Source of the DNA: a virus
Taxonomy: Duplodnaviria > Heunggongvirae > Uroviricota > Caudoviricetes
Length of the DNA: 44,652 bases
IMG/VR virus record: IMGVR_UViG_3300045988_039442
Coordinates: 1 to 44,652 of that record
Reading direction: 5' to 3' (one strand)
Shown: positions 1 to 44,652 of the stretch, in pieces
How the letters are laid out: every line of letters begins with the position of its first letter
Numbering within the stretch: the first letter of the stretch is position 1
The notes under the pieces: model-generated
Told to the model about the DNA's origin: nothing
The model's input: only the letters and a program-made list of their open reading frames with translations
The model's database searches: none
Program-made: the position numbers and the translations under genes

Positions 1-55
1 AGTGACGTCTATGTGGTGCGCGCGTTTTGGGGGTTGGTATGAAATATATATATAT
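1..55. repeat. Terminal direct repeat, left copy (identical to 44598-44652)
   Basis: Exact 55-bp identity between the two window ends; 55 is a common assembler k-mer, so this may be a circularisation overlap. Confidence 0.9.
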
Positions 56-244
56 GTTTATCACTATAACGCCGTATCAGAGGGTGGCAGGTCTTCGGTG
101 GCGGGGGTAGCACAACTATGTTTCCGAATAAAATCGCAGGAGGATGCGGAGAAACTTAAACGTATGATTGATTGTGATGGATTTACCGCTGCCGCGATTA
201 CATCTCTTTCATATCTAGGAAGAGAGAACGACGATGAGGACTAA
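11..244 (+). CDS. hypothetical early protein; ORF starts inside the terminal repeat and spans the circular junction
   Basis: Open frame 2..244 in the ORF track; ATG at 11 (GTG at 2); no clear RBS, start uncertain. Confidence 0.3.
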   Translation: MWCARFGGWYEIYIYVYHYNAVSEGGRSSVAGVAQLCFRIKSQEDAEKLKRMIDCDGFTAAAITSLSYLGRENDDED

Positions 245-246
245 GG

Positions 247-390
247 TATGAGAGAAGCATTCGAACGATGGGCCGTCGTTGAGGGTCTGCCGGTTAACAA
301 GGGTTCGAAGAAAGAGTACCTGAACGTTAAGACGCGTCTCGCGTGGCGGGCGTGGAAAGCTGGTGTGTTGTTTATCGCGAATCAGAGGTG
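247..390 (+). CDS. hypothetical small early protein (47 aa)
   Basis: ATG 4 nt after the upstream stop, same strand as neighbours; below the ORF-track size cut-off. Confidence 0.3.
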
Positions 391-394
391 AGAT

Positions 395-598
395 ATGGGA
401 GAGTGGATTAAGTGTAGTGAGCGGATGCCGGAGCCGGGCCAACCAGTTTTGGTCGTCAGTAGTATGGGTGGTGTGGTCCAGAACAATGTGTACGAGTGGG
501 ATGGGGTAACTTGGTGTGATTTCCGTGCTGACTACGGGGAATTAGAGCAGGAAGTGTTTTCCCACTGGATGCCGTTACCTGGGCCGCCGGAAGTGTGA
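395..598 (+). CDS. DUF551-like phage protein
   Basis: RBS GAGGTGA before the ATG; ERMPEPG ... HWMPLPGPP pattern typical of the DUF551 family. Confidence 0.6.
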   Translation: MGEWIKCSERMPEPGQPVLVVSSMGGVVQNNVYEWDGVTWCDFRADYGELEQEVFSHWMPLPGPPEV

Positions 599-632
599 TG
601 TTCAATAGTTTGGGATTTTACTGAGTGACTTA

Positions 633-660
633 CGCTGCTACACAGCAGCGTATCATTTTT
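633..660 (+). terminator. rho-independent terminator
   Basis: Perfect hairpin CGCTGCT-ACAC-AGCAGCG followed by a T-rich tract. Confidence 0.55.
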
Positions 661-722
661 CTCATTTTTGTTCTATTTCACCAAACGCAACAATCGAAGC
701 GACTATTGCGGGAGATGCAACA

Positions 723-896
723 ATGATTACTAAAGAACAGGCTGAACGACTAATCGCGTTAATAGATACGATGATTGATGTAAAAACAGATTTAGCGACG
801 GCAACAGAGGAATCCGCTACCTGGTCGCTTGAGGAAAGAGAAGCAGAAGCGGAGCGCGAGTTACTGGCGTTCATCGACTCTATAACACACCGATAA
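723..896 (+). CDS. hypothetical small early protein (57 aa)
   Basis: RBS GGGAGA before the ATG; co-oriented with the early block. Confidence 0.4.
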   Translation: MITKEQAERLIALIDTMIDVKTDLATATEESATWSLEEREAEAERELLAFIDSITHR

Positions 897-903
897 AATT
901 TAC

Positions 904-935
904 TTGCACACTAAAATAGAATAGGCTACTATTCA
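904..935 (+). promoter_or_regulatory. Copy of the conserved promoter/operator element, rightward orientation
   Basis: TTGCACACTAAAATAGAATAGGCTACTATTCA closely resembles the 44040-44071 element; sits upstream of the gene at 964. Confidence 0.45.
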
Positions 936-963
936 TTTACACAAACGAGAGGAGAGACAGAAG

Positions 964-1083
964 ATGGGTTGGTACGGTAGCTGGACCTTAGGCGAACTGG
1001 TAGATGCTTACGAAATAATGGGTAGCACTTCTGTGTGCGACGGCGACACTAAAGCGATAACAATGGGGGTTGATGATGAGTAA
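964..1083 (+). CDS. hypothetical small protein (39 aa)
   Basis: RBS GAGGAGAGA before the ATG. Confidence 0.35.
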   Translation: MGWYGSWTLGELVDAYEIMGSTSVCDGDTKAITMGVDDE

Positions 1084-1696
1084 CAAAAACGAAGTATTCG
1101 AGTACTTGGTAGCGGCAATGCACCTAACACTGGACGAACGTAAGGTGCACAAGCAACAGTGCGAAGACCTGGCGCATGAGGTGCTGTCACTTAAGAATCA
1201 GTTACGTGATGCGTCGGCGCAGATTAAGGAGTTGCAGGAAGACAACATTAGGAAATCCGAGCACATATCACATATGACCGGGCAATCGTCCGCATATCGT
1301 AATGACGCGTTGCGCTTTCAAGCGCAAGTTGATGACCTGGTAAAACGACTGGCTACCGCTACCGGTGATGCAGAGGCGTACAAACTTGCGCGCAAGGGTG
1401 CGCTTGTCCCCGAGCGATCTGGCTGCCGTAAAGAGGATGCGCATATCACGGAACCGTGGGTTAAGTGGGAAGGTGGTGAGTGTCCGGTGCCGAAAGATAC
1501 TATTGTACAAATCAGGATGCGTGACGGGACCAGTGCATGTGAACCTGGAGTAGCGGGGGAGCTGCGCTGGGACCATCGCGGATGGCGTGGTGACATTACC
1601 CGCTACCGTGTAGTCAAGCCAGAGTGTGAACACGAATGGCAATTTTACGGAGTCGGGTTTCCACGTATGTGCATTAAATGCGGGCTAAAGAGATGA
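1073..1696 (+). CDS. hypothetical protein with coiled-coil N-terminus and Cys-rich C-terminus
   Basis: ORF track 1070..1696; first ATG at 1073; C-terminal cysteine pairs CPVP ... CEPG ... CEHE ... CIKCG suggest a zinc ribbon. Confidence 0.5.
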   Translation: MMSNKNEVFEYLVAAMHLTLDERKVHKQQCEDLAHEVLSLKNQLRDASAQIKELQEDNIRKSEHISHMTGQSSAYRNDALRFQAQVDDLVKRLATATGDAEAYKLARKGALVPERSGCRKEDAHITEPWVKWEGGECPVPKDTIVQIRMRDGTSACEPGVAGELRWDHRGWRGDITRYRVVKPECEHEWQFYGVGFPRMCIKCGLKR

Positions 1697-1896
1697 CCAG
1701 CATCTTATTTATCTGGGTGCTGTCCGCGGGTCAGATGCAACTAGCGGCAGCAGAAACGTTTTACTCGATGGAGGCGTGCCAGTCAGCGGCACGCGCCGCA
1801 GAGAACGCGCACTTCCTGTTTCAGGGTGACAAGCCCAACGATTCAGAGGTACGAGCTATCTGCTCACCTAAGCGACTTGGTAAACAGGAGAAGTGA
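1693..1896 (+). CDS. hypothetical protein with hydrophobic N-terminus (possible signal or TM segment)
   Basis: ORF track 1678..1896; ATG at 1693 overlaps the upstream stop. Confidence 0.4.
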   Translation: MTSILFIWVLSAGQMQLAAAETFYSMEACQSAARAAENAHFLFQGDKPNDSEVRAICSPKRLGKQEK

Positions 1897-2189
1897 TGAG
1901 CCTTGCAACTGACATCCTGAAACGTAGCGGCCTTGTGCCGCTGTCACCGAGAGCTAAAACACAGATATACAAGCGTCGGGGTAACGCGCTGTACCCTGAG
2001 ATTCAGGCCAGACGTAAAGCTGTCCGCGACTGCGGATTCCAGAACGGGAAGGCCGTTAATCTCGGTGAGTTTAAAACACAGGAACGCGCCGCTATCGCTA
2101 ATCGGCTATTTAATTACTGGAAATCGCTGGGATACGATGATATTCCGACGAAACCGCAGAGACGCCAATACATCTGGAGGCACAAATGA
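1893..2189 (+). CDS. hypothetical basic protein
   Basis: ORF track entry; start overlaps the upstream stop. Confidence 0.45.
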   Translation: MMSLATDILKRSGLVPLSPRAKTQIYKRRGNALYPEIQARRKAVRDCGFQNGKAVNLGEFKTQERAAIANRLFNYWKSLGYDDIPTKPQRRQYIWRHK

Positions 2190-2626
2190 CTACAATCGCG
2201 TTTGATGGAAAGACAATGGCCTGCGATACACGTGTTGTGTGCGGAAGTAACTGTTACAACACAGACACAAAGATATATGAGAATGATTTTGCTGTTATCG
2301 GGGTAGCGGGCGATGCGGGGGTAGGGGCTATGCTTATCGATTGCCCTGATATTCTTCAGGCAAAGCACTATGATTTTGATTTCGAAGCTCTGGTATTCGT
2401 GAAAGACACAGAAAAGGTGTATAAAGTCTCGTTTTATAAATCGTGGGATTGCGCACTTAGTTCGGTTATTCCGATTGCCGATAGCTTTGCCGCCGTTGGT
2501 TCCGGTTCTCCCTACGCACTGGCGGCCATGGAATGTGAATATTCAGCACATGGCGGTGTAGCCGTTGCATCGAAGTTTGACACTAACACCGGCGGCAAGA
2601 TTATTACCAAACAACTATTAGGATAA
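2186..2626 (+). CDS. HslV/proteasome beta-subunit-like Ntn-hydrolase peptidase homologue
   Basis: N-terminal MTTIAFDG (Thr at position 2 as candidate nucleophile), AVIGVAGDAG and GSGSPYALAA motifs resemble HslV; recalled from memory, not searched. Confidence 0.5.
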   Translation: MTTIAFDGKTMACDTRVVCGSNCYNTDTKIYENDFAVIGVAGDAGVGAMLIDCPDILQAKHYDFDFEALVFVKDTEKVYKVSFYKSWDCALSSVIPIADSFAAVGSGSPYALAAMECEYSAHGGVAVASKFDTNTGGKIITKQLLG

Positions 2627-2685
2627 TTCCTACCCGTGGTATCCTCCAGTTACTGCATACTTAATACGCACCTGGAGGATTCATC

Positions 2686-2994
2686 TTGGATAAATTTACT
2701 GAAACAGTGACAGGCTGGCTTCTCGCTGCCGCACTCGCCGGAGGGGTCATCGGACTACGACAACATAAGTCCGTTATTTCTGGCCCTATCGACGGCTTCT
2801 GCTTTATTGCAACTGGCTTCACCTGCGCCGTATTTGGCGCACCTCTCGCGGCTCAATGGTTCGGTATCACGGGCGACCGTGAAATCGCGGGCCTGGGCTT
2901 CATCATCGCGGTTCTCTGGATGCCTATCTATTCCCGTCTCTCCGGTATCGTCGCCGGAGAATACATCCCACGTCGAGGAGGCCCAGATGAATGA
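2686..2994 (+). CDS. putative holin (three predicted TM segments, charged C-terminus)
   Basis: TTG start 6 nt after GGAGGA; three hydrophobic helices; immediately upstream of the endolysin. Confidence 0.5.
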   Translation: MDKFTETVTGWLLAAALAGGVIGLRQHKSVISGPIDGFCFIATGFTCAVFGAPLAAQWFGITGDREIAGLGFIIAVLWMPIYSRLSGIVAGEYIPRRGGPDE

Positions 2995-3259
2995 GTTATT
3001 CTGGTTCGGCGGTATGCTGGCAATAGGGGGCACATCGCTGTTTAATGTATATCATCCCAGCGTGGATGACGGACTATTTGGTCGGGTGCTCTATATCCTG
3101 ACCGCTATCGTCTGCGCCGCCGGATGTATCCACCTGCTACAGGGCAGCATGTCGCCTACGCTGCCTGAGACATTAATCACATTAGTTGCGCTGCGTCAGA
3201 TTCGTCAGGCGTGGCTGTCATACGGAGGACATAAGCGTGTCTCGAAACATTTCAGATAA
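2987..3259 (+). CDS. small membrane protein, two TM segments (holin/antiholin-like partner)
   Basis: ATG at 2987 overlapping the holin stop; two hydrophobic segments; lies between holin and endolysin. Confidence 0.4.
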   Translation: MNELFWFGGMLAIGGTSLFNVYHPSVDDGLFGRVLYILTAIVCAAGCIHLLQGSMSPTLPETLITLVALRQIRQAWLSYGGHKRVSKHFR

Positions 3260-3725
3260 TGGGTTGCATTTCACCGCCGCGTTCGAGGGATTCCGTAGAA
3301 CCGCGTACCGCGCTACCCCGAACGAGAAGTACCTGACTATTGGTTACGGTCATTACGGACCGGACGTAACCCCAGGTAAGACCATCACTCCCGGGCAAGG
3401 CCTCCTATTACTGAATCGTGATATGGCTAAAGCCGTAGCTGCGGTTGACGCTGCAGCGCACCACTCCTTGACACAGGCGCAGTTCGATGCAGTATGCGAC
3501 CTGGTCTATAACGCTGGTGCTGGCGTGATTGCAGTTACTACCGGCACTGGCAAGGCCCTGCGTTCCGGTGATATTGCGACGCTGCGTGCTAAGCTGGCGT
3601 TGTTCATCAACCAGAACGGCAAACCACTACTCGGTCTGCGTCGCCGTACTGCGGGTCGTCTGGCGTTGTTCGACGGTAAGCCGTGGCAAGAGGCAGAGGC
3701 TATTGGGCGCACGGTGAAAGGTTGA
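3237..3725 (+). CDS. endolysin, GH24 lysozyme family
   Basis: FEGFRRTAY ... TIGYGH ... QFDAVCDLVYNAG pattern resembles lambdoid/P22-type lysozymes; GTG start at 3237 assumed (ATG at 3186 is the alternative). Confidence 0.75.
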   Translation: MSRNISDNGLHFTAAFEGFRRTAYRATPNEKYLTIGYGHYGPDVTPGKTITPGQGLLLLNRDMAKAVAAVDAAAHHSLTQAQFDAVCDLVYNAGAGVIAVTTGTGKALRSGDIATLRAKLALFINQNGKPLLGLRRRTAGRLALFDGKPWQEAEAIGRTVKG

Positions 3726-3791
3726 CACCTAAGACTAATCCGACGATACTTAAATCACCTCCTGTTCCATCCCTCTACTCTCCAGTTTTAT

Positions 3792-3821
3792 CCCGGCCCT
3801 GACCCAGCCGGGATTTTTTTT
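3792..3821 (+). terminator. rho-independent terminator
   Basis: CCCGGC-N9-GCCGGG hairpin followed by T8. Confidence 0.7.
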
Positions 3822-3843
3822 ATCTATTTTCTGCTATGACTAG

Positions 3844-3872
3844 TTGACTATTACTCTTACACCAATTATATT
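3844..3872 (+). promoter_or_regulatory. sigma70-type promoter
   Basis: TTGACT, 17-bp spacer, TATATT; about 35 bp upstream of the gene at 3906. Confidence 0.6.
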
Positions 3873-3905
3873 TACTCCATCGACAACGAGAACGGAGTAG
3901 AGAAG

Positions 3906-4055
3906 ATGAAAATCACAGATGTCGAAGCATTCAAAGATGCACAACTGATGGCCCGCATCGCCGTCAGTAACCTTAGCAACAGCATCCCAGCGGCCGCGTT
4001 CTGGTTCGCCGCGATGCAGACACTTAAAGCAGCTTATGCAGGAGAGAAGAAATGA
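3906..4055 (+). CDS. hypothetical small protein (49 aa)
   Basis: RBS GGAGTAGAGAAG before the ATG; stop overlaps the next start. Confidence 0.45.
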   Translation: MKITDVEAFKDAQLMARIAVSNLSNSIPAAAFWFAAMQTLKAAYAGEKK

Positions 4056-4246
4056 AAAATATAGTTACGGAAGTTGGTAAAGGTTGTTTCGTTGTTTCTT
4101 TTTTCAACGGGGATGAGTATGTTGATTGCGGCCAGTTTCACCAATCTGGAGATGCGGGGGCTTACGCGGCAAAGCTAGTAGGTACTACGCCCCTGGAAAA
4201 CGTTCGTATTGTATTCAATATGGAACTCGCAGGAGAGAAGAAATGA
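4052..4246 (+). CDS. hypothetical small protein
   Basis: ORF track entry; ATGA overlap with both neighbours. Confidence 0.5.
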   Translation: MKNIVTEVGKGCFVVSFFNGDEYVDCGQFHQSGDAGAYAAKLVGTTPLENVRIVFNMELAGEKK

Positions 4247-4404
4247 GTGAACAAGGTCCAGCAAGCCAGCCATTACGGGTAGGCCGTAAAGTCAGTCATA
4301 CCCCGTTCCCGACACGCGAGGAACTGATGAAACGCAACAGTTTCCCGGGGCCGGACAAGAACAAGTATCTAAATCGCATGTGGGGGAGCGTAAAGAATGA
4401 CTAA
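4243..4404 (+). CDS. hypothetical small protein
   Basis: ATG at 4243 in the 4126..4404 frame, preceded by GGAGAGAAG. Confidence 0.45.
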   Translation: MSEQGPASQPLRVGRKVSHTPFPTREELMKRNSFPGPDKNKYLNRMWGSVKND

Positions 4405-4570
4405 CAACGAATACGAGAAACTTAGCGTAGAAGCGGCGACCGGGCAAGCGTGGCTTAAAGGCGCGGACGAGATGATCGAACACCTGGAAAAACAACTCGC
4501 AGAGTGGCAAGAGCACCGCCGCGAGCTAATTAACCGATTCAACCTGAACAAGGGTGACGCCAATGCCTAA
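4397..4570 (+). CDS. hypothetical small protein (57 aa)
   Basis: ATG overlaps the upstream stop; same-strand tight packing. Confidence 0.4.
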   Translation: MTNNEYEKLSVEAATGQAWLKGADEMIEHLEKQLAEWQEHRRELINRFNLNKGDANA

Positions 4571-4748
4571 AATCACAATCGCATCACTCGAACGCCGTAT
4601 TACGGTGCTTGAGTCAGAGAAACAGACGTTAGGCGGGCGACTGTCGATTAACGGAGAGTTTCAACTGGAAGCGTTTAAGATGCTACTTGAGCGCATGAAG
4701 GATGAGGAAGATTGGGCGCATTCCTTGCAAGACCTCTGGCAATACTAA
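4563..4748 (+). CDS. hypothetical small protein
   Basis: Internal ATG of ORF 4554..4748. Confidence 0.45.
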   Translation: MPKITIASLERRITVLESEKQTLGGRLSINGEFQLEAFKMLLERMKDEEDWAHSLQDLWQY

Positions 4749-4750
4749 AC

Positions 4751-4933
4751 ATGAAAGCGCCTGAACCAGTAGTAATTGACGGCGTCCTGTGGAAACCATA
4801 CTCGGTTAACCACATCGACGCCGACGGGAAGAAGTTTAGCTTCTACATTTTTGCGATTAGCCGAGAGCACGCCGCTTGTGTGGTAGACGATATACGAGAA
4901 ACGGCGTGGCTTGGTGATGAGATAGTGGGGTGA
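4751..4933 (+). CDS. hypothetical small protein
   Basis: ATG at 4751 in the 4712..4933 frame, just after the upstream stop. Confidence 0.45.
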   Translation: MKAPEPVVIDGVLWKPYSVNHIDADGKKFSFYIFAISREHAACVVDDIRETAWLGDEIVG

Positions 4934-4935
4934 GT

Positions 4936-5106
4936 ATGTTCAATGACACCAACGCAGCAATCGAAGAGGCAATATGGCGCCGCTACAACGGTGAGCAACA
5001 GCGCCACTTCTGCCTGGTGCAACGCGGTAACATGATTGCCGTAGTGCAGGACCGCGATAACAAATATCCGAATGCGATGTGGACAACGAGGAATTTCTTA
5101 GGATGA
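4936..5106 (+). CDS. hypothetical small protein (56 aa)
   Basis: RBS GGGGTGAG before the ATG. Confidence 0.4.
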   Translation: MFNDTNAAIEEAIWRRYNGEQQRHFCLVQRGNMIAVVQDRDNKYPNAMWTTRNFLG

Positions 5107-5339
5107 TTACCAGCATTCCGAACCTGATTAAAGAATACGGCACGATGGCGGAGACATGCCGACAAACCGGCATCAACGAAATGACGATTGCGAAGTACAG
5201 CAAAGACGTTAACTGTGAGCGCCATGTAATTTATAACAACCGTCTCATGACGCACGTTAAGACAAGCCCAGTGCTATTCACGCGCCGGGGTATCACTAAA
5301 ACTGAACAACGCATTGCTAAAGGGGAGAGCGGGGAATGA
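5103..5339 (+). CDS. hypothetical small protein with possible HTH segment
   Basis: ATG at 5103 in the 5079..5339 frame; the AETCRQTGINEMTIAKYS stretch is helix-turn-helix-like. Confidence 0.4.
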   Translation: MITSIPNLIKEYGTMAETCRQTGINEMTIAKYSKDVNCERHVIYNNRLMTHVKTSPVLFTRRGITKTEQRIAKGESGE

Positions 5340-5524
5340 ACGAATTTTATGCCGTAGTCGATGCCTCTGGTGGTATCGTGTCCGTTACCAATAAAGATTA
5401 TGATACACTCAAAGCTATATTCTTCTCTAAGGAAGAAGCAGAAAAAGCTATAGCGAAGGCCAAACAGAAGGCCCCTCAAATATACCTTAGGGTTGAAAGG
5501 GTAGGGATTCTGGGGCTGGGTTAA
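5336..5524 (+). CDS. hypothetical small protein
   Basis: ORF track entry; ATGA overlap with the upstream gene. Confidence 0.45.
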   Translation: MNEFYAVVDASGGIVSVTNKDYDTLKAIFFSKEEAEKAIAKAKQKAPQIYLRVERVGILGLG

Positions 5525-5630
5525 ATGAAACTGTTAATCATCCCTAACGCCTGGGCAATCGCGGTAGCTAACGACCACTACAGCGGCGACGGCAAAAGAG
5601 CACCACGACACGGCCTATATAACTGATACA

Positions 5631-5653
5631 AGCCCTCTACGGAGGGCTTTTCT
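5631..5653 (+). terminator. rho-independent terminator at the end of the early block
   Basis: AGCCCTC-TACG-GAGGGCT hairpin followed by TTTTCT. Confidence 0.65.
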
Positions 5654-5747
5654 GTACATCCCGCCCAATCCCCTTATATAATCCCTTTAGACGCGTAGGG
5701 CGCGTCTGATGCGCTCTGATGGTCAGACGCATATGCAAGGGGATTCT

Positions 5748-6293
5748 ATGAAGCTGAAACTTAAGCAGCCATCGCCAGAGGTGGTGCAAGCTGCACATGA
5801 AGAAGCTGTTAGCGCAAACCGTCGCCGTAAACGACCACGCGGTAAACAGAGCCTTTATCAATCATCCCGTAATTCCGCCGCGTTGTGGGACCCGGACTAT
5901 TGCGACGCGCTAATCGAGTTCTTCGACCGCACGTCATGGGAGCTTGTGCCTACGTCTAAGGGCGACGAACGTCCACTTATTCAGGATAAACCCCCGTCAC
6001 TGGCCCGCTTCGCCTTACACATCGGCGTAACTATCCCGATTATTAAGCTGTGGCTGCGTGAGATTCCCGCATTTGCAGAAGCCTGGGAGACCGCACAGGC
6101 GCTGGAAGAGGCGTACTTCACCGAGACCGGGGCCGCAGGTATCTCTGCTACGTTTGCTGCGGCGAAGCTGGGCCTCAGCAAAGAGAAACCAGTTGAATCA
6201 ACAGAAGAAACAGCACCGACTGAGATTATTTTCAGTGTCGCGGAGCCTGTGGGTAAAATCGTAACAACGAACATGGGCGAGGTAGAGGAATGA
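5748..6293 (+). CDS. terS: terminase small subunit (putative)
   Basis: Immediately upstream of TerL with overlapping stop/start; basic N-terminus and an HTH-like segment; ATG at 5748 chosen within ORF 5709..6293. Confidence 0.6.
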   Translation: MKLKLKQPSPEVVQAAHEEAVSANRRRKRPRGKQSLYQSSRNSAALWDPDYCDALIEFFDRTSWELVPTSKGDERPLIQDKPPSLARFALHIGVTIPIIKLWLREIPAFAEAWETAQALEEAYFTETGAAGISATFAAAKLGLSKEKPVESTEETAPTEIIFSVAEPVGKIVTTNMGEVEE

Positions 6294-7540
6294 GTATTCA
6301 GCTATCCGCCCCGCAGGCACTGTTCCTGAATTGCGATAACAAATACAAAGCCTATGTCGGGGGATTCGGCAGCGGCAAGACATTTGTTGGCTGTCTGGAC
6401 CTGCTTACATTCATGCTCAAGCACCCAGGTGCGCGCCTGGGCTACTTCGGGCCGACGTACCCGGCCATCCGCGACATCTTCTACCCGACATTCGAGGAAG
6501 CGGCTAACCTGCTCGGCCTTGATGTGCTGGTTAAATCCGGCGACAAAGAGGTCGTTGTCACTCGCGGTAAGACGGTGCTCGGTACGGTTATCTGCCGTTC
6601 GATGGATAACCCTGGCTCTATCGTCGGCTTCAAAATCGCCGCCGCGGTCGTGGATGAGCTCGACGTATTGAGTCGCGAGAAAGCTGAGCTGGCGTGGAAC
6701 AAAATCGTAGCCCGTATGCGTCTGGTTATTCCTGGCGTAACCAACCACATCTCCGTCACCACGACGCCGGAAGGGTTCAAGTTCGTCTACGCCAAGTTCA
6801 AAGAGAACCCGACGCCGAGTTACTCAATGGTGCAGGCATCAACTCATGAGAATGCGAGATTCCTGCCGCCGGATTACATTAGCTCGCTGACGGAGACTTA
6901 CCCGGCACAGTTGATTAACGCGTATCTGAACGGCGAGTTCGTTAACCTGACATCCGGCAGCGTGTATTACGCGTATGACCGTCGCAAGCACCGCAGCAAA
7001 GAGACTATTCAACCGGGCGACACGCTGTACATCGGGCAGGACTTCAACGTTACGAAGAACGCGAGCGCCGTGTATGTGCAGCGTAAAGACGGCTGGCACG
7101 CGGTGGCAGAACTGAAAGGTCTGTTCGATACGCCGGATACTGTGCGCGTCATTACCGAGAAGTGGAAATCGCAAGGCCACCGCATCGTCGTTTACCCCGA
7201 CGCCAGCGGCAAGAACCGCAAAACCAACTCAGCGTCAATCTCTGATATCGCGTTACTCCAGCAGGCCGGGTTCGATGTTCGCGCTAAATCCGCCAACCCC
7301 CCGGTTAAAGACCGTGTTTTAGCCGTGAATACCGCGCTGGAAAAAGGTAAGCTGTGGGTTAACGACCACTTATGCCCCGAGATAGCGAAGACGCTGGAGC
7401 AGCAGGCATATGACGATAACGGAGAGCCAGATAAAGACGGCATCATCGACCATATGGCGGATGCTCTCGGCTATCCTGTAGTTTACGAGATGCCGGTGGT
7501 TAAACCAGTAATCAACATCCCCGTTACTTTTTCTCTGTGA
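6290..7540 (+). CDS. terL: terminase large subunit
   Basis: Walker A GFGSGKTF near the N-terminus, about 416 aa, followed by the portal gene. Confidence 0.85.
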   Translation: MSIQLSAPQALFLNCDNKYKAYVGGFGSGKTFVGCLDLLTFMLKHPGARLGYFGPTYPAIRDIFYPTFEEAANLLGLDVLVKSGDKEVVVTRGKTVLGTVICRSMDNPGSIVGFKIAAAVVDELDVLSREKAELAWNKIVARMRLVIPGVTNHISVTTTPEGFKFVYAKFKENPTPSYSMVQASTHENARFLPPDYISSLTETYPAQLINAYLNGEFVNLTSGSVYYAYDRRKHRSKETIQPGDTLYIGQDFNVTKNASAVYVQRKDGWHAVAELKGLFDTPDTVRVITEKWKSQGHRIVVYPDASGKNRKTNSASISDIALLQQAGFDVRAKSANPPVKDRVLAVNTALEKGKLWVNDHLCPEIAKTLEQQAYDDNGEPDKDGIIDHMADALGYPVVYEMPVVKPVINIPVTFSL

Positions 7541-7546
7541 GGATTT

Positions 7547-7771
7547 ATGGACCAACTAGCTATAGCTTTCACTGGCGTAATAGCCATCTTCCTTACCCAG
7601 CAATCCAACCAGAAGTGGAAGAGATTCGCTTGTTTGTTTGGAATTGCTGGGCAGCCTTTCTGGATTTATAGCGCGATAGTAAACCAGCAATGGGGTATTC
7701 TTGTGCTGTGCCTTTTCTACGCCTATAGCTGGGGGCTTGGCGTTTACAATAATTGGATTAAGAAGGCATAA
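7547..7771 (+). CDS. small integral membrane protein between terminase and portal
   Basis: ORF track entry; two or three hydrophobic helices. Confidence 0.45.
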   Translation: MDQLAIAFTGVIAIFLTQQSNQKWKRFACLFGIAGQPFWIYSAIVNQQWGILVLCLFYAYSWGLGVYNNWIKKA

Positions 7772-7815
7772 ACGCGGCAACAGTGCGCACTAACGCACTC
7801 TAAGAGGACTACTCA

Positions 7816-9285
7816 ATGTTAACTATGAACGGTCAGAATCAGGGTGTTAAGACAAAACACCGGGAATGGCTGCATCACTTCGATAAATGGCAGAAGGTGC
7901 GACACGCGCTGGAAGGCGACCTTATCCGCTATCTTCGCAACGTCGGGAAGAACGAGCCAGACCCAACCTACGCAGCGCAGCGCCAGGAAGAATACGAGAA
8001 CGGCGCTATCTGCTACAACTTCACTAAACGTACCCTGGCGGGGATGGTCGGTAGCGTCATGCGCAAAGACCCCGAACAGATTATTCCGCCTGAGATGGAG
8101 TACCTGCTACGTAATGCTGACGGTTCCGGTGTCGGGCTGTGGCAGCACGCGCAGGATACGCTGATGGAGATTGACTCGGTAGGTCGTGGCGGGTTGCTGG
8201 TTGATGCCCCAGAGACCGCCGCCGCGACGGCAGCCGAACAGAACGCAGGGTTATTAAACCCGGTCATCGCATTCTATACCGCAGAGAACATCATCAACTG
8301 GCGACTGACACGCGTAGGTTCAGTGAACCGTGTGACTATGGTCGTGCTGCGTGAGGCATGGGAATACTCAGAACCGGGTGCGGAGTTCGAAACCAAGTTT
8401 GGCGAGCAATACCGCGTCCTTGACCTGATTGACGGTCGCTACCGCCAGCGCATTTACCGCTTCGATGCCGAAGGCGGCGCTCAGGACGAAGTAATCGAAA
8501 TATTCCCGGAACTGGGCGAACAGTTGCGCGGTAAAATCCCATTTACGTTCATTGGTGCGAGCAACAACGATGCAACAATTGACGATGCACCTTTGCTGCC
8601 GTTGGCTGAGCTTAATATCGGGCATTTCCGTAACAGCGCAGACAATGAAGAGTCCAGCTTCGTGGTAGGCCAGCCTACTTTGTTCATTGCGCCGGGCGAG
8701 AACATGAGCATGGAACAGTGGAAAGAAGCCAACCCTCACGGCGTGCGTATGGGGTCGCGTTCAGGCCACAACATTGGTTACGGCGGCAATGCGTTTCTGG
8801 TTCAGGCGGGGGAGAACAACCTCGCTAAGCAGAACATGCTGGATAAAGAGAATCAGGCTATCCAGATTGGTGCGCAGCTTATCACCCCGACGCAGCAAAT
8901 CACCGCTGAATCGGCCAGACTGCAACGCGGTGCGGATACGTCAGTTATGGCGACAATCGCGCGGAACGTAAGCATGGCGTACACCGATGCGTTGCGCTGG
9001 GTGGCTGCGATGCTAGGGCTGCGTGAAGGCACAGAGATTGAGTTCAAGCTGAATATGGAGTTCTTCTTGCAACCGATGACCGCCCATGACCGTGCGCAGT
9101 GGATGGCAGACATTAATGCCGGTTTGCTGCCCGCCACTGCTTACTATGCAGCATTGCGTAAGGCTGGCGTAACTGACTGGACGGACGAGGACATTCAGAA
9201 CGCAATCGAGGATGCACCACTGCCGTTAGGTGCTGTTACTCAGGTGGAGGGGGAGATTCCGCAGTCGGCACAGCAACAGGAGTAG
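7816..9285 (+). CDS. portal protein
   Basis: 489-aa protein directly after the terminase genes; RBS AAGAGGA before the ATG. Confidence 0.8.
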   Translation: MLTMNGQNQGVKTKHREWLHHFDKWQKVRHALEGDLIRYLRNVGKNEPDPTYAAQRQEEYENGAICYNFTKRTLAGMVGSVMRKDPEQIIPPEMEYLLRNADGSGVGLWQHAQDTLMEIDSVGRGGLLVDAPETAAATAAEQNAGLLNPVIAFYTAENIINWRLTRVGSVNRVTMVVLREAWEYSEPGAEFETKFGEQYRVLDLIDGRYRQRIYRFDAEGGAQDEVIEIFPELGEQLRGKIPFTFIGASNNDATIDDAPLLPLAELNIGHFRNSADNEESSFVVGQPTLFIAPGENMSMEQWKEANPHGVRMGSRSGHNIGYGGNAFLVQAGENNLAKQNMLDKENQAIQIGAQLITPTQQITAESARLQRGADTSVMATIARNVSMAYTDALRWVAAMLGLREGTEIEFKLNMEFFLQPMTAHDRAQWMADINAGLLPATAYYAALRKAGVTDWTDEDIQNAIEDAPLPLGAVTQVEGEIPQSAQQQE

Positions 9286-9317
9286 CGAAAAAGGCCCCGT
9301 TATGGGGCCTTAGTTTT
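9286..9317. terminator. bidirectional hairpin terminator between convergent portal and DpdA-like genes
   Basis: AAGGCCCC-GTTAT-GGGGCCTT with flanking A and T tracts. Confidence 0.65.
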
Positions 9318-10034
9318 AAGTAGCCATTCCTCTACTGTAGGGGGTTTAACCATCTCTATGGTATGCCTCATTATGGCAGTTCGATGCAGTTTGTCCGTTA
9401 TGTCAGGTAGTCTTGCCTTAGTTTTCGGCACATTTATAGCTACGTTTGTGCTGTCAGCGCTGTCGAAAGGGTAGCGGCTCAAGGCCCGCCCATCCAGCAT
9501 TCTAAGGCCGTGGAGTTTTACATCCAATTTCCTGTTTCTATAAACCGCATTAAATGCCTGGTCCATTCTTTTCCCCCATGACTTAGACCGTATGGCCCTG
9601 TGCGGTCCGCAGCAACCTATCGCTACCCGATTGAACCCACGGCACAGTTTTACCAGTCTTCTTATACTTTCATCGCTGTGCCACACCGGGACCGCCTTAG
9701 ACCTTAACCAATCGGGGACAGTTTCTATTAATGCGTCGTTCTCTTCCTCCGTGCCCTCTATAACGTCCGGTATTATGAACCACTCAATACGACTGAACCA
9801 CTCTCCGACAAAATCATAATATCCTGCCCAGTGGGCGCTCCAGTCTATGTTGTCCGGTGCTTTCTTCCACGTCGAAAAAGCTCCGTTGTCCAACACTAAT
9901 TTACATCTCGTGGCGGCTATCTTTCGTATTTGATCGGGGCGGGCGTATGATACCAGAGCACCACCACCTCGGTACAATGCTTCTATAAGCTCATCCCCAC
10001 CCCAAATAGGGCCTCCGTGGTAATGCACTGTCAT
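9300..10034 (-). CDS. tRNA-guanine transglycosylase/DpdA-like protein (candidate 7-deazaguanine DNA base-exchange enzyme)
   Basis: LVLDNGAFS segment resembles the TGT catalytic-Asp region (LTDSGGFQ) and HGLRMLD a second Asp region; no CxCxxC zinc motif seen; assigned from memory of the fold, not by search. Confidence 0.4.
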   Translation of the reverse strand: MTVHYHGGPIWGGDELIEALYRGGGALVSYARPDQIRKIAATRCKLVLDNGAFSTWKKAPDNIDWSAHWAGYYDFVGEWFSRIEWFIIPDVIEGTEEENDALIETVPDWLRSKAVPVWHSDESIRRLVKLCRGFNRVAIGCCGPHRAIRSKSWGKRMDQAFNAVYRNRKLDVKLHGLRMLDGRALSRYPFDSADSTNVAINVPKTKARLPDITDKLHRTAIMRHTIEMVKPPTVEEWLLKTKAP

Positions 10035-10495
10035 TTAATTTTCCTCAGCAAGAACGACCATAAAGCTCCGCCAAAAACCTTAGCCACGAATTGGCCCAGT
10101 ACGACTAGCGGCATGAAGGCCCCGAAAGCTATTAGTGGGAAAATAAAAGAGTCCACCGCCGAGGCCGCTGTATTACTTACGTTTGACTTAACCAACCACT
10201 TTTTATTGATCAGTGCCTGGTAGACAACGGCATCTATGGCGGCTGCAAAAGCGAAGGCAACAACGCTTGCCATAGCAATCTTGCCGGTTGCCGGGTTTAT
10301 GGAGAAACTTATAATGCCAGTTACTAGTATCAGTATGAATATTTTTTGTACACCAATCCTCTCGTGCAACTTATCTCTTATTACGAAATCAAGCCCAATA
10401 AGTAGAAAGGCGTTTACCGGTGTCGCCCACGGACCAAACACAGTTACCGAAAAGTTAGCGGCGCATATCGCCGCTACGTAAATTGCATACATCAT
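10031..10495 (-). CDS. small polytopic membrane protein, possibly YhhQ/COG1738-type queuosine-precursor transporter
   Basis: Four to five TM helices; stop overlaps the start of the downstream DpdA-like gene (ATGA); SNVSNTAASAVDSFIFPLIAF resembles a DUF165 motif as I recall it. Confidence 0.35.
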   Translation of the reverse strand: MMYAIYVAAICAANFSVTVFGPWATPVNAFLLIGLDFVIRDKLHERIGVQKIFILILVTGIISFSINPATGKIAMASVVAFAFAAAIDAVVYQALINKKWLVKSNVSNTAASAVDSFIFPLIAFGAFMPLVVLGQFVAKVFGGALWSFLLRKIK

Positions 10496-10499
10496 CTTA

Positions 10500-10658
10500 T
10501 CACCCCCAGTTACGGGCAGCGTTTGCGGCTAGTGCAATCGTTTCTTCAAAAATGTAGTCTAGTTTAACAATCTGGCGCATTTTACGGCGGAACTTACGTT
10601 TGTCTCCGTTTTTCGAACTTAAATTAGTATTTACGGTAATTCTTTTTGCTAATTTCAT
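10500..10658 (-). CDS. small basic protein (52 aa), first gene of the leftward operon
   Basis: ATG at 10658 preceded by AGGAGACG; the same leader is found at 12463 and 43623. Confidence 0.4.
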   Translation of the reverse strand: MKLAKRITVNTNLSSKNGDKRKFRRKMRQIVKLDYIFEETIALAANAARNWG

Positions 10659-10682
10659 TTTTCGTCTCCTGTTTAAGTTAAC

Positions 10683-10714
10683 TGAATAGTACCCTATTAT
10701 ATTGGTGTCTGCAA
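10683..10714 (-). promoter_or_regulatory. conserved promoter/operator element, copy 1, leftward
   Basis: TGAATAGTACCCTATTATATTGGTGTCTGCAA; minus strand reads TTGCAGAC ... TATAAT; contains the AATAG-N4-CTATT palindrome. Confidence 0.55.
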
Positions 10715-10758
10715 TTATTATTTTTATGCGGTACACTGTCGATACTACAGGAGGGCTT

Positions 10759-11802
10759 ATGAGCTTACTTACATCCCTAATCAGCCACCAGATATGGCTG
10801 CAACGCGCCGCGTCCGGTGAGGTGAAAGACCTCGCGCCGTTCCTTCAGGAGATGAGGGACGAAATCAAACGGCAGGTGCTGTTATTCGGCGACGACGGGC
10901 GTAGCACCGCGCGACTGAATAAACTGTTACGCGACCTGGAAGAAGCACTGAGCGGACTTACAGGCGACTGGCAAACAAAGCTGACAGAAGACCTTAAGGA
11001 ACTAGCGGCGTATGAGGCGGAGTGGAATGTAAAAACGCTGACGGCTAGCGTTAACGCGGAATTTGTTACACCTACCGCTGAACAGGTGTGGTCCGCTGCC
11101 GAGTTTCAACCGCTCTCATTAAGCGACAAACCAGTTGATTTCACCAAGCTGATGTCGGGCTGGAGTGAAACAGAAGTCGCGCGCCTTGTAACCGGCGTTA
11201 AAATGGGTTTCGTACAAGGCCAAACCACACGGCAGATTGTTAAAAGCGTAGTCGGCGCTGGCGGACTGGCAGACATCTCGGAACGAAACGCAGCTACAGT
11301 AATACGTACTGCGCTGTCTCATGTGTCCAACGAAGCCCGTAACGAGACGTACCGCCAGAACGACGACATCATTGAGAAATACGAAATAGTCGCCACACTC
11401 GACAGCCGTACATCAACAATATGCCGTAGCCTGGACGGGCAGGAATACGAAATCGGCAAAGGTCCGAGACCCCCTTTCCATCCTAACTGCAGAACGACCA
11501 CTGCGCCCGTAATCAGTTCCGAGTTCGATTTCCTGGATAAAGGAGCGAAACGCGCAGCTAAGGGCGCAGAAGGCGGTACTCAGGTAAGCGCGGACACAAC
11601 CTATTACGAGTTCCTTAAACAACAACCGGCGTGGTTTCAGGATGAAGCGATCGGCCCGGTGCGGGGTAAGATTTTCCGCAACAGCGGTATATCGCCGGAA
11701 GAGTTTCGCGTAATATCTGTAGATGGTTTCGGGAATCCGCTCACGCTTAAGCAGATGGCGGAACTCGATAAACGTGTTGCTGATTATCTGAAAGGAGAAT
11801 AA
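10759..11802 (+). CDS. head morphogenesis protein (minor head protein, SPP1 gp7/Mu F-like)
   Basis: Position after the portal; about 348 aa; ATG at 10759 with RBS ACAGGAGGG. Confidence 0.6.
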   Translation: MSLLTSLISHQIWLQRAASGEVKDLAPFLQEMRDEIKRQVLLFGDDGRSTARLNKLLRDLEEALSGLTGDWQTKLTEDLKELAAYEAEWNVKTLTASVNAEFVTPTAEQVWSAAEFQPLSLSDKPVDFTKLMSGWSETEVARLVTGVKMGFVQGQTTRQIVKSVVGAGGLADISERNAATVIRTALSHVSNEARNETYRQNDDIIEKYEIVATLDSRTSTICRSLDGQEYEIGKGPRPPFHPNCRTTTAPVISSEFDFLDKGAKRAAKGAEGGTQVSADTTYYEFLKQQPAWFQDEAIGPVRGKIFRNSGISPEEFRVISVDGFGNPLTLKQMAELDKRVADYLKGE

Positions 11803-12263
11803 TGATGGGCTTTTTCAAAGTAACTGATGTTCCGTCACGTCGCGTAGTCCAGTACGCCCGCGTGTCTGGCTCTGGTGAGAACGCGGTGTTTATTGAAGAT
11901 GAAAGTGTACTAGGTACACCGGTAGACGATATGCCGTTTGCAGATAAAACCGGTATTGCACTGCCTGCGGCGGGTATGCTTTACGAGATTCCGTATCTGG
12001 AAGACGCGGGCGACGTGTATTTCTCTGTGCAACCGAAAGACGCGGAACTGGTAGACGGAAGCGCGGTAATCACGGTAGAAGTTAAGGCGGGTAAAGCTCC
12101 GTACGCTCTGACCTGGTACAAAGACGGGAAGGAAGTTGTCAACGCGCCAGAAGAGGCTTTATCTCTGACAGTAAACGCGGTTGGTGAATACTTCGTTAAA
12201 GTTACTGATGCTGATGGTGTAGAGGCCGTCAGTAAAGCGGCGAAGGTAACTAAGCCGGAATGA
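11802..12263 (+). CDS. hypothetical virion-associated protein with Ig-like segment
   Basis: ORF track entry; the WYKDGKEV stretch is Ig-like. Confidence 0.45.
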   Translation: MMGFFKVTDVPSRRVVQYARVSGSGENAVFIEDESVLGTPVDDMPFADKTGIALPAAGMLYEIPYLEDAGDVYFSVQPKDAELVDGSAVITVEVKAGKAPYALTWYKDGKEVVNAPEEALSLTVNAVGEYFVKVTDADGVEAVSKAAKVTKPE

Positions 12264-12290
12264 TAAAAGGCCCCGAAAGGGGCCTTAGCT
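12263..12290. terminator. bidirectional hairpin terminator
   Basis: AAGGCCCC-GAAA-GGGGCCTT. Confidence 0.6.
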
Positions 12291-12463
12291 TATACATCTC
12301 TACTCGCTAGATAATCGCAGCGGGCTATCGCTAAATATAAGCTAGCGTATGCGCTATCAGCTTTAGCATGGGTAAACCCAGAAATCATTACGTAGTACAC
12401 TCCTTTATCGTTTAGAACCCAGTATTTACCGTTTTCGTGCATTATGTCTTTTTCTTTGAACAT
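12290..12463 (-). CDS. hypothetical small protein (57 aa)
   Basis: ATG preceded by AGGAGA within the same conserved leader as at 10658; below the ORF-track cut-off. Confidence 0.4.
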   Translation of the reverse strand: MFKEKDIMHENGKYWVLNDKGVYYVMISGFTHAKADSAYASLYLAIARCDYLASRDV

Positions 12464-12487
12464 TTTTCATCTCCTGTTTAAGTTAAA

Positions 12488-12519
12488 TGAATAGTACCCT
12501 ATTATATTGGTGTCTGCAA
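12488..12519 (-). promoter_or_regulatory. conserved promoter/operator element, copy 2, leftward
   Basis: Identical over 32 bp to 10683-10714. Confidence 0.55.
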
Positions 12520-12585
12520 ACTATTTATTTACCTATTCCGGTTATTCCACCCAATTGTAAATGTTGGAATAAACTATTCGAATAG

Positions 12586-12729
12586 TTGACTTTTCACTAA
12601 AAATGTGCTAAGCTCCACCTGAGCTTGTGAAGTATGAACAAGCGACCGCGGTGCGGCAGGAGAACGGAGCGGTGCGTTAGCACTGAGTGTAGTGTCGCTG
12701 CCCGCATTCGGAAGGGCCATACTCTATTG
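12586..12729 (+). ncRNA. conserved structured non-coding element, paralogue A
   Basis: About 80% identical to 43731-43873; own TTGACT-N17-TAAGCT promoter; indels not in multiples of 3; hairpins with compensatory changes. Confidence 0.45.
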
Positions 12730-12792
12730 CTTGTGTAAAAAGTAGCTGGTTTACTGAGATTACGCCGTTTCTATGTTTAAATGATAAGGACT

Positions 12793-12820
12793 AGCGCCCC
12801 GCTTTAAGGCGGGGCTTTAC
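12793..12820 (+). terminator. rho-independent terminator
   Basis: GCCCCGC-TTTAAG-GCGGGGC followed by TTTACTT. Confidence 0.55.
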
Positions 12821-12839
12821 TTATCGAGAAAGGAGAAAC

Positions 12840-13226
12840 ATGAATCTTAAAGCAACTGTCGTAGCGGGAGCATGTTTCATCATCCTGGCTTACGCACACG
12901 GCATCTACCAGTACCGCAGCGGCTGGAACGAAGGCCGCGCTAATCTTGTTTCTCAGCAACAGCAGAAAGCACAGGTTGAGCTGGCGAAGAAAACACAACG
13001 GCAGCAGCAGGATGAATCAAAGGCTGCAGCCGCTGACAACGAAGGCAAGACGAAATCAGAGGTGATCACCCGTGAAGTCGTTAAGTACATTAAAACGCCT
13101 GGCCGCAGCGTGTGCACTTTCGACGATGCTCGCGTCCTGCTCAAGTCCCGCGCCGTCGCCAACGCCAACTCCATCCCCGGATATGACGATGATGCAGCCG
13201 CCGTGCAAACTGGCGCAGCCAAGTAG
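12840..13226 (+). CDS. i-spanin (Rz-like)
   Basis: N-terminal TM segment, Gln-rich coiled-coil periplasmic region; RBS AGGAGAAAC; contains an overlapping lipoprotein gene in another frame. Confidence 0.6.
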   Translation: MNLKATVVAGACFIILAYAHGIYQYRSGWNEGRANLVSQQQQKAQVELAKKTQRQQQDESKAAAADNEGKTKSEVITREVVKYIKTPGRSVCTFDDARVLLKSRAVANANSIPGYDDDAAAVQTGAAK

Positions 13227-13335
13227 CGACGCTGATGAGGATTTAGCTATTGACGTCCAGAACGCTGAATGCGTACGGCAACTGAGGCTGAAAGTGTTCA
13301 TGTTGCAGGATTACGTGAGGAATATTCTGGAATAG
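13072..13335 (+). CDS. o-spanin (Rz1-like lipoprotein) overlapping Rz in another frame
   Basis: GTG start after GAGGTGA; signal peptide with lipobox LASC; Pro-rich mature region. Confidence 0.55.
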   Translation: MKSLSTLKRLAAACALSTMLASCSSPAPSPTPTPSPDMTMMQPPCKLAQPSSDADEDLAIDVQNAECVRQLRLKVFMLQDYVRNILE

Positions 13336-13417
13336 TTGCCTTGCATATTGGAATAATTTATTCTTGACATGTAAATCCGGGTGGCCCGGATTCCAACGTC
13401 CAGGGGACATACTGACT

Positions 13418-14119
13418 ATGAATCGTTTTTTACGTTATCCGTTCCAGGAAGAAGCTGGGGCAGAAGATAAAGCTGGTGGCGGTGACGCGCCGAAAATGTT
13501 CACCGCTGAAGAAGTTCAGGCGCTGATTGAGAAAGAAGTTGCCGGGCTTAAGGCTAATCAGGAAGCATTGCTCGCGGAGAAGAAAGAAGCCGCTCGTAAA
13601 GCAAAAGAAGCCGAAGAAGAACGGCAGCGTGCGCACCAGGAGGCGTTAAAAGCCGCTGGTAAGATGGACGAGTTCGAAAAGACGATTCGTAGCCAGTATG
13701 ACCCGGTGTTAGCCGAGAAAGATGGCCGCATCTCCAAAATGGCAGAGCGCATCCTCGGTAGCGAACGTAAAGCGGTGTTAGGCTCTTTCGCGGGCGACTT
13801 TATTACCCCGGAAGCAGTAGACATTCTCGCACCGTTCGTTAAGACTGAGTTCGAAGGCGATGATGTGGTTACTAAGTTTGTCGGCGCAGACGGCAACGTA
13901 ATCACGACTGACCCTGAACAGTTCCGCAAATATCTGCGGGAACACAAAGCGTTTTCGCATTTGATTAAAGCAAATGCAGCTTCCGGCGGCGGGGCTTCCG
14001 GTGGCAAAGGCGGCGGGGCCGCACCAGCGTTTAAAGACATGAGTGAAGCGGAGCGTTTAGCTCTGTATAAATCGAACCCTGCCGAATTTGAACGGCAACT
14101 TAAAGCCCTGAGGAAATAA
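13418..14119 (+). CDS. scaffolding protein (putative)
   Basis: Directly upstream of the major capsid gene; Ala/Glu/Lys-rich predicted coiled coil; ATG at 13418 within ORF 13364..14119. Confidence 0.55.
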   Translation: MNRFLRYPFQEEAGAEDKAGGGDAPKMFTAEEVQALIEKEVAGLKANQEALLAEKKEAARKAKEAEEERQRAHQEALKAAGKMDEFEKTIRSQYDPVLAEKDGRISKMAERILGSERKAVLGSFAGDFITPEAVDILAPFVKTEFEGDDVVTKFVGADGNVITTDPEQFRKYLREHKAFSHLIKANAASGGGASGGKGGGAAPAFKDMSEAERLALYKSNPAEFERQLKALRK

Positions 14120-14121
14120 TA

Positions 14122-15171
14122 ATGGCAATTACCACTATCGGCGATATCGTAACTGGCAACATCCCGGTCCTGGCGTCTTATATGACCGAAGACCCGGTAG
14201 AAAAAACCGCGTTCTTCCAGTCCGGTATTCTGACCCCGACTCCGTACGCCGCAGAGATTGCCCGCGGCCCGTCCAACATCGCCAACATTCCTTTCTGGAA
14301 AGCGATTGATACGTCTATCGAGCCTAATTACTCGAACGACGTGTATCAGGACATCGCTACCCCGCGTAATGTGCAAACCGGCGAGATGATGGCCCGTGTT
14401 GCCTACCTGAACGAAGGTTTTGGTCAGGCGGATTTGACTGTCGAACTGACCAGCCAGAATCCGCTGCAATCCGTAGCGTCCCGTCTGGATAACTTCTGGC
14501 AACGTCAGGCACAACGCCGTCTGATTGCCACCGCGCTCGGTCTGTACAACGACAACGTAGCTGCTACCGATGCTTACCACGAGCAGAATGACATGGTAAT
14601 CGACGTGTCCGCTACTCTGGGCTTCGACTCCAGTGCGTTCATCGACGCAACCCAGACCATGGGTGATGCGCTGATTGGTAACGGCGGCGAAGTATTGGGC
14701 GCTATCGCTATGCACAGCTTCGTTTATGCGCAGGCGCGTAAACAGCAACTTATTGACTTCATCAAAGATGCTGACAACGACACCCTGTTCGCCACCTACC
14801 AGGGCTACCGTGTGATCGTTGACGACAGCATGACCGTAGTTGGTACTGGCGGCGGCCGTAAGTTCATCTCCATCATCTTCGGCAACGGCGCTATCGGTTA
14901 CGGTGAAGGTTCTCCGTCCAACCCGCTGGAATATGAACGCGAAGCATCCCGTGGTAACGGCGGCGGCGTTGAAACCCTGTGGACTCGTAAGACCTGGTTG
15001 CTGCACCCGCTGGGCTACAGCTTCACCAGCGCGGTAATCACCGGTAATGGCACCGAGACGGTTGCACGTTCCGCTTCCTGGCAGGACCTGGCGAACGCCT
15101 CCAACTGGAACCGTGTGGTTGAGCGTAAGCATGTACCGATTGCCTTCCTGGTAACTGGTGTCGGTGCTTAA
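14122..15171 (+). CDS. major capsid protein
   Basis: 349 aa following the scaffold gene; strong RBS; terminator immediately downstream as expected for a highly expressed gene. Confidence 0.8.
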   Translation: MAITTIGDIVTGNIPVLASYMTEDPVEKTAFFQSGILTPTPYAAEIARGPSNIANIPFWKAIDTSIEPNYSNDVYQDIATPRNVQTGEMMARVAYLNEGFGQADLTVELTSQNPLQSVASRLDNFWQRQAQRRLIATALGLYNDNVAATDAYHEQNDMVIDVSATLGFDSSAFIDATQTMGDALIGNGGEVLGAIAMHSFVYAQARKQQLIDFIKDADNDTLFATYQGYRVIVDDSMTVVGTGGGRKFISIIFGNGAIGYGEGSPSNPLEYEREASRGNGGGVETLWTRKTWLLHPLGYSFTSAVITGNGTETVARSASWQDLANASNWNRVVERKHVPIAFLVTGVGA

Positions 15172-15187
15172 GGTTAAGATATAATCG

Positions 15188-15214
15188 AGAGGGACTTCGG
15201 TCCCTCTTTTCATT
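15188..15214 (+). terminator. rho-independent terminator after the capsid gene
   Basis: AGAGGGAC-TTCG-GTCCCTCT followed by TTTT. Confidence 0.7.
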
Positions 15215-15230
15215 TACTAAGAGGTAATTT

Positions 15231-15530
15231 ATGGCTAAGACCGGAAAAGGCTTGCCGCGCAGCCTTGAGAATGTCGACTTCGGCGACTTTGACATCCCAG
15301 TAACGCCGGCTACTACCAGCGTAGTTGGTGGGGTTAAAAAGTCAGCTACTGTAGCCACGCCCGCAGCCATTACCGCTGGCGTAGGGGCGCAGTCTGTTGA
15401 TGCCCCGACTAAGCTCGAGTTCGATGCTCTTGTGGCGGAGTACAACAAACTTTTAACTGATGTTACCGCGCTGCGCACTACCGTAGAAAATCTGTTGACT
15501 GCGCTTAAAAACGCAGGAACCGTAAGCTAA
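15231..15530 (+). CDS. hypothetical head-associated protein
   Basis: ORF track entry; RBS AAGAGG. Confidence 0.5.
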   Translation: MAKTGKGLPRSLENVDFGDFDIPVTPATTSVVGGVKKSATVATPAAITAGVGAQSVDAPTKLEFDALVAEYNKLLTDVTALRTTVENLLTALKNAGTVS

Positions 15531-15542
15531 AGGAGCTTAAAA

Positions 15543-15884
15543 ATGGTTGATGTAATTAAACGTCGTATTACTGGTGTGTCCACCGATACCGTTGGTGCTA
15601 AAATCGATATGGCAAATATCTCGCCAGCGTCTTTCTCTTCCGCGCTGGCGGCTACTACCTCCGTTACCGCAGGTGAAACCATGACACTGACCGTAACCGT
15701 AACGGGCGGTCTGGAGCCGTATTCCTACCAGTGGCACAAGAACAACAACGCTATCGCCGGGGCGAACGCTGCTTCCTATGTGAAGGCGTCCACTACTACC
15801 GCAGATTCCGGTACGTATAAAGTGGTTGTTCACGATGTGTATGGTAATATTATCTCCAGCAGCACTGTAGCAACTGTGTCTTAA
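15543..15884 (+). CDS. Ig-like domain protein (possible capsid decoration)
   Basis: YQWHKNN ... DSGTYKVVVHD pattern is Ig-like; RBS AAGGAG. Confidence 0.5.
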   Translation: MVDVIKRRITGVSTDTVGAKIDMANISPASFSSALAATTSVTAGETMTLTVTVTGGLEPYSYQWHKNNNAIAGANAASYVKASTTTADSGTYKVVVHDVYGNIISSSTVATVS

Positions 15885-15920
15885 TGCAACGGCCCTTCGG
15901 GGCCGTAATAAGGAAAGGTC

Positions 15921-16100
15921 ATGGCAGATAATTATGTAATCCGCGAAAAGTACACCCACGTTGATGTTGTTGATGGGCAGGTGATGCCGGTTCGCGGTGT
16001 TGTAGAAGCGGATGAGCTGGTTGCAACCCAACCGGGCAACGAAGAAGCGCACAACAACGGTGGTGGTACTAAGCGTCGCCGCCGTAAGTCAGAGGAATAA
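15921..16100 (+). CDS. hypothetical small protein (59 aa) with basic C-terminus
   Basis: RBS AAGGAAAGG before the ATG; below the ORF-track cut-off. Confidence 0.4.
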   Translation: MADNYVIREKYTHVDVVDGQVMPVRGVVEADELVATQPGNEEAHNNGGGTKRRRRKSEE

Positions 16101-16103
16101 TTT

Positions 16104-16616
16104 ATGCCGCTAATCGTGGAAGATGGGTCAATAGTACCTGGCGCTGACAGTTACATTAGCCTAGCTGACGCCCGCGCGTTAGCGGCTAATTATGGTCTTG
16201 AGTTACCCGCGGACGATACCGCCGCAGAGGTGGCCTTGCGCAACGGCACTACCTATGTCGGGCTTGCAGAACCGCAGATGTGTGGACGTCGGGTGTCCGC
16301 TGAACAGTCTCTGGCGTATCCACGCACCGGTGTTACGTTGAATGGTTTCCCTGTAGCAAACGATGTTATCCCTAAGCCGGTAATTCTTGCGCAGGTAATC
16401 GCCGCCGTTACATATGGCGCAGGTACTGAGGTACGAGCTAACTCAGATGGGCGCGCTGTACAGACCGAGCGCGTAGAGGGCGCAGTAACCGTGACGTACT
16501 TCAACAACGGCAGCAGTGGCGCTACGACCGCGATTACCGCCGCAGACGATGCCTTACGCCCATTACTGTGCGGGGGTCTTAACAATGGCTTCTCGTTTAA
16601 CGTGTACCGGGGTTAA
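16104..16616 (+). CDS. head-tail connector/adaptor (putative)
   Basis: Position in the connector cluster; ORF track entry. Confidence 0.45.
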   Translation: MPLIVEDGSIVPGADSYISLADARALAANYGLELPADDTAAEVALRNGTTYVGLAEPQMCGRRVSAEQSLAYPRTGVTLNGFPVANDVIPKPVILAQVIAAVTYGAGTEVRANSDGRAVQTERVEGAVTVTYFNNGSSGATTAITAADDALRPLLCGGLNNGFSFNVYRG

Positions 16617-16618
16617 AA

Positions 16619-17233
16619 ATGGCGAAGACTAAAACAGAGATGTTTACCCTTATCGGTGCAAATCTTCCCGATAACACTACCGGCCTTATCACCCCAGCCG
16701 CATTGCGCGAGGTAATGACGCAGATGGCTGACTCACCTATTTACGCCACTCCAGGCGTTAAAGAGGTTGAAGTTCTCCGTGCTGTATCGACAGTAATGCA
16801 AGCACCCACCGCAGTAGATACGGCATTGCAGTTAACCTTCGGCTCTGCCCAGGGTAGCGCATCTGACCCGGTAATGATTAATGCCGCGGGGCTTGTTACG
16901 TTCAACACTGCGGGCAGCTATGCCGTTCGCATCAAGTTACAGGCTGGGCGCACTGGGGCAAGCGGCACGTCTATTTTGTTATCACGCATTCTGGTAAACG
17001 GTGCTCAGTACGGCTCACCGGCAGCTACGAAACTGGTAAGTGCCGACACCACAATCCCGATTGAGTCTCGCGTTGTTATTAACCCGACAGCAGGCCAGAC
17101 GTTTGCCGTTCAGATTATGCGAGATAGCGCCGGGAGTAACTTCGGAGGTGTATATCCTCAAGCGGCTACCGTAACCGCATGGGGTACCGCGCCATCTGCG
17201 CTACTGGTTATCTCGAGACTGGAGGCTGCGTAA
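16619..17233 (+). CDS. hypothetical structural protein
   Basis: ORF track entry; tight packing in the connector cluster. Confidence 0.5.
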   Translation: MAKTKTEMFTLIGANLPDNTTGLITPAALREVMTQMADSPIYATPGVKEVEVLRAVSTVMQAPTAVDTALQLTFGSAQGSASDPVMINAAGLVTFNTAGSYAVRIKLQAGRTGASGTSILLSRILVNGAQYGSPAATKLVSADTTIPIESRVVINPTAGQTFAVQIMRDSAGSNFGGVYPQAATVTAWGTAPSALLVISRLEAA

Positions 17234-17592
17234 TGAACACCGCCTTTAGTAAACGTATGCAAGGCGTAGGTACACGCCTGCTAACCAAATTCGGTAGCAC
17301 GGTATCCCTTGTTCGTGCTGGCTCGAAAGTATGGGACGAAGTCCTCGGTGAGTACGTATGGTCCGCGGATGAAGTGTTGCCGTTGAAAGCTGTTCCGGTT
17401 CCGGTAAACGCTGGACTGGTAAACGGTACGACGATTCAGGCTGGTGACATGATTGTTAAAGCCGATTGCAGTGTCGTCCCTAAGATGGAAGACAAGGTGC
17501 AATTCGGCAGCGAGCAATGGTCTGTCGTAGCCATCGAGAAGAAGATGGTTAACGATGATGTCGTGGCATACTTTATTCAGGTGAGAAAATGA
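17233..17592 (+). CDS. head closure/head-tail joining protein (putative)
   Basis: ATG at 17233 overlapping the upstream stop, within ORF 17179..17592. Confidence 0.45.
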   Translation: MNTAFSKRMQGVGTRLLTKFGSTVSLVRAGSKVWDEVLGEYVWSADEVLPLKAVPVPVNAGLVNGTTIQAGDMIVKADCSVVPKMEDKVQFGSEQWSVVAIEKKMVNDDVVAYFIQVRK

Positions 17593-17984
17593 GTTTCGCG
17601 CTTGACGTCTCTAAGTTCGTGGAAAAGGCGAAGAAGAATCCTGAGAAGGTAATGCGTCAGGTGTCTATCAAGCTGTTTTCCGCTATTATAAAGGCGAGTC
17701 CGGTGGATACTGGCCGCTTTCGTATGAACTGGATGGCATCCGGCGGTACTCCTGCTTTCGGAACTACGGACGCTACGGATAAATCAGGAAACATAGCAAC
17801 CGGAAACGCTACGAGTTTCGTGCTGAAAGCCGCAGACTGGCGCGAGTTCACGCTGACAAACAACCTGCCGTATGCTCAACGGCTGGAGTATGGCTGGTCG
17901 CAACAGGCTCCGCAAGGATTTGTCAGGGTAAATGTGTCTCGCTTCCAGCAACTCATTAACGAAGAAGCCAACAAGGTGAAATGA
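17589..17984 (+). CDS. HK97 gp10-like tail component
   Basis: The IKASPVDTGRFRMNW motif resembles the HK97 gp10 family signature. Confidence 0.55.
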   Translation: MSFALDVSKFVEKAKKNPEKVMRQVSIKLFSAIIKASPVDTGRFRMNWMASGGTPAFGTTDATDKSGNIATGNATSFVLKAADWREFTLTNNLPYAQRLEYGWSQQAPQGFVRVNVSRFQQLINEEANKVK

Positions 17985-18397
17985 TGGGCTACTTTGAGGA
18001 TTTAACAAAAGCGTTCGATGTGCCGCTGGTAGCCTTCGGAACCGCCAACGGCATCAAGGTTGCTCTTGAAAACATCGACGCGCCGACGTCAACCAATACC
18101 CCGTATCTGGCAAGTTACATGTTGCTGGCAGATACGGAGCAGGCGGATTTGTTCTTCACGGAACAACGCGCCGGTGTCTATCAGGTAGATATTAACTACG
18201 CATCTGTGAAAGGTAGCGCGCCAATCAATAAAATGGCAGACTTACTTAACACGGCGTTTAAAGCAGGTAAGTCATTTTCACGTAACGACATCTGCGCCGA
18301 GGTTCAATCGGTTAGCCTGGGGCCGCTGATTGTAGAAAACGGATGGGCCAAAAGACCATTGTCAATTAACTTTATTGCATTCACCAAGAGGCTGTGA
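17981..18397 (+). CDS. tail terminator/tail completion protein (putative)
   Basis: Position immediately upstream of the major tail gene. Confidence 0.45.
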   Translation: MMGYFEDLTKAFDVPLVAFGTANGIKVALENIDAPTSTNTPYLASYMLLADTEQADLFFTEQRAGVYQVDINYASVKGSAPINKMADLLNTAFKAGKSFSRNDICAEVQSVSLGPLIVENGWAKRPLSINFIAFTKRL

Positions 18398-18399
18398 AT

Positions 18400-19566
18400 A
18401 TGGCTACAACTCCTTTTAAGGGCGCGACTACCGCGCAATTCTATGTGGCGGAAACTACCCCGGGCGTAACTCCAGACAACCCTGTCTGGTCGCCGTTGCG
18501 TAACACTGGCGGTGTTCCTGCTATTACCCGCGACACGCTGACCTCCAATGAACTTGACGGCAGCCGTGAAACTACGTCCATCCGCACCGGCAACAAACAG
18601 GTTAGCGGAGAATACGCCATCGAGCTTAGTTCGAAAAGCCAGGATGACTGGCTGGCAGGTGCTTTAGGCTCTACGTGGCAATCCGGTGCATCGCTGTCCG
18701 GGCTGTCGATTACCGTCGCACCTGAAGGCAAGACGTTCACCCGTGCCGAAGGTAGCTTTATTTCTGACGGCGTTGAGGTAGGCGACCTGATTGCGTTTAC
18801 CGACTTAACCGGCGACAACGCAAAACCGTTTATCGTCACTGCGGTAACCGCCACGGTTGTTACTGGCGCAGGTATCCAACACCCTCTGACCGTCGAGACA
18901 AAAACCAGTAAGGCTAAGACAGGCGACAAACTGGAAACCGGCAGTCAGTGTAAGACGTTCTCTATTCTCACGTGGTACAAAGGCCAGTGTGGTGGGGCCG
19001 ACGCGTACACGCTGACAAAAGGTGTGGAAGTTTCCGGTTTTACCATCGAACAAGCTGTTAACGCGATGGTAACTGGCAGCTTCCCGTTCATCGGGCGCGG
19101 CCAGGAGATTCTCACTACGCCACCGTCTGGTTCTGACTTCTCCTCTGTTACGTTTGGTGATGAGCCGTTCTCCTCCGTTGACGTTTCCGTGTTTGACGGC
19201 TCTACACCGTTGCGTTGCGATAGTCTGGCCATCACCAACGACAACAGCGCGTCCGCACAGTTCGAACTCGGCAACACTAACGTAGCGTTTGTGGAGCGTA
19301 GCCGCGCGGCTAACACCTTCTCCATCTCCGGCAAGCTGTACGACATGGCTATGATTCAGAAGTTTATCAACGAGCAGCAGGTAGAGATTAATTCTATTCT
19401 GGCGGGGGTAAACGGAGCTATGTCTTTCAGTTTAAAACGTGCAGAGCTTACGGCGGTTACGCCTGAGATTGGCGGGCCTGAGTCAATCACTCAGTCCATT
19501 GAAGGCCAGGCTACCGGTAACCAGTACCAGTCGTCTATTGTTATCCAGCGTATCACCTACGCATAA
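18400..19566 (+). CDS. major tail protein with C-terminal Ig-like extension
   Basis: About 390 aa upstream of the chaperone/tape-measure genes; ATG at 18400 after AAGAGG (GTG at 18394 is the alternative). Confidence 0.65.
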   Translation: MATTPFKGATTAQFYVAETTPGVTPDNPVWSPLRNTGGVPAITRDTLTSNELDGSRETTSIRTGNKQVSGEYAIELSSKSQDDWLAGALGSTWQSGASLSGLSITVAPEGKTFTRAEGSFISDGVEVGDLIAFTDLTGDNAKPFIVTAVTATVVTGAGIQHPLTVETKTSKAKTGDKLETGSQCKTFSILTWYKGQCGGADAYTLTKGVEVSGFTIEQAVNAMVTGSFPFIGRGQEILTTPPSGSDFSSVTFGDEPFSSVDVSVFDGSTPLRCDSLAITNDNSASAQFELGNTNVAFVERSRAANTFSISGKLYDMAMIQKFINEQQVEINSILAGVNGAMSFSLKRAELTAVTPEIGGPESITQSIEGQATGNQYQSSIVIQRITYA

Positions 19567-19596
19567 AACTAAGGCCCCTTTCGGGGCCTTTTCTTA
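19566..19596. terminator. bidirectional hairpin terminator
   Basis: AAGGCCCC-TTTC-GGGGCCTT followed by TTCTT. Confidence 0.65.
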
Positions 19597-19759
19597 CTCC
19601 TTCAATTGCATAGGGTAGAAGTTAACGAGTTCTCCTTTATCCCGAAGCCTTGAATACTCATCTAATGCCTCTTCCAGGCTACTTACGGCTTAGATATCAC
19701 TCCATTCGTCCCATTCTTTGTCGTATACGCTGATTACAAATATTGTCCCCATTGTACAT

Positions 19760-20329
19760 TCACGCATTTGGATAAATCCCCAGGATTCTATTAGCAATCG
19801 CAGCCGCTGTTAATGTAATCTCGCCTGGGATGACCACAACGTCATGGCATACCGCACCATCAATATCGTACAGGTAACCACGACTATCCCCGTCAAACGT
19901 ATAGCCGTCTCTGTGCAAGCGAACGATTCTTACATCATGCCCCGCGGCGACGATGGGGGCCACTTCACTGGCGAATCCACCGTCGGACACTACAAAAACT
20001 TCGTCGCCGTCGGACAAGTTTCCGGCAAGATACTTACCGAAATAATCGTCACCGAATACCGGTTTAATGAATTGCTCAGAAATGGCAATCATGAACTGAC
20101 GACGTGACAACCCATTAAGAAAACCCTCTGGCTTTTCTTTCCGCGCCCTGTCGTCGTAGCCGTCGAGAAACTCGTGGTAAGTATCCGGGCCTAACGCTGC
20201 AAGAGCGATATTGAACATTGGATTCTTGAAACTGGTAGTCGCATTCGCAAAGCCCATTTCTACCAGCGCCATAGCGAGTGTGTCTTTTCCGCAGCCCGCA
20301 GGACCATTAAGAATGATTACCTTAGCCAT
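19760..20329 (-). CDS. P-loop nucleotide kinase, dNMP-kinase-like (T4 gp1-like GKDT Walker A)
   Basis: N-terminal VIILNGPAGCGKDT; small (189 aa); last gene of the leftward operon. Confidence 0.5.
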   Translation of the reverse strand: MAKVIILNGPAGCGKDTLAMALVEMGFANATTSFKNPMFNIALAALGPDTYHEFLDGYDDRARKEKPEGFLNGLSRRQFMIAISEQFIKPVFGDDYFGKYLAGNLSDGDEVFVVSDGGFASEVAPIVAAGHDVRIVRLHRDGYTFDGDSRGYLYDIDGAVCHDVVVIPGEITLTAAAIANRILGIYPNA

Positions 20330-20814
20330 TATTTATTGCTCCCGTGTGGTTTTAAGTGAGTAGAGTTCCCGTTACAGTCGTATTCAGTAACCGCGTGCGT
20401 CGTGATTCCTAAGCCACGGAAATGCTTTATCACCGCTGGGGAGTCATCGAACGCACACAAGATTCTTTCCAGCCCGATAGCGCGCAACACCTCTTCTTTA
20501 ATTACGATGTCTTTTCTGTTGTCGTGTTTGCTGCGCATGATTAGCTGATAAAATTCGACGCGGTGGCGCTGCAACCACATTCTGGTTTCTTTTTCTGCGT
20601 CATCACTGCGACCGGTTAAAATAATAGCGGCGTATCGCCGATTAAGGGCGTTACACAGCTCGATATTATCTCTAATTGGTTCATCATCTTTGCACGCCAT
20701 GTTAAATGGCTTCCACGCCCATGTTTCGTTGTAGTTATCTTTCGGCAGAAGGTGCAAACGATGTGTCCCATCCGCCAATGTCCCGTCTAAATCGAAAATT
20801 ACAATATCTTTCAT
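20329..20814 (-). CDS. HAD-family phosphatase resembling the polynucleotide kinase 3'-phosphatase domain
   Basis: DLDGTL motif at the N-terminus; the RKDIVIKEEV ... FDDSPAVI segment resembles the T4 Pnk phosphatase domain from memory. Confidence 0.5.
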   Translation of the reverse strand: MKDIVIFDLDGTLADGTHRLHLLPKDNYNETWAWKPFNMACKDDEPIRDNIELCNALNRRYAAIILTGRSDDAEKETRMWLQRHRVEFYQLIMRSKHDNRKDIVIKEEVLRAIGLERILCAFDDSPAVIKHFRGLGITTHAVTEYDCNGNSTHLKPHGSNK

Positions 20815-21941
20815 CCCAACATCTCCGGTGAAATAGTTAAACGTGCAACCTCGCCGTATTCGGCGCTATAAGTAATTACATTTGCACTGCGTCCCGACAT
20901 CCACCCACCGCGAGAAGCATATGCATCTTTCGCCGCGAGAGTGCGATGCTGCTCAACAATCATGTTACGGCTTTCTACAATCTTCTGGTGGTGCAGGTGC
21001 CCAACGTGGGCGTAGCTATAAACGCTCTCGCCGAACGCTTTGCGGAACTTAGCAATCATAACCGGTTCGATAGCGTCAAATCGCGCCTTATGCCCGTGGT
21101 GAAAGAACAATGTCGTTTTGCCGTGTTGCACCATCTTGTAAACATCCGGCGATGTATCCACTGTCACTCGGCTGTCGTTTGAGTATAAAGTCGTGAACAT
21201 TTCCGCCAGCCATACAGACCCTACAGGGTCGTGATTTCCTTGCACGATAAGCAAGCGAACAGATTTATGCTTAACCAGTGCCATATCAACAACACGGCGA
21301 ACCATACGAATCATGTAGCGGACAAGTTTCTGGTAGCGAGTGTCTGCGTCCAACACATGACGCGACTCAGGGGTAACGGCATCAAGACTATCGAAGTGTG
21401 CGAAGTCCCCCAGCAGGTTAATAACCCCAGTTCCAGCATCTGGTGCTTTCTGAAACGCCGCATCGAACCAACGGGAGAACAAGTCTTCAGCAATCTTCAT
21501 ATCCCAGTCGTCGCCGCTCTCGTCGGCCCAGGCCAGCATACCGAGATGGAAATCAGATACAGTGTAAAGATTGAGTAGTTTATCGTCACGTTTGGTGCGA
21601 GCGGCTTTAACAGGTGCAACCGGCGTAATCTCCGACTTCATACCTTCGATTACGGCTTTCATTAATTCTACCTGACGTTCGGCATCGGTGTCGGTCTTAA
21701 CCCATTGCAACTTAGTATTGCCGAACTCGTCCACCAGAGACGACGTGCCTTTAATCTTGTAGCCGTCCGGAACAAGGTGGCTAACGTCCAGCCCGTGGCC
21801 TACGCCTTTCTTTGCCAGCTTCGCTTTACGGATTCTGATAACGCGGTCTGAGACGCCGTATTTACGAGCTATATCGATATTCCTCACACCGGCGTTCAAT
21901 TCTTCCTGTAACTGCTCGTCGGTTATTTTCTTCCGGGCCAT
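20811..21941 (-). CDS. calcineurin-like metallophosphoesterase with N-terminal HTH domain
   Basis: Motifs SDFHLG, GDFAHF, GNHD, HHGH and GHLHH; RBS ACGAGGAAG. Confidence 0.6.
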   Translation of the reverse strand: MARKKITDEQLQEELNAGVRNIDIARKYGVSDRVIRIRKAKLAKKGVGHGLDVSHLVPDGYKIKGTSSLVDEFGNTKLQWVKTDTDAERQVELMKAVIEGMKSEITPVAPVKAARTKRDDKLLNLYTVSDFHLGMLAWADESGDDWDMKIAEDLFSRWFDAAFQKAPDAGTGVINLLGDFAHFDSLDAVTPESRHVLDADTRYQKLVRYMIRMVRRVVDMALVKHKSVRLLIVQGNHDPVGSVWLAEMFTTLYSNDSRVTVDTSPDVYKMVQHGKTTLFFHHGHKARFDAIEPVMIAKFRKAFGESVYSYAHVGHLHHQKIVESRNMIVEQHRTLAAKDAYASRGGWMSGRSANVITYSAEYGEVARLTISPEMLG

Positions 21942-22006
21942 GCTTACTTCCTCGTGTTTAGGATTTGTCCTATTTAACCATAGTGCATTCCTTTAAATAA
22001 AGGCGA

Positions 22007-22333
22007 CTATTTACTTTCCGCGCCTATCGCCCACCCGGTCATTACCATTTGCAGACGGGTAGCCGTTAGTAGGCTGTAAAACGCGTCTCCGTTTTTCTCT
22101 ACCGAACGTATTACCGTGTATGTTACGGCTTGAGGAGGTAAGCCCGATTTACCAACCTCTACGGCAGCCTCACACTCGCCAACTGTAGAGTCCTTAAATG
22201 CCTTTACGATAGTAGTGTCGGCTTTCTCAAGCACGCCAGAAGTCATAAGAACAGATTCACTAAATACCTGTTCGCACGGGGACCCAAAAGTAGCAAAAGA
22301 CATAAACCCCAGAGCCAATACTAATTTACGCAT
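22007..22333 (-). CDS. small secreted/periplasmic protein with signal peptide
   Basis: N-terminal MRKLVLALGFMSFATFG signal-like segment; first gene after the conserved promoter. Confidence 0.5.
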   Translation of the reverse strand: MRKLVLALGFMSFATFGSPCEQVFSESVLMTSGVLEKADTTIVKAFKDSTVGECEAAVEVGKSGLPPQAVTYTVIRSVEKNGDAFYSLLTATRLQMVMTGWAIGAESK

Positions 22334-22358
22334 AATTATTTCCTCAGTAAGTTACAGG

Positions 22359-22390
22359 TGAATAGTACCCTATTATATTGGGGTGTGCAA
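22359..22390 (-). promoter_or_regulatory. conserved promoter/operator element, copy 3, leftward
   Basis: TGAATAGTACCCTATTATATTGGGGTGTGCAA; drives the four-gene leftward operon 22333 to 19760. Confidence 0.55.
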
Positions 22391-22497
22391 GTAGTGTGCT
22401 AGAATAAGTTTGCGCCTAGTGTCGCACACGAAAAGCGGGTGGTTCCCGTCTGGCGCATTTTCCTTAACCTGTAACCTCTTAACCAAAGGATCAAAGA

Positions 22498-22914
22498 ATG
22501 AAACTTTCTGATTTTTATTTTGCGGACCGCCATGCTGTAGGCACTAAAATGCCTATCCTTCTGCCGAGTGGTAAAGATTCCGGTGAATGGCTGCAGGTGA
22601 TTGGCCCTGATTGTGACGAGGGTGTTCGCGCAGGCCGCGCCTACACAACGGCAATTCGACGCCTTACGGAAGAGCTTGCACCCTTAGATAAAGAGTGCGA
22701 GGCACTGAATAACTGGGCGCGCTATAACGATGAAAAGGGCTGGCGGGTGATGGACCTGAACAAGCAGCTTGCCGTGGAAATCGTCACCGGTTGGTCATTC
22801 GACGAACCGTTCAGCAAAGAAGCGCTGGCTAACCTGTTCGACCAGTACAGTGGGCTGGCGGAGGCCGTAGTTAAGCATCACACCGACAGTCGTGAGAAAC
22901 TCTCGGAAAAGTAA
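22498..22914 (+). CDS. tail assembly chaperone (G-like)
   Basis: Located between the major tail and tape-measure genes; RBS AAGGA. Confidence 0.6.
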   Translation: MKLSDFYFADRHAVGTKMPILLPSGKDSGEWLQVIGPDCDEGVRAGRAYTTAIRRLTEELAPLDKECEALNNWARYNDEKGWRVMDLNKQLAVEIVTGWSFDEPFSKEALANLFDQYSGLAEAVVKHHTDSREKLSEK

Positions 22915-23276
22915 AAGCGCTGTATGAATTTGCGCAATGGTGCTTTGTCGACCGCCACAAACGTAAGCAATTCGACGACATCGCGGCGGGGCACCAGGCG
23001 GCTTTGATTGCAATGGGCGTGATTAAAGAACCGCAGATGAAAGAAACGACGGGGCCTGAATGCCCCGTTTCTCTTATCGACGTGTTCGAGAAATACCGCG
23101 CCATTAAATTCCTACAGCGTGAAACAGATGATACTATCGTTATAATCCCGCGCGATGCGCTCAAATGGCAAGATTTGGTAGCGTTTCGTGATGTCGCCGG
23201 TTACGGCATAAGTTTGTTCGAAGCCGAGGTTATCATGGGCTTAGACGGAATATTTGAGGGCAGAGAAGATGGCTGA
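22498..23276 (+). CDS. tail assembly chaperone GT-like fusion via putative -1 programmed frameshift near 22905-22911
   Basis: The -1 frame is open from 22896 to 23276 and overlaps the end of the G frame; G GAA AAG sits just before the G stop; the extension ends at the tape-measure start. Confidence 0.45.
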
Positions 23277-25581
23277 TACGGCTTCCCTAATTGCCAGAGT
23301 AAAAACAGAAGGCGCTGACGTAGCCGCCAAACAGCTTGACGCTATGGCGGCATCCGCAGACCGGGCGGACACATCTGTAAACAAACTAACGCCTGACGTT
23401 AATAAAGTAAACTCCGCTACGTCTAAAGCGGCCTCTGACGGTTTCGCTAAATTCCGTAACGCCGCTGGGCAGGTTGGCTTCCAGGTGCAGGACATGGTTG
23501 TCCAGTTGCAATCTGGTACGTCCGCATTCGTCGCGATAGGACAGCAAGGTTCACAGCTTGCGGGGGCCTTCGGCCCTGGTGGTGCGGTGCTGGGGGCTGT
23601 AATTGCTCTCGCGTCAGCAATCGGTGGTGTCCTGTACAAATCGCTAACCGAAGCAGAAGGCAGTTCAAAAGACCTCGAAGCCGCACAGAAACAGTTGAAA
23701 GATACTTTTCAGCAAACAGCATCCGGCTCTCTCGAACTGACAGACGGCCTTATCCAGCTTACCCAAATCAGCAGAGAAGCGGCTGAGACTCAGCTTGCTC
23801 TGGCTAAGGCTAACGCAGACCTTATCGCGCAGCAAACAGCTAAAGCCGTTCGTGAGGACGCAGAATCATGGGAAACATGGAAAGCCTCCACGGCATCGGC
23901 TATTAGCCAGTATGACGCGCTGGTCTCTAAGGGTGCGGATGTAGGCGACACGTTAGAAAAACTAGGCGGCACCTACGAGGGCAACATCGTAGGCGTCAAC
24001 ATGCTGGCACAGAATATCGCGGAGCTTAGTAGTAAGTTCGGAGTTAACCGCGACCAGGCCCTGGAGATGATAGCGGCGCAGAGCGCGTTTAATAAAGAGC
24101 CAACAGCCGAGAATGCCCGTCGCATCGCCGATGTGTTTACCGACTGGCTCGGTAATACAAAACAGTTGAACCCGGAACTTATCCGCCTGACCGACAATGC
24201 CAACAAGAACGCCACGGCACTGGAGAACGCAGAGAAGTCAGCAAACGCGGCGGCAGAGGCTCAAAAGAATCTTGGTCGTAACGTTAACTCAACCACGCAG
24301 AGATTCCAGGAACAGAACGAAGCTATCGTCAAGAATCAGCAAATTGCCATCTTAAGCGACCGTGAGCGTATCCGGGCGCAAGCTGAACTTGATAAGCAGG
24401 CATTCGCTAAACGTGAAGCTGTCACCAAAGAGCAGATAGCCGCGTATAACGCGGCCCGGGATGCGGAAGCGCGGCAAGACATCGCTCGCATCGACGCGAC
24501 CGAAAAAGCGAAGGCAGACCGAGAGGCTAAATCGAACGAGAAACGTCTGGCTGCGCAGGCCAAACGTGAAGAAACGGCAGCAGAACGTCAGAAAAAAGCG
24601 GCGGAAGATTTCCTCGCTACGGTTGACCGCACAACTGGAGACGAAATTTCACGCATCACAGCGGCAGAAGAACAGAAACTGGCGAAACTGGAGGAGTTCA
24701 ACCGTGCCGGAACGATAAGCCAGCAGCAGTACGAAAACGCCAAAACTCAAATTATGCTCACAGCCGAGCAGGCCAGACAGGAAGAACTGGATAAGAAAAG
24801 AAAAGAAGCCCAGGAAAAGCAGCAGAAAGGCGACGACTTCATGGCCCAGATTATGGGTCAGAACGCCGCCGAGCTTGAGCTTCTCGACATCCAGGAACAG
24901 CAGAAACTGGCGGTGGCGGATAAGTACCGTGAGCAGGGTCTGATTAGCGAGAAGCAGTATCAGGCTGCGCTTAACGCCATCAACGAGCAGTACGCCACAA
25001 AGCGTGCCGACGCAACGGCAACCGCCTTTGGTAACATGGCTTCAAACATCGGGTCTGCGTTGGGCGAGGCTTCTGGCGCGTACAAGGCATTTGCTATCGT
25101 ACAGGCCACCATAGCCACGTACACCGCAGCTATTGAGGCGTACAAGTCCACGGCAGCTATCCCTGTAGTCGGTCCGTTCCTGGCACCTGTAGCCGCCGCC
25201 GCTGCCGTTGGGGCGGGTATGGCGCAGATTTCCGCTATCAGATCTGCGCGTGAACAGGGCGGTCAGTTATCCGCGGGGCAGGCTTCCACCATCGCCGAAC
25301 GTGGTAAACCTGAGGTTATCATGCCCGCTGGCGCATCGCGTGTTCGCACCGCGCAGCAGATGAAAGAAATTATGGGGCAAAACGGGTCTTCTTCCGGCCC
25401 GTCTAATGTTACCATCGTAAACAACACGAGTTCTCAGATTGGCAACGTATCCACTGAACAAGATGATGAAGGCCGTTTGCGTATCATCATTGAAGAGCAA
25501 GTGGCGGCCTCTTTGCAGAACAGCAACAGTAAGATTAGCAAGGCCCGCAAGGCCACAAGAAACGCGCCGGGGTTCAAATAA
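23269..25581 (+). CDS. tail tape measure protein
   Basis: About 770 aa, Ala/Gln/Glu-rich predicted coiled coil with a hydrophobic Gly-rich segment; canonical position. Confidence 0.8.
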   Translation: MADTASLIARVKTEGADVAAKQLDAMAASADRADTSVNKLTPDVNKVNSATSKAASDGFAKFRNAAGQVGFQVQDMVVQLQSGTSAFVAIGQQGSQLAGAFGPGGAVLGAVIALASAIGGVLYKSLTEAEGSSKDLEAAQKQLKDTFQQTASGSLELTDGLIQLTQISREAAETQLALAKANADLIAQQTAKAVREDAESWETWKASTASAISQYDALVSKGADVGDTLEKLGGTYEGNIVGVNMLAQNIAELSSKFGVNRDQALEMIAAQSAFNKEPTAENARRIADVFTDWLGNTKQLNPELIRLTDNANKNATALENAEKSANAAAEAQKNLGRNVNSTTQRFQEQNEAIVKNQQIAILSDRERIRAQAELDKQAFAKREAVTKEQIAAYNAARDAEARQDIARIDATEKAKADREAKSNEKRLAAQAKREETAAERQKKAAEDFLATVDRTTGDEISRITAAEEQKLAKLEEFNRAGTISQQQYENAKTQIMLTAEQARQEELDKKRKEAQEKQQKGDDFMAQIMGQNAAELELLDIQEQQKLAVADKYREQGLISEKQYQAALNAINEQYATKRADATATAFGNMASNIGSALGEASGAYKAFAIVQATIATYTAAIEAYKSTAAIPVVGPFLAPVAAAAAVGAGMAQISAIRSAREQGGQLSAGQASTIAERGKPEVIMPAGASRVRTAQQMKEIMGQNGSSSGPSNVTIVNNTSSQIGNVSTEQDDEGRLRIIIEEQVAASLQNSNSKISKARKATRNAPGFK

Positions 25582-26081
25582 TGAGCGAAGTATATTTCCC
25601 ACGTAGCCTTAAGCCGGTGGTATCGAAAGGCTACTCAATGACAAGACGTAACAACGTCTGGAGTGTCGATTTAGCCGGTGGCGGAGTGCGCCAGGGCCGT
25701 GACACGTATTACGACGTGTTCCCGATAAGCGTAACCCTGATTACATCCGCGCTGGGGCGGCAGGCGTTTCTGTCGTTCCTTGAGAAAGTAGACGGCGGCG
25801 CGTCAAGTTTCTGGATGGCGCACGACTTCGGTATGGGCATTGAGGATTATCAGGTAACTATCACGTCCACCATCGCCGAGTCCACCGAAGACGGGATTAA
25901 CTGGACGATTACTTTCACGGCAGCCGCCGAGAAGTCACCGTTCCAGGACCTTGAGAATCAGTGTCTTGTTAACAATCTGCCGGATTTGTATGGTTGCTAT
26001 GGTGACGGGCTGGTATGTTTCCTTAAAGCCTACGGGACCGCACAATCAACGTTTCCACGAATTTGGGACCCAATGCAATGA
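25581..26081 (+). CDS. distal/minor tail protein
   Basis: Immediately after the tape measure; overlapping stop/start. Confidence 0.55.
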   Translation: MSEVYFPRSLKPVVSKGYSMTRRNNVWSVDLAGGGVRQGRDTYYDVFPISVTLITSALGRQAFLSFLEKVDGGASSFWMAHDFGMGIEDYQVTITSTIAESTEDGINWTITFTAAAEKSPFQDLENQCLVNNLPDLYGCYGDGLVCFLKAYGTAQSTFPRIWDPMQ

Positions 26082-26593
26082 GCAAGGAATCAGTAGAAGC
26101 AGCCTATCGCCGTAAGCTGGCGTCAAATCCAGACGGCGAGATGGACTATATCACGTTGCAAATCAGCCACCCGTTGCTGTCAAAGACGTACTATCTTGTG
26201 CGCGGGCTGCAGGAACTTACAGCAACGCTGGAGACAGGCGAAACAATCACGTTCGAACCAACCCCGATGGAAGCGGCGGGGGCCGCTAACAACAGTGATA
26301 TGGACCAGACGACAACGTTTACTTTACCGGATATTCTCAATCAACTGGATGATGAGATGGGTAAAATCCCGATGAGTAACACCGAGTTGCCGAAGTTCGT
26401 CTTCCGCCGTTACGTCAGCTCCGACCTGTCTTATCCTGCTGACGGCCCTGTCGTGTACGAGTTACAGGCCATCAACCAAGAGAAAGGTGAGTTCTCCGCT
26501 GATGTCGGTACGCCTATGCTGAACCAACGAAGCACTGGTATACTGATGACACCTAAAGAGATACCGTTATTACGCGGCCTGTTGACCACATGA
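26078..26593 (+). CDS. minor tail protein
   Basis: ATG at 26078 within ORF 26063..26593, overlapping the upstream stop. Confidence 0.5.
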   Translation: MSKESVEAAYRRKLASNPDGEMDYITLQISHPLLSKTYYLVRGLQELTATLETGETITFEPTPMEAAGAANNSDMDQTTTFTLPDILNQLDDEMGKIPMSNTELPKFVFRRYVSSDLSYPADGPVVYELQAINQEKGEFSADVGTPMLNQRSTGILMTPKEIPLLRGLLTT

Positions 26594-26955
26594 ATATTAA
26601 CGACTACACGGGCATACCTTACGACTTTCGTAAACGCAATTGCTGGCATCACGTTCGCATTGTCCGCGCGGATGCCGGATTAGAGACCCCCGCGTTCGAC
26701 GTTACAAGCCCAACGGCGATTAACGATGCGTTCGATGAAGGGCATCGCGATACAAAGGGGCTTACAAAAATCGATAGGCCTGAAAACTTCTGTGCCGTGC
26801 TTATGGGGTATCGCCGTGGTGGTCGTATCGTGTGGCACGCGGGAGTTTACTTTGACGGGATGGTGAGTCATTGCGAACTTGCCTCACGTCAGGTACGGCT
26901 TGACAGGCTGGCGGACCTCAGAGACACGTACACGGAGATTGAATTTTGGCGATAA
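26590..26955 (+). CDS. tail assembly protein with NlpC/P60-like Cys/His motif (lambda K C-terminal-like)
   Basis: Candidate catalytic Cys (RNCWHH) and His (VWHAGVYFDGMVSHC); position before the tip protein. Confidence 0.45.
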   Translation: MNINDYTGIPYDFRKRNCWHHVRIVRADAGLETPAFDVTSPTAINDAFDEGHRDTKGLTKIDRPENFCAVLMGYRRGGRIVWHAGVYFDGMVSHCELASRQVRLDRLADLRDTYTEIEFWR

Positions 26956-29516
26956 TCCTGCACTACACGCGAAACGCCGACGGGGCTTTCGACCGTACAA
27001 AACACGTCGGGATGCCGATGGAGTTTGTCGTTAACCACATTCCCGACGGCGTACCTGTACGCGTCTACCTCGGCGAGATTGGCGATGATACTGATGTCAC
27101 CGACGACTTCGACGCGCTTAAAGACGAAGACGCCGTGTACCACATTATTGAGGGTGCTGGCGGCGGAATTGGCGACGCTATTGGGAGTGTATTCAGTTTC
27201 ATCCTTAAGCCAATCGCCAAATTGTTCGGGATTAACACGGCAGCTAACGCTAATTATTCCGCTACCAACAATCAGGCGGCGTCACCTAATAACAGTCTCA
27301 CTGACCGCTCAAACAAGCCACGACCTTATGAGCGTTCTTATGACATCTGCGGGACAGTGCAGACTATCCCCAATGACCTGATGCAGACATATAAGGTGTT
27401 TAACGCTGCGGGGGCGCTTATTGAGTATGCGTACTATGACGCCGGTCGAGGGTATCTGCATATTGAGGAAGACGGTGTAACTGAGGCAGATACCAGAATA
27501 AGTGAGATAACAGGTTCGTCGGTGGCGGTATATTCTCCTTACACTTCGCCGAATAATACCAGCACCCCCCAATTGCATATTGGCGACCCGATAGACCAGA
27601 AGTTGTACATTACATTTAAAAATGCCGATGTCGATGGCGCTGTCCTTCCCGCACCTAATGACATCGCGATAGACGTCGCTCTGTATACTGTACAACGACA
27701 GGGCCCAACAGGCATTGTCGTTGGTAGTGATGCCGGTTTTGACGAAATAATTTCAGTAGGTGACTTGGTCTATTTTGACAACGTCTACGCAGATACGACT
27801 CCAACCTATCAAGGCGATGAAGTTAACCTGGATGGTCGCTATACGGTACTTTCAGTGAGCGAGACCACACTTATCGTTGATATAAGCCCAAATCAATCGG
27901 TATGGAACCAAATAGGAACCGCCCAATGGGAAATAGACGCCAACGTAGGTAATCATCTTATCGGCCCGGCGGACACTTACGCGGCTTCTCTCTCTGAATG
28001 GGCGTACATCACCCGCGGTACTGTCGACCGTGTTGTAGCCAATGTCGCCGCCAGCAACGGCATGTATAAATACAACGGCGATTATAATCGTGCCTCCGTA
28101 ACGGTGGAACTGCAATACCAGATGGTGGACGAATTGAAACAGCCCGTTGGCGATATATTCACCGTGCAAGGCACTGTTACAGGGAGAAACACTGATTACA
28201 CTGGTATTACCTTATATGGTAGTTTGCCTACTGCTTCCCGATTCCGCGCCCGTATGCGTCGTGTTTCTGACACCGATAAAGATTTTGAGGGTACTGTTAG
28301 TGACGAGGTTACTTTCACTAATCTGTACGGGCAGTCACTGGATACAACCCCGCACTACGGCAACCGCACTACCGTACACTGCGCTCGTAAACAAACGCCA
28401 CGTGCCGCGGAGGTGTCCGAACCGGAACTACGCATGATTGCTACCGAGATGTGCTACAAATACCTCGGAAATGGCGTATTCGATACGGCAATGACACCGA
28501 ACACTCAGGCCGTGCAGTCACTAATCCGCTTGGCTCGCGACCCCGCGGTGGGTAATCTGGAACTGACAACGGCAAACATGGACAAGTTACTCGCCGTTCA
28601 GGAAGAAATTGAGTCTTATTTTGGTAGTAAATTAGCTGGACAATTCTGCTACACGTTCGACGATTACGACACAACTATGCAGGACATTGTTCAGACCATA
28701 GCGGAAGCCGTGTTCTGTACAGCGTACCGTAAAGGTGCAGATATTATGCTGCGATTCGACCGTCCGGTCGCGGGGCCGGAGATGGTGTTCACTCACCGCA
28801 GCAAAACGACCGGTACAGAGAAATGGACGCGCACGTTCAACGATTCGACAACCTACGATAGCCTGTCGTTCTCGTACATCGACCCGGATACGAACGTACA
28901 GGAGACAATTTATATCCCGGAAGAACTCGGTGCAAATACCGAGGAATACGAATCGAAGGGCGTGCGCAACTACCAGCAGGCGTACTGGCTCGCGTGGCGT
29001 CGCTACCAGCGCAACACGTTAAGTAAAGTTGTCGTAGAGTTCGAAGCTACAGAAGAAGGCGCCCTCGCTACCCCTGGCGGTGTAATCAGCGTGGTTAAAG
29101 GTTCACGCATTGCGCCACAAGACGGCTATGTTGTTGCCGTTAATGGGCTTGCGCTTACGCTGTCTCAGCCAGTTACATTTACTCCAGGTGACGACCACTC
29201 CATCATCCTCAAGAAGCGCGACGGCTCGGTGCAAAGCATCTCTGTTATCAAAGGAAGCCACGACCGCGAAGTGATTATGCTCTCTGCGCCGGAGGAGGCA
29301 ATCTACACGGGGAATAGCGCACTAAAAACTGAGTTTTCATTCGGCAACGAAGCAAGGCATAATGCTCAGAAGATAGTTGTTTCTTCAATAGACCCGGGCG
29401 ACGACCGCACGGTCAAGATTACTGGCTACAACTATGATGACGGATTCTACAAATACGACGGCGTCGCGCCATACGGCAGCGGTTTCTCCGACGGATTCAG
29501 CAATGGTTTTAATTAA
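26946..29516 (+). CDS. tail tip/host-specificity protein (J-like)
   Basis: 856 aa at the end of the tail module; TTG start as in the ORF track (ATG at 27012 is the alternative). Confidence 0.6.
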   Translation: MAIILHYTRNADGAFDRTKHVGMPMEFVVNHIPDGVPVRVYLGEIGDDTDVTDDFDALKDEDAVYHIIEGAGGGIGDAIGSVFSFILKPIAKLFGINTAANANYSATNNQAASPNNSLTDRSNKPRPYERSYDICGTVQTIPNDLMQTYKVFNAAGALIEYAYYDAGRGYLHIEEDGVTEADTRISEITGSSVAVYSPYTSPNNTSTPQLHIGDPIDQKLYITFKNADVDGAVLPAPNDIAIDVALYTVQRQGPTGIVVGSDAGFDEIISVGDLVYFDNVYADTTPTYQGDEVNLDGRYTVLSVSETTLIVDISPNQSVWNQIGTAQWEIDANVGNHLIGPADTYAASLSEWAYITRGTVDRVVANVAASNGMYKYNGDYNRASVTVELQYQMVDELKQPVGDIFTVQGTVTGRNTDYTGITLYGSLPTASRFRARMRRVSDTDKDFEGTVSDEVTFTNLYGQSLDTTPHYGNRTTVHCARKQTPRAAEVSEPELRMIATEMCYKYLGNGVFDTAMTPNTQAVQSLIRLARDPAVGNLELTTANMDKLLAVQEEIESYFGSKLAGQFCYTFDDYDTTMQDIVQTIAEAVFCTAYRKGADIMLRFDRPVAGPEMVFTHRSKTTGTEKWTRTFNDSTTYDSLSFSYIDPDTNVQETIYIPEELGANTEEYESKGVRNYQQAYWLAWRRYQRNTLSKVVVEFEATEEGALATPGGVISVVKGSRIAPQDGYVVAVNGLALTLSQPVTFTPGDDHSIILKKRDGSVQSISVIKGSHDREVIMLSAPEEAIYTGNSALKTEFSFGNEARHNAQKIVVSSIDPGDDRTVKITGYNYDDGFYKYDGVAPYGSGFSDGFSNGFN

Positions 29517-29528
29517 AGAGGACTCTAT

Positions 29529-31367
29529 ATGTCAAGCGGATGCGGTGACGTTTTAAGCCTGGCGGATTTACAAACCGCCAAGAAACACCAGATTTTCGAA
29601 GCCGAGGTTATTACTGGTAAATCCGGAGGAGTCGCCGGCGGTGATAATATTGATTACGCGACCAACCAGGTTACAGGGCAGACACAGAAGACGCTCCCCG
29701 CCGTGTTGCGGGATGCATGTTTTTCTCCTGTATCTTGGGACTTTTCTACTGGCGGCACGCTAACCGTTAATGATCGGGACAAAGTGGTTTATGACCCGGT
29801 GGGCAAAACGTGGTACTCGTACGCGGGTACGTTGCCGGTTGTAGTCCCCGCAGCATTTAACCCGGTCGGTAACGCGGACTGGAAACCTCAGACAGACCAT
29901 GATTTACGCGAAGAATTATCCGAAATTGACGGAGAAAAATTAGTAGGAACTTGCCCCGATGTGGCTACACTGCGGACGATAGAACCAACCGTATCTAACC
30001 AAGTTATCACGGTACGAGGCTACTACTCTGACACGCCCGGGCTTGGGGGAGGAACGTTTATAGCCTTTTCCAGTTCTGAGGCAGATGACGGCGTGAATAT
30101 TTTTGTTACCCCCGGCGGTAAGCGCTGGAAGAGAACAGGAAGTCACATCGATATTCCGGTAGAGAACGGGGGCATGATGGCATCTCGTACACCGGAGCAA
30201 AACAGTGAAGCTCTTGAGCGTATTCATTCTTGCCTTCCACAGACTGGAGGTAAATTAAGATTTTCAGATTTTTATGATATTAAGTATGGAGCTATATGTC
30301 CGCCACGCGTCATGTGGGAGGGTATTGGTAGAGACTCATGCGGCTTACGTAAAACAGGTAACGATGTTAAAACCGTTCCAGACCGTATGTGGCAAGGCGC
30401 ACCCCATAGCTTCTCCCTGGATTTTATTGCTGCTATTGACATGGATAGTAGCGTGGCAGGCGACCTTACCGGAAACTTTAGCCGTTCCGGCTGTATTACT
30501 GGTATGAGTTTGATTGGTGCCGCTACTGCAAAAAATGCCTATGGTATTTATAGTGCAATAAGCTATATGGTTCGATTAGAAGACCTGTATATAGAAAACG
30601 TGATGACAGGGTACCGAACAAGTGATAGCTGGCTTCAGGTGTTTGATTCACTTATCATTAAAGATGTTCAAGATGGCATTTCTGTAGACACCGGCGGCAC
30701 AACTTTTAACTTAAATAACGTTTATGTCAGGAATGTATCCCGGTGGGCATATAAGTTTACTAACATTACTTATTCCAATCTTAAAGGTTGTGCAACGGAT
30801 TATGTAACTGGTTCCGCTTATGTGTTCTTAGGGTGCACTAGTGTAGTTATGGACGGCTGCGGGGCAGAAGAGATTCATGGTAGCCTCTTTGAGTGTAATC
30901 AATCTCGCTTATCTATTAATGCCTTTCGTAGTGTTAATCTCACAGATACGGGAAGTGTTGCCTGCATCTTTACTCAATGTGCAGTCACCATTACTGGTAG
31001 CTACCTGCCGGAGTTTGCTGGTTCACCTACTAGCAAATACTGGCAAGTTAATGACACTACCATTAACCTGATTAATACCGTTGCACCGGCAGCCTCCCGT
31101 GTGCTGTGGGCAGCAGGTGTTTCGCAGTTTAACTACTCAGACTGGGGAGGTAATTATACAATCTGGGGTACGTACACATGGACAGCTGCTGGTTACAAAA
31201 TTAACGGCATTGCGCATGTATACGGGGATGCTCCCCCTGATTCTTCAGTCACCCAATTCGGCAATGGTGCGCGATGGGAGCTTCTGACACCAGTTGCTGG
31301 GCGACCTTATAAATGGGTCCATGTTGGCTCTGGTGTGTGGAAGGTTGCTGGTAATGTAACTAGCTAA
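29529..31367 (+). CDS. tail fibre/tailspike with predicted right-handed beta-helix C-terminal domain
   Basis: 612 aa; the C-terminal part is rich in Gly/Ser/Thr/Asn/Tyr repeats typical of beta-helix receptor-binding or depolymerase domains; AT-richer from about 30.2 kb. Confidence 0.55.
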   Translation: MSSGCGDVLSLADLQTAKKHQIFEAEVITGKSGGVAGGDNIDYATNQVTGQTQKTLPAVLRDACFSPVSWDFSTGGTLTVNDRDKVVYDPVGKTWYSYAGTLPVVVPAAFNPVGNADWKPQTDHDLREELSEIDGEKLVGTCPDVATLRTIEPTVSNQVITVRGYYSDTPGLGGGTFIAFSSSEADDGVNIFVTPGGKRWKRTGSHIDIPVENGGMMASRTPEQNSEALERIHSCLPQTGGKLRFSDFYDIKYGAICPPRVMWEGIGRDSCGLRKTGNDVKTVPDRMWQGAPHSFSLDFIAAIDMDSSVAGDLTGNFSRSGCITGMSLIGAATAKNAYGIYSAISYMVRLEDLYIENVMTGYRTSDSWLQVFDSLIIKDVQDGISVDTGGTTFNLNNVYVRNVSRWAYKFTNITYSNLKGCATDYVTGSAYVFLGCTSVVMDGCGAEEIHGSLFECNQSRLSINAFRSVNLTDTGSVACIFTQCAVTITGSYLPEFAGSPTSKYWQVNDTTINLINTVAPAASRVLWAAGVSQFNYSDWGGNYTIWGTYTWTAAGYKINGIAHVYGDAPPDSSVTQFGNGARWELLTPVAGRPYKWVHVGSGVWKVAGNVTS

Positions 31368-31396
31368 AACTAAGGCCCCAAACGGGGCCTTTTCTC
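31368..31396. terminator. bidirectional hairpin terminator between the convergent structural and replication blocks
   Basis: AAGGCCCC-AAAC-GGGGCCTT followed by TTCT. Confidence 0.65.
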
Positions 31397-31533
31397 TACT
31401 CTCCTGATAACTTCTCCAGTATAAACGCCAGTTGCGCATTAGCGGCGTCTCTCTGTTGCCGTAGTCGTAGAACCTCTTCTTCGAGTTCCTTGATACGTTT
31501 TTGCAATGCCGGAATCGGGGCCATGATGTTCAT
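31396..31533 (-). CDS. hypothetical small coiled-coil protein (45 aa)
   Basis: ATGA overlap with the upstream gene; below the ORF-track cut-off. Confidence 0.3.
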   Translation of the reverse strand: MNIMAPIPALQKRIKELEEEVLRLRQQRDAANAQLAFILEKLSGE

Positions 31534-31709
31534 TTCTTAAAATCCTTATACAATTCTGCGACACCGGCAGCCAACAGCATCATTCCCGCGCCCACCATCA
31601 CACCCGCATCAAAGGTTTTTCCGTCCAAGATACCGCACAATAATAATACCGACCCAGGCCCCACTCGGCAAAATAGCCACAAAACTATTAATGCTGTATT
31701 AAATTTCAT
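31530..31709 (-). CDS. small membrane protein (about 59 aa)
   Basis: ATGA overlap with the helicase stop; two hydrophobic segments. Confidence 0.35.
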   Translation of the reverse strand: MKFNTALIVLWLFCRVGPGSVLLLCGILDGKTFDAGVMVGAGMMLLAAGVAELYKDFKK

Positions 31710-33130
31710 TTCTTACCTCGTCTCTTCATGTAATTAAGCAACTCTTCCTGCACCGATTTCTTCTCGTCTGTACGCGCGGCAACAACCTCGTCCAGCGTGT
31801 CTTTAGCGACGATGTGGTAGAGGAACACCGGTCGTTCGTGGCCTGCCTGTTTCTGGCGGACCGGGCCTATACGTTCGACGACCTGCAAATAGTGCTCAAG
31901 GTTCCAGCCCTGCGAAATAAACGCCAGATGATGCCCGCCGTCCTGTAAATTCAAACCATGACCGGCTGACGCAGGATGTACGCATAGGATTTCGATTTCA
32001 CCACGGTTCCACGCTTCCATCTGCTTATTACCCTTAGCGCCTTTAGCAAACGCCTGTGCTTGCGGGAATCGCTTAAGGATGCGCTCCAGTTCGTGCTTGA
32101 ACTGATAGGCCACCAGCAACGGCGCGCCCTGTAACTCCTCAACAATGGACTCAAGCGCATCCAGTTTCGTATCGTGCACTTTCTCCCAGTCTTTCGTTGC
32201 TTCGCCATCCGGTCCTGACACGTACACGGCACCAGAAGCAATCTGCAGGCACTTCGACGTCTTCGCTGCCGCGTTAGCCGCTTCAACTTCTCCGCTCTCC
32301 AGTTCCGCGAATAACTTTTCCTCCATATCTATGTACGCCTGACGCGCTTTCTTCGGCAGGTCGATTTCAACTGGCACAATAATCGGAGCTTCGCAACCAA
32401 ACCACTCGGCGGCGTCAATAGTCAGGCTGATGTCCTTCATCTTCTGGTGAATTTCATTATCTGCTCCCGGGCGTGCGTGGTACTCCCGCGCCATAGCCGA
32501 TTTGCCTTTTTGCACCGAGTTAAACCAGCGGTCGGTGAACGCCGTGTATGAAGAACCGAGGCGCTCGCCTGCGTCTATAAACCAGTTCTGACCCCACAAG
32601 TCCTTGAGGCCGTTCGGTGACGGTGTTCCCGTAAGGTTTATCAGCCTCTTAACATTTCTAAATGCTACTTTACTAAGCGCCTTTGCCCTCTTGCTCCCGC
32701 CTGAACGGCTACGGAATGACTTAAGCTTCGTGCTTTCATCGTTAACTATCACAGTAAAGGGCCAGTCATCTACTCCGTAATAGTCGATAAGCCACTCTAT
32801 AACCTCATAGTTAATACAAATTACATTAGCGTCTGACTCCAGCGCAGCGATGCGGCGCTTTTCTGAACCGGTCGCGTCTATGACGCGCAGACACGGGAAA
32901 CCCCACTTAGTTTGTTCCGCGGGCCATGTACCTGACGCAACGCGCAGCGGGGCGAGTATTAACACGCGGTCGTCATCATTAAGTTGGCCGTTGCGGAACA
33001 GTCGGTTTAATGCCCACAGTACGCTGCCAGTCTTCCCGGCGCCCATGCTCGCCCATATGTTGCAGCGATTGTGCCGCAACATGAACGAGGTCATGAGCTT
33101 CTGGTATTCGCGCCTTTGAAACTTAGACAT
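31706..33130 (-). CDS. SNF2/DEAD-like superfamily 2 helicase
   Basis: Walker A GAGKTGS with downstream helicase motifs; ATG at 33130 chosen 2 nt after the methyltransferase stop (ORF track extends to 33448). Confidence 0.75.
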   Translation of the reverse strand: MSKFQRREYQKLMTSFMLRHNRCNIWASMGAGKTGSVLWALNRLFRNGQLNDDDRVLILAPLRVASGTWPAEQTKWGFPCLRVIDATGSEKRRIAALESDANVICINYEVIEWLIDYYGVDDWPFTVIVNDESTKLKSFRSRSGGSKRAKALSKVAFRNVKRLINLTGTPSPNGLKDLWGQNWFIDAGERLGSSYTAFTDRWFNSVQKGKSAMAREYHARPGADNEIHQKMKDISLTIDAAEWFGCEAPIIVPVEIDLPKKARQAYIDMEEKLFAELESGEVEAANAAAKTSKCLQIASGAVYVSGPDGEATKDWEKVHDTKLDALESIVEELQGAPLLVAYQFKHELERILKRFPQAQAFAKGAKGNKQMEAWNRGEIEILCVHPASAGHGLNLQDGGHHLAFISQGWNLEHYLQVVERIGPVRQKQAGHERPVFLYHIVAKDTLDEVVAARTDEKKSVQEELLNYMKRRGKK

Positions 33131-33806
33131 GATTAGCCTCGTAAACTGCTTTTGCGAAACCGCGCGGAGTAAGGCTGCGGATTGTTTTTGTTCTGGCGCT
33201 CTTTCCGCCGAGTTTAGCCCAACCAGGGTTATCTCCACTATCCGCGCTAACCACGGCAACGTCTGGCATAACAAACCCATTGCCCGTCCACAGGCACGTC
33301 TTTTTAACATACGCATCTCGCGCTGGAATAACATCCGGGAACATTGGATGTGCGTCGCCTTCCGGTAAATATCCACCGTATTCGTACGGATTGAACACGT
33401 AGTCTGGCTTACGCCATAGAGACGAAAGAACGCTAACAGGGTTTTCAATCATATAAGGTACGTTGTATTTTTTAGCCAGACGCGCCGCCACTTTGCATGT
33501 AATTACGGCCTCTACCTGAAAAGTTGGGTTATTCTTCCGCTTCGTTTCAAAATGCGCCGCACCGCTAACGGCTAAATCTGTGCACGGAGGGAACGCAAAA
33601 ATAATATCCGGCGCAACGCCGAAGTCGAATCTATTATCAATCCACGCGTTTATATAATGGATATTTTCATGTACAACTTTTGCACCCAATCGTGCGTAGT
33701 CGCCGTGGTTAGCGCCGTCGTAGTTGAAACAATAGCAAGTATGGCCTGCTTCCGCCCACGGTTGGGCCATAAGGCCCGAACCGTCAAACAAGGACCAGAC
33801 AATCAT
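33123..33806 (-). CDS. short DNA (cytosine-5)-methyltransferase-like protein
   Basis: Motif I LFDGSG, motif IV FPPC, motif VI ENPV, C-terminal GNG; only 227 aa, so the target-recognition region is minimal. Confidence 0.55.
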   Translation of the reverse strand: MIVWSLFDGSGLMAQPWAEAGHTCYCFNYDGANHGDYARLGAKVVHENIHYINAWIDNRFDFGVAPDIIFAFPPCTDLAVSGAAHFETKRKNNPTFQVEAVITCKVAARLAKKYNVPYMIENPVSVLSSLWRKPDYVFNPYEYGGYLPEGDAHPMFPDVIPARDAYVKKTCLWTGNGFVMPDVAVVSADSGDNPGWAKLGGKSARTKTIRSLTPRGFAKAVYEANHV

Positions 33807-33994
33807 TTCGCCACCAGAACTAACTCTTTACGCCCGAACGCCGTAACGTTACCGGTTACATCTTCGATAACCAGTTTACCGTTCGACTCGACGTACACCG
33901 TATCAACGGCGACAGGACGACGTGTCTTAACGTTGAAAATCATGTCACCCGGTACGATGTCACGTGCTGGTTTGCGGTCATATTCGTGTTTCAT
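33803..33994 (-). CDS. hypothetical protein
   Basis: ORF track entry; stop overlaps the methyltransferase start. Confidence 0.45.
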   Translation of the reverse strand: MKHEYDRKPARDIVPGDMIFNVKTRRPVAVDTVYVESNGKLVIEDVTGNVTAFGRKELVLVAK

Positions 33995-34033
33995 TTCTCA
34001 ATTCCTTATAGTTAAGGCCCCGAAGGGCCTGTA

Positions 34034-34288
34034 TTAGTTAGATAATTCGGCTTGAACTTGCTTAATAAGTTCTCCAGCCGTTGTGAAGTCTACAGACAGC
34101 CCTTTAGCGACGTCTTCCGCAAGCACTTTGCGGCCAACTGACCCGAAACCCAGGATACGGTTTACTTCCGAAACCTTCATAGACCATGAGTAATTAACTG
34201 ACGCCCCTGTGTATTTACCGATGCGAACAGATGAATCGATTGAACAGAGAATCATGGTGTTTACTGACAGTTGAAGTTCGATAGTCAT
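34034..34288 (-). CDS. hypothetical protein
   Basis: ORF track entry; co-oriented with the replication block. Confidence 0.45.
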   Translation of the reverse strand: MTIELQLSVNTMILCSIDSSVRIGKYTGASVNYSWSMKVSEVNRILGFGSVGRKVLAEDVAKGLSVDFTTAGELIKQVQAELSN

Positions 34289-34307
34289 TTCATAATTCCT
34301 TATATTG

Positions 34308-34604
34308 TTAGGGTATGTGTTTACTATAATAGTCCGCTATTAGGGTGTCAACCTGTTTAAACGAACCAACGACAAAAACATTCGCGCCGCGTTTACGCAT
34401 CCGCTCGTGCTCGCGTAGCTGGTGCGGGTCGGGCTTCGTGTTTTCGTCTTTCTTAACCTCGACGAACCAGATGATGCCGTCGGGGAGAATTACCAGCAGG
34501 TCGGGAGCACCGGAACGTCCTTCGTAGGAGAGCTTGCGAACGAGGCCCCCCAGGGCCTCGAACCTCTCTTTCGCGTATTTCTGCACGCGACCCTCTTTAG
34601 TCAT
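34308..34604 (-). CDS. VRR-NUC domain nuclease
   Basis: PDLLVILPDG ... WFVEVK is a PD-(D/E)XK core typical of VRR-NUC; ATG at 34604 within ORF 34308..34784. Confidence 0.6.
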   Translation of the reverse strand: MTKEGRVQKYAKERFEALGGLVRKLSYEGRSGAPDLLVILPDGIIWFVEVKKDENTKPDPHQLREHERMRKRGANVFVVGSFKQVDTLIADYYSKHIP

Positions 34605-34753
34605 GACCGCAGAATCCAGGTAATGAAAGCCCCTCCTAGAACGGCAACACCGACAAACTGAAAGAACAGGCCATAACAGAACATCGCGGCTATTCCCGCA
34701 CCGAGCAACAGTGCGAGCATGGTTACGACTGCCCCAAATACAAACATCATCAT
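34601..34753 (-). CDS. small membrane protein (50 aa)
   Basis: ATGA overlap with the VRR-NUC start; hydrophobic throughout. Confidence 0.35.
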   Translation of the reverse strand: MMMFVFGAVVTMLALLLGAGIAAMFCYGLFFQFVGVAVLGGAFITWILRS

Positions 34754-34835
34754 AATACGCACCCCTCACGTTTTGTATGCTCAATACCGCAGCGCGGACA
34801 GATTCGGCAGTCTTCTTCGTAGAACCAGTAAATTT

Positions 34836-34967
34836 TCATTCCAGCACCCACAGATAAATTGCGATGAACATACCCAATACGGCGACCATCATGCCGTATT
34901 GGCCCTCGTGACAGTACACACCGGCGGCAAATCCCGCCAGTACCGCGATAATCAGTTTACTTAGCAT
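34836..34967 (-). CDS. small membrane protein (43 aa)
   Basis: Start overlaps the DNA polymerase stop; followed by a 28-aa CxxC-CxxC ORF (34756-34839). Confidence 0.3.
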   Translation of the reverse strand: MLSKLIIAVLAGFAAGVYCHEGQYGMMVAVLGMFIAIYLWVLE

Positions 34968-37155
34968 AGCGTTTTAACTCCTGCCCTTCCGCTACAAGAG
35001 GGAAGCCTTCTGCCCACTCTGGCAACGCGCACATTAATTTCTCCAGTTCGGCCACCGTGTACTCAGGGGTATCTGGAGTTTCGCATACCAGTTCATCGTG
35101 TACCGAAAGCACGATAGGATATCCGCCACGCTCAACGTTAAGCATCGCATACGCCAGTAAATCACGGCACAGCGCCTGGACAATGTTTTCACATGCTTTA
35201 CCGCCGTGGGTGTATAAGGTAGTCCATTGGCGGGTTAACTGGTTTTCGCCCTGATACTTGATTCGCACATTCGTGTTTACCCGTCCGTCTTCGTCTGTTT
35301 CTTTTGTCACGCTAACGCCGATTCCAGGGTACGAAAGGATGCGGCCTGACGGCAACTCCATACACAACCACCAACCAGGAACCTTCCTACCGGATGAATC
35401 GGTTTCTACTGTTCTCCAGATTCGGATAGCGCGCTCGCCATTCTTGCGCAGATGCGCCCCCGCCCAAAATTCACGACCAGGATTTCTTACAGCGGCTAAA
35501 ATTCCGTCTTTAAGGTCGCGCCAGAACGCTACTGTTTCCGGGTGCGACTCGCGCCACATGCGCTTGATAGCGTCGCAGGTACGCCACACTTTCTTATCCA
35601 GAATATACGACGGTCGGTCGTCCTTTTCACCAGGATGCGGCGGTCGCTTTGCTTCCTGGATACGCGCCCACTCATAACCCCGTGCGGTAGCGGCCCATAT
35701 GTGGTCAGGGAATGTACCATCCATTGTTTTAGCCATCTCAATAAGGTCGAGGCCTAAGTTTTTAGCGAACGTAACGAACGCTCCGACGCCACCCTCATAG
35801 CCGAGGCCCAGTTCGCAGGCCTTACCTATCTGTCTGATTTCCTTGAAGTTTTTCTTAATATCGTCGGGATCCATGCCAAACATCTTACCCGCGGTTACGC
35901 AATAAATATCCAGTCCGGCGCGGAACGTATCAAGCGCGGTTTCTTCACCAGCCAGCCACGCAAGCCCACGACCCTCAACGTTAGAGTAATCGGCGACGAC
36001 AAATTTATGCCCAGCTTCCGGTATGATGCAGCTACGAACCGTCGATGCCGTTAGCTTGGCTACGTCGAAACGGCGATGAGCACGGCCCTTAAGTAGCGCA
36101 GAAATGCCTTTATCCAGTTCATCATCGTGATAGTACCCGCGCGCGAGGTTCTGCGGCTGGAAGCCTTTACCCGCCCATCGCAGAGTCCGTTTTGCCCCGC
36201 CGTACTGTAAACAACCACGACGGCGGTCGTCAGACGAGCGGCCTAACAGCAGCGGGTTATATTTCGTTGATGCCGTGGACGCGGCACCGAGGCGCATTTC
36301 GATAATCGTGCGGGCGTCGTCCGGTAAATCATCATCCGCCAGCAGGTCATTCAGCGTCGACTTCTGCGCATTGTGGATGCGGTGCGCGGGTGCGAGTTCA
36401 CGCAGAATCGGCAGAAAGTCCTTACCAGTAAGCGAGCCGCCGTATTTTAGTTGGGCTTCTTCCTGTAACTGTGCCTTGTGCTTCTCCACGGCTTCAATCG
36501 CGGCTTCTGCCAGCGCTACGTCAACCTTAAACCCACGGTCGTTGATTAATTGGTCAAGTTCAAGTACACGGTCCTCAAACTCCGAGTTACCCCAACGCGG
36601 CAGCTTATGAAAGACTTCACGCATCGCAGTAATGTCGCTCACGGCGTACTTGATGAATAACGCCCACTCGTCTGGGTGCGTTTCTGCGGTGTAGCGGCGA
36701 ATTTTGTAGTTCTTCGGTGTCGGTTTAGAAAAACGCTGAATCAGCGCTTTACCTCGTTTGTCTTTCGCATTGTCGGCGGACACGCCAAGCACTTCACACA
36801 GCGCATCAAGTGACCCCGGCAACGCGTGACGAAACGCCCGAATCATAGTGTCGATGGTATTTCTTGGTTTGATATCCACCCCCCAACAGTGCTTCATAAC
36901 TAGTCTGTCGAACATTAAAAAGTTATGGCCTACGATTCTCATACGTCCGCGCATAACATTACGGAGCGCAACGCGGAGGTTTATCGGCATTACTGGTTCG
37001 GAAGTGCAGTCCCATACTTCTACAGGCCCGTCATCAATGGCGTATGTGCATATTATAATCTCAGTTGTTGCGTGTTCCGCGTACGCGTATGACCCTACTT
37101 TCTTTAGGTCAGCTTCAGAGAATGTTTCAGTATCCAGATACAATAAATTAGGCAT
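34957..37155 (-). CDS. DNA polymerase I-like (family A) with 3'-5' exonuclease domain
   Basis: Exo motif LDTETF; polymerase motif A DYSNVEGR, motif B RQIGKACELGLGYEGG, motif C VHDELV. Confidence 0.9.
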   Translation of the reverse strand: MPNLLYLDTETFSEADLKKVGSYAYAEHATTEIIICTYAIDDGPVEVWDCTSEPVMPINLRVALRNVMRGRMRIVGHNFLMFDRLVMKHCWGVDIKPRNTIDTMIRAFRHALPGSLDALCEVLGVSADNAKDKRGKALIQRFSKPTPKNYKIRRYTAETHPDEWALFIKYAVSDITAMREVFHKLPRWGNSEFEDRVLELDQLINDRGFKVDVALAEAAIEAVEKHKAQLQEEAQLKYGGSLTGKDFLPILRELAPAHRIHNAQKSTLNDLLADDDLPDDARTIIEMRLGAASTASTKYNPLLLGRSSDDRRRGCLQYGGAKRTLRWAGKGFQPQNLARGYYHDDELDKGISALLKGRAHRRFDVAKLTASTVRSCIIPEAGHKFVVADYSNVEGRGLAWLAGEETALDTFRAGLDIYCVTAGKMFGMDPDDIKKNFKEIRQIGKACELGLGYEGGVGAFVTFAKNLGLDLIEMAKTMDGTFPDHIWAATARGYEWARIQEAKRPPHPGEKDDRPSYILDKKVWRTCDAIKRMWRESHPETVAFWRDLKDGILAAVRNPGREFWAGAHLRKNGERAIRIWRTVETDSSGRKVPGWWLCMELPSGRILSYPGIGVSVTKETDEDGRVNTNVRIKYQGENQLTRQWTTLYTHGGKACENIVQALCRDLLAYAMLNVERGGYPIVLSVHDELVCETPDTPEYTVAELEKLMCALPEWAEGFPLVAEGQELKRYAK

Positions 37156-37173
37156 ATTATTTTCGACCCTTAG

Positions 37174-37197
37174 TAAAAAGGCCCAATGAAGGGCCTT
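37174..37197 (-). terminator. rho-independent terminator downstream of the SSB-like gene
   Basis: AGGCCC-AATGAA-GGGCCT followed by T5 on the minus strand. Confidence 0.6.
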
Positions 37198-37216
37198 AGT
37201 TAAATTGATTCAGATA

Positions 37217-37843
37217 TTAGCGGCGGCGACGTTCGCGGCGCGGTGCTCCATCTTCTTCGTCGTCTTCCAGGTCATCGACACTCGCAGCGACTTTAGAACC
37301 ACCGAACGCTTTACCTTCTCCGACGTATTTAATTGCCAGCAGGTTAACACCGAGAACTTTGTATTTCTGGCTGAACCAGATTTCAACGCTTACGTTAGCG
37401 ACGCAGCCGCTGTAAACCTGTTCACCTTCAATCTGTTCGCCGTCTACATTGAAATCCTGCTCTACCTGAGTCTCGCCTTTTTTAGAGGTTACAATCAGAG
37501 GCTGTTTCTGTGCTTTCGCTTTGAAGTAGAAGCCTTCCGGGAAGTCTTCAAACGGATTGTCACGCTCGGCAATGTCCTTAATCGCACATTTATCCATGTG
37601 CTTACCTTCGCCGTAGTTGGACTTCATCCACTTATCGGCGGCGGCTGCACCTAACGCTTCTTCAACTACGGCGTAAACAGTGTCATAGAGTGCATCGATT
37701 TGAGCATGGTCAGACGGCAGGATGATAGTTGCGCTGTACTGCCCCTTAGTGATTGAACCATCATCGTTTTCACGGTCTTTTTCGCGTTCGAATACGTTAA
37801 CCCATGCAGTGTTTACTTTACGCAGATTCAGTTTAATACCCAT
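37217..37843 (-). CDS. ssDNA-binding protein-like (DUF2815/gp2.5-like) with acidic C-terminal tail
   Basis: C-terminal DDLEDDEEDG acidic tail; position in the replication block. Confidence 0.5.
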   Translation of the reverse strand: MGIKLNLRKVNTAWVNVFEREKDRENDDGSITKGQYSATIILPSDHAQIDALYDTVYAVVEEALGAAAADKWMKSNYGEGKHMDKCAIKDIAERDNPFEDFPEGFYFKAKAQKQPLIVTSKKGETQVEQDFNVDGEQIEGEQVYSGCVANVSVEIWFSQKYKVLGVNLLAIKYVGEGKAFGGSKVAASVDDLEDDEEDGAPRRERRRR

Positions 37844-37889
37844 CTTGATTTCTCGCTTTTAAGTTTACTCCGGGAACTGCCCGGCCAGT

Positions 37890-37915
37890 GATTAGAAATA
37901 TAATAGCTAACTATT
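37890..37915 (+). promoter_or_regulatory. degenerate copy of the promoter/operator element (AATAG-N4-CTATT with TATAAT)
   Basis: AAATATAATAGCTAACTATTCAGG; nearly identical to the site at 40491-40516; orientation and function unclear. Confidence 0.35.
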
Positions 37916-37921
37916 CAGGTG

Positions 37922-38080
37922 TCAACGCTTAATTTTAGAAACTTTCTCACACCAATGAACATAGCGTTCTATGGGTTGACTACCTCTAAACTTACAATCT
38001 ATCCAAGCAATAGATGAAGTAAAAGCAGATATAACTACCAATGGTGATAATAAAGCCCAATACACGATTTTACGAATCAT
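37922..38080 (-). CDS. small membrane protein (52 aa)
   Basis: ATG at 38080 overlapping the exonuclease stop, within ORF 37922..38110. Confidence 0.4.
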   Translation of the reverse strand: MIRKIVYWALLSPLVVISAFTSSIAWIDCKFRGSQPIERYVHWCEKVSKIKR

Positions 38081-39318
38081 TCTAAATCCTCCTCGGTTGC
38101 CTGATTCCACTCAGGACGTTTGTCGTCTGCCGTTGCGACGCACGGTGCTCCGGGCTTACGGGTAATGAAGTCTTTCAGTTCTTCTTCCGGCACAACTTTA
38201 ACCGCTTCGGTCGGCGTCATGAGAACTACCTTTTGCAGCATAGTACCGTACTTCTCGAATACCGCATCGGTATCTTTCCACGCACGGTTACCAGGACGAC
38301 CTTCAACCAACTTGTACCCTGGCACTTTCTTACCGGAATGTAACGCAGCTGCCATCGCTTTCTCAACCTTATCGATGTGCTGGCGCAACAACGGCAACTT
38401 CTCATATTCGGCTACAAGTTGCTCCGGTGTCAGTTCCAGCGCAAAGTCGTCCTCCAGTTCTTCCGCCAGTACAGAATTAACCGTCTTTGTACGCGCGGCG
38501 CATTGTTCAGAGAACCGGCACCACTGGCAACCATCGACCGACGGCCTGAAGTCCGACGCTTTCAGGTTCTTCTTGCCGCGGAAATACGCGTCTAGCGCTA
38601 AAAGTGCACGTTTCTGTGCGAACTTAGCGAACAGTTCCAGACCTTCAACCGAGATGTCCCACTCCGACGCACCGCCAGCATACGGCTGGAAGATGACCAG
38701 ACGAACCACGGTGATGTTATAGCGTCTCTTGAGTCGGCGATAGACACCGAGAGCGTAAAGCATAAGCTGTTTGTTTTCTTTCGCTTCAACACGATGCCGT
38801 CCTGTTTTCAGGTCGCCGATAATGAGCATGTGCTCGTCTGTGTTCGCCAGTTCCTGCACGGCAACGAGGTCAGCGGTTCCGAACGTCTCAACGCCTTCAT
38901 AGCCAGGATGCAATACCTCAGTAAGATTGACGCGCATCTCAAGTTTGGCGTAAGTCGCTACGTCGATAATCGGTTTGCAATAGTCGGTGTACTTGCGCAC
39001 CTGCTCAATCATGTCAGCCGTAATCAGTACAGCGCCCTTCATCGGGCTGATTAACGCCTTAATCTGACCTTTACCCTCATCCAGCACGTAAGCGCCGACT
39101 TCACGCTCTAACGGCAGCGCCGTGCCTTTGATGTACTGGTTAAGGTGCATCTCGGCTATGGTGTGCATGGCGGTGCCTAATACGGCTGCTTTACCGGACG
39201 TGTTAGGAATATCTTTTTCACAGGCTAGCGATGCACTGCACGTCAGCCACTTTTTAGCACCCGACGGTGACAGTAAGGCGTGCACATCATTATTGCCGCC
39301 GCGTTCCTTTAAAATCAT
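38077..39318 (-). CDS. PD-(D/E)XK nuclease (Cas4/RecB-like recombination exonuclease, DUF2800-like) with C-terminal Cys cluster
   Basis: About 413 aa; ATG at 39318 after GGGAGAA; C-terminal CQWCRFSEQC cysteines. Confidence 0.6.
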   Translation of the reverse strand: MILKERGGNNDVHALLSPSGAKKWLTCSASLACEKDIPNTSGKAAVLGTAMHTIAEMHLNQYIKGTALPLEREVGAYVLDEGKGQIKALISPMKGAVLITADMIEQVRKYTDYCKPIIDVATYAKLEMRVNLTEVLHPGYEGVETFGTADLVAVQELANTDEHMLIIGDLKTGRHRVEAKENKQLMLYALGVYRRLKRRYNITVVRLVIFQPYAGGASEWDISVEGLELFAKFAQKRALLALDAYFRGKKNLKASDFRPSVDGCQWCRFSEQCAARTKTVNSVLAEELEDDFALELTPEQLVAEYEKLPLLRQHIDKVEKAMAAALHSGKKVPGYKLVEGRPGNRAWKDTDAVFEKYGTMLQKVVLMTPTEAVKVVPEEELKDFITRKPGAPCVATADDKRPEWNQATEEDLE

Positions 39319-39587
39319 ACCCTGTTCTCCCACTGGTCAATTAAATGCCGAGTCTTATGTTCGCAGTGCATAGCCCACCCATACATCGACTCGAAGACAT
39401 AAAAGTCAGGTTTGGCGAAAGTCGTGCGCTTAATCTGTGACACGTGACGGCCTATATCTTTAGGGTGCGGCACTTTGCCTAAGTACGCCATCTCTCCCAT
39501 CTGGTGCGCGCCGGATGGTGCACGCAACAGCCATAGCGCCTCGGTGTTATCCCGCCTGTCTACGGCTCGGTAGAGTTGGTAAATCAT
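39315..39587 (-). CDS. hypothetical protein
   Basis: ORF track entry; overlapping stop/start. Confidence 0.45.
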   Translation of the reverse strand: MIYQLYRAVDRRDNTEALWLLRAPSGAHQMGEMAYLGKVPHPKDIGRHVSQIKRTTFAKPDFYVFESMYGWAMHCEHKTRHLIDQWENRV

Positions 39588-39919
39588 TTCTTGGCCTCCT
39601 GCATTTTAAGAAAGACAATCATTGCTGCGCGTAGAGGATTTGTACCGATAACACATGAGTCGTCTACGTAAATCATACTGGTTGCGTCTCCGGTAATACC
39701 GTCAATAACCGCATTATCCGGTAAAGCAATCCATTCTAAATCTGTAGCTACAATCGAGATATTGTTACCGGTGATAACAGGCCACGCGTCCTCTATCCGA
39801 TTACAATAATCTACTACTCCAGAAGCTAATGCCATCTGATGTCCTCGTGAGACATCGCCGTATAACGCGCGGCTGACGCGTGCATTAATTTCTATGTCTG
39901 TTAAATTTTCGTATTTCAT
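39584..39919 (-). CDS. hypothetical protein (DUF2591-like)
   Basis: ORF track entry; family assignment from memory only. Confidence 0.4.
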   Translation of the reverse strand: MKYENLTDIEINARVSRALYGDVSRGHQMALASGVVDYCNRIEDAWPVITGNNISIVATDLEWIALPDNAVIDGITGDATSMIYVDDSCVIGTNPLRAAMIVFLKMQEAKK

Positions 39920-39962
39920 AATTCCGACCCTCAGTTAAAGCGGCCCGAAGGCCGCAAGATAG

Positions 39963-40463
39963 TTATTCTTCTTCGAAATACTTGTTCTTGATTGCCGTCA
40001 GGCGTTTCAGGTATTCAGCCAGGTCTTCGTCTTTAATCGCGGCAATCTTCATTTTCTTACCGGTGAACTCTTCCAGCAGTTCATCGGAGTCATCGCACGC
40101 GGCATCGCTCGGACCTTCGTTAATCGCATCGTCGATAGCCTGAATCTGGTCACGCAGAGACTGGTAATCAACTTCTTCCTTCTCTTCTTCCGGCTCCGGT
40201 GTTGGTTCCTCTACTTTAGCTTTCCGCGGCTTGCGTTTCGGCTTCTCTTCTTCTGCCGGTTTAGTGTCGACGATGTCTTCACCTTCAACCGGGATTTCTT
40301 TTGTTTCTTCTTCAGCGCACTCGGCTACCGCTTCTTTGGCATACGCTACCGTCTCTACTTCCAGCGGCGCGGAAACCTGAACAACTTGTTTCGCGCTGTT
40401 CGCAGCAATCAGTTCATGAGCAACTACGAAACGTTCCAGTAATGCTAAGAATTTCTCTAACAT
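39963..40463 (-). CDS. acidic hypothetical protein
   Basis: ORF track entry; Glu/Pro/Lys-rich central region. Confidence 0.5.
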   Translation of the reverse strand: MLEKFLALLERFVVAHELIAANSAKQVVQVSAPLEVETVAYAKEAVAECAEEETKEIPVEGEDIVDTKPAEEEKPKRKPRKAKVEEPTPEPEEEKEEVDYQSLRDQIQAIDDAINEGPSDAACDDSDELLEEFTGKKMKIAAIKDEDLAEYLKRLTAIKNKYFEEE

Positions 40464-40490
40464 TTGTTTCTCTCCTCTCGTTTGGTATGG

Positions 40491-40562
40491 GCTAACTATA
40501 ATAGCTAACTATTCACGATGTCAATGGGCTTTTCTAAAATAATTAATATGGTACTATTCACA
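40491..40562 (+). promoter_or_regulatory. promoter/operator region of the XRE regulator: two AATAG-like palindromic sites plus TATAAT
   Basis: TATAAT at 40497-40502 within CTAACTATAATAGCTAACTATTCACG; second site AATATGGTACTATTCAC at 40545-40561 sits between promoter and RBS. Confidence 0.45.
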
Positions 40563-40588
40563 TATCAACTAACTAAGGAGTAATTGAC

Positions 40589-40804
40589 ATGCAACCATCT
40601 GAACTAGGCATCCGTGTAGAACAACGCCGTAAAGAACTCGGCATCTCACAGCGCCGTCTGGCTGTTCTGGCCGGCGTTTCCCAGGGTGCGATTAACCAGC
40701 TTGCGCTCGGCGTAACTCAGGACGTCCGCCCGGCGACGCTGTTTAAACTGGCGGAAGTGCTGGAAGTAGACGCCAAGTGGCTGGCGTTCGGTGAAGGGGC
40801 TTAA
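40589..40804 (+). CDS. XRE-family (Cro/CI-type) helix-turn-helix transcriptional regulator
   Basis: LGISQRRLAVLAGVSQGAINQL HTH; RBS AAGGAG; only + strand gene inside the replication block. Confidence 0.7.
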   Translation: MQPSELGIRVEQRRKELGISQRRLAVLAGVSQGAINQLALGVTQDVRPATLFKLAEVLEVDAKWLAFGEGA

Positions 40805-40826
40805 CGCCCCCCCCCTTTTTTTTTTA
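40796..40826 (+). terminator. terminator hairpin with a C9-T10 homopolymer tract
   Basis: GGGGC-TTAACG-CCCC hairpin followed by T10; C9 at 40807-40815 and T10 at 40816-40825. Confidence 0.6.
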
Positions 40827-40827
40827 C

Positions 40828-43095
40828 CTATTCCAAATCTTCCTCTGTCACTGTCAGCATTTCATTCGGTTCGTATATTGTCTTAGGAATCTTGTTATCA
40901 GTTATTCGGGTATTCAGTCTGTAACGGCCTGGTATTATCTGATTGTTTTCGTCAGTCCCCGGAACAAGATACCCGGCCTCAACCATTTTCTTAATCTTCC
41001 CGCGTTCTATGGCTTCTTTGGAGTTAAACGCCTTTGCGTTGGGGTCAGACTGTGCCAGCTTATTCGCTGCGGCTACCGTGATGCCTTCGTTGCCGTTGTA
41101 GGTTCCTTCCGCCAGTTCGAACGCTGCGAGTATCGTGGCCTCTGAACTGTTGACAGCGTTCTCTACGGTTTTACGTACGTTTTCTTTACCTTCCTTTGTC
41201 AGACCTTCTTCGCGCTCTTTCTCCTCGTCAGTTTTGAACGGCTCGAAACCCCACGGCATCAGAACAAGCGCCTTGTGCGGCTCAGGCAGGTCCAGGTTAA
41301 CGATTGTGCCGTATTCCTCTGTGCTACCCAGGAACTCAACCGCGCGGTACTCTTTCGGGGGTGGCGCTTCACGGAACTGTACCGACTCAAGCACCATGCC
41401 GACAGTTTTTTGTTGTGGGCCGTGTTTGAATTTAGAGTGGTATACGTTTATCTGACGGTCGGTAGCGCGTTCAATTGTCAGTTCCACGTCGACGCCCGCA
41501 TACAGCGCCCCACTGCCGCGGGCTTTCTTTCCACCCTTCGGTGTGTGGTGGACGACGCCCACTGCAGCTTTAGTCGCGTCACGTACTTCTTTCAGGATGG
41601 CGATAACTTTACCCATGCCGATTGCCGTTGATGAACTGTTCTCGTCGAACTTATCAATCGTCAGCGCCAGCGTCTGGTTAAGGGTATCAAACGCGACCAT
41701 ACCGATGGGTTCGTCACCAGCAGTTTCACGCATCAACTTAATAAGGCTTTTCAGTTTTCCGACTTCGCCCATGTCGATGACATGTACATAATCTTTACCT
41801 TCCTCACCATATTTAGCCGCTAGTGCATCAATACGCGTACGTGTGGCTGCGCCGCCCTCACCGTCGATATAGAAATGGTGGCAGCGCTGAGTATCCGCCC
41901 CCGCAAACCGGTATCCGGCGGCGCTCAGGTACATCATCCCCAGCGTATAGAACGATTTGTACGTGCCAGATTCCCCGACAATATCCCAGATACAATCTGA
42001 CGGCATGTACCCTTCAACGACGAAATCCGCCTTTACCGGTTCCGGTAACTCGTCCTCCTCTGAGTCCTCATCGTCTTCCAGGTCGTCCAGGCTGCATGAA
42101 ACAGATTCTCGCGCACCCCAACCGATGGCCTCTGCGACTTCACTGAATGGCATCCCGGTCGCATCGCAAGCGTATTTCCACACCTCTTTCGGCGACATGC
42201 CTTCGGTCGCCGTAATGTCGGTGTCGTGAATCATGGTCACGTTTGGCGCTTCGTACCCCTCTCGCGGGAAGCACAGCAGGAAGTCGTCCGGGCGCGGGGT
42301 AGGGTCGCTGTAGTTTTCGGCGTGTTCTGGTGTAGCGGGCATCTTCAGGCCGCGTGGCGTCATGACACCGCCATACTCGAAGGCCAGTGCCTCGAACGCA
42401 TCAGTAAACGCAGTGCGCAGTTCTTCCGGTATCTGGTAGTCGGATGCGCTGCTAACGTCGACGGCGGGGATACCTTCAAGCAACTCGTACGGGTCAATCA
42501 GGTCGTTGCGGCGAGACCAGATAACCGTAGAGCCAACCGGTGGCAGGTACATCGGCTGCGACAGGGTGAACCCACTGCGGTCAGCACCCATGCCCTTGAA
42601 GAAGTGTTCCAGCAATCCATGACGAACACGGATGATGTCACCACCTTCGACCGGGCGGCCCAGAGGCATGACGACGCGAAAGCGCGGTGACTCGTCGGTA
42701 TGTGATGCCGTGGTGTAAATGCACATTGCCCGGCGGCTGCGCTTAACCAGGCGCACAGCTTCCTGATACTCCTCTGGCGTTGCACTGTCAAAGTCCAGAT
42801 AGGCAAGCGACGATTTGCTTACAGACGCGTCGCAGCGGTAGAAGAAGCCTTTACGCGCTTGCTTAAAGTCGCCTGTTTCCGGGTCTTTTACGGTGCTGTG
42901 CGTCGAGTCGCACGCGGCCGTGATATAGCCAGGCGCGGTCTTAGGGTTAATCCCGCCGCGAACAGCATCGAGCGGCTGGATTAACCCTTTCAGGTCGTCC
43001 AGTGTTGCCGTGTGTGTGGTTCTGACGTTTATATCCTTTTTCTCCGCCCGCGCGTTGCGACGGGACCACGAGTAGGATAAAATCACATCGGACAT
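40828..43095 (-). CDS. replicative primase-polymerase fused to P-loop helicase (AAA_25/RepA-like)
   Basis: Walker A GESGTYKSF in the middle; large N-terminal domain; ATG at 43095 after GAAGGA (ORF track uses GTG at 43137). Confidence 0.7.
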   Translation of the reverse strand: MSDVILSYSWSRRNARAEKKDINVRTTHTATLDDLKGLIQPLDAVRGGINPKTAPGYITAACDSTHSTVKDPETGDFKQARKGFFYRCDASVSKSSLAYLDFDSATPEEYQEAVRLVKRSRRAMCIYTTASHTDESPRFRVVMPLGRPVEGGDIIRVRHGLLEHFFKGMGADRSGFTLSQPMYLPPVGSTVIWSRRNDLIDPYELLEGIPAVDVSSASDYQIPEELRTAFTDAFEALAFEYGGVMTPRGLKMPATPEHAENYSDPTPRPDDFLLCFPREGYEAPNVTMIHDTDITATEGMSPKEVWKYACDATGMPFSEVAEAIGWGARESVSCSLDDLEDDEDSEEDELPEPVKADFVVEGYMPSDCIWDIVGESGTYKSFYTLGMMYLSAAGYRFAGADTQRCHHFYIDGEGGAATRTRIDALAAKYGEEGKDYVHVIDMGEVGKLKSLIKLMRETAGDEPIGMVAFDTLNQTLALTIDKFDENSSSTAIGMGKVIAILKEVRDATKAAVGVVHHTPKGGKKARGSGALYAGVDVELTIERATDRQINVYHSKFKHGPQQKTVGMVLESVQFREAPPPKEYRAVEFLGSTEEYGTIVNLDLPEPHKALVLMPWGFEPFKTDEEKEREEGLTKEGKENVRKTVENAVNSSEATILAAFELAEGTYNGNEGITVAAANKLAQSDPNAKAFNSKEAIERGKIKKMVEAGYLVPGTDENNQIIPGRYRLNTRITDNKIPKTIYEPNEMLTVTEEDLE

Positions 43096-43153
43096 ATTGT
43101 ATATTCCTTCAGCAAGTAATTTGGCCTCGGCGTTCACGCGTCGGGGCTTTCTT

Positions 43154-43444
43154 TTATCTATTGGCCAGGCATTCCATCAAATGTGCGTACTTACGATAAT
43201 AATCTACGACAATCTCATCGCCGAAATACTGATAAACGTACGATAAGTGGTCAGAGACATCAATGGAGGCCGACATTGTGCTGAGTCTTCGGAGACTAAT
43301 CAACTGCAATTCTTCTGTAACGCAAAACGGCGAATAAGAGTCCAGCTTACAAGAAACGTTAAAACACAACGCGTACTTGCCTTGCACTAAATAGACCATA
43401 TAAGAATTGTCGTTCTCTTTATCATGGAATATTACACCTTTCAT
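43154..43444 (-). CDS. hypothetical protein
   Basis: ORF track entry; ATGA overlap with the upstream gene. Confidence 0.45.
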   Translation of the reverse strand: MKGVIFHDKENDNSYMVYLVQGKYALCFNVSCKLDSYSPFCVTEELQLISLRRLSTMSASIDVSDHLSYVYQYFGDEIVVDYYRKYAHLMECLANR

Positions 43445-43623
43445 TTCACGTTCTCCTTAATCCACGCTTCAACTTTATTACGGTCAAATGTACCCGGTAA
43501 ACGGCGGCCCATAACCTTAATACAGCAATCCGGGAATTTACCACTGCGCAACCAGTTATTAATTGTCTGACGGGTCACCCCGATACGTTCTGCTACTTCA
43601 TTCTGGGTCATGTAATGCTGCAT
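43441..43623 (-). CDS. small HTH DNA-binding protein (AlpA/excisionase-like HTH_17), first gene of the replication block
   Basis: MTQNEVAERIGVTRQTINNWL motif; ATG at 43623 preceded by the conserved AGGAGA leader. Confidence 0.55.
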   Translation of the reverse strand: MQHYMTQNEVAERIGVTRQTINNWLRSGKFPDCCIKVMGRRLPGTFDRNKVEAWIKENVK

Positions 43624-43730
43624 TTTTATATCTCCTGTTTGTTTGGTGAAGCTGAGTATAGGATAGCGGGAATGTAAAAGCAACCAAAACGCCACACAAA
43701 GTTACTAAGATACAAAAGATGCTACTGGTA

Positions 43731-43873
43731 TTGACTTTTACTTAAAAATATGCTAAGCTTCACTGAGCTTGTGAGATATCGCAAGCGACCGCGGAGCGGC
43801 AGGGAACGCAACGCGTGCCATTAGGCACTTGAGTGTAGTTCCGCTGGCGCTTTCGGAAGGGCCAAAGTCTATT
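43731..43873 (+). ncRNA. conserved structured non-coding element, paralogue B
   Basis: About 80% identical to 12586-12729, including the TTGACT-N17-TAAGCT promoter. Confidence 0.45.
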
Positions 43874-44039
43874 GTTAATCCCGCCTAAATACCCAAGTCA
43901 CTGATAATTAAAAGTTTCTATAATTGCCGTAAACAAGGTAGAGAGTACTTCACTCCGCTGGGGTGGGCTAACGCCCACCCACTGCGTTGCGTACTCTTTT
44001 AAGAAACGAAAGAATCACAACGGCAACGTAACTATTCTC

Positions 44040-44071
44040 TTGCACACCCCAATATAATAGGATACTATTCA
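44040..44071 (+). promoter_or_regulatory. conserved promoter/operator element, rightward copy driving the early block
   Basis: TTGCACACCCCAATATAATAGGATACTATTCA is the reverse complement of the 22359-22390 element; about 30 bp upstream of the RBS at 44091. Confidence 0.55.
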
Positions 44072-44102
44072 CTTATCGAAACGAGACAGAGGAGTGAGGG
44101 TT

Positions 44103-44177
44103 ATGTTTAAGAAGGGTCAGTTGGTGAAAACGAAACGCGGCGGACATTACGCAATAATTAAACGAGTTTCGAATTAA
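44103..44177 (+). CDS. very small early ORF (24 aa); the same frame continues protein-like after an in-frame TAA to 44270
   Basis: RBS GGAGTGAGGG before the ATG; MFKKGQLVKTKRGG N-terminus; TAA at 44175-44177. Confidence 0.3.
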   Translation: MFKKGQLVKTKRGGHYAIIKRVSN

Positions 44178-44287
44178 GTTCCTGGGTTATGCTATCTCGC
44201 GCATCCAGAATGGTGTTTCGATTTATGGGTCCGGGAGGACGGGATAAAACTCATCGGCAACAATTTTAAATTCAAAGGGGCGAAGTG

Positions 44288-44581
44288 ATGGAAGAATTAC
44301 CGCAATGCGAACGCCAGTTCATTAGTGGGTTTATCCCGGTAAATAATTTAAACATTTCTGATTTGCTGGACCTGAGAGAAAATGGTGCTTTGTGGGTGTG
44401 TAACGCCCGGGATGTAACAAAGGCCAGGGTGTGGAATTTTAGTCTAATGCGCCGCCCTAATAAGTCAGGGGCTGGTGCGGTGACGATGGATTTGTTACAG
44501 CGCAAAGGTAAGCTGTTTATGCGAACGGCATCGAATCATGATGCCAGTGCCGACGACTCTGAGGGAGGTTGCCGTGGATAA
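44288..44581 (+). CDS. hypothetical early protein
   Basis: ORF track 44285..44581; ATG at 44288 after AAAGGGG; ends 17 bp before the terminal repeat. Confidence 0.5.
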   Translation: MEELPQCERQFISGFIPVNNLNISDLLDLRENGALWVCNARDVTKARVWNFSLMRRPNKSGAGAVTMDLLQRKGKLFMRTASNHDASADDSEGGCRG

Positions 44582-44597
44582 GTTTATTTTAATTGTC

Positions 44598-44652
44598 AGT
44601 GACGTCTATGTGGTGCGCGCGTTTTGGGGGTTGGTATGAAATATATATATAT
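44598..44652. repeat. Terminal direct repeat, right copy (identical to 1-55)
   Basis: Exact match to the window start; the window ends inside the repeat. Confidence 0.9.

What the first reader, a model, noticed from the sequence alone, without database searches (positions are those of the whole stretch)
2186..2626. Phage-encoded HslV/proteasome-like Ntn-hydrolase in the early gene block
The 146-aa protein begins MTTIAFDG, which would expose Thr as N-terminal nucleophile after Met removal, and carries GVAGDAG and GSGSPYALAA segments that parallel HslV and proteasome beta subunits, though it is about 30 residues shorter than HslV. I am not aware of a described phage HslV homologue. It might pair with host HslU or act alone on host or phage proteins.
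Basis: partly seen in the sequence, partly recalled or inferred. Interest (0 to 1): 0.6.

Follow-up and report, generated by a model that had tools for sequence, protein, structure and literature searches.

The report
Phage proteasome-like protease (PPH family)
The gene is real and encodes a small proteasome/HslV-like threonine hydrolase, but it belongs to a phage family (PPH) that was described in 2021 and is already annotated in close relatives, is optional in this phage group, and still has no tested function.

Summary

It is not HslV proper. It scores 15 bits against the 158-bit HslV equivalog cut-off, lacks helix H2 (about 20 residues), and does not keep the residues that line the HslU-tail pocket.

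[quoted passage not shown] PHROG 1040 and GenBank already call close relatives "peptidase HslV family".

The window is a Kagunavirus. The gene sits directly upstream of the holin-holin-endolysin cassette. It is cleanly absent from relatives such as Bas71 and K1ind1, so it is accessory. No conserved neighbour or AAA+ partner was found across 49 PPH groups.

Most likely it is an HslU-independent threonine peptidase whose substrate is unknown. Novelty is low and the function is still open.

The parts
2186..2626 (+). Coding sequence of the 146-aa PPH-family proteasome-like Ntn hydrolase, stop codon included
2176..2180 (+). Shine-Dalgarno GGAGG, 5 nt upstream of the ATG. The ATG (2186-2188) overlaps the TGA (2187-2189) of the upstream ORF 1893-2189.
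   Evidence: Read directly from the sequence.
2189..2191 (+). Codon ACT for Thr2, the predicted N-terminal nucleophile (Thr1 of the mature protein once the initiator Met is removed)
   Evidence: Position 2 is Thr in 143 of 146 diverse family representatives and Met precedes it in 140 of 146. 117 of 119 close homologues start MTT. Met removal before Thr is inferred from the known specificity of methionine aminopeptidase.
2225..2227 (+). Codon for Asp14, equivalent to Asp17 of HslV and the proteasome
   Evidence: Conserved in 143 of 146. Aligned to HslV D17.
2270..2272 (+). Codon for Lys29, equivalent to the catalytic Lys33
   Evidence: Invariant, 146 of 146. Aligned to HslV K33.
2300..2320 (+). 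GVAGDAG segment (residues 39-45), including Gly42, the oxyanion-hole glycine equivalent (Gly47 of the proteasome)
   Evidence: Gly42 is conserved in 144 of 146. The segment aligns to GFAGG of HslV.
2357..2383 (+). Short linker (residues 58-66) where HslV, BPH and beta subunits carry the end of helix H1 and helix H2. About 20 residues are missing relative to E. coli HslV E58-L78.
   Evidence: The AF2 secondary structure has only helices 46-52 and 54-58 between strands 36-42 and 66-72. The gap is visible in the hhalign alignment with E. coli HslV.
2498..2527 (+). GSGSPYALAA segment (residues 105-114). Gly-Ser-Gly corresponds to the conserved GSG/Ser129 element of the family.
   Evidence: G105 146/146, S106 134/146, G107 146/146, A111 146/146. 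BLASTP and phmmer align it to GSGGPYA of HslV.
2579..2581 (+). Codon for Asp132, a conserved acidic residue after helix H4. Its position suggests equivalence to proteasome Asp166.
   Evidence: Conserved in 139 of 146. Equivalence to Asp166 is inferred from position only.

Best explanation
[quoted passage not shown] The initiator Met is most likely removed by host methionine aminopeptidase, which exposes Thr as nucleophile without any propeptide. Asp14, Lys29, the Gly42 oxyanion hole and the Gly-Ser-Gly105-107 element complete a proteasome-type active site, so the protein is most likely an active threonine peptidase. Because it lacks helix H2 and the HslU-tail pocket, it probably works without HslU or any dedicated AAA+ partner. 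In this Kagunavirus it is an optional, moron-like accessory gene placed just upstream of the lysis cassette. It probably cleaves some host or phage protein or peptide to give a conditional fitness benefit. The shown steps are the fold, the conservation of the catalytic residues, the lack of H2, dispensability and the absence of a conserved partner. The inferred steps are Met removal, catalytic activity, oligomeric state, independence from HslU, and the substrate.
Against: No biochemical or genetic data exist for any PPH member in the searched literature. Activity, oligomeric state and substrate are therefore all inferred. The oligomeric state could not be modelled, because the tools predict single chains only. 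BPH, the closest solved structure, also has no known substrate, so the analogy gives little mechanistic guidance. The family's restriction to phages of Proteobacteria, whose hosts generally have HslU, is compatible with use of HslU. Direct sequence clustering with the published PPH reference WP_042125023.1 was not done.
Confidence: 0.6

Rival explanations
1. One reading: the protein is a phage HslV surrogate that docks onto host HslU hexamers, forming a hybrid ATP-dependent protease that redirects host proteolysis.
For: Remote homology to HslV, with the same MTTI start. Many GenBank records call relatives 'ATP-dependent protease'. The family is confined to phages of Proteobacteria, whose hosts have HslU. 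Helices H3 and H4, which mediate ring-ring contacts in the family (PMC8665760), are retained.
Against: It scores 15.4 bits against the HslV equivalog cut-off of 157.75. It is no closer to HslV than to BPH or proteasome beta. Helix H2 and about 20 residues of the face that contacts HslU are missing. The pocket residues F54, F57, A79 and K80 (PMC6429459) align to A, I, C and P, and HslV Lys28 has no conserved counterpart. Fuchs et al. found no AAA+ co-occurrence for these homologues.
Confidence: 0.1
2. It is a sequence-specific processing enzyme, transpeptidase or non-protease amidase that uses the same Thr1 chemistry, as archaeal connectase does. It would act as a monomer or small oligomer on one defined target rather than as a self-compartmentalising protease.
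Confidence: 0.1
3. It is a virion-morphogenesis (prohead or scaffold-processing) protease. This idea came from its position inside the head-neck module in some phages and from the lack of a classical prohead protease in this window.
For: In about 11 of 49 PPH groups the gene lies between the head-tail adaptor (or phrog_14539) and the head-closure protein, with 4-nt overlaps, downstream of portal, scaffold and major head protein. The window has scaffold and major head protein genes, and none of the ten large structural-region ORFs scanned is a dedicated prohead protease.
Against: Of 41 loci with a related major head protein, only the three with 100% identity carry the gene. Relatives at 83-84% identity with 4 kb of downstream sequence lack it. 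Kagunaviruses such as Bas71 and K1ind1 lack it yet are viable phages. By my rough estimate, not a computed control, the share of loci near head, terminase or lysis genes is about what random placement in a 45-kb genome would give.
Confidence: 0.03
4. It is a non-catalytic binder or decoy, for example one that poisons host HslV rings or sequesters a host factor, and the Ntn fold is only a scaffold.
For: No activity has been shown for any member.
Against: Near-invariance of Thr2, Asp14, Lys29, Gly42 and Gly-Ser-Gly across 146 representatives at 30-40% identity is the pattern expected of an active enzyme. About 23% identity to E. coli HslV and the missing H2 make co-assembly with HslV unlikely.
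Confidence: 0.05

Closest known systems
[quoted passage not shown]
   Same: Length about 140 aa. Met-Thr start without a propeptide. Catalytic Thr/Asp/Lys and the oxyanion Gly are present. Helix H2 is missing. There is no C-terminal S12/H5. It is encoded by tailed phages of Proteobacteria. No AAA+ partner or informative gene context is known.
   Different: Nothing substantive. Direct clustering with the published reference sequence WP_042125023.1 could not be run. This member carries a small lineage-specific insertion at residues 83-91, where pLDDT dips to about 75.
BPH, betaproteobacterial proteasome homologue (PDB 5ovs, 5ovu)
   Different: BPH is about 185-200 aa, has both H1 and H2 and a long acidic pore loop, and forms a tetradecameric double ring (title and abstract of PMC5777263, listed). 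PPH lacks H2, and its assembly state is unknown.
HslV (ClpQ), peptidase of the HslUV ATP-dependent protease
   Different: Identity is 23%. The protein is 30 residues shorter. Helix H2 and the HslU-tail pocket residues are absent. It falls far below the HslV equivalog threshold. There is no adjacent hslU.
20S proteasome beta subunits (Pfam PF00227, MEROPS family T1)
   Same: Fold and catalytic residues. It reaches the Pfam gathering score only marginally, 22.5 against 22.4 bits. The family profile matches beta5/beta8 at E about 1e-11.
   Different: No propeptide, no H2, no C-terminal H5, no alpha-ring partner, and about 50-60 residues shorter.
Other 'HslV' annotations in phage genomes (for example jumbo phage pSal-SNUABM-04, PMC7823757; about 40 BFVD structure clusters)
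   Same: Phages of many groups encode stand-alone proteasome-like proteins without HslU.
   Different: Most of those are 170-280 aa and only 12-28% identical. They are probably other branches (AAH-like and others) rather than PPH.

Membership tests
Proteasome-like N-terminal-threonine hydrolases (Pfam PF00227 / MEROPS T1) | Alpha-beta-beta-alpha Ntn sandwich fold | tested here: met
Proteasome-like N-terminal-threonine hydrolases (Pfam PF00227 / MEROPS T1) | Thr (or Ser) as the first residue of the mature chain | tested here: inconclusive
   The sequence starts Met-Thr with no possible upstream start, and Thr2 is present in 143 of 146 relatives. Actual Met removal is inferred from methionine aminopeptidase specificity and was not observed.
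Proteasome-like N-terminal-threonine hydrolases (Pfam PF00227 / MEROPS T1) | Asp17, Lys33 and oxyanion Gly47 equivalents | tested here: met
   D14 143/146, K29 146/146, G42 144/146. These align to D17, K33 and the GFAGG segment of HslV.
Proteasome-like N-terminal-threonine hydrolases (Pfam PF00227 / MEROPS T1) | Score at or above the Pfam gathering threshold | tested here: met
   22.5 bits against a cut-off of 22.4, so marginal. The family profile gives E about 1e-11 to solved members.
Proteasome-like N-terminal-threonine hydrolases (Pfam PF00227 / MEROPS T1) | Peptidase activity that depends on Thr1 | not testable with these tools
   This needs an enzyme assay and a Thr2Ala mutant.
HslV (ClpQ) proper | Score above the NCBIfam equivalog cut-off (TIGR03692 / NF003964) | tested here: not met
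   15.4 bits against 157.75, and 14.4 against 137.
HslV (ClpQ) proper | Helix pair H1/H2 forming the apical face and the pockets for the HslU C-termini (F54, F57, A79, K80, Q114) | tested here: not met
   There is no H2 in the model. HslV E58-L78 is deleted, and F54, F57, A79 and K80 align to A, I, C and P. The pocket residues are taken from PMC6429459.
HslV (ClpQ) proper | Genetic linkage with hslU or another AAA+ unfoldase | tested here: not met
   The neighbours are small phage ORFs and the lysis cassette. None of the recurrent neighbour families that were annotated across the 49 PPH groups is an AAA+ protein.
HslV (ClpQ) proper | Dodecameric double hexamer activated by HslU | not testable with these tools
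   Only single-chain prediction is available.
PPH (Fuchs et al. 2021) | About 140 residues, no propeptide, no C-terminal S12/H5 or extra domain | tested here: met
   The protein is 146 aa. The last strand is at 139-143. No upstream start is possible. Relatives are mostly 135-155 aa and align from residue 1.
PPH (Fuchs et al. 2021) | Second helix (H2) absent | tested here: met
   Only a short helix, 46-58, lies between strands 36-42 and 66-72. The gap is seen against HslV.
PPH (Fuchs et al. 2021) | Encoded by tailed phages and prophages of Proteobacteria | tested here: met
   300 and 145 phage records were found, on Escherichia, Salmonella, Klebsiella, Xanthomonas, Sinorhizobium and other hosts. 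359 viral contigs encode a relative. The 15 bacterial genome hits are all Proteobacteria.
PPH (Fuchs et al. 2021) | Sequence clustering with the published PPH set (reference WP_042125023.1), nearest to the BPH cluster | not tested
   The reference sequence could not be retrieved. The only indirect support is that BPH is the top structural hit.
Prohead (capsid maturation) proteases | Core gene conserved together with the head module | tested here: not met
   The gene is absent from phages with 44-84% identical major head protein and from related Kagunaviruses.

The most novel reading that the evidence does not exclude
PPH could be a free-standing phage effector protease with a ring or other assembly not yet seen in the proteasome family, because H2 is missing. 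It would work without any unfoldase and cleave a specific host factor, for example an immunity or stress-response protein. That would explain why it behaves as a mobile, optional gene that comes and goes between closely related virulent phages. It would then be the first functionally defined viral proteasome-like enzyme.
Probability: 0.25. Interest if true: 0.6.

Novelty: already known. Interest (0 to 1): 0.3.

Why it matters
In practical terms, this gene should be annotated as a 'PPH-family proteasome-like Ntn hydrolase' rather than as 'HslV' or 'ATP-dependent protease'. The latter names imply an HslU partnership that the structure argues against. Scientifically, no member of PPH has been tested, so what a proteasome-like protease does for a virus is still an open question. 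The natural presence/absence polymorphism found here could help answer it. The flanks are identical, and the gene is present in this phage and phiEc3 but absent in Bas71 and K1ind1, all on tractable E. coli hosts. That gives a ready-made isogenic-like system for asking the question.

Tried and rejected
1. Prohead-protease idea. It was raised by the Ad1-PPH-Hc1 arrangement in about 11 of 49 groups. It was rejected because close relatives of those phages and of this one lack the gene.

2. Search for a conserved partner or target gene within 3 kb in 79 viral loci (49 groups at 70% identity). The best neighbour family occurs in only 8 groups. By a rough estimate, not a computed control, the endolysin, terminase and head-module neighbourhoods are no more frequent than random placement would give.

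3. The translationally coupled upstream gene (phrog_9632) as a partner. It was rejected because it persists unchanged where PPH is absent.

4. Defence-system relation. There is no PADLOC match.

5. Mapping to the published PPH reference through cluster accessions. The look-up returned no accessions, and the paper's supplement holds no sequences.

6. Scan of bacterial genomes with the family alignment. It failed for lack of a conserved stretch. A degenerate DNA pattern for MTTIAWDGK was used instead and gave 15 hits.

7. C-terminally extended members (160-205 aa) as a clue to function. The tails are heterogeneous: charged or low-complexity, with occasional Cys-rich tails. They are not informative.

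8. Literature search for experimental follow-up on PPH or phage HslV-like proteins. Only annotation-level mentions were found.

9. Oligomer modelling was not attempted, because the structure tool returns single-chain confidence only and no coordinates or interface scores.

Full report
**Observation.** The ORF 2186-2626 on the + strand exists as described. It runs from ATG to TAA and encodes 146 aa, MTTIAFDG...KQLLG. GVAGDAG starts at residue 39 and GSGSPYALAA at residue 105. GGAGG lies 5 nt upstream of the ATG, and the ATG overlaps the stop of the preceding ORF 1893-2189 (ATGA). There is an in-frame stop 16 codons upstream with no start codon in between, so the protein cannot carry an N-terminal extension. 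The gene is under strong purifying selection: Nei-Gojobori dN/dS against six relatives with unsaturated dS is 0.04-0.17.

**What the window is.** The first 8 kb match E. coli siphophages of the genus Kagunavirus (Guernseyvirinae), such as EC3-1, phiEc3 and G AB-2017, at about 88-92% identity.
- The + strand carries a run of small ORFs, then this gene, then holin (2686-2994), a second holin (2987-3259) and endolysin (3237-3725).
- More small ORFs follow, then TerS (5709-6293), TerL (6290-7540), portal (7816-9285), head morphogenesis protein, decoration protein, scaffold and major head protein.
- The gene is therefore the last ORF before the lysis cassette.
- Whether it is transcribed early or late cannot be read from the sequence. 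The promoter and terminator scans are not above shuffled controls.

**What the protein is.**
- Pfam PF00227 (Proteasome) is reached only marginally, 22.5 bits against a cut-off of 22.4. PHROG 1040, 'peptidase HslV family', matches at E 4e-35.
- A full scan of 1.84 billion cluster representatives found 926 relatives at E <= 0.001. Nearly all of those listed are 135-155 aa and align from residue 1.
- In an alignment of 146 of them, at about 30-40% identity to the query, conservation is M1 140, T2 143, D14 143, K29 146, G42 144, G105 146, S106 134, G107 146, A111 146, D132 139 and G136 138.
- A profile of 135 members matches solved HslV, proteasome beta5/beta8, archaeal beta and BPH equally well, at E 1.2e-11 to about 4e-11. 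D14 aligns to Asp17 and K29 to Lys33.
- hhalign against E. coli K-12 HslV gives 97.3% probability at 23% identity.
- The AlphaFold2 model is confident, with pLDDT 92.3 and pTM 0.87.
This is a proteasome-type Ntn hydrolase with a complete and conserved catalytic set and a Met-Thr start.

**Why it is not HslV proper.**
- It scores 15.4 bits against the NCBIfam HslV equivalog, whose cut-off is 157.75.
- The model has only one short helix (46-58) between strands 36-42 and 66-72. HslV, BPH and beta subunits have the H1/H2 pair there.
- In the alignment with E. coli HslV, residues E58-L78 have no counterpart.
- The HslV residues reported to accommodate the HslU C-terminus are Phe54, Phe57, Ala79/Lys80 and Gln114 (PMC6429459). 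The first four align to Ala, Ile, Cys53 and Pro54.
- No AAA+ gene is adjacent here, and none of the recurrent neighbour families annotated in related loci is an AAA+ protein.
- A partnership with HslU is therefore unlikely, though not excluded.

**What is already known.** Fuchs, Alva and Lupas (2021, PMC8665760) described 22 new proteasome homologues.
[quoted passage not shown] It has about 140 residues, occurs in Caudovirales and as prophage genes, and belongs to group I with HslV, BPH, AAH and CPH.
- PPH lacks helix H2, has no propeptide and has no S12/H5 C-terminus. [quoted passage not shown]
- They found no informative gene context and no AAA+ partner.
- Every feature of PPH that I could test is met here (see the membership table). 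The only untested item is direct clustering with their reference sequence.
- Relatives at 60-96% identity are already labelled 'peptidase HslV family', 'putative ATP-dependent protease' or 'N-terminal nucleophile hydrolase domain containing protein' in GenBank.
- Homologues are also annotated in Phapecoctavirus myophages, Klebsiella phages, Xanthomonas phage OP1 and others.
- BFVD holds about 40 viral structure clusters with this fold.
- Genome papers have noted stand-alone phage 'HslV' genes without HslU (PMC7823757).
- I found no experimental work on any PPH member.

1. The gene is accessory.
   - Many Kagunaviruses match the flanks but not the gene.
   - In Bas71 and K1ind1 the upstream phrog_9632 gene is followed directly by a 75-nt spacer and the holin. 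The alignment shows a clean indel of about 425 nt with near-identical flanks.
   - About 34 of 114 Escherichia/Shigella/Kagunavirus records and 258 of 327 Salmonella records that share the region carry it.
2. There is no conserved neighbour.
   - I examined 79 viral loci falling into 49 PPH groups at 70% identity. The most frequent neighbour family, an endolysin, occurs in 8 groups.
   - About 11 groups have the gene inside the head-neck module: portal, scaffold, major head protein, adaptor, PPH, head closure, Neck1, tail terminator, with 4-nt overlaps. This suggested a morphogenetic protease.
   - Of 41 loci with a related major head protein, however, only the three identical ones carry it. 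It is a moron-like insertion there too.
3. The translationally coupled upstream gene is not a partner, because it persists where PPH is absent.

**Most likely mechanism.**
- The initiator Met is removed by methionine aminopeptidase. This is inferred: Thr is an allowed second residue, and E. coli HslV has the same MTTI start.
- Thr becomes the nucleophile and its free amino group the general base, assisted by Lys29 and Asp14, with Gly42 forming the oxyanion hole, as in proteasome beta subunits (family knowledge summarised in PMC8665760).
- Helices H3 and H4, which mediate ring-ring contacts in the family, are retained. Some ring-like assembly therefore remains possible.
- The face that binds the alpha ring or HslU is stripped down.
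- I therefore favour an unfoldase-independent threonine peptidase that acts on peptides, unfolded proteins or a specific target, and that gives a conditional advantage.
- Confidence is about 0.9 for family identity and about 0.5 for the mechanism. I give 0.6 overall.

**Verdict.** The finding is real, and the fold and active site were read correctly. The protein is nevertheless an ordinary member of an already described and widely annotated phage family. The HslU hypothesis is weakened, and the claim of novelty does not hold. The remaining interest is that the family has no known function and that this phage group offers a natural presence/absence system in which to find one.

Noticed in passing
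window 2627-2685: The 59-nt spacer before the holin (TTG start at 2686) folds into a hairpin. AUCCUCCAG pairs with CUGGAGGAU, which sequesters the holin Shine-Dalgarno GGAGGA. The fold energy is -22.5 kcal/mol with z = -3.2. From about 2641 onward, stem and loop included, the sequence is identical in Bas71 and K1ind1 (two substitutions further upstream), whether or not the PPH gene is present. This may be translational control of holin synthesis.
   Followed up: partly
window 2170-2190 and 2600-2626, compared with L084 and L085: The PPH presence/absence indel is clean. The last ~20 nt of the PPH gene (AAACAACTATTAGGATAA) are homologous to the spacer of PPH-less phages (AAACCGTTATTAAGATAA). The cassette boundary therefore lies inside the 3' end of the ORF. 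The mechanism of gain or loss was not examined.
   Followed up: no
window 9300-10495, minus strand: Two minus-strand genes are embedded between the portal and the head-morphogenesis gene of the + strand structural block. One is a 243-aa queuine tRNA-ribosyltransferase-like protein (phrog_887, E 2e-83), possibly DpdA-type for 7-deazaguanine DNA modification. The other is a 153-aa protein of unknown function (phrog_4899).
   Followed up: no
BFVD entries A0A1W6DWU9 (263 aa), A0A2I7R6C7, A0A6G5YGZ5, A0A5B9NBU4 (275-279 aa); PHROG 1040 profile length 277: Some phage relatives are about twice as long. One is 53% identical over 131 aligned columns. The window protein covers only positions 14-155 of the 277-position PHROG profile. 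These could be real C-terminal fusions (compare the RPC group of Fuchs et al.) or mis-annotated read-through into the next gene.
   Followed up: no
P0229 (205 aa), L064 4001-4558 (185 aa): A few PPH members carry Cys-rich C-terminal tails, with CxxC repeats that resemble DnaJ-type zinc fingers. Other extended members have charged, low-complexity tails.
   Followed up: no
L026, L047, L063, L074 and others (about 4001-4440 in each locus): In about 11 PPH groups the gene is inserted between the head-tail adaptor (or phrog_14539) and the head-closure gene, with 4-nt overlaps on both sides. This is a recurrent moron insertion point inside an otherwise tightly packed head-neck operon.
   Followed up: yes
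window 1070-1696: This 208-aa ORF looks composite. Its N-terminal ~60 residues match phrog_6094, and its C-terminal part matches phrog_9174, 26870 and 16943. All are of unknown function.
   Followed up: no
window 631-652 and 2577-2604: A terminator-like hairpin (9-bp stem followed by TCATTTTTCT) lies early in the small-ORF block. A sigma-70-like TTGACA-16-GATTAT lies inside the 3' end of the PPH gene, upstream of the holin. The counts of such sites are not above shuffled controls.
   Followed up: no

What the first reader, a model, noticed from the sequence alone, without database searches (positions are those of the whole stretch)
9300..10714. Leftward accessory operon: DpdA-like transglycosylase plus YhhQ-like transporter (candidate 7-deazaguanine DNA modification)
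A three-gene minus-strand operon (small basic protein, 4-5 TM protein, 244-aa enzyme) is inserted between the portal and head-morphogenesis genes and is driven by its own early-type promoter. The 244-aa protein has segments (LVLDNGAFS, HGLRMLD) that resemble the catalytic-Asp regions of tRNA-guanine transglycosylases, the fold used by phage DpdA enzymes to swap guanine in DNA for 7-deazaguanine bases. The adjacent membrane protein resembles the YhhQ/COG1738 preQ0/preQ1 transporter family. I see no queC/queD/queE/folE homologues in the window, so if the assignment holds the phage would rely on host or imported precursors. Both assignments are from memory of motifs, not from a search.
Basis: partly seen in the sequence, partly recalled or inferred. 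Interest (0 to 1): 0.8.

Follow-up and report, generated by a model that had tools for sequence, protein, structure and literature searches.

The report
Phage DNA-guanine-swapping gene cassette
A coliphage of the Kagunavirus group carries a small mobile three-gene insert. It encodes an enzyme of the family that swaps guanine in DNA for a 7-deazaguanine base, plus a matching importer, which is a known anti-restriction trick seen here in a phage group where it had not been recorded.

Summary
Three co-oriented minus-strand genes lie between the portal gene and the head-morphogenesis gene. They are bounded by a promoter-like element (core 10683-10712) and a terminator hairpin (9291-9311).

- **154-aa protein (VUT/YhhQ family).** It scores above Pfam's Vut_1 cut-off but is not a YhhQ equivalog. 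The model has six helices and resembles ECF S-components.
- **52-aa basic protein.** It travels with the other two genes and is of unknown function.
- **No preQ0 synthesis genes.** I found no folE, queC, queD or queE homologue in the window.

No related GenBank phage carries the cassette. Metagenome relatives carry it in either of two promoter-terminator slots.

DNA modification itself is unproven, and the nearest tested relative (phage 7-11) showed only trace dADG. This is a new member of a known kind and of moderate interest.

The parts
10656..10714 (-). Promoter-like element plus 5' leader and ribosome-binding site of the cassette. The core is 10683-10712: TTGCAG, a 17-nt spacer, then TACTAT, with an embedded TATAAT.
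   Evidence: A 59-nt direct repeat at 12461-12519 is 97% identical. The 30-nt core occurs 4 times in the window against 0 expected, each copy 10-30 nt upstream of an RBS and ATG. The same element lies upstream of different cargo genes in fBC-Eco01 and phiWAO78-1. Promoter function is inferred; the generic sigma-70 scan did not score it.
10500..10658 (-). Gene for a 52-aa basic protein (pI 11.1) of unknown function; first gene of the cassette.
   Evidence: It is identical in L004 apart from a one-codon extension, with 5 synonymous and 0 non-synonymous differences. Homologues of 98% and 87% identity are always followed by the VUT and DpdA genes in metagenome contigs. A 55%-identical homologue lies directly upstream of VUT-DpdA in Flyfo siphovirus Tbat1_6. 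No Pfam, NCBIfam or PADLOC hit was found.
10031..10495 (-). Gene for a 154-aa VUT-family (PF02592, COG1738/YhhQ-like) membrane protein; candidate 7-deazapurine importer.
9300..10034 (-). Gene for a 244-aa DpdA-type guanine transglycosylase (a minimal TIM barrel). Its start overlaps the VUT stop (ATGA).
9287..9316 (.). Terminator-like GC-rich hairpin (stem-loop 9291-9311) closing the cassette. It starts 6 nt after the portal stop codon and contains the dpdA stop codon in its loop.
   Evidence: The terminator scan finds 9 pairs, 6 of them G-C. A related hairpin at 12262-12291 closes the second slot. The same hairpin type closes the slot in fBC-Eco01 and in L004.
12262..12519 (-). Second promoter-terminator slot of the same design. 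Here it holds a 57-aa ORF (12290..12463). In related contigs this slot holds the DpdA cassette instead.
   Evidence: The repeats are shown. The cassette lies at this position in L004, L005 and L016-L019. The 57-aa ORF matches phrog_20712 at E 1.7e-25.
7816..9285 (+). Portal gene; left flank of the insertion site.
   Evidence: The ORF is listed. Its homologue in L004 hits PF13264 DUF4055. It is annotated as portal in related phages.
10759..11802 (+). Head-morphogenesis (Mu F / SPP1 gp7 family) gene; right flank of the insertion site.
   Evidence: The homologue in L004 is 347 aa and hits PF04233 Phage_Mu_F. An AGGAGG site precedes the ATG at 10759.

Best explanation
This is a 1.43-kb horizontally acquired accessory cassette (a 'moron') that sits in a leftward promoter-terminator slot inside the late-gene region of a Kagunavirus-like coliphage.

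It encodes three proteins: a minimal DpdA-type DNA guanine transglycosylase, a small six-helix VUT/YhhQ-family importer, and a 52-aa basic protein.

Proposed mechanism, all steps inferred:
1. The cassette is transcribed as one message from a phage promoter of the type that also heads the leftward DNA-metabolism operon.
2. The importer adds environmental preQ0 or preQ1 to the preQ0 that the E. coli host makes with FolE, QueD, QueE and QueC.
3. DpdA flips out selected guanines in replicated phage DNA. D194 acts as the nucleophile, forming a covalent sugar-enzyme intermediate. D49 acts as general acid/base. The 7-deazaguanine base is then inserted.
4. The modified DNA resists restriction enzymes whose sites contain the modified G.

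Because the phage makes no precursor itself, the level of modification should depend on host queuosine metabolism and on the medium.
For: **Family assignments.**
- The DpdA assignment rests. The VUT assignment rests.
- Active-site residues match those shown to be essential in bacterial DpdA (Asp95, Phe99, Asp130, His181, Asp256; PMC10164549). The candidates here are D49, F53, D90, H119 and D194, conserved in 47-48 of 48 family members.

**Evidence that the genes function together.**
- The VUT and dpdA genes overlap or abut in this order on at least six unrelated phage backbones: PEAT2, Tbat1_6, ECO111 5-P, L006, L007 and AB3P2.
- All three genes are under purifying selection.

**Precursor supply and precedent.**
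- No FolE, QueD, QueE or QueC homologue is present in the window.
- The 9g DpdA expressed alone in E. coli puts dPreQ0 into plasmid DNA using host preQ0 (PMC6884629).
- CAjan folE and queC mutants still incorporate host-derived preQ0, at about 12-fold lower level (PMC7544227).

**Cassette character.**
- GC content is 46.4% against 50.9% for the window.
- The cassette is bounded by a promoter and a terminator.
- It is absent from all 185 related GenBank records.
- It is found in two alternative slots in metagenome relatives.
Against: - No chemical evidence is available for this phage.
- The closest relative whose DNA was analysed is Salmonella phage 7-11 (60% identical DpdA, no transporter). 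It had only 50 dADG per 10^6 nt, about 0.02% of its G, and no dPreQ0.
- Deleting yhhQ in CAjan did not change modification.
- The transporter scores far below NCBIfam's YhhQ equivalog cut-offs, so its substrate is inferred from gene neighbourhood.
- The equivalent of the base-recognition Asp is ambiguous in the pairwise alignment with CAjan DpdA, where D90 aligns to Ser.
Confidence: 0.6

Rival explanations
1. The enzymes are what they appear to be, but modification is trace-level or conditional, as in phage 7-11. The cassette would then give little general restriction protection. Its benefit, if any, would be limited to particular hosts, media or a few specific sites, and it is gained and lost easily.
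For: Phage 7-11 (60% identical DpdA) has about 0.02% of its G modified. Bacterial DpdA and DpdA2 enzymes modify less than 0.1% of G (PMC10516641). The cassette is patchily distributed among close relatives. Host glycosylases that attack 7-deazaguanine DNA impose a cost, and phages escape them by dpdA mutation (bioRxiv 10.1101/2025.10.29.685425).
Against: Purifying selection on all three genes is strong. The family is abundant, with 670 DpdA homologues at E below 1e-5. Unlike 7-11, this phage also carries an importer that could raise precursor supply.
Confidence: 0.2
2. The enzyme acts on RNA, or on host queuosine metabolism, rather than on phage DNA. The pair would be an auxiliary metabolic module that imports queuosine precursors and alters tRNA modification to favour phage translation.
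For: Database labels call the protein 'queuine tRNA-ribosyltransferase'. TGT-superfamily members act on tRNA. Hutinet et al. suggested that phages carrying Q-pathway genes without DpdA may boost Q precursor supply.
Against: There is no match to Pfam TGT, and the protein has no zinc subdomain or RNA-binding (PUA-type) extension; it ends at residue 244. The nearest validated homologue (CAjan DpdA) and the best structural match (7UI4) both act on DNA. The E. coli host already has its own Tgt and YhhQ (established knowledge).
Confidence: 0.08
3. The pair inserts a different base from preQ0, for example preQ1, queuine, CDG or another imported purine analogue. This would give a modification not predicted from the DpdA1 precedent.
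For: Substrate switching is documented: VH7D DpdA2 prefers preQ1 and also accepts preQ0 and CDG (PMC10516641). The transporter is not a YhhQ equivalog. Its fold class, ECF S-component-like, binds many different small molecules. Phage 7-11 DNA carried dADG rather than dPreQ0.
Against: All DpdA1-type enzymes tested so far insert preQ0. No modifying enzyme (QueF, ArcS, Gat-QueC, DpdC) was detected among the larger ORFs.
Confidence: 0.1

Closest known systems
'DpdA-only' phages of Hutinet et al. 2019 (group 3: Salmonella phage 7-11, Escherichia phage HK106, Pectobacterium phage PEAT2, SE131, SEN1, BTP1)
   Same: The DpdA belongs to the same clade, at 60-66% identity. These phages also have no preQ0 synthesis genes and presumably rely on host or imported precursor. 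PEAT2 has the same overlapping VUT-dpdA pair, at 72% and 66% identity.
   Different: The backbone differs: this is a Kagunavirus of the Guernseyvirinae, with no such record in the GenBank phage collection. The location differs: inside the late structural region in a promoter-terminator slot, not in the replication or early region. An extra 52-aa basic protein gene is present.
Escherichia phage CAjan / 9g (Queuovirinae) 7-deazaguanine cluster
   Same: They carry a homologous DpdA (22% identity, hhalign probability 93%) and a homologous short VUT protein of 159 aa (28% identity). Both infect E. coli. CAjan DpdA is genetically required for dPreQ0 in DNA.
   Different: CAjan and 9g encode the whole preQ0 pathway (FolE, QueD, QueE, and QueC or Gat-QueC) in a 12-gene cluster and modify 25-32% of their G. 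This phage has only the insertion enzyme and the importer.
Bacterial DpdA of the Dpd restriction-modification system (PDB 7UI4)
   Different: Bacterial DpdA is 413 aa and needs the ATPase DpdB. This protein is 244 aa, with only 14% identity. No DpdB or ParB-like gene is adjacent, and the PADLOC DpdA model does not hit it.
E. coli YhhQ (queuosine precursor transporter, COG1738/PF02592)
   Same: They share the Pfam family. The alignment runs from the N-terminus through YhhQ residue 163, with shared Asp-containing motifs.
   Different: This protein is 154 aa against 221 aa for YhhQ. It scores far below the equivalog cut-offs: 21.4 against 252 bits, and 25.8 against 50.95 bits. Its substrate is untested.

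Membership tests
Phage DpdA (DNA guanine transglycosylase, TGT superfamily) | Detectable homology to an experimentally validated DpdA | tested here: met
   The family profile against CAjan DpdA gives hhalign probability 93.4%, E 2.6e-7, over 193 columns. BLASTP gives E 6e-7. The protein is 60-66% identical to proteins catalogued as DpdA in PMC6884629 Supplementary Data 1.
Phage DpdA (DNA guanine transglycosylase, TGT superfamily) | TGT-like (beta/alpha)8 barrel fold | tested here: met
   [not shown]
Phage DpdA (DNA guanine transglycosylase, TGT superfamily) | Catalytic general acid/base Asp followed four residues later by a stacking Phe, plus a nucleophile Asp | tested here: met
   D49-x3-F53 (LDNGAFS) aligns to CAjan LDSGAFS. 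D194 (DS) aligns to CAjan CDSSS. D49 and F53 are present in 47 of 48 sequences and D194 in 48 of 48. The pattern matches Asp95, Phe99 and Asp256 of bacterial DpdA. No structural superposition was inspected.
Phage DpdA (DNA guanine transglycosylase, TGT superfamily) | Base-recognition Asp (and His) on the Watson-Crick edge | tested here: inconclusive
   D90 and H119 are invariant in the clade, in an order and spacing like Asp130 and His181 of bacterial DpdA. However, D90 aligns to Ser in the pairwise alignment with CAjan DpdA, whose Asp lies three residues further on.
Phage DpdA (DNA guanine transglycosylase, TGT superfamily) | Inserts a 7-deazaguanine base into DNA | not testable with these tools
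   This needs LC-MS/MS of virion DNA or an in-vitro exchange assay. The nearest tested relative, 7-11, had trace dADG only.
Canonical tRNA-guanine transglycosylase (Pfam TGT PF01702) | Match to the Pfam TGT model | tested here: not met
   No Pfam, NCBIfam or PDB-sequence hit was found, even with the family profile. The validated CAjan DpdA also has none, so this excludes canonical TGT but not DpdA.
Canonical tRNA-guanine transglycosylase (Pfam TGT PF01702) | C-terminal zinc-binding subdomain (Cys cluster plus His) | tested here: not met
   The protein ends at residue 244. Its only Cys pair (C141, C142) is variable, present in 27 and 33 of 48 sequences. CAjan DpdA likewise has no Cys cluster. 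That TGT has such a subdomain is from established knowledge.
VUT / YhhQ family (PF02592, COG1738) | Match to Pfam Vut_1 above the gathering score | tested here: met
   The score is 38.1 bits against a cut-off of 27.2, but it covers only profile positions 62-140 of 152. All 120 listed homologues carry PF02592.
VUT / YhhQ family (PF02592, COG1738) | Equivalog of E. coli YhhQ (NCBIfam NF008406 / TIGR00697 cut-offs) | tested here: not met
   Scores are 21.4 against 252 bits and 25.8 against 50.95 bits. The protein is a family member, not an orthologue.
VUT / YhhQ family (PF02592, COG1738) | Polytopic inner-membrane protein | tested here: met
   [not shown]
VUT / YhhQ family (PF02592, COG1738) | Transports preQ0 or preQ1 | not testable with these tools
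   This is inferred only from the conserved overlap with dpdA and from E. coli YhhQ (Zallot et al. 2017, cited).
Phage 'moron' (autonomous accessory transcription unit in a late operon) | Own promoter and terminator, inserted between two backbone genes that are adjacent in relatives, with deviant composition | tested here: met
   The portal and head genes are 36 nt apart in K1ind3 and adjacent in L004. A promoter-like element and a hairpin bound the insert. GC content is 46.4% against 50.9%. Promoter and terminator activity are inferred.

The most novel reading that the evidence does not exclude
The three genes form a self-sufficient salvage module. On this reading it gives substantial, environment-dependent 7-deazaguanine modification without any biosynthetic gene. 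The conserved 52-aa basic protein would be a new DNA-binding accessory or specificity factor for the minimal DpdA, playing the part that the ATPase DpdB plays for bacterial DpdA. The two promoter-terminator slots would let the module be swapped in and out by recombination as host defences change between restriction enzymes and deazaguanine-specific glycosylases.
Probability: 0.12. Interest if true: 0.6.

Novelty: new member of a known kind. Interest (0 to 1): 0.4.

Why it matters
- **An open question since 2019.** The largest group of DpdA phages, those with DpdA but no precursor pathway, has had unknown modification status since 2019. The one enterobacterial example examined gave only trace dADG.
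- **A tractable test system.** This phage is a small lytic coliphage. Close relatives lack the cassette, and others carry the same cassette at a different position. The host's queuosine genes are all known and deletable. It would show directly whether DpdA plus an importer is enough for protective DNA modification, and how far this depends on host metabolism or medium.
- **Practical consequences.** Kagunaviruses are used as K1-capsule and therapeutic phage candidates. An unnoticed DNA modification would affect host range, sequencing and restriction mapping.

Tried and rejected
- **Sequence searches with no result for the 244-aa protein.** Pfam, NCBIfam and PADLOC scans and phmmer/hmmsearch against PDB sequences gave nothing. 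This was uninformative, because the validated CAjan DpdA is equally invisible to Pfam and PDB searches.
- **afdb50 library.** It was not available for the transporter model.
- **Second weak tblastn match of CAjan DpdA.** The match at 30087-30392 (E 0.023) lies inside the 612-aa tail-spike-like ORF, and I rejected it as chance.
- **Generic sigma-70 scan.**
  - It did not score the conserved 30-nt element.
  - It flagged instead a junction-spanning site, TCGACA-17-AATAAT at 10742-10714. Its -35 half lies outside the region shared with the L004 copy, so I do not rely on it.
- **Search with the 52-aa protein.** It found only very close relatives, so its family remains undefined.
- **D191 as nucleophile.** I considered D191 (FDSA, resembling the archaeal TGT motif as I remember it). 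I rejected it because it is replaced by Ala, His or Tyr in 19 of 48 homologues, whereas D194 is invariant.
Full report
**What the window is.** The 44.65-kb window is a Kagunavirus-like (Guernseyvirinae) siphophage genome. The first 25 kb match Escherichia phages EF2-1, BUCT825, hz69 and others at about 89-90% nucleotide identity. The non-structural genes I scanned are ordinary for this backbone. They include an SNF2 helicase, VRR-NUC, family A DNA polymerase, ssDNA-binding protein, DUF2800/PD-(D/E)XK nuclease, primase-helicase-type AAA_25 protein, lysozyme, HAD phosphatase and phosphoesterase.

**The observation.** Three co-oriented minus-strand ORFs lie between the portal gene (7816..9285) and the Mu-F-type head-morphogenesis gene.
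- The 244-aa ORF (9300..10034) overlaps the stop of the 154-aa ORF (10031..10495) by ATGA.
- The 154-aa ORF starts 4 nt after the stop of the small ORF.
- The small ORF most likely starts at the ATG at 10658, giving 52 aa with pI 11.1. The mechanical ORF list starts it at the GTG at 10736, but homologues are called at 53 aa and an AGGAG site precedes that ATG.
- The head gene most likely starts at the ATG at 10759, behind AGGAGG.

**The unit is a discrete insert.**
- A 2-kb query across the site matched 185 related phage records only through its flanks. None covered 80% of it.
- In K1ind3 the portal and head genes are 36 nt apart.
- In fBC-Eco01 and phiWAO78-1 the same junction holds other minus-strand cargo.
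- Alignment with a metagenome contig that carries a 96%-identical copy puts the limits of shared sequence at about 10714 and 9288.
- The insert has 46.4% GC against 50.9% for the window, which places it in the lowest 4% of equal-sized windows.

**Promoter and terminator slots.**
- The insert begins with a 59-nt promoter-leader (10656-10714). This is repeated at 97% identity at 12461-12519.
- The insert ends with a GC-rich hairpin (9291-9311). A related copy lies at 12262-12291.
- The 30-nt promoter core occurs four times in the window against none expected. Each copy has TTGCA(G/C), a 17-nt spacer containing TATAAT, then TACTAT. Each lies shortly upstream of an RBS and ATG.
- One copy heads the leftward phosphoesterase/HAD-phosphatase operon.
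- The same promoter and hairpin bracket unrelated cargo in fBC-Eco01 and phiWAO78-1.
- The genome therefore has two leftward promoter-terminator slots in its late region. The window carries the cassette in slot 1 and a 57-aa ORF of unknown function in slot 2.
- Contigs L014 and L015 match the window's arrangement. L004, L005 and L016-L019 carry the cassette in slot 2 and have an empty slot 1.
- Recombination between the shared promoter and terminator sequences is a simple explanation for this relocation. That is my inference.

**The 244-aa protein.**
- *No hits in curated libraries.* Pfam, NCBIfam, PADLOC and PDB sequence searches find nothing, even with a 48-sequence profile. The genetically validated CAjan DpdA is also invisible to Pfam and PDB sequence searches, so this silence does not count against the assignment.
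- *Sequence homology.*
  - PHROG 887 ('queuine tRNA-ribosyltransferase') matches at E 2.9e-84.
  - tBLASTn finds 66% identity to PEAT2, 64% to HK106 and 60% to Salmonella phage 7-11. All of these are in the DpdA column of Supplementary Data 1 of Hutinet et al. 2019.
  - The family profile aligns to CAjan DpdA with hhalign probability 93.4% and E 2.6e-7 over 193 columns.
- *Structure.* The AlphaFold model (pLDDT 93.2) is a (beta/alpha)8 barrel.
  - Cap10, bacterial TGT, archaeal TGT and QTRT2 are also in the top 15.
  - Unrelated barrels follow closely, and Foldseek did not discriminate.
- *Active site.* The residues proposed or shown to matter in bacterial DpdA are Asp95, Phe99, Asp130, His181 and Asp256.
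  - Plausible counterparts here are D49, F53, D90, H119 and D194. They are conserved in 47, 47, 48, 48 and 48 of 48 homologues.
  - D49/F53 and D194 align directly to LDSGAFS and CDSSS of CAjan DpdA.
  - The D90 equivalence is ambiguous in that alignment.
It is more likely clade-specific than catalytic.
- *No zinc subdomain.* There is no conserved Cys cluster and no C-terminal extension. The same is true of CAjan DpdA.

**The 154-aa protein.**
- *Family match.* It passes Pfam's Vut_1 threshold, at 38.1 against 27.2 bits. It is 28% identical to the 159-aa 'preQ0 transporter' of CAjan. It aligns to E. coli YhhQ residues 15-163.
- *Not an orthologue.* It is far below NCBIfam's YhhQ equivalog thresholds.
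- *Link to 7-deazapurines.* The link is by gene neighbourhood. The VUT gene immediately precedes, and usually overlaps, dpdA in PEAT2, Tbat1_6, ECO111 5-P, AB3P2, L006 and L007, which have unrelated backbones.

**The 52-aa protein.** It has no family assignment. It is a real gene.
- The window and L004 copies differ by five synonymous and no non-synonymous changes.
- Copies of 98% and 87% identity always precede VUT-DpdA.
- A 55%-identical homologue holds the same position in Flyfo siphovirus Tbat1_6.
- It is absent from PEAT2-type arrangements, so it is not obligatory for the pair.

**No precursor genes.** tBLASTn with CAjan FolE, QueD, QueE, QueC and the unassigned cluster genes found nothing better than E 0.12 in the window. 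Pfam scans of 20 further ORFs showed no Que-pathway family.

**Mechanism and its limits.**
- *Proposed reading.* This is a salvage-type 7-deazaguanine DNA-modification module. The importer and the host pathway supply preQ0 (or preQ1), and DpdA exchanges it for guanine in phage DNA by the TGT double-displacement mechanism. Restriction evasion would be the benefit.
- *Precedent.* 9g DpdA expressed alone modifies plasmids in E. coli using host preQ0. CAjan folE and queC mutants still incorporate host-derived preQ0 at a lower level.
- *Evidence against a strong effect.*
  - Phage 7-11 DNA carries only about 0.02% dADG.
  - CAjan's yhhQ deletion has no phenotype.
  - Host glycosylases that attack deazaguanine DNA select for loss of dpdA function. 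This may explain the patchy distribution.
- *Confidence.* I put 0.6 on real, functionally relevant DNA modification and about 0.9 on the two family assignments.

**Novelty.** DpdA-only phages, some with YhhQ homologues, were described in 2019, so this is a new member of a known kind. Three details are new.
- The host lineage: no Kagunavirus in the GenBank phage collection carries the cassette.
- The slot architecture and the relocation of the cassette between slots.
- The associated 52-aa gene.

Interest is moderate (0.4). Its main value is as a tractable E. coli system for the unresolved question of what DpdA-only phages actually do to their DNA.

Noticed in passing
window 10683-10712(-), 12488-12517(-), 22359-22388(-), 44042-44071(+): A 30-nt promoter-like element, TTGCA(G/C)AC(A/C)CCAATATAATAGG(G/A)TACTATTCA, occurs four times against 0 expected. 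Each copy lies 10-30 nt upstream of an RBS and ATG. It looks like the phage's own early or middle promoter type, and the generic sigma-70 scan misses it.
   Followed up: partly
window 12262-12519: A second leftward promoter-terminator slot lies between the Ig-like 153-aa gene and the 128-aa gene. It holds a 57-aa ORF (12290..12463, phrog_20712, unknown function). In six metagenome relatives this slot holds the DpdA cassette instead.
   Followed up: partly
window 7547-7771 (+): A 74-aa hydrophobic ORF sits between the terminase large subunit and the portal gene. It weakly matches phrog_22312 ('membrane protein', moron category, E 5e-6). In L004 the terminase and portal genes are adjacent, so this looks like another small insert.
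   Followed up: partly
L011 (fBC-Eco01) 1317-1838; L014 1952-2473: The 173-aa slot cargo annotated 'DNA polymerase III sliding clamp' in fBC-Eco01 scores best against PHROG 3007 (labelled RusA-like resolvase, E 3.6e-36). Its match to the Pfam beta-clamp domain is only weak (E 0.006). An ORF of the same size fills slot 2 of L014; I did not compare the two sequences.
   Followed up: partly
L014 2963-4900; L015 6-1943: In the two metagenome contigs with the cassette in slot 1, the Mu-F-like head-morphogenesis product is called at 645 aa, against 347 aa here and in L004. This may be a fusion or an extension.
   Followed up: no
L001 (PEAT2) 2537-3004: Hutinet et al. 2019 Supplementary Data 1 lists PEAT2 with a DpdA but an empty YhhQ column. 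RefSeq annotates a VUT family protein overlapping its dpdA (72% identical to the one here). Short phage VUT proteins may therefore be under-counted in that survey.
   Followed up: partly
[not shown]
   Followed up: no

What the first reader, a model, noticed from the sequence alone, without database searches (positions are those of the whole stretch)
10655..10682. Same 5' leader and RBS reused by the first genes of three leftward operons
Read on the minus strand, the sequence upstream of the start codons at 10658 and 12463 is identical (CTTAAACAGGAGA) and at 43623 nearly so (AAACAGGAGA), with the ATG 7-8 nt after AGGAGA. The three downstream proteins are unrelated in sequence. This points to duplication or recombination of a promoter-plus-leader cassette that recruits new cargo genes.
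Basis: seen in the sequence. Interest (0 to 1): 0.4.

Follow-up and report, generated by a model that had tools for sequence, protein, structure and literature searches.

The report
Shared promoter cassette on swappable phage genes
Two small backward-facing gene units in this E. coli phage genome start with the same 59-base promoter-plus-ribosome-site module and end with the same kind of terminator, and related phages show that whole units, including a DNA-modification module, sit at either of two fixed slots; this is a clean example of a known kind of phage gene shuffling.

Summary
The window is a complete Kagunavirus-like (Guernseyvirinae) phage genome.

**Observation.** It holds for two of the three sites and is larger than reported. 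Window 10656-10714 and 12461-12519 are 57/59 identical. On the minus strand each reads: -35 TTGCAG, 17 nt, -10 TACTAT, a roughly 20-nt unstructured 5'UTR, AGGAGA, ATG. The third site (43623) has a different promoter, belongs to a conserved core gene, and shares only AAACAGGAGA.

**What the two copies are.** They head self-contained leftward units (promoter, cargo, GC-rich hairpin terminator) lying antisense in the rightward head-gene cluster.
- Slot 1 lies between the portal and MuF-like genes.
- Slot 2 lies between the Hoc-like and spanin genes.

**Evidence from 76 related loci and GenBank records.**
- The slots are empty or filled.
- The promoter fronts 17 first-gene families, and the exact leader fronts 9.
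- Four families occur in either slot.
- The window's slot-1 unit (small protein, YhhQ-like transporter, DpdA-like transglycosylase) lies in slot 2 of a related contig at 93% identity. Homology ends at the -35 hexamer and at the terminator.

**Verdict.** These are morons exchanged at conserved regulatory ends, as with PeSL cassettes in T4-like phages. This is a new member of a known kind, of moderate interest.

The parts
10656..10714 (-). Cassette copy 1 (slot 1). -35 TTGCAG at 10714-10709; 17-nt spacer; -10 TACTAT at 10691-10686; palindrome core AATAGGGTACTATTCA at 10698-10683; predicted transcription start near 10679; AGGAGA at 10670-10665; ATG at 10658-10656.
   Evidence: The 5'UTR plus the first codons fold at 0 kcal/mol. 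Promoter activity is inferred from sequence, not measured.
12461..12519 (-). Cassette copy 2 (slot 2), 57/59 identical to copy 1. -35 at 12519-12514; -10 at 12496-12491; palindrome core at 12503-12488; AGGAGA at 12475-12470; ATG at 12463-12461.
10500..10658 (-). Slot-1 cargo gene 1: a 52-aa basic protein of unknown function.
   Evidence: No Pfam, PHROG or NCBIfam hit. Its only GenBank phage homologue (55% identity) lies directly upstream of the VUT gene in Flyfo siphovirus Tbat1_6, so it travels with the VUT-DpdA module.
10031..10495 (-). Slot-1 cargo gene 2: a 154-aa VUT/YhhQ-like putative queuosine-precursor (preQ0) transporter.
   Evidence: Pfam PF02592 Vut_1, E=2.5e-9, above the curated cut-off. 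phrog_4899. Weak matches, below cut-off, to TIGR00697 and PRK11212 preQ0/preQ1 transporter models.
9300..10034 (-). Slot-1 cargo gene 3: a 244-aa DpdA-like DNA guanine transglycosylase of the 'DpdA-only' phage group.
   Evidence: phrog_887 'queuine tRNA-ribosyltransferase', E=2.9e-84. 66% identity to the PEAT2 protein and 60% to the Salmonella phage 7-11 protein, both annotated the same way. Phage 7-11 is named as a DpdA-only phage in PMC6884629. No Pfam, NCBIfam or PDB sequence hit.
9291..9311 (.). Hairpin terminator AAGGCCCCGTTATGGGGCCTT at the convergent junction of the portal gene and the slot-1 unit. It is the 3' boundary of the slot-1 unit.
   Evidence: (family D5). Homology with L088 ends at window 9289.
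12290..12463 (-). Slot-2 cargo: a 57-aa protein (phrog_20712, function unknown).
   Evidence: The same gene sits in slot 1 of locus L038, with homology confined to the stretch from -35 to the terminator.
12267..12286 (.). Hairpin terminator AAGGCCCCGAAAGGGGCCTT at the convergent junction of the Hoc-like gene and the slot-2 unit. It is the 3' boundary of the slot-2 unit.
43621..43683 (-). Third site; not a member of the cassette family. Promoter TTGCTT (43683-43678), 17 nt, TATACT (43660-43655); AAACAGGAGA at 43640-43631; ATG at 43623-43621 of a 60-aa HTH_17 protein.
22332..22390 (-). Further member of the promoter family (TTGCAC-N17-TACTAT, same palindrome, different leader). It sits in front of a conserved 108-aa gene that begins the leftward kinase/exonuclease operon.
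   Evidence: The orthologous site in K1H is at 13041.
904..935 (+). Further member of the promoter family (TTGCAC-N17-TACTAT) with a B-type leader, facing rightward.
44040..44071 (+). Further member of the promoter family (TTGCAC-N17-TACTAT) with a B-type leader CTTATCGAAACGAG, facing rightward.

Best explanation
**What the units are.** The two near-identical 59-nt sequences are the 5' ends of two morons. Morons are self-contained transcription units added to a phage genome. These two lie antisense inside the rightward head-gene cluster of a virulent Kagunavirus-like phage. Each unit consists of:
- a host-RNA-polymerase-type promoter (TTGCAG, 17 nt, TACTAT) whose -10 region overlaps an AATAG-N4-CTATT palindrome shared by at least eight promoter regions of the genome;
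- a roughly 20-nt unstructured, A-rich 5'UTR with AGGAGA 6 nt before the ATG;
- one to three low-GC cargo genes;
- a GC-rich hairpin terminator of the AAGGCCCC-N4-GGGGCCTT family, which also ends the converging structural gene.

**How cargo moves.** The 5' module and the 3' hairpin are the same at both docking sites, and the same across Guernseyvirinae phages. The docking sites are portal|MuF (slot 1) and Hoc|spanin (slot 2). Homologous recombination between these short regulatory sequences, during co-infection or between the two slots, replaces, adds or removes whatever lies between them. New cargo is then immediately expressed from a ready-made promoter and ribosome-binding site.

**What the window carries.** Slot 1 holds a small-protein/YhhQ-like/DpdA-like module, predicted to put 7-deazaguanine into phage DNA using host or imported preQ0. 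Slot 2 holds a 57-aa gene of unknown function.

**Shown versus inferred.** Shown: the repeat itself; presence or absence of units in relatives; many unrelated cargoes behind one promoter and leader; the same cargo in either slot; homology breakpoints at the -35 hexamer and at the terminator. Inferred: promoter and terminator activity; timing of expression; homologous recombination as the mechanism; a phage repressor acting on the palindrome; the biochemical function of the cargo.
For: - **Repeat.** 57/59 identity between window 10656-10714 and 12461-12519, with a third partial copy at 22332-22390.
- **Promoter family.** The core AATAGNNNACTATTCA gives 14 matches at up to 2 mismatches against 0.71 expected. 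AATAG-N4-CTATT gives 11 matches at up to 1 mismatch against 1.2 expected. The same sites exist at orthologous positions in phage K1H.
- **Variable slots.** The portal-to-MuF gap ranges from 9 to 1110 nt in 74 related loci, is 113 nt or less in 33 of them, and is 1477 nt in the window. The Hoc-to-spanin gap ranges from 321 to 3369 nt. Empty slots keep a hairpin but have no promoter.
- **Cargo diversity.** In the two slots, 17 first-gene families follow the promoter. The A-type leader (AACTTAAACAGG, up to 2 mismatches) precedes 9 of them. Four families occur in both slots.
- **GenBank annotation.** Genes under the cassette are annotated as RusA-like resolvase, sliding-clamp-like protein, adenine methyltransferase or hypothetical protein. 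The clamp-like gene is in slot 1 of fBC-Eco01 and in slot 2 of fFiEco02.
- **Breakpoints.** The window's slot-2 unit matches the L038 slot-1 unit only from the -35 hexamer to the hairpin. Window 10714-9289 matches L088 3321-4746 at 93.3% identity. That L088 stretch sits between flanks that match the window's slot-2 flanks, and slot 1 of L088 is empty.
- **Crossover position.** In L088 the -35 region reads TTGCGCAC, a variant otherwise seen only at slot 2. Slot 1 always reads TTGCAGAC in relatives. This places the 5' crossover inside the conserved promoter core.
- **Base composition.** Cargo GC is 39-47%, against 51-55% for the flanking head genes.
- **Leader structure.** The leader RNA is unstructured, at 0 and -1.9 kcal/mol for the two copies.
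- **Prior report.** The motif tgAATAGTa-ccTATTat-T was found independently, in 7 copies, in Kagunavirus fBC-Eco01 (PMC9825357).
Against: - No transcription data were available. The hexamers are only moderate matches to the sigma-70 consensus (TTGCAG 3/6, TACTAT 4/6), and the consensus scanner did not call them.
- The one Kagunavirus time-course transcriptome found (PMC12645636) is too coarse to time these genes.
- Exchange is inferred from static comparisons. Rates, direction and the recombination enzymes are unknown.
- The 3' homology (about 20-27 nt of hairpin) is short for homologous recombination.
- Occupied and empty slot-1 alleles also differ in the roughly 45 nt between the promoter and the MuF start codon, so at least some events replaced the whole intergenic region.
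- Genomes with both slots filled do not usually carry identical cassettes. The near-identity within this window is therefore not a general rule of concerted evolution.
Confidence: 0.8

Rival explanations
1. Functional convergence only. The two sequences are alike because each was independently selected to be the phage's optimal promoter plus ribosome-binding site. No cassette moves, and cargo differences reflect ordinary insertions and deletions.
For: The same promoter core also fronts conserved core genes (22374-, 920+, 44056+), so it is clearly under functional constraint. The leader is short and unstructured, as expected of any strong translation start.
Against: Convergence cannot explain whole units, cargo included, at 93% identity in different slots with slot-specific flanks. 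It also cannot explain four cargo families found in both slots, or one cargo family (the clamp-like gene) carrying either the A or the B leader.
Confidence: 0.05
2. All three sites, including 43623, derive from one duplicated leader cassette.
For: AAACAGGAGA followed by an A-rich spacer is shared. Four copies of the 10-mer exceed chance (0.07 expected). Sites 12463 and 43623 both lie divergently next to copies of a second repeat, the rightward promoter plus structured RNA element.
Against: The promoter at 43623 is different (TTGCTT-N17-TATACT). It has no palindrome and no TTAACTT. In relatives the sequence upstream of 43623 is tied to one conserved HTH gene and changes only with that gene's allele. 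The fourth copy of the 10-mer, at 1882, is an internal operon ribosome-binding site with no promoter.
Confidence: 0.05
3. The units are inserted by a dedicated mobile-element mechanism (homing endonuclease, site-specific recombinase or integron-like capture) and not by general homologous recombination at the regulatory repeats.
For: There are two fixed docking sites with presence/absence polymorphism. Homing-type elements exist nearby in relatives: an HNH endonuclease between MuF and Hoc in fFiEco02, and MuF genes about 800 nt longer in L066-L068 and L071.
Against: None of the cargo sets examined encodes an integrase, and only a few could be nucleases. No integrase is annotated in K1H. Breakpoints coincide with the repeated promoter and hairpin, not with a target-site duplication.
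Confidence: 0.07
4. The motif is a promoter for a phage-encoded RNA polymerase, as labelled from PHIRE output in the fBC-Eco01 paper, and not a host sigma-70 promoter.
For: PMC9825357 lists seven copies of tgAATAGTa-ccTATTat-T as phage-RNA-polymerase promoters. The strict conservation of the spacer is unusual for plain sigma-70 promoters.
Against: No RNA polymerase gene is annotated in K1H. Every large ORF of the window lines up with an annotated structural or replication gene of K1H. The motif has a -35-like and a -10-like hexamer at 17-nt spacing. In three further sites the palindrome sits in the spacer of consensus TTGACA-N17/18-TATAxT promoters on the opposite strand, which fits an operator better than a polymerase recognition site.
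Confidence: 0.03

Closest known systems
Morons of tailed phages (first defined in HK97/HK022; reviewed in PMC3594210)
   Same: An independent transcription unit with its own promoter and terminator. It sits between genes of a late structural operon, is present or absent among close relatives, and has a GC content different from its neighbours (definition).
   Different: The host phage is virulent, so the classical rationale of expression from a repressed prophage does not apply. The promoter, leader and terminator are not idiosyncratic to each moron. They are one standard set shared by two docking sites and by many phages, so the units behave as interchangeable cassettes.
PeSL (promoter-early stem-loop) regulatory cassettes of T4-like myoviruses (Arbiol et al. 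2010, PMC2839356; Comeau et al. 2014, PMC4122927)
   Same: Repeated sigma-70-like promoter modules that end in a Shine-Dalgarno sequence and a start codon. They are associated with variable, mostly unknown genes, and insertion, deletion and replacement breakpoints between relatives fall in the repeated regulatory motif. This points to recombination-mediated modular shuffling (searches compared).
   Different: In a PeSL a stable GC-rich stem-loop terminator is built into the promoter motif, with about 50 copies per genome clustered in hyperplastic regions. Here the promoter carries only a 5-bp AT-rich palindrome, the GC-rich hairpin is a separate repeat at the other end of the cargo, there are 5-9 copies per genome, and exchange is seen at two fixed slots in a 45-kb siphovirus. 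Mini-circle intermediates were not testable.
PHIRE-predicted 'phage promoters' of Kagunavirus genomes (fBC-Eco01, PMC9825357; Golestan, PMC7203180)
   Same: It is the same motif. tgAATAGTa-ccTATTat-T is the reverse complement of ATAATAGGGTACTATTCA, reported at seven copies per genome.
   Different: Those papers list the motif only as predicted promoters, attributed to a phage RNA polymerase that is not encoded. In the passages I searched for promoter and terminator they do not describe the attached leader, the paired terminators, the two slots or cargo exchange. I did not read either paper in full.
T7 gene 10 leader / epsilon translational enhancer (TTAACTTTA; cited in PMC10557345)
   Same: The leader contains TTAACTTAAA just upstream of a strong Shine-Dalgarno sequence, in an A-rich unstructured context.
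   Different: Only TTAACTT (7 of 9 positions) matches. With a -10 at 10691-10686, the predicted transcription start (near 10679) falls inside this string, so most of it is probably not transcribed. This is a resemblance only.

Membership tests
Moron | An extra DNA segment that is present in some close relatives and absent in others, at the same position | tested here: met
   Slot 1 is empty (113 nt or less) in 33 of 74 related loci and filled with 150-1110 nt in the others; it is 1477 nt in the window. Slot 2 ranges from 321 to 3369 nt.
Moron | Own promoter | tested here: inconclusive
   A conserved TTGCAG-N17-TACTAT motif sits directly upstream of each unit and is absent from empty slots. Activity was not measured, and the hexamers match the consensus at only 3/6 and 4/6 positions (one search did not call them).
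Moron | Own terminator | tested here: met
   GC-rich hairpins at 9291-9311 and 12267-12286 were called terminator-like and belong to a repeated family (6 matches against 0.16 expected). Met at sequence level only.
Moron | Base composition different from the neighbouring genes | tested here: met
   Cargo GC is 0.39-0.47 against 0.51-0.555 for the portal, MuF and Hoc genes; the genome average is 0.509.
Moron | Expressed from a repressed prophage to benefit the lysogen | not testable with these tools
   No integrase is annotated in the closely related K1H genome, and the fBC-Eco01 paper reports no integrase or lysogeny genes. This classical feature therefore probably does not apply.
PeSL cassette (T4-like phages) | A repeated sigma-70-like promoter motif ending in a Shine-Dalgarno sequence and the start codon of a variable gene | tested here: met
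   compared with the definition.
PeSL cassette (T4-like phages) | A stable stem-loop terminator/attenuator embedded within or next to the promoter boxes | tested here: not met
   The promoter holds only the 5-bp AT-rich palindrome AATAG-N4-CTATT. The GC-rich hairpin lies at the far end of the cargo.
PeSL cassette (T4-like phages) | Insertion, deletion and replacement breakpoints between relatives coincide with the motif | tested here: met
   homology starts at the -35 hexamer and ends at the hairpin.
PeSL cassette (T4-like phages) | Tens of copies concentrated in hyperplastic regions; formation of mini-circles | tested here: not met
   There are 5 promoter-class copies plus 3-4 palindrome-only sites per genome. 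Mini-circles cannot be tested with these tools.
Sigma-70 promoter | TTGACA and TATAAT-like hexamers 16-18 nt apart, upstream of a gene | tested here: inconclusive
   The spacing is 17 nt and conserved. Hexamer matches are 3/6 and 4/6, below the scanner's threshold. The strict conservation of the spacer suggests an additional factor.
Promoter for a phage-encoded RNA polymerase (label used in PMC9825357) | The phage encodes its own RNA polymerase | tested here: not met
   None is annotated in K1H, and no unassigned large ORF exists in the window.
T7 g10 epsilon enhancer | TTAACTTTA within the transcribed leader, upstream of the Shine-Dalgarno sequence | tested here: not met
   The leader has TTAACTTAAA (7 of 9 positions matching) and the string spans the predicted transcription start.
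DpdA (phage 7-deazaguanine DNA transglycosylase), for the cargo at 9300-10034 | Sequence membership in the TGT/DpdA superfamily and relatedness to phage DpdA proteins named in the literature | tested here: met
   phrog_887, E=2.9e-84. 60% identity to the protein of Salmonella phage 7-11, which PMC6884629 lists as a DpdA-only phage. No direct Pfam TGT hit. The fold was not modelled.
DpdA (phage 7-deazaguanine DNA transglycosylase), for the cargo at 9300-10034 | 7-Deazaguanine actually present in virion DNA | not testable with these tools
   This needs LC-MS/MS of phage DNA.

The most novel reading that the evidence does not exclude
The standard promoter-leader module and the standard hairpin together act as dedicated docking sequences of a genus-wide plug-and-play system. 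Guernseyvirinae phages would use it to trade accessory genes at high frequency, between two slots and between co-infecting phages. Such cargo includes DNA-modification genes (Dam-type methylases, the DpdA/YhhQ module), which are plausibly anti-restriction functions. Every captured gene would automatically fall under one phage regulator, which binds the AATAG-N4-CTATT palindrome. The late operon would tolerate the inserted terminators because its RNA polymerase is made terminator-resistant by the conserved structured leader RNA found at 12615-12736 and 43760-43881.
Probability: 0.3. Interest if true: 0.6.

Novelty: new member of a known kind. Interest (0 to 1): 0.4.

Why it matters
- **Where accessory genes sit.** The result shows where accessory genes enter a widely used group of therapeutic coliphages and Salmonella phages (Kagunavirus, Jerseyvirus), and suggests how. 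There are two defined slots, and their standard promoter, ribosome-binding site and terminator make any inserted gene expressible.
- **Practical uses.** The slots and the 59-nt module give natural insertion sites and expression signals for phage engineering. They also give a simple way to find the variable accessory genes in new genomes. The slot contents can differ between otherwise similar phages (Dam-type methylases, DpdA/YhhQ, clamp-like proteins).
- **DNA modification.** The window adds a DpdA/YhhQ module to this genus. No GenBank phage record searched had a homologue above 66% identity. This predicts 7-deazaguanine-modified DNA in a Kagunavirus.
- **Concept.** It extends PeSL-type shuffling by regulatory repeats from T4-like myoviruses to small siphoviruses.

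Tried and rejected
- **Rfam.** A scan of the whole window at gathering thresholds found nothing. A permissive scan of 12540-12860 gave only chance-level hits. No tRNA or tmRNA genes were found.
- **Consensus promoter scan.** It did not call the cassette promoter, so the promoter assignment rests on conservation and spacing.
- **IMG/VR exact-pattern scan.** A search for promoter plus leader returned only 9 loci with uneven flanks. I replaced it with a protein-anchored fetch around the MuF gene.
- **Protein identification.** Pfam, NCBIfam and PDB sequence searches did not identify the 244-aa cargo protein. Its identity rests on PHROGs and on homology to annotated or published phage DpdA proteins. 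No structure was modelled.
- **Third site.** I rejected it as a cassette member after aligning its upstream region and checking relatives.
- **Epsilon enhancer.** I rejected it as an explanation of leader conservation: it matches only partly and largely precedes the predicted transcription start.
- **Concerted evolution.** I considered gene conversion between the two slots within a genome. Other genomes with both slots filled mostly carry different leader alleles, so I make no such claim.
- **Literature.** I found no description of cassette exchange in Guernseyvirinae. The only time-course transcriptome could not be mapped to these genes. The 2015 'Jerseyvirinae' paper is not in the library, so prior mention there cannot be excluded.
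Full report
**Identity of the window.**
Bases 1-55 repeat at 44598-44652, so the window is a complete, circularly closed genome of 44,597 bp. It is about 89-90% identical over most of its length to Kagunavirus phages (subfamily Guernseyvirinae) such as K1H, M01 and fFiEco02. Synteny with the annotated K1H genome gives the following map:
- Rightward: small genes, lysis genes and terminase (about 44100 across the end of the sequence to 7540), then portal (7816-9285), MuF-like head morphogenesis (10759-11802) and Hoc-like decoration (11802-12263).
- Rightward, continued: spanins (12840 onward), scaffold, capsid and tail genes up to 19566.
- Leftward: a kinase/exonuclease block (19760-22333).
- Rightward: tail genes up to 31367.
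- Leftward: the replication block (31396-43623).

**Checking the observation.**
On the minus strand the quoted strings are present before the ATGs at 10658, 12463 and 43623. Read 5' to 3' on the minus strand, the repeat contains:
- TTGCAG;
- a 17-nt spacer, ACACCAATATAATAGGG;
- TACTAT;
- TCA(G/T)TTA;
- a short leader, ACTTAAACAGGAGA(C/T)GAAAA;
- ATG.

With the -10 at 10691-10686, transcription should begin near 10679, which gives a 5'UTR of about 20 nt. That leader plus the first codons has essentially no predicted structure (0 and -1.9 kcal/mol, no better than shuffles). An open, A-rich initiation region with a strong Shine-Dalgarno sequence would be expected to look like this.

The third site differs. 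Its promoter is TTGCTT-N17-TATACT, it lacks the palindrome and the TTAACTT stretch, and only AAACAGGAGA plus an A-rich spacer is shared. The 10-mer occurs four times against 0.07 expected. All four copies are ribosome-binding sites, one of them inside an operon at 1882. Four of 17 AGGAG-type gene starts are preceded by AAAC. In relatives the sequence upstream of the 43623 gene stays attached to that one conserved HTH gene and changes only with the gene's allele. The three proteins are indeed unrelated.

**A promoter family, not a private duplication.**
The core AATAGNNNACTATTCA occurs 14 times at up to 2 mismatches against 0.71 expected.
- Five sites share the full TTGCA(C/G)-N17-TACTAT layout: 920+, 10698-, 12503-, 22374- and 44056+.
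- At 37902, 40500 and 34326 the same AATAG-N4-CTATT palindrome lies on the other strand, in the spacer of consensus TTGACA-N17/18-TATA(T/G)T promoters for leftward replication genes.
- A further copy, at 40545, precedes a 71-aa DicA/Cro-like HTH gene.
- The sites are at orthologous positions in K1H.

The motif was reported before as a PHIRE 'phage promoter', tgAATAGTa-ccTATTat-T, with seven copies in Kagunavirus fBC-Eco01 (PMC9825357). There it was attributed to a phage RNA polymerase that these phages do not encode. Conserved half-sites occur in two different promoter contexts while the central four bases vary. I take this to suggest an operator for a dimeric phage regulator; that is inference only.

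**The units are morons in two variable slots.**
Each cassette heads a leftward unit lying antisense in the rightward head-gene cluster and ending at a GC-rich hairpin.
- The hairpins are at 9291-9311 and 12267-12286. They belong to an AAGGCCCC-N4-GGGGCCTT family found at five convergent gene junctions.
- I fetched 76 related loci around the MuF gene and measured the two junctions. The portal-to-MuF gap (slot 1) is 113 nt or less in 33 of 74 loci and up to 1110 nt in the others; the window's 1477 nt is the largest. The Hoc-to-spanin gap (slot 2) ranges from 321 to 3369 nt.
- Empty slots keep a hairpin but have no leftward promoter. Filled slots have hairpin, cargo, leader and promoter.
- Cargo GC is 0.39-0.47, against 0.51-0.555 for the neighbouring head genes.

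These are the defining properties of morons (PMC3594210), except that this phage lineage appears to be virulent.

**One module, many cargoes, two slots.**
- Across the loci, 17 different first-gene families follow the promoter in the two slots. The A-type leader of the finding precedes nine of them.
- At least two other leader alleles exist. One of them (ATCGAAACGAG) resembles the leaders of the core promoters at 44056 and 920. One cargo family, a clamp-like protein of about 173 aa, is found with either leader.
- Four families occur in both slots: the clamp-like protein, a Dam-type methylase, a 94-106-aa protein, and the window's own 57-aa slot-2 gene.
- GenBank annotation agrees. Genes under the cassette are called RusA-like resolvase, sliding clamp, adenine methyltransferase or hypothetical protein. 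The clamp-like gene is in slot 1 of fBC-Eco01 and in slot 2 of fFiEco02. Jerseyvirus S100 has the methylase in slot 2.

**Breakpoints.**
The window's slot-2 unit aligns with the slot-1 unit of L038 from the -35 hexamer through the gene to the hairpin, and the flanks are unrelated.

The window's own slot-1 unit gives the clearest case. A protein 96% identical to its last gene lies on a 42-kb Logan contig (L088) whose slot 1 is empty. Window 10714-9289 matches L088 3321-4746 at 93.3% identity. That stretch runs exactly from the -35 hexamer to the hairpin. On both sides of it, L088 matches the window's slot-2 flanks at 94% and 90%.

The -35 region in L088 reads TTGCGCAC, a variant otherwise seen only at slot 2. 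Slot 1 reads TTGCAGAC in all relatives. The 5' crossover therefore falls inside the conserved promoter core.

I infer homologous recombination between the repeated regulatory ends, as proposed for PeSL cassettes of T4-like phages (PMC2839356 and PMC4122927). No recombination experiment exists. The 3' homology is short. Some events evidently replaced the whole intergenic region, because occupied and empty slot-1 alleles also differ just upstream of MuF.

**Cargo of the window.**
Slot 1 carries three genes:
- a 52-aa basic protein;
- a 154-aa VUT/YhhQ-like membrane protein (PF02592 above its cut-off);
- a 244-aa protein matching phrog_887 'queuine tRNA-ribosyltransferase' at E=2.9e-84.

The third protein is 66% identical to that of Pectobacterium phage PEAT2 and 60% identical to that of Salmonella phage 7-11. 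Hutinet et al. list phage 7-11 among 76 phages that encode DpdA but no preQ0 synthesis genes, and they note that some phages also encode YhhQ homologues (PMC6884629).

The same three-gene order occurs in an unrelated siphovirus. In another phage type the transporter-like and DpdA-like genes lie next to the primase gene. The module was therefore imported whole. No GenBank phage record had a homologue above 66% identity, so I found none in a Kagunavirus. The predicted function is insertion of preQ0-type 7-deazaguanine into phage DNA as protection from restriction. That prediction is inference from homology. Slot 2 carries a 57-aa protein of unknown function (phrog_20712).

**A second repeat seen in passing.**
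Sites 12463 and 43623 each lie back to back with a copy of another conserved element. On the plus strand this element has:
- a strong promoter, TTGACT-N14-TGCTAAGCT with an extended -10 (12586-12614 and 43731-43759);
- a conserved sequence of about 120 nt (12615-12736 and 43760-43881);
- in copy 1, about 60 nt further on, a hairpin terminator (12796-12815) and then the spanin gene.

A covariance model built from Kagunavirus copies also found divergent copies at the same position in Jerseyvirus-like loci. Across 16 distinct sequences, 93% of cells pair, against 30-45% when the pairing partners are slid. Fourteen of 28 pairs show changes on both sides, and no shuffle of 500 reached this (for the MAFFT alignment). 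The alignment was fitted to the model, so it leans towards that structure.

The structure is a short hairpin followed by a long interrupted stem-loop, and then a conserved single-stranded tail, UUCGGAAGGGCC. The promoter and the downstream hairpin are conserved in the Jerseyvirus-like loci as well. Rfam has no matching family.

Both copies stand at the heads of the rightward lysis and structural operons, and those operons must read through the moron hairpins. From my own knowledge of HK022 put RNA and lambda PR'-tR', I suspect a cis-acting antitermination leader. This is a hypothesis only.

**Verdict.**
It is best described as standardised morons that are exchanged through conserved promoter-leader and terminator ends, at two docking sites flanking the MuF and Hoc genes. 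Morons, PeSL-type shuffling, the repeated motif itself and DpdA-only phages are all known. What is new is their combination in this lineage, the direct cross-slot evidence, and the DpdA/YhhQ cargo in a Kagunavirus. I rate it a new member of a known kind, with interest 0.4.

Noticed in passing
window 12586-12815 and 43731-43881 (+ strand): Two copies of a strong extended -10 promoter (TTGACT-N14-TGCTAAGCT), each followed by a conserved structured RNA of about 120 nt: a hairpin, a long interrupted stem-loop, and a UUCGGAAGGGCC tail. In copy 1 a terminator at 12796-12815 then precedes the spanin gene. The element is also present, in diverged form, in Jerseyvirus-like loci. Fourteen of 28 pairs show compensatory changes. 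There is no Rfam match. It is possibly a put-like antitermination leader for the late operons.
   Followed up: partly
window 920, 10685, 12490, 22361, 34328, 37902, 40500, 40545, 44056: The palindrome AATAG-N4-CTATT occurs at 8 exact and 3 near sites against 1.2 expected. It overlaps the -10 of TTGCA-type promoters, or sits in the spacer of TTGACA-type promoters on the other strand. Two copies flank the divergent region next to a 71-aa DicA/Cro-like HTH gene (40589-40804). It looks like an operator for a phage regulator.
   Followed up: partly
window 9300-10658 (- strand): A three-gene module: a 52-aa protein, a VUT/YhhQ-like transporter and a DpdA-like transglycosylase. It predicts 7-deazaguanine modification of the DNA. 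No GenBank phage record searched had a homologue above 66% identity. A related metagenomic contig (L088) carries the module in the other slot.
   Followed up: partly
window 1-55 and 44598-44652: An exact 55-bp repeat at the two ends of the sequence. The window is a complete, circularly closed assembly of a 44,597-bp genome.
   Followed up: yes
window 12572-12587: A perfect 16-bp palindrome, AACTATTCGAATAGTT, abuts the -35 of the rightward promoter of copy 1. It uses the same GAATAG half-sites as the operator-like motif but in the opposite arrangement. It is absent from copy 2.
   Followed up: no
window 9291-9311, 12267-12286, 19571-19590, 31372-31391, 37178-37197: A family of near-identical hairpins, AAGGCCCC-N4-GGGGCCTT, at convergent gene junctions: 6 matches against 0.16 expected.
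   Followed up: partly
L130 (fFiEco02) 1422-1991; L066-L068 and L071, MuF gene: Relatives carry further variable elements that the window lacks. One is an HNH homing endonuclease between the MuF and Hoc genes. Another is a MuF gene about 800 nt longer than usual. The Snoke genome announcement reports a large intein in the capsid morphogenesis gene of that related phage (PMC6776784 abstract), which suggests these longer MuF genes hold an intein.
   Followed up: no
window 1882-1891 (+ strand): A fourth copy of AAACAGGAGA, at the ribosome-binding site of an internal gene (ATG at 1896) in a rightward operon, with no promoter attached.
   Followed up: no
literature: PMC9825357: The fBC-Eco01 genome paper attributes the AATAG...CTATT motif to a phage-encoded RNA polymerase. 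No such gene is annotated in the closely related K1H genome.
   Followed up: partly

What the first reader, a model, noticed from the sequence alone, without database searches (positions are those of the whole stretch)
10683..10714. Family of near-identical 32-bp promoter/operator elements at the head of every accessory and early transcription unit
Four copies are nearly identical over about 32 bp (10683-10714, 12488-12519, 22359-22390 oriented leftward; 44040-44071 rightward), and 904-935 is a looser rightward copy. Consensus read in the transcribed direction is TTGCA(G/C)AC(A/C)CCAATATAATAGG(G/A)TACTATTCA: a perfect TATAAT -10 fused to the palindrome AATAG-N4-CTATT, with TTGCAC/TTGCAG only 8 bp upstream of the -10 instead of at the usual -35 spacing. 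This pattern suggests either a phage-specific promoter class or a sigma70 promoter overlapped by a dimeric repressor operator, co-regulating the early genes and all three leftward accessory operons.
Basis: seen in the sequence. Interest (0 to 1): 0.65.

Follow-up and report, generated by a model that had tools for sequence, protein, structure and literature searches.

The report
Host-type promoters carrying a Cro-like operator
The repeated 32-bp element is an ordinary host-RNA-polymerase promoter with a 14-bp palindromic binding site built into it, most likely for the phage's own small Cro-like regulator; this is a classical kind of phage gene switch, here spread over about ten promoters of a virulent E. 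coli phage.

Summary
In detail: four 32-bp copies match the consensus exactly, plus a looser fifth (0 expected by chance). The window is a complete Kagunavirus (Guernseyvirinae) genome. All five copies read TTGCA(C/G)-N17-TACTAT, which is canonical sigma-70 spacing. The "TATAAT" lies in the spacer and varies in relatives (CATAAT, TAGAAT).

The real common denominator is the 14-bp dyad AATAG-N4-CTATT. It has 8 exact and 3 one-mismatch copies (0.025 exact expected), all at promoters. These include three leftward TTGACA-N17/18-TATAGT or TATATT replication-gene promoters, where the dyad sits inverted in the spacer, and the XRE gene's own promoter.

The arms are nearly invariant across 45 Kagunavirus/Jerseyvirus loci, while the centre and the rest of the spacer vary. 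Cornellvirus carries a different dyad (TATTA-N6-TAATA) at orthologous promoters, has a divergent XRE and has no HTH_17 protein. The XRE protein's closest solved relative is phage 434 Cro.

Best reading: a Cro-like repressor regulon on host-type promoters. The motif was already published as PHIRE "phage-RNA-polymerase promoters", but no polymerase gene exists. No binding or transcription-start data exist. This is a new member of a known kind, of moderate interest.

The parts
44040..44071 (+). Class A promoter/operator heading the rightward early small-gene cluster. -35 TTGCAC 44040-44045, dyad AATAGGATACTATT 44056-44069, -10 TACTAT 44063-44068.
   Evidence: orthologues in 40+ loci
904..935 (+). 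Class A promoter/operator, the looser copy. -35 TTGCAC 904-909, dyad AATAGGCTACTATT 920-933, -10 TACTAT 927-932. The 'TATAAT' is TAGAAT here.
10683..10714 (-). Class A promoter/operator of a leftward accessory unit. The unit holds a 52-aa ORF, a Vut_1/YhhQ-like transporter (10031-10495) and a queuine-tRNA-ribosyltransferase-like protein (9300-10034). -35 10709-10714, -10 10686-10691, dyad 10685-10698.
12488..12519 (-). Class A promoter/operator of a one-gene leftward unit (57-aa ORF 12290-12463, followed by a terminator). The leader is a near-duplicate of that of the 10683 copy.
22359..22390 (-). Class A promoter/operator of a leftward unit at 22333 to 19760. The unit holds a 108-aa ORF, a DNA repair exonuclease, a PNKP-type phosphatase and an AAA_18 kinase-like protein.
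40495..40524 (-). Class B leftward promoter (PL-like) for the operon starting at 40463. TTGACA 40519-40524, 18-bp spacer, TATAGT 40495-40500. The dyad 40500-40513 lies in the spacer, inverted relative to class A.
37897..37925 (-). Class B leftward promoter for the Gp2.5-like SSB and DNA polymerase genes. TTGACA 37920-37925, 17-bp spacer, TATATT 37897-37902, dyad 37902-37915.
34323..34351 (-). Class B leftward promoter inside the 3' end of the VRR-NUC-like ORF. TTGACA 34346-34351, 17-bp spacer, TATAGT 34323-34328, dyad 34328-34341.
40545..40560 (+). The XRE gene's own promoter. It is an extended -10 TGgTACTAT (40549-40557) overlapped by a one-mismatch dyad AATATGGTACTATT, a putative autoregulatory site.
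40589..40804 (+). 71-aa HTH_3 (XRE) protein, 434-Cro-like. It is the proposed dyad-binding regulator.
   Evidence: phyletic and covariation data
3839..3872 (+). Rightward TTGACT-N17-TATATT promoter after a strong terminator, ahead of small ORFs and then the terminase/structural genes. A one-mismatch dyad ACTAGTTGACTATT overlaps the -35. It is conserved in all three genera.
12581..12614 (+). One-mismatch dyad AATAGTTGACTTTT overlapping the -35 of the TTGACT-N17-TAAGCT promoter of a structured non-coding RNA.
43441..43623 (-). 60-aa HTH_17 protein, the rival candidate binder. It is the first gene of a leftward operon whose promoter (43655-43683) lacks the dyad.

Best explanation
Each 32-bp element is a promoter for the host sigma-70 RNA polymerase: -35 TTGCA(C/G), a 17-bp spacer and -10 TACTAT. 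Transcription is predicted to start about 7 nt downstream of the -10, giving a leader of 20-30 nt to a Shine-Dalgarno sequence.

A 14-bp dyad operator, AATAG-N4-CTATT, is embedded in the promoter. Its right arm forms part of the -10. The same operator is built in the opposite orientation into the spacer and -10 of three strong leftward replication-gene promoters, and into the promoter of the XRE gene itself.

The most likely ligand is a dimer of the phage's 71-aa 434-Cro-like XRE protein (40589-40804). Bound over the spacer and -10, it would exclude RNA polymerase. That would turn down early, replication and accessory ('moron') transcription, and its own synthesis, as infection proceeds. This would be a Cro-only switch in a virulent phage.

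Shown here: the sequence architecture, the statistics, the conservation pattern, covariation across three genera, and homology to 434 Cro. Inferred: sigma-70 usage, transcription start positions, the identity of the binding protein, and the sign of regulation.
For: 1. Canonical geometry. TTGCA(C/G)-N17-TACTAT is present in all 5 copies. The class B sites read TTGACA-N17/18-TATAGT or TATATT. Genes with a Shine-Dalgarno sequence follow within 20-35 nt.

2. Unbiased census. AATAG is the top 5-N4-5 palindrome arm in the window and in 6 relatives. There are 8 exact copies against 0.025 expected. All 11 copies with at most one mismatch lie at promoters, whereas two-mismatch copies scatter through coding sequence.

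3. Position-specific conservation. Over 230 Kagunavirus and 62 Jerseyvirus sites, the arms carry about 2 bits. The central N4 and the remaining spacer vary. This is not expected for a plain sigma-70 spacer.

4. Both orientations. The dyad occurs in both orientations and in different registers relative to -35/-10 (classes A and B). That fits a symmetric protein site and not an asymmetric polymerase promoter.

5. Covariation across genera. Cornellvirus has a different dyad, TATTA-N6-TAATA, with 3 exact and 6 one-mismatch copies against 0.02 and 1.0 expected. It has zero exact copies in Kagunavirus or Jerseyvirus genomes. It sits at orthologous promoters, and its -10 changes with the arm to TAATAT. 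Cornellvirus keeps a divergent XRE (43% identity) but has no HTH_17 protein.

6. HTH_17 is dispensable. Kagunavirus locus L033 has lost the HTH_17 gene yet keeps 6 exact dyads.

7. Homology to 434 Cro. The XRE protein's best solved relative is phage 434 Cro, also 71 aa, in a full-length match at E = 5e-7. 434 Cro binds 14-bp dyad operators as a dimer (established knowledge). The Gln residues aligned to 434 repressor Gln28 and Gln33 are kept, and Gln29 is replaced.

8. Host factor unlikely. Jerseyvirus and Cornellvirus both infect Salmonella but have different dyads.

9. No phage polymerase. No RNA polymerase or sigma gene was found.
Against: There are no transcription-start or binding data for any member of this subfamily. 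The only RNA-seq study (PMC12645636) is coarse and maps no 5' ends.

TTGCAC/TACTAT match the sigma-70 consensus at only 7 of 12 positions, so the simple consensus scan did not call them.

The XRE recognition helix differs between Kagunavirus (SQGAINQ) and Jerseyvirus (SQSLITH) although both use AATAG arms. Jerseyvirus and Cornellvirus helices look more alike (TQSAISH) although their dyads differ. The protein-DNA covariation is therefore not simple.

The phyletic pattern of the HTH_17 protein (Kagunavirus and Jerseyvirus only) matches the AATAG dyad.

In Kagunavirus the site is consistently asymmetric (TATAATAG...CTATTCA), which a homodimer does not require.

Repression rather than activation is inferred from position alone.
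Confidence: 0.6

Rival explanations
1. The same promoters and the same operator, but the ligand is the 60-aa HTH_17 (excisionase/MerR-like) early protein (43441-43623). It is made from a dyad-less promoter and then represses or modulates the dyad-bearing promoters.
For: The HTH_17 protein is found in Kagunavirus and Jerseyvirus (80-100% identity between the genera) and is absent from Cornellvirus. That is the same distribution as the AATAG dyad. Its own promoter lacks the dyad. Its orthologue is classed as an 'early' gene in K1B4 RNA-seq (the orthology is inferred from gene size and order).
Against: L033 has replaced the gene yet keeps 6 exact dyads. The protein varies from 69% to 100% identity within Kagunavirus with no change in the dyad. 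Cornellvirus has an orthologous dyad system without this protein. Short HTH_17 proteins have no obvious dimerisation module for a 14-bp dyad (general knowledge; not tested here).
Confidence: 0.15
2. The elements are a phage-specific promoter class read by a phage-encoded RNA polymerase or sigma factor. This is how they are annotated for phage fBC-Eco01 (PHIRE 'phage promoters').
For: It is a highly conserved motif of about 20 bp, repeated 7-11 times per genome and found by PHIRE (PMC9825357; PMC7203180). The class A -35 and -10 are non-consensus.
Against: No RNA polymerase or sigma gene is present in the window or in annotated relatives. The motif is a dyad used in both orientations relative to the transcribed gene. 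Every site has sigma-70-like hexamers at 17-18 bp, and three of them are near-consensus TTGACA/TATAGT.
Confidence: 0.04
3. The -10 is TATAAT, or both -10 elements are used. Transcription would then start inside the dyad, and TTGCAC would be something other than a -35.
For: TATAAT is a perfect consensus in four window copies. Its A at -11 and T at -7 are kept in all variants.
Against: There is no -35 and no TG motif at the right distance from TATAAT. Its first and third bases vary in relatives (CATAAT, TAGAAT), whereas TACTAT is almost invariant. The XRE promoter shares TACTATTCA but has ATTAAT at the corresponding place. The Cornellvirus orthologues read TTGCAA or TTGACA, then N17, then TAATAT, with no second -10.
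Confidence: 0.12
4. The dyad is a binding site for a host (E. coli/Salmonella) transcription factor that the phage exploits.
For: The dyad is conserved between phages of E. coli and phages of Salmonella.
Against: Jerseyvirus and Cornellvirus both infect Salmonella enterica but carry different dyads at orthologous promoters. I know of no enterobacterial regulator with this consensus (from memory; not tested).
Confidence: 0.04

Closest known systems
Phage 434 (and lambda/P22) Cro-operator system
   Same: A small (71-aa) HTH_3 protein whose best solved relative is 434 Cro. 14-bp dyad operators overlap the core elements of sigma-70 early promoters. The leftward promoter (40495-40524) and the regulator's own rightward promoter (40545-40560) are divergent and lie in one intergenic region. 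A site sits on the regulator's own promoter.
   Different: No CI repressor, integrase or lysogeny module is present, and the phage group is described as virulent. The operators are single sites dispersed over about ten promoters around the genome, including accessory units among the late genes, rather than tripartite OL/OR clusters. The half-site is AATAG rather than ACAA. Binding is untested.
PHIRE-predicted 'phage promoters' of Kagunavirus genome papers (fBC-Eco01, consensus tgAATAGTa-ccTATTat-T; vB_EcoS-Golestan)
   Same: It is the same motif, since the published consensus is the reverse complement of the core here, with the same number of copies per genome.
   Different: Those papers assign the sites to a phage-encoded RNA polymerase that the genome does not encode. 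They did not note the dyad symmetry, the sigma-70 hexamers, the two orientations or the link to the XRE protein.
Moron promoter-gene-terminator cassettes of lambdoid phages
   Same: The three leftward accessory units each have their own promoter and end at a GGCCCC-type hairpin terminator, inserted among rightward late genes.
   Different: Here the moron promoters carry the same operator as the early promoters. They are therefore wired into the phage's own regulatory circuit rather than being autonomous.

Membership tests
Sigma-70 (housekeeping) bacterial promoter | -35-like and -10-like hexamers separated by 17 +/- 1 bp | tested here: met
   TTGCA(C/G)-N17-TACTAT occurs in 5 of 5 class A copies. 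TTGACA-N17/18-TATAGT or TATATT occurs in the 3 class B copies, and TGgTACTAT (extended -10) at the XRE promoter. Class A matches only 7 of 12 consensus positions.
Sigma-70 (housekeeping) bacterial promoter | Transcription start 6-8 nt downstream of the -10, dependent on host RNA polymerase | not testable with these tools
   No 5'-end data exist. PMC12645636 reports only gene-level RNA-seq.
434/lambda-type Cro-operator system | Small HTH_3 protein homologous to Cro/CI DNA-binding domains | tested here: met
   Pfam HTH_3, E = 2e-12. The best PDB hit is 434 Cro, in a full-length match at E = 5e-7.
434/lambda-type Cro-operator system | Dyad-symmetric operators of about 14-17 bp overlapping early promoters, including the regulator's own | tested here: met
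   The 14-bp dyad has 8 exact and 3 near copies, all overlapping the -35, spacer or -10 of a promoter, including 40545 in front of the XRE gene.
434/lambda-type Cro-operator system | Operator sequence co-varies with the regulator between related phages (immunity specificity) | tested here: inconclusive
   Cornellvirus has a divergent XRE and a different dyad at orthologous sites. However, Kagunavirus and Jerseyvirus share the arms despite 50% XRE identity and different recognition helices.
434/lambda-type Cro-operator system | Partner CI repressor and lysogeny module; tripartite OL/OR operators | tested here: not met
   No second repressor or integrase is annotated in this genome or its relatives. 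The sites are single and dispersed.
434/lambda-type Cro-operator system | Demonstrated specific binding and repression | not testable with these tools
   This needs EMSA or footprinting and reporter assays.
Phage-RNA-polymerase-specific promoters (T7/N4-like) | Phage-encoded RNA polymerase gene | tested here: not met
   None is present in the window or in annotated relatives.
Phage-RNA-polymerase-specific promoters (T7/N4-like) | Asymmetric motif in a fixed orientation relative to the transcribed gene | tested here: not met
   The core is a dyad and is inverted between class A and class B promoters.
MerR-type activator sites | Dyad located in an over-long (19-20 bp) spacer | tested here: not met
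   The spacers are 17-18 bp.

The most novel reading that the evidence does not exclude
Guernseyvirinae, which are virulent phages, run their early-to-late programme with a 'Cro-only' circuit. One 71-aa 434-Cro-like protein autoregulates and shuts off about ten dispersed host-type promoters, covering early genes, replication genes and every accessory 'moron' unit. The operator arm doubles as part of the -10 hexamer, so operator specificity and -10 sequence co-evolve: TACTAT with CTATT arms in Kagunavirus/Jerseyvirus, and TAATAT with TAATA arms in Cornellvirus.
Probability: 0.45. Interest if true: 0.5.

Novelty: new member of a known kind. Interest (0 to 1): 0.38.

Why it matters
Kagunaviruses and Jerseyviruses are widely isolated for phage therapy and food biocontrol, and more than 400 genomes are deposited. 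Their regulatory sites are currently annotated as promoters for a phage RNA polymerase that these phages do not have.

Recognising them as host-type promoters under a Cro-like operator gives a testable map of the transcription units. It explains how the accessory genes (a putative queuosine-precursor/7-deazaguanine-related pair and a DNA/RNA end-repair-like set) are tied to the phage's own timing. It also offers a compact, portable repressor-operator pair with natural specificity variants. Conceptually it is an extension of textbook Cro/operator biology, not a new principle.

Tried and rejected
- Rfam at gathering threshold on the whole window and a tRNA scan found nothing relevant to the element.
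- The simple sigma-70 consensus scan did not call the class A promoters, because TTGCAC scores 3 of 6. It therefore could not be used as support.
- Literature searches for the 14-mer strings found no paper. Searches for Jerseyvirus/Jersey-like promoters found nothing beyond the fBC-Eco01 paper.
- A home-made PHIRE-like all-against-all 18-mer search timed out. It was replaced by the repeat finder and targeted dyad scans.
- HTH_17 as the binder looked attractive from its phyletic pattern. It was downgraded after L033 and the Cornellvirus dyad.
- I considered whether class A elements are bidirectional promoters using the TATATT on the opposite strand. The -35 positions are not conserved: 2 of 6 matches at 10683 and 12488, and 4 of 6 at 22359 and 44040. 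I rejected this as a general property.
- An RNA-level role for the palindrome is rejected. In class B the dyad lies upstream of the start site, and the arms are only 5 bp.
- The K1B4 RNA-seq paper and its supplements gave only gene-level early/middle/late classes.

Full report
**What the window is.** The 44,652-bp window is a complete, circularly assembled genome; bases 1-55 repeat at 44598-44652. It belongs to a Kagunavirus-like siphophage of the subfamily Guernseyvirinae and is about 88-90% identical to many E. coli phages. Neither the window nor the annotated relatives fBC-Eco01 and FSL SP-031 encode an RNA polymerase or sigma factor.

**Check of the observation.** The 904-935 copy is looser but keeps the key blocks. 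The 10683 and 12488 copies are also nearly identical through the 5' leader to the ATG. Part of the identity thus reflects a duplicated promoter-leader cassette.

**Promoter anatomy.** In all five copies, however, TTGCA(C/G) is followed after exactly 17 bp by TACTAT, which is canonical sigma-70 geometry.
- Across 125 orthologous and paralogous Kagunavirus sites, TACTAT is almost invariant. The "TATAAT" appears as CATAAT or TAGAAT in many copies.
- The XRE gene's own promoter shares TACTATTCA, preceded by TGg (an extended -10). It has ATTAAT where the others have TATAAT.
- I therefore read TACTAT as the -10. TTGCAC/TACTAT match only 7 of 12 consensus positions, so the simple scan did not call them. 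No 5'-end data exist, so this reading remains an inference.

**The common denominator is a dyad, and the family is larger than reported.**
- A search with the 3' half found further copies at 37902, 40500 and 40545.
- An unbiased census of all 5-N4-5 palindromes put AATAG-N4-CTATT first in the window, with 8 exact copies. It was also first in four other Kagunaviruses (6-8 copies) and two Jerseyviruses (5 copies, as TAATAG-N4-CTATTA).
- Markov simulations expect 0.025 exact copies and 0.98 copies with at most one mismatch, against 8 and 11 observed.
- All 11 lie on promoters. Two-mismatch copies scatter through coding sequence, as chance predicts.
- At 34328, 37902 and 40500 the dyad lies, inverted relative to the 32-bp family, in the spacer and -10 of leftward near-consensus promoters TTGACA-N17/18-TATAGT or TATATT. 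These drive the replication genes.
- One-mismatch copies overlap the -35 of a rightward promoter at 3844-3872 and of a non-coding-RNA promoter at 12586-12614.
- The promoter of the HTH_17/primase operon (TTGCTT-N17-TATACT, 43655-43683) has no dyad.

**Conservation pattern.**
- Over 230 Kagunavirus and 62 Jerseyvirus sites from 45 loci, the two arms carry about 2 bits per position. That is equal to or more than the -35 hexamers.
- The central four bases and the rest of the spacer vary.
- A conserved arm in the middle of a sigma-70 spacer, together with use of the same core in both orientations, points to a symmetric protein-binding site. It does not fit a polymerase recognition sequence.

**Who binds the dyad?** Two HTH proteins are encoded nearby. 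One is a 71-aa HTH_3/XRE protein (40589-40804). The other is a 60-aa HTH_17 protein (43441-43623).
- At first the phyletic pattern favoured HTH_17. It is present in Kagunavirus and Jerseyvirus and absent in Cornellvirus, as is the AATAG dyad.
- First contrary result: Kagunavirus locus L033 has the HTH_17 cassette replaced by unrelated genes yet keeps six exact dyads.
- Second contrary result: Cornellvirus FSL SP-031 has no HTH_17 and an XRE only 43% identical, but it has its own dyad, TATTA-N6-TAATA.
  - It has 3 exact and 6 one-mismatch copies, against 0.02 and 1.0 expected, and zero exact copies in Kagunavirus or Jerseyvirus genomes.
  - It sits at promoters orthologous to the window's 37902 site (same register relative to the -35), 44040, 904, 3839 and the moron sites.
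  - Its -10 changes with the arm to TAATAT.
- The system therefore exists in all three genera, with a specificity change that tracks the only HTH protein common to all three.
- The XRE protein's best solved relative is phage 434 Cro, also 71 aa, in a full-length match at E = 5e-7, followed by the 434 repressor DNA-binding domain. From established knowledge, 434 Cro binds 14-bp dyad operators as a dimer. The Gln residues aligned to 434 repressor Gln28 and Gln33 are kept, while Gln29 is Gly.
- Caveat: the Kagunavirus and Jerseyvirus XRE helices differ (SQGAINQ versus SQSLITH) although their arms are the same. The Jerseyvirus and Cornellvirus helices are more alike although their dyads differ. 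The covariation is suggestive but not clean.

**Mechanism proposed.** Host polymerase fires these promoters on entry. XRE is made from its own extended -10 promoter, accumulates, and binds the dyads that overlap the spacer and -10. This would turn down early, replication and accessory transcription as well as its own synthesis. Repression is inferred from site position: the spacers are 17-18 bp, which is not the MerR-type geometry. A host factor is unlikely, because Jerseyvirus and Cornellvirus share the host Salmonella but differ in dyad.

**Relation to what is known.**
- The motif itself is published. The fBC-Eco01 paper lists seven PHIRE "phage promoters" with consensus tgAATAGTa-ccTATTat-T, said to be used by a phage-encoded RNA polymerase (PMC9825357). 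The GenBank record annotates them accordingly. The Golestan paper also lists seven (PMC7203180).
- Neither paper notes the dyad, the sigma-70 hexamers or the XRE link, and no polymerase gene is annotated.
- The only transcriptome paper (PMC12645636) gives gene-level classes. The HTH_17 orthologue is "early" and the XRE orthologue "middle"; these orthologies are inferred from gene size and order.
- The finding is thus a re-interpretation that places these sites in the classical Cro/operator category. It differs in having no CI or lysogeny module, and single operators dispersed over about ten promoters.

**Verdict.**
- Sigma-70 promoter: about 0.85.
- Operator for a phage-encoded protein: about 0.8.
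- XRE as the ligand: about 0.6.
- Repression: about 0.65.

Noticed in passing
window 12586-12728 (+) and 43731-43872 (+): Two copies of a structured non-coding RNA candidate of about 108 nt (TGAGCTTGTG...TCTATT). Each lies 5-9 nt downstream of a TTGACT-N17-(TG)cTAAGCT extended -10 promoter. Homologues occur in many Kagunavirus loci (19 sequence variants). RNAalifold gives 25 pairs, 5 of them with compensatory double changes. There is no Rfam match at gathering threshold or at E <= 1. fBC-Eco01 annotates a 38-aa CDS over one copy, which is probably wrong. The function is unknown.
   Followed up: partly
window 1-55 and 44598-44652: An identical 55-bp terminal overlap, so the window is a circularly closed or permuted assembly of a whole phage genome.
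   Followed up: yes
window 9300-10658 (-): The accessory unit behind the 10683 promoter encodes a PHROG 'queuine tRNA-ribosyltransferase'-like protein (E = 3e-84) and a Vut_1/YhhQ-like transporter. This pairing suggests a 7-deazaguanine (queuosine-precursor) related function, possibly DNA modification.
   Followed up: no
window 19760-22333 (-): The accessory unit behind the 22359 promoter encodes a DNA repair exonuclease (phrog_704), a PNKP-type HAD phosphatase and an AAA_18 kinase-like protein. This looks like an end-healing/repair set. It is absent from Cornellvirus.
   Followed up: no
L033 12559-13144 (IMGVR_UViG_3300045988_014597): In this Kagunavirus the HTH_17 + 96-aa gene pair is replaced by a 47-aa CxxC...CxxC protein and a 149-aa protein with no Pfam match. 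This is a natural cassette swap at the head of the primase operon.
   Followed up: partly
window 9291-9311, 12267-12286, 19571-19590: Near-identical AAGGCCCC-loop-GGGGCCTT hairpins score as terminators, two of them on both strands, and close each leftward accessory unit. Each such unit is therefore bracketed by an operator-bearing promoter and this hairpin terminator. The same hairpin family is the only repeated element found in Cornellvirus.
   Followed up: partly
window 33803-33994 (-): A 63-aa ORF of unknown function is 94-100% identical across Kagunavirus and Jerseyvirus, far more conserved than its neighbours. It is absent from Cornellvirus and has no Pfam match.
   Followed up: partly
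L001 (OM272052.1) regulatory features: The fBC-Eco01 record labels hairpins as 'Rho-dependent terminator predicted by ARNold' and labels the dyad sites as promoters of a phage polymerase. Both labels are questionable and are likely to propagate.
   Followed up: no

What the first reader, a model, noticed from the sequence alone, without database searches (positions are those of the whole stretch)
12586..12729. Paralogous ~144-nt non-coding element A with its own promoter and covarying hairpins
The regions 12586-12729 and 43731-43873 are about 80% identical, and each starts with TTGACT-N17-TAAGCT. They differ by indels of 1-2 nt, so no reading frame is conserved. Two hairpins are maintained by compatible changes: AAGCUC..GAGCUU in A versus AAGCUU..GAGCUU in B (a G-U pair), and GUGC-GUUA-GCAC in A versus GUGCC-AUUA-GGCAC in B. 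Blocks such as CAAGCGACCGCGG, GAGTGTAGT and TTCGGAAGGGCCA are invariant. Copy A is followed by a terminator at 12793-12820. This looks like a small structured RNA, or an RNA/protein-binding site, present in two copies; I do not recognise the family.
Basis: seen in the sequence. Interest (0 to 1): 0.7.

Follow-up and report, generated by a model that had tools for sequence, protein, structure and literature searches.

The report
Two-copy structured phage leader RNA
The two similar stretches are real copies of a previously undescribed folded RNA made from the first ~113 bases of two host-type promoters in a Kagunavirus; nearly all E. coli and Salmonella phages of this subfamily carry it in front of their spanin and head genes, and its job is unknown, most plausibly control of transcripts passing the terminator that follows it.

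Summary
A (12586-12729) and B (43731-43874) are 82% identical (E 1e-28) and are the only such pair in the window. Each starts at a TTGACT-N17-TGnTAAGCT promoter.

The transcribed part (A 12621-12733, B 43765-43878) folds into a 5'-terminal hairpin and a 66-68-nt irregular hairpin, followed by an invariant tail. On 30 distinct homologues, 97.9% of pair cells are standard pairs against 82.5% in shuffles. Sixteen of 28 pairs show compensatory changes, and there are at least 7 different apical stems. No reading frame is conserved.

There is no Rfam match, no similarity to HK022 put, and no copy in 5,426 E. coli genomes.

Copy A is nearly universal in Guernseyvirinae (about 449 of about 460 phage records), always upstream of Rz/Rz1. 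Copy B is an accessory cassette in roughly a quarter of Kagunaviruses. Hairpins have been exchanged between the two loci.

Function is inferred, not shown. My best guess (0.35) is a cis-acting leader RNA that lets RNA polymerase pass the terminator that follows it, as put does. The rivals are a discrete non-coding RNA (0.3) and an RNase III or stability element (0.2).

The parts
12534..12585 (+). TATTCC / GGAATAA repeats directly upstream of the -35 of promoter A. They are candidate regulator sites and are not part of the A/B duplication.
   Evidence: Motif positions. The same motif recurs at 13319-13364 before the scaffold gene and upstream of the homologous promoter in Jersey, phiEap-2 and TS33.
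12586..12614 (+). Promoter A: -35 TTGACT (12586-12591), 17-nt spacer, TG at 12606-12607, -10 TAAGCT (12609-12614). The predicted start is G12621 or A12622.
   Evidence: Sequence. The hexamers and spacing are kept while the spacer varies: TAGACT-N17-TGnTACGCT in Jersey-type phages and TGGACT-N17-TGnTAACCT in phiEap-2.
12621..12733 (+). Element A, the transcribed structured domain (the covariance-model match).
   Evidence: cmsearch 126.5 bits, E 1e-30.
12623..12643 (+). P1, the 5'-terminal hairpin GCUUGU-N9-ACAAGC, starting 2 nt from the predicted start.
   Evidence: Structure given to the model. Four of the 6 pairs show changes on both sides. Jersey-type phages replace it with ACGCU-UUC-AGCGU.
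12646..12711 (+). P2, a 66-nt irregular hairpin. From base to tip: CCG/CGG, a bulged C, tandem G.U, helix NGCG(G), CAG/CUG, a 5-bp helix, an asymmetric internal loop (5' GGAGC / 3' GAGUGUA), and an apical 5-bp hairpin with a tetraloop (12671-12684).
   Evidence: All 22 variants fold on their own into this architecture. RNAalifold recovers the basal helix.
12712..12733 (+). Conserved unpaired tail AAGGGCCAUACUCUAUUGCUUG. UUCGGAAGG, which spans the base of P2 and this tail, is invariant in the family.
   Evidence: TTCGGAAGG occurs only at 12707 and 43852 in the window.
12750..12786 (+). Block 2, a second conserved block between element and terminator. It contains a promoter-like or -10-like arrangement, TTTACT-N16-TATGTT (12750-12777).
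   Evidence: A homologous block lies at locus A of Jersey-type phages and at locus B of phages that lack element B.
12796..12824 (+). Intrinsic-terminator-like hairpin GCCCCGC-UUUAA-GGCGGGGC followed by UUUACUUAU. The Rz ribosome-binding site follows at 12829 and the ATG at 12840.
   Evidence: The stem is kept by compensatory changes in relatives (GCCCUGC/GGCAGGGC; GCCCGAC/GUCGGGC).
12840..13335 (+). Rz-like i-spanin (12840-13226), with the overlapping or embedded o-spanin reading frame running to 13335. These are the first genes downstream of element A.
   Evidence: PHROG phrog_2536, E 2e-55. Annotation of relatives.
43731..43759 (+). Promoter B: -35 TTGACT (43731-43736), 17-nt spacer, TG at 43751-43752, -10 TAAGCT (43754-43759). 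It diverges from the HTH gene at 43441-43623(-).
43765..43878 (+). Element B: P1 43767-43786, P2 43789-43856, apical hairpin 43815-43828, then the tail.
   Evidence: cmsearch 90 bits, E 6e-21. The fold has z = -3.7.
43897..43936 (+). Block 2 of copy B (GTCACT-N16-TATAAT, then TGCCGTAAAC).
43941..44001 (+). Compound long-stem hairpin (about 22 pairs; outer GAGAGUAC/GUACUCUU) followed by Us. This is the likely terminator of transcript B.
   Evidence: MFE and centroid fold. Conserved in the other B-locus copies.
44039..44075 (+). Separate conserved promoter (a family of 5 in the window) that serves the first gene after locus B (ATG 44103).
   Evidence: Repeat family found. Sequence.

Best explanation
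**What is shown.** The window is a complete Kagunavirus genome (Guernseyvirinae). Two paralogous host-type (sigma-70, extended -10) promoters each transcribe, from their first base, a roughly 113-nt RNA domain. The domain has three parts:
- a 5'-terminal clamp hairpin (P1);
- a long irregular hairpin (P2), whose helices vary freely in sequence but stay paired;
- invariant nucleotides at the base of P2 and in the tail (ACCGCGG ... UUCGGAAGGGCC).

A second conserved block and a terminator-like hairpin follow each copy.

**What is inferred.** The domain acts in cis on the transcription complex or transcript that carries it. As the nascent RNA folds next to the RNA exit channel, its invariant junction and tail nucleotides are held in place by the variable helices. 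They engage a conserved host component, either RNA polymerase itself or an elongation factor. The polymerase can then pass the terminator placed between the element and the genes. At locus A these are Rz/Rz1 and the head genes beyond them, including a further terminator after the capsid gene at 15187-15208. At locus B they are the long rightward unit that wraps to the window start, with a terminator at 631-652. Transcripts that stop at the terminator are released as a stable RNA of about 200 nt. This is how HK022 put RNA works. The element is not a member of that family.
For: **Structure**
- 97.9% of pair cells are standard pairs, against 82.5% in shuffles and 31-47% with slid partners.
- 16 of 28 pairs have changes on both sides; 0 of 500 shuffles reach the observed covariation score.
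- Every variant folds alone into the same architecture.
- G.U pairs on the + strand fit an RNA of the promoter's polarity.

**Position**
- The element starts at +1 of a promoter whose hexamers are conserved and whose spacer varies.
- It always points towards the downstream genes.
- At locus A a good terminator hairpin lies between it and the Rz ribosome-binding site, with no room for a promoter, so read-through must occur.

**Copy arrangement**
- The two diverged copies, with compensatory changes, head two rightward units. This is the putL/putR and nutL/nutR layout (put described in PMC9378689).

**Recognition pattern**
- Apical loops are free to vary (GUAA, GUUA, GUCA, AUUA, CUCG, CACA, CUCA).
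- Junction and tail nucleotides are invariant across phages of E. coli, Salmonella and Raoultella. This suits a conserved host target better than a co-evolving phage protein.
- P2 hairpins have been swapped between loci A and B, so the two copies are functionally interchangeable.

**No dedicated protein found**
- No N- or Q-type antiterminator is annotated in a close relative or found in the ORFs I scanned.
Against: - There is no sequence or model similarity to put, and the domain is about 40 nt longer.
- The hairpin before the Rz site has a poor U tract in Jersey-type phages, none in phiEap-2/TS33, and is absent in Serratia phage Tsm2. A leader terminator is therefore not a conserved partner.
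- Copy B is followed by a very long-stem terminator and then by a separate promoter for the next gene. Read-through is not needed there. Long stems were reported to resist processive antitermination in another system (PMC10325885).
- Salmonella phage SLMP1 lacks 41 nt of P2 yet was isolated as a phage.
- Other rightward units (10702-, 13364-, 22498-) have no copy.
- No transcript data exist for any of this.
Confidence: 0.35

Rival explanations
1. Each copy is a small non-coding RNA gene of about 200-230 nt, running from promoter to terminator. The product acts in trans, by sequestering a host or phage protein or by pairing with mRNAs through its conserved unpaired tail or block 2. Read-through at locus A is only leak, as with lambda 6S RNA or StxS made from PR'.
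For: - Both copies have their own promoter and a terminator-like hairpin 65-85 nt after the conserved domain.
- A 5'-terminal hairpin plus a 3' hairpin is the design of a stable RNA.
- The genes after B have their own promoter, and B's terminator has a very long stem.
- Locus B is a cassette. Phages without element B carry a different noncoding insert of about 250 nt with the same block 2 and terminator.
- B is present in only about a quarter of Kagunaviruses: 232 places in 189 records.
- Precedent for a leader-derived small RNA: PMC7547250 (listed; abstract only read).
Against: - At locus A the Rz ribosome-binding site follows the hairpin by about 14 nt with no promoter in between, unless block 2 is one.
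- Distant relatives lack a terminator there.
- The terminators of A and B are unrelated, so they are not part of the conserved RNA.
- The U tails are short, at 3-4 U.
- No target complementarity was identified.
- There is no copy or mimic in E. coli genomes.
Confidence: 0.3
2. P2 is an RNase III-type processing and stability signal in the leader, comparable to the hairpin signals of T7 early and late mRNAs or the lambda N leader. Cleavage would define the mature 5' end or half-life of the downstream mRNA, or the 3' end of the leader RNA.
For: - P2 is a hairpin of about 22-25 bp with a lower stem, an asymmetric internal loop and a short upper stem. Its sequence drifts freely as long as pairing is kept.
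- Paralogous copies lie in leaders.
- Loss of most of P2 is tolerated in SLMP1. This fits a non-essential processing site; my own recollection is that RNase III is dispensable for T7 growth.
- In phiEap-2 the homologous upper hairpin (CGUAAC...GUUACG with a GUAA loop) sits in a different place relative to the invariant motif, so it behaves as a module.
Against: - It does not explain why the unpaired ACCGCGG/UUCGGAAGGGCC nucleotides and the internal-loop motif are the most conserved parts.
- It does not explain why the promoter is duplicated together with the element.
- The upper stem, at 5-6 bp, is shorter than in the classical T7 signals.
- Nothing here tests cleavage.
Confidence: 0.2
3. The conservation is at the DNA level, or the RNA primes DNA synthesis. 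The unit would be a transcription-activated replication origin (promoter, G-rich structured transcript, AT-rich block 2), as in T7 or T4 origins, or a protein-binding DNA site.
For: - The transcript is G-rich: 40 G against 25 C in A.
- An AT-rich block follows it.
- Locus B lies in the divergent region next to the helicase-primase module.
- The phage has a T7-like replisome by annotation.
Against: - G.U pairs and strand-specific covariation argue for a folded + strand RNA, not duplex DNA.
- Locus A sits in the middle of the head genes.
- Copy B is dispensable in most relatives.
- No iterons or primase sites were identified.
Confidence: 0.05
4. It encodes a small protein. Several GenBank records annotate 36-63-aa hypothetical proteins here.
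For: - Open frames of 30-38 codons exist on both strands in every copy, as expected for a GC-rich stretch.
- Annotators called CDSs here.
Against: - 1-2-nt indels shift every frame between variants.
- Copy B and the Jersey-type copies lack the ATG.
- Substitutions follow base pairing, not codons.
Confidence: 0.01

Closest known systems
HK022 put RNAs (putL, putR)
   Same: - Two diverged paralogous copies at the heads of two transcription units, each upstream of terminators.
- putL starts just downstream of its sigma-70 promoter.
- Two stem-loops with bulges.
- put acts without a phage protein (PMC9378689).
   Different: - There is no sequence or covariance-model similarity.
- The domain is about 113 nt, against about 70 nt for put.
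- The host phage is virulent, not lambdoid.
- One copy is accessory and is followed by a long-stem terminator and a fresh promoter.
- Antitermination is untested.
Lambda-type late leader (PR' - qut - 6S RNA - tR'; StxS in Stx phages)
   Same: A constitutive-looking promoter, a noncoding transcript of about 200 nt, then a terminator directly upstream of lysis or late genes. The leader RNA could also be a small RNA, as with StxS (PMC7547250, abstract).
   Different: - In the Q system the signals are DNA sites at the promoter, not a covarying RNA fold.
- No Q homologue is annotated or was found.
- Here the conserved part is the RNA structure.
Lambda/P22 nut sites (boxA + boxB with N)
   Same: Paired left and right copies in leaders; an RNA hairpin element read on the nascent transcript.
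   Different: - There is no boxA-like sequence at either locus.
- The apical loop is not conserved, whereas boxB recognition is loop-specific.
- The element is 3-4 times larger.
- No N-like protein was identified.
T7-type RNase III processing hairpins
   Same: Irregular hairpin with a lower stem, an asymmetric internal loop and an upper stem; paralogous copies in phage leaders.
   Different: Invariant single-stranded flanks, a short upper stem and only two copies. Cleavage is untested.

Membership tests
HK022 put RNA | Sequence and secondary-structure similarity to putL/putR | tested here: not met
   I located putL and putR in HK022 (L039). Model R1 gives no hit in L039. blastn-short of putL/putR against both loci gives only 6-8-nt chance words.
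HK022 put RNA | Lies in the transcript downstream of an early sigma-70 promoter and upstream of terminators, in two copies | tested here: met
HK022 put RNA | Protein-independent antitermination and anti-pausing through the RNA polymerase beta' zinc-binding domain | not testable with these tools
   This needs in vitro transcription, or plating on rpoC zinc-binding-domain mutants.
Lambda nut / N antitermination | boxA consensus next to a boxB hairpin with a conserved loop | tested here: not met
   No boxA-like match within 12500-12900 or 43700-44110. Apical loops vary: GUAA, GUUA, AUUA, CUCG, CACA.
Lambda nut / N antitermination | Phage-encoded N-like protein | tested here: inconclusive
   None is annotated in Bas70, and none appears among the 20 ORFs scanned. 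Many small ORFs were not scanned, and N proteins are hard to detect.
Lambda Q / qut late leader | Q-family antiterminator gene | tested here: inconclusive
   Not annotated in the relative and not among the Pfam-scanned ORFs. The scan was not exhaustive.
Lambda Q / qut late leader | Promoter followed within about 200 nt by a terminator upstream of late or lysis genes | tested here: met
   Start about 12621, terminator 12796-12824, Rz at 12840.
Any Rfam 15 family | Covariance-model match at or near the gathering score | tested here: not met
   Zero hits at gathering in the whole window. At E<=10 only chance hits of 12-18 bits appear, none over the element core.
RNase III processing signal (T7 R1.1 type) | Hairpin of about two helical turns with an asymmetric internal loop | tested here: met
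   This is a resemblance of shape only.
RNase III processing signal (T7 R1.1 type) | Site-specific cleavage by RNase III | not testable with these tools
   This needs an enzyme assay or comparison in an rnc host.
Hfq-type terminator-ended small RNA | Discrete transcript ending in a hairpin plus a long U tail | tested here: inconclusive
   Hairpins are present but the U tails are only 3-4 U. There are no transcript data.

The most novel reading that the evidence does not exclude
The element is a second, unrelated family of RNA-only processive antiterminators. On this reading a nascent RNA fold, with no phage protein, makes E. coli or Salmonella RNA polymerase resistant to terminators. Virulent Guernseyvirinae would use it to separate terminator-sensitive transcription (the five-copy TTGCA...TACTAT promoter family) from terminator-resistant transcription (promoters A and B).
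Probability: 0.25. Interest if true: 0.8.

Novelty: new variant of a known kind. Interest (0 to 1): 0.6.

Why it matters
Guernseyvirinae (Jersey-like and K1G-like phages) are among the most often isolated Salmonella and E. coli phages. They are used in therapy and biocontrol cocktails, yet nothing is known about how they time gene expression with the host polymerase alone.

A covariation-supported RNA domain sits at +1 of a conserved promoter in about 450 sequenced genomes. Its invariant junction nucleotides point to a host target. This gives a concrete and easily tested handle on that question.

If it modifies RNA polymerase as put does, it would be only the second such RNA family in phages and a compact part for synthetic terminator bypass. 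If it is a released non-coding RNA, locus B is an exchangeable RNA cassette in the early region, which would also be new for this group.

Tried and rejected
- **Rfam.** Scans of the whole window at gathering threshold and of both loci at E<=10 found nothing.
- **put homology.** Rejected by the model search and by BLAST.
- **boxA/nut.** Rejected.
- **Protein coding.** Rejected.
- **Host mimic or prophage copy.** No match in 5,426 complete E. coli genomes. Among representative genomes of 100,044 bacterial and archaeal species there were only two hits, both phage contamination; the rest were chance.
- **Metagenome scan.** It gave 39 true copies, all on roughly 44-kb Kagunavirus-like contigs or fragments, and no new context.
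- **Tail pairing with the P1 loop (CAUAC with GUAUG).** Changes in either partner are not compensated, and copy B and the Jersey-type copies lack it, so I dropped it.
- **Classical attenuator (tail or block 2 pairing with a terminator arm).** Only 4-bp matches, inconsistent between clades, so I dropped it.
- **Leader peptide after the SD-like GGAAGGG.** The UUG in CUAUUG is lost in f2SE, L059 and phiEap-2, so I dropped it.
- **Block 2 as a general late promoter.** It occurs only at these two loci in the window.
- **TCGCAA and GATTCGC motifs.** No enrichment in the window.
- **Distant relatives.** The model does not reach Tsm2, phiEap-2, TS33 or VLCpiS11a, or the non-subfamily phage K21lambda1 (best hit 12 bits). 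By eye, phiEap-2/TS33 and Tsm2 carry rearranged versions with shared motifs, but MFE folds of those were not informative.
- **Literature.** I found no paper on transcripts or RNAs of this subfamily. The one Kagunavirus RNA-seq paper reports gene-level classes only.

Full report
**What the window is.** The window is a complete genome of about 44.6 kb. Its two ends overlap by 55 bp. It belongs to a Kagunavirus-like member of the Guernseyvirinae. The region around copy A is 93% identical to E. coli phages SCS92, Bas70-76 and relatives, and 460 phage records match it.

A (12586-12729) and B (43731-43874) are 81.8% identical over 148 columns (E about 1e-28). They are the only such pair in the window. 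Both begin at TTGACT-N17-TAAGCT with a TG one base upstream of the -10 hexamer, which makes an extended -10.
- The same promoter frame with other spacer sequences is found at the homologous place in Jersey-type Salmonella phages (TAGACT-N17-TGnTACGCT) and in Enterobacter phage phiEap-2 (TGGACT-N17-TGnTAACCT).
- I therefore take it to be a real sigma-70 promoter with a start near G12621 in A and G43765/A43766 in B. This is an inference from sequence, not a mapped start.

**The fold.** The transcribed part folds as follows.
- P1 is a hairpin that begins 2 nt from the start (A 12623-12643; B 43767-43786).
- P2 is a 66-68-nt irregular hairpin (A 12646-12711; B 43789-43856). From base to tip it has CCG/CGG, a bulged C, two G.U pairs, a 4-5-bp helix, CAG/CUG, a 5-bp helix, an asymmetric internal loop (5' GGAGC, 3' GAGUGUA) and an apical 5-6-bp hairpin with a tetraloop.
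- A conserved unpaired tail, AAGGGCCAnAnUCUAUUG, follows.
- Its AAGCUC/GAGCUU 'hairpin' overlaps the -10 hexamer and the start, so it cannot be in the RNA.

**Homologues.** I collected copies from IMG/VR, GenBank phages and metagenomes. A covariance model built on six Kagunavirus copies (R1, 28 pairs) gave these results.
- It finds exactly two copies in the window, at 126.5 and 90 bits.
- It finds one copy in a whole Jersey-type genome and none in the HK022 put region.
- On 30 distinct sequences, 97.9% of pair cells are standard pairs, against 82.5% in column shuffles and 31-47% when partners are slid.
- Sixteen of 28 pairs carry changes on both sides, and no shuffle in 500 reaches the observed covariation score.
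- That alignment is fitted to the model. However, each of 22 variants also folds alone into the same architecture.

The variation is plain to the eye.
- Apical stems: GGGAC/GUCCU, CGGAC/GUCCG, GGUGC/GCACU, GUGCC/GGCAC, CACGU/ACGUG, GGGCGC/GCGCCC and GGGCGU/ACGCCC.
- The first pair of the inner basal helix is C-G, U-A or A-U.
- P1 is GCUUGU/ACAAGC, GCUUGUGA/UCGCAAGC or ACGCU/AGCGU.
- G.U pairs on the + strand fit an RNA read in the promoter's direction.
- No reading frame survives the 1-2-nt indels between variants.

**Distribution.**
- The Kagunavirus type matches 189 phage records, 181 of them at full length.
- The Jersey type matches 268.
- Together that is about 449 of the roughly 460 records of the group. 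The copy always lies between the Hoc-like decoration gene and Rz/Rz1.
- The second copy, at locus B, exists in only some Kagunaviruses: 232 places in 189 records.
- In phages without it, such as Bas70 and fmb-p1, the same locus holds a different noncoding insert of about 250 nt. It sits between the same flanks and ends with the same block 2 and a terminator.
- Hairpins move between loci. The P2 of window copy A is identical to a locus-B copy on a metagenome contig. On that contig, A and B share a rare P1-loop variant.
- More distant subfamily members (phiEap-2, Hafnia TS33, Serratia Tsm2) have rearranged leaders with recognisable pieces: GUAAC...GUUAC with a GUAA loop, ACCGCGCGGAAGGGCC, and CAUUCGGAAAG. 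They fall below the model's reach.
- Klebsiella phage VLCpiS11a has a different leader.
- Outside this phage group there is nothing: none in 5,426 E. coli genomes, and only two contaminating phage fragments among representative genomes of 100,044 bacterial and archaeal species.

**Surroundings.**
- After each copy comes block 2, a promoter-like or -10-like arrangement at A 12750-12786 and B 43897-43936. It occurs nowhere else in the window.
- A hairpin follows block 2. At A it is a good terminator (12796-12815, then UUUACUUAU). The Rz ribosome-binding site follows about 14 nt after the stem.
- At B it is a compound stem of about 22 pairs (43941-44001). A separate promoter follows, belonging to a five-copy family, and then the next gene (ATG 44103).
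- Upstream of promoter A, but not of B, are GGAATAA/TTATTCC repeats. They recur before the scaffold gene and in distant relatives.
- Further + strand terminators lie at 15187-15208 (after the capsid gene), 19571-19590, 631-652 and 9291-9311.

**Function.** Nothing here measures function. I considered four mechanisms.

*1. Cis-acting leader that makes RNA polymerase pass terminators, as HK022 put does.*
- For:
  - the start at +1 of a host promoter;
  - a terminator between element A and needed genes;
  - the two-copy layout at the heads of two rightward units;
  - invariant junction and tail nucleotides with free apical loops, across phages of several host genera;
  - no N or Q protein found.
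- Against:
  - no similarity to put;
  - the leader hairpin is weak or absent as a terminator in Jersey-type and distant relatives;
  - copy B precedes a long-stem terminator and a fresh promoter;
  - SLMP1 has a 41-nt deletion inside P2;
  - other rightward units lack a copy.

*2. A discrete non-coding RNA of about 200 nt acting in trans.*
- For: a promoter plus a terminator at both loci, stabilising end hairpins, and the cassette nature and accessory status of B.
- Against: the need for read-through at A, unrelated terminators at A and B, short U tails, and no identified target.

*3. An RNase III-type processing or stability hairpin.*
- For: the shape of P2, its free sequence drift, its modular placement, and the tolerated deletion.
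- Against: it leaves the invariant unpaired nucleotides unexplained.

*4. A DNA-level or origin function.* This is unlikely given the strand-specific covariation.

The first three are not exclusive. A leader that is partly terminated can also be a released RNA, as with lambda 6S RNA and StxS. I put 0.35 on the cis elongation-control reading, 0.30 on a trans-acting RNA, 0.20 on processing or stability, and the rest on other options.

**Comparison with what is known.** It works most like put or a lambda-type late leader in layout. It fails the membership tests for put (no similarity) and nut (no boxA, loop not conserved) and matches no Rfam family.

I found no paper describing transcripts or RNAs of this subfamily. 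I therefore class it as a new variant of a known kind, a phage leader or regulatory RNA, and not as a member of any described family.

Noticed in passing
window 1-55 and 44598-44652: The two ends of the window are identical over 55 bp. The window is therefore a circularly closed complete genome, and the unit headed by copy B continues at the window start.
   Followed up: yes
window 903-950(+), 44039-44075(+), 10679-10714(-), 12484-12519(-), 22358-22391(-): A five-copy family of about 36 nt, TTGCAnACACC(C)AATATAATAGGrTACTATTCA. It looks like the phage's standard sigma-70 promoter (TTGCAn-N17-TACTAT), each copy about 30 nt upstream of a ribosome-binding site.
   Followed up: partly
window 12534-12585 and 13319-13370: GGAATAA/TTATTCC repeats and GAATA-N3-4-TATTC inverted repeats abut the -35 of promoter A. 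They also abut a TTGACA before the scaffold gene. The same motif is upstream of the homologous promoter in Jersey, phiEap-2 and Hafnia TS33. They are candidate sites for a conserved phage regulator.
   Followed up: partly
window 12750-12786 and 43897-43936; L058 24868-24925; L040 about 8375-8425 (-): Block 2 (GATTnCGC..CCGT..TAnnAT) plus a terminator is a module shared by loci A and B. It is kept at locus B even in phages whose upstream noncoding insert is unrelated to the element. Its role (promoter, pause site or RNA site) is unexplained.
   Followed up: partly
L089/L090 (metagenome contig QZLR01000080.1) versus window 12646-12711: The P2 hairpin of window copy A is identical to a locus-B copy in another phage. 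Within that phage, A and B share a rare P1-loop variant. This is evidence of exchange or gene conversion between the two loci.
   Followed up: yes
L045 543-600 (Salmonella phage SLMP1): A natural 41-nt deletion removes the inner part of P2 and keeps ACCGCGGUGCGGACGCAUUCGGAAGGGCC. It is either a viable deletion or an assembly error.
   Followed up: no
window 44103-44288: The first gene after locus B has an in-frame stop at codon 25 (44175-44177). The homologue in fmb-p1 is 67 aa, and similarity continues after the stop.
   Followed up: no
window 9300-10495 (-): A queuine tRNA-ribosyltransferase-like gene and a Vut_1/YhhQ-like transporter gene lie on the opposite strand inside the head-gene region. 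Together they look like a 7-deazaguanine modification module.
   Followed up: no
L059 2136-2249; L060 411-509: Two 'bacterial' assemblies carry the element on short contigs: a Bacillota MAG and a 738-bp Taishania scaffold. This is most simply Guernseyvirinae phage contamination.
   Followed up: partly
L055 583-875 (Klebsiella phage VLCpiS11a): The homologous intergenic region lacks the element. Instead it carries about six TTGCGAG/CTCGCAA repeats, including the perfect palindrome GACTCGCAAAATTTTGCGAGTC.
   Followed up: no
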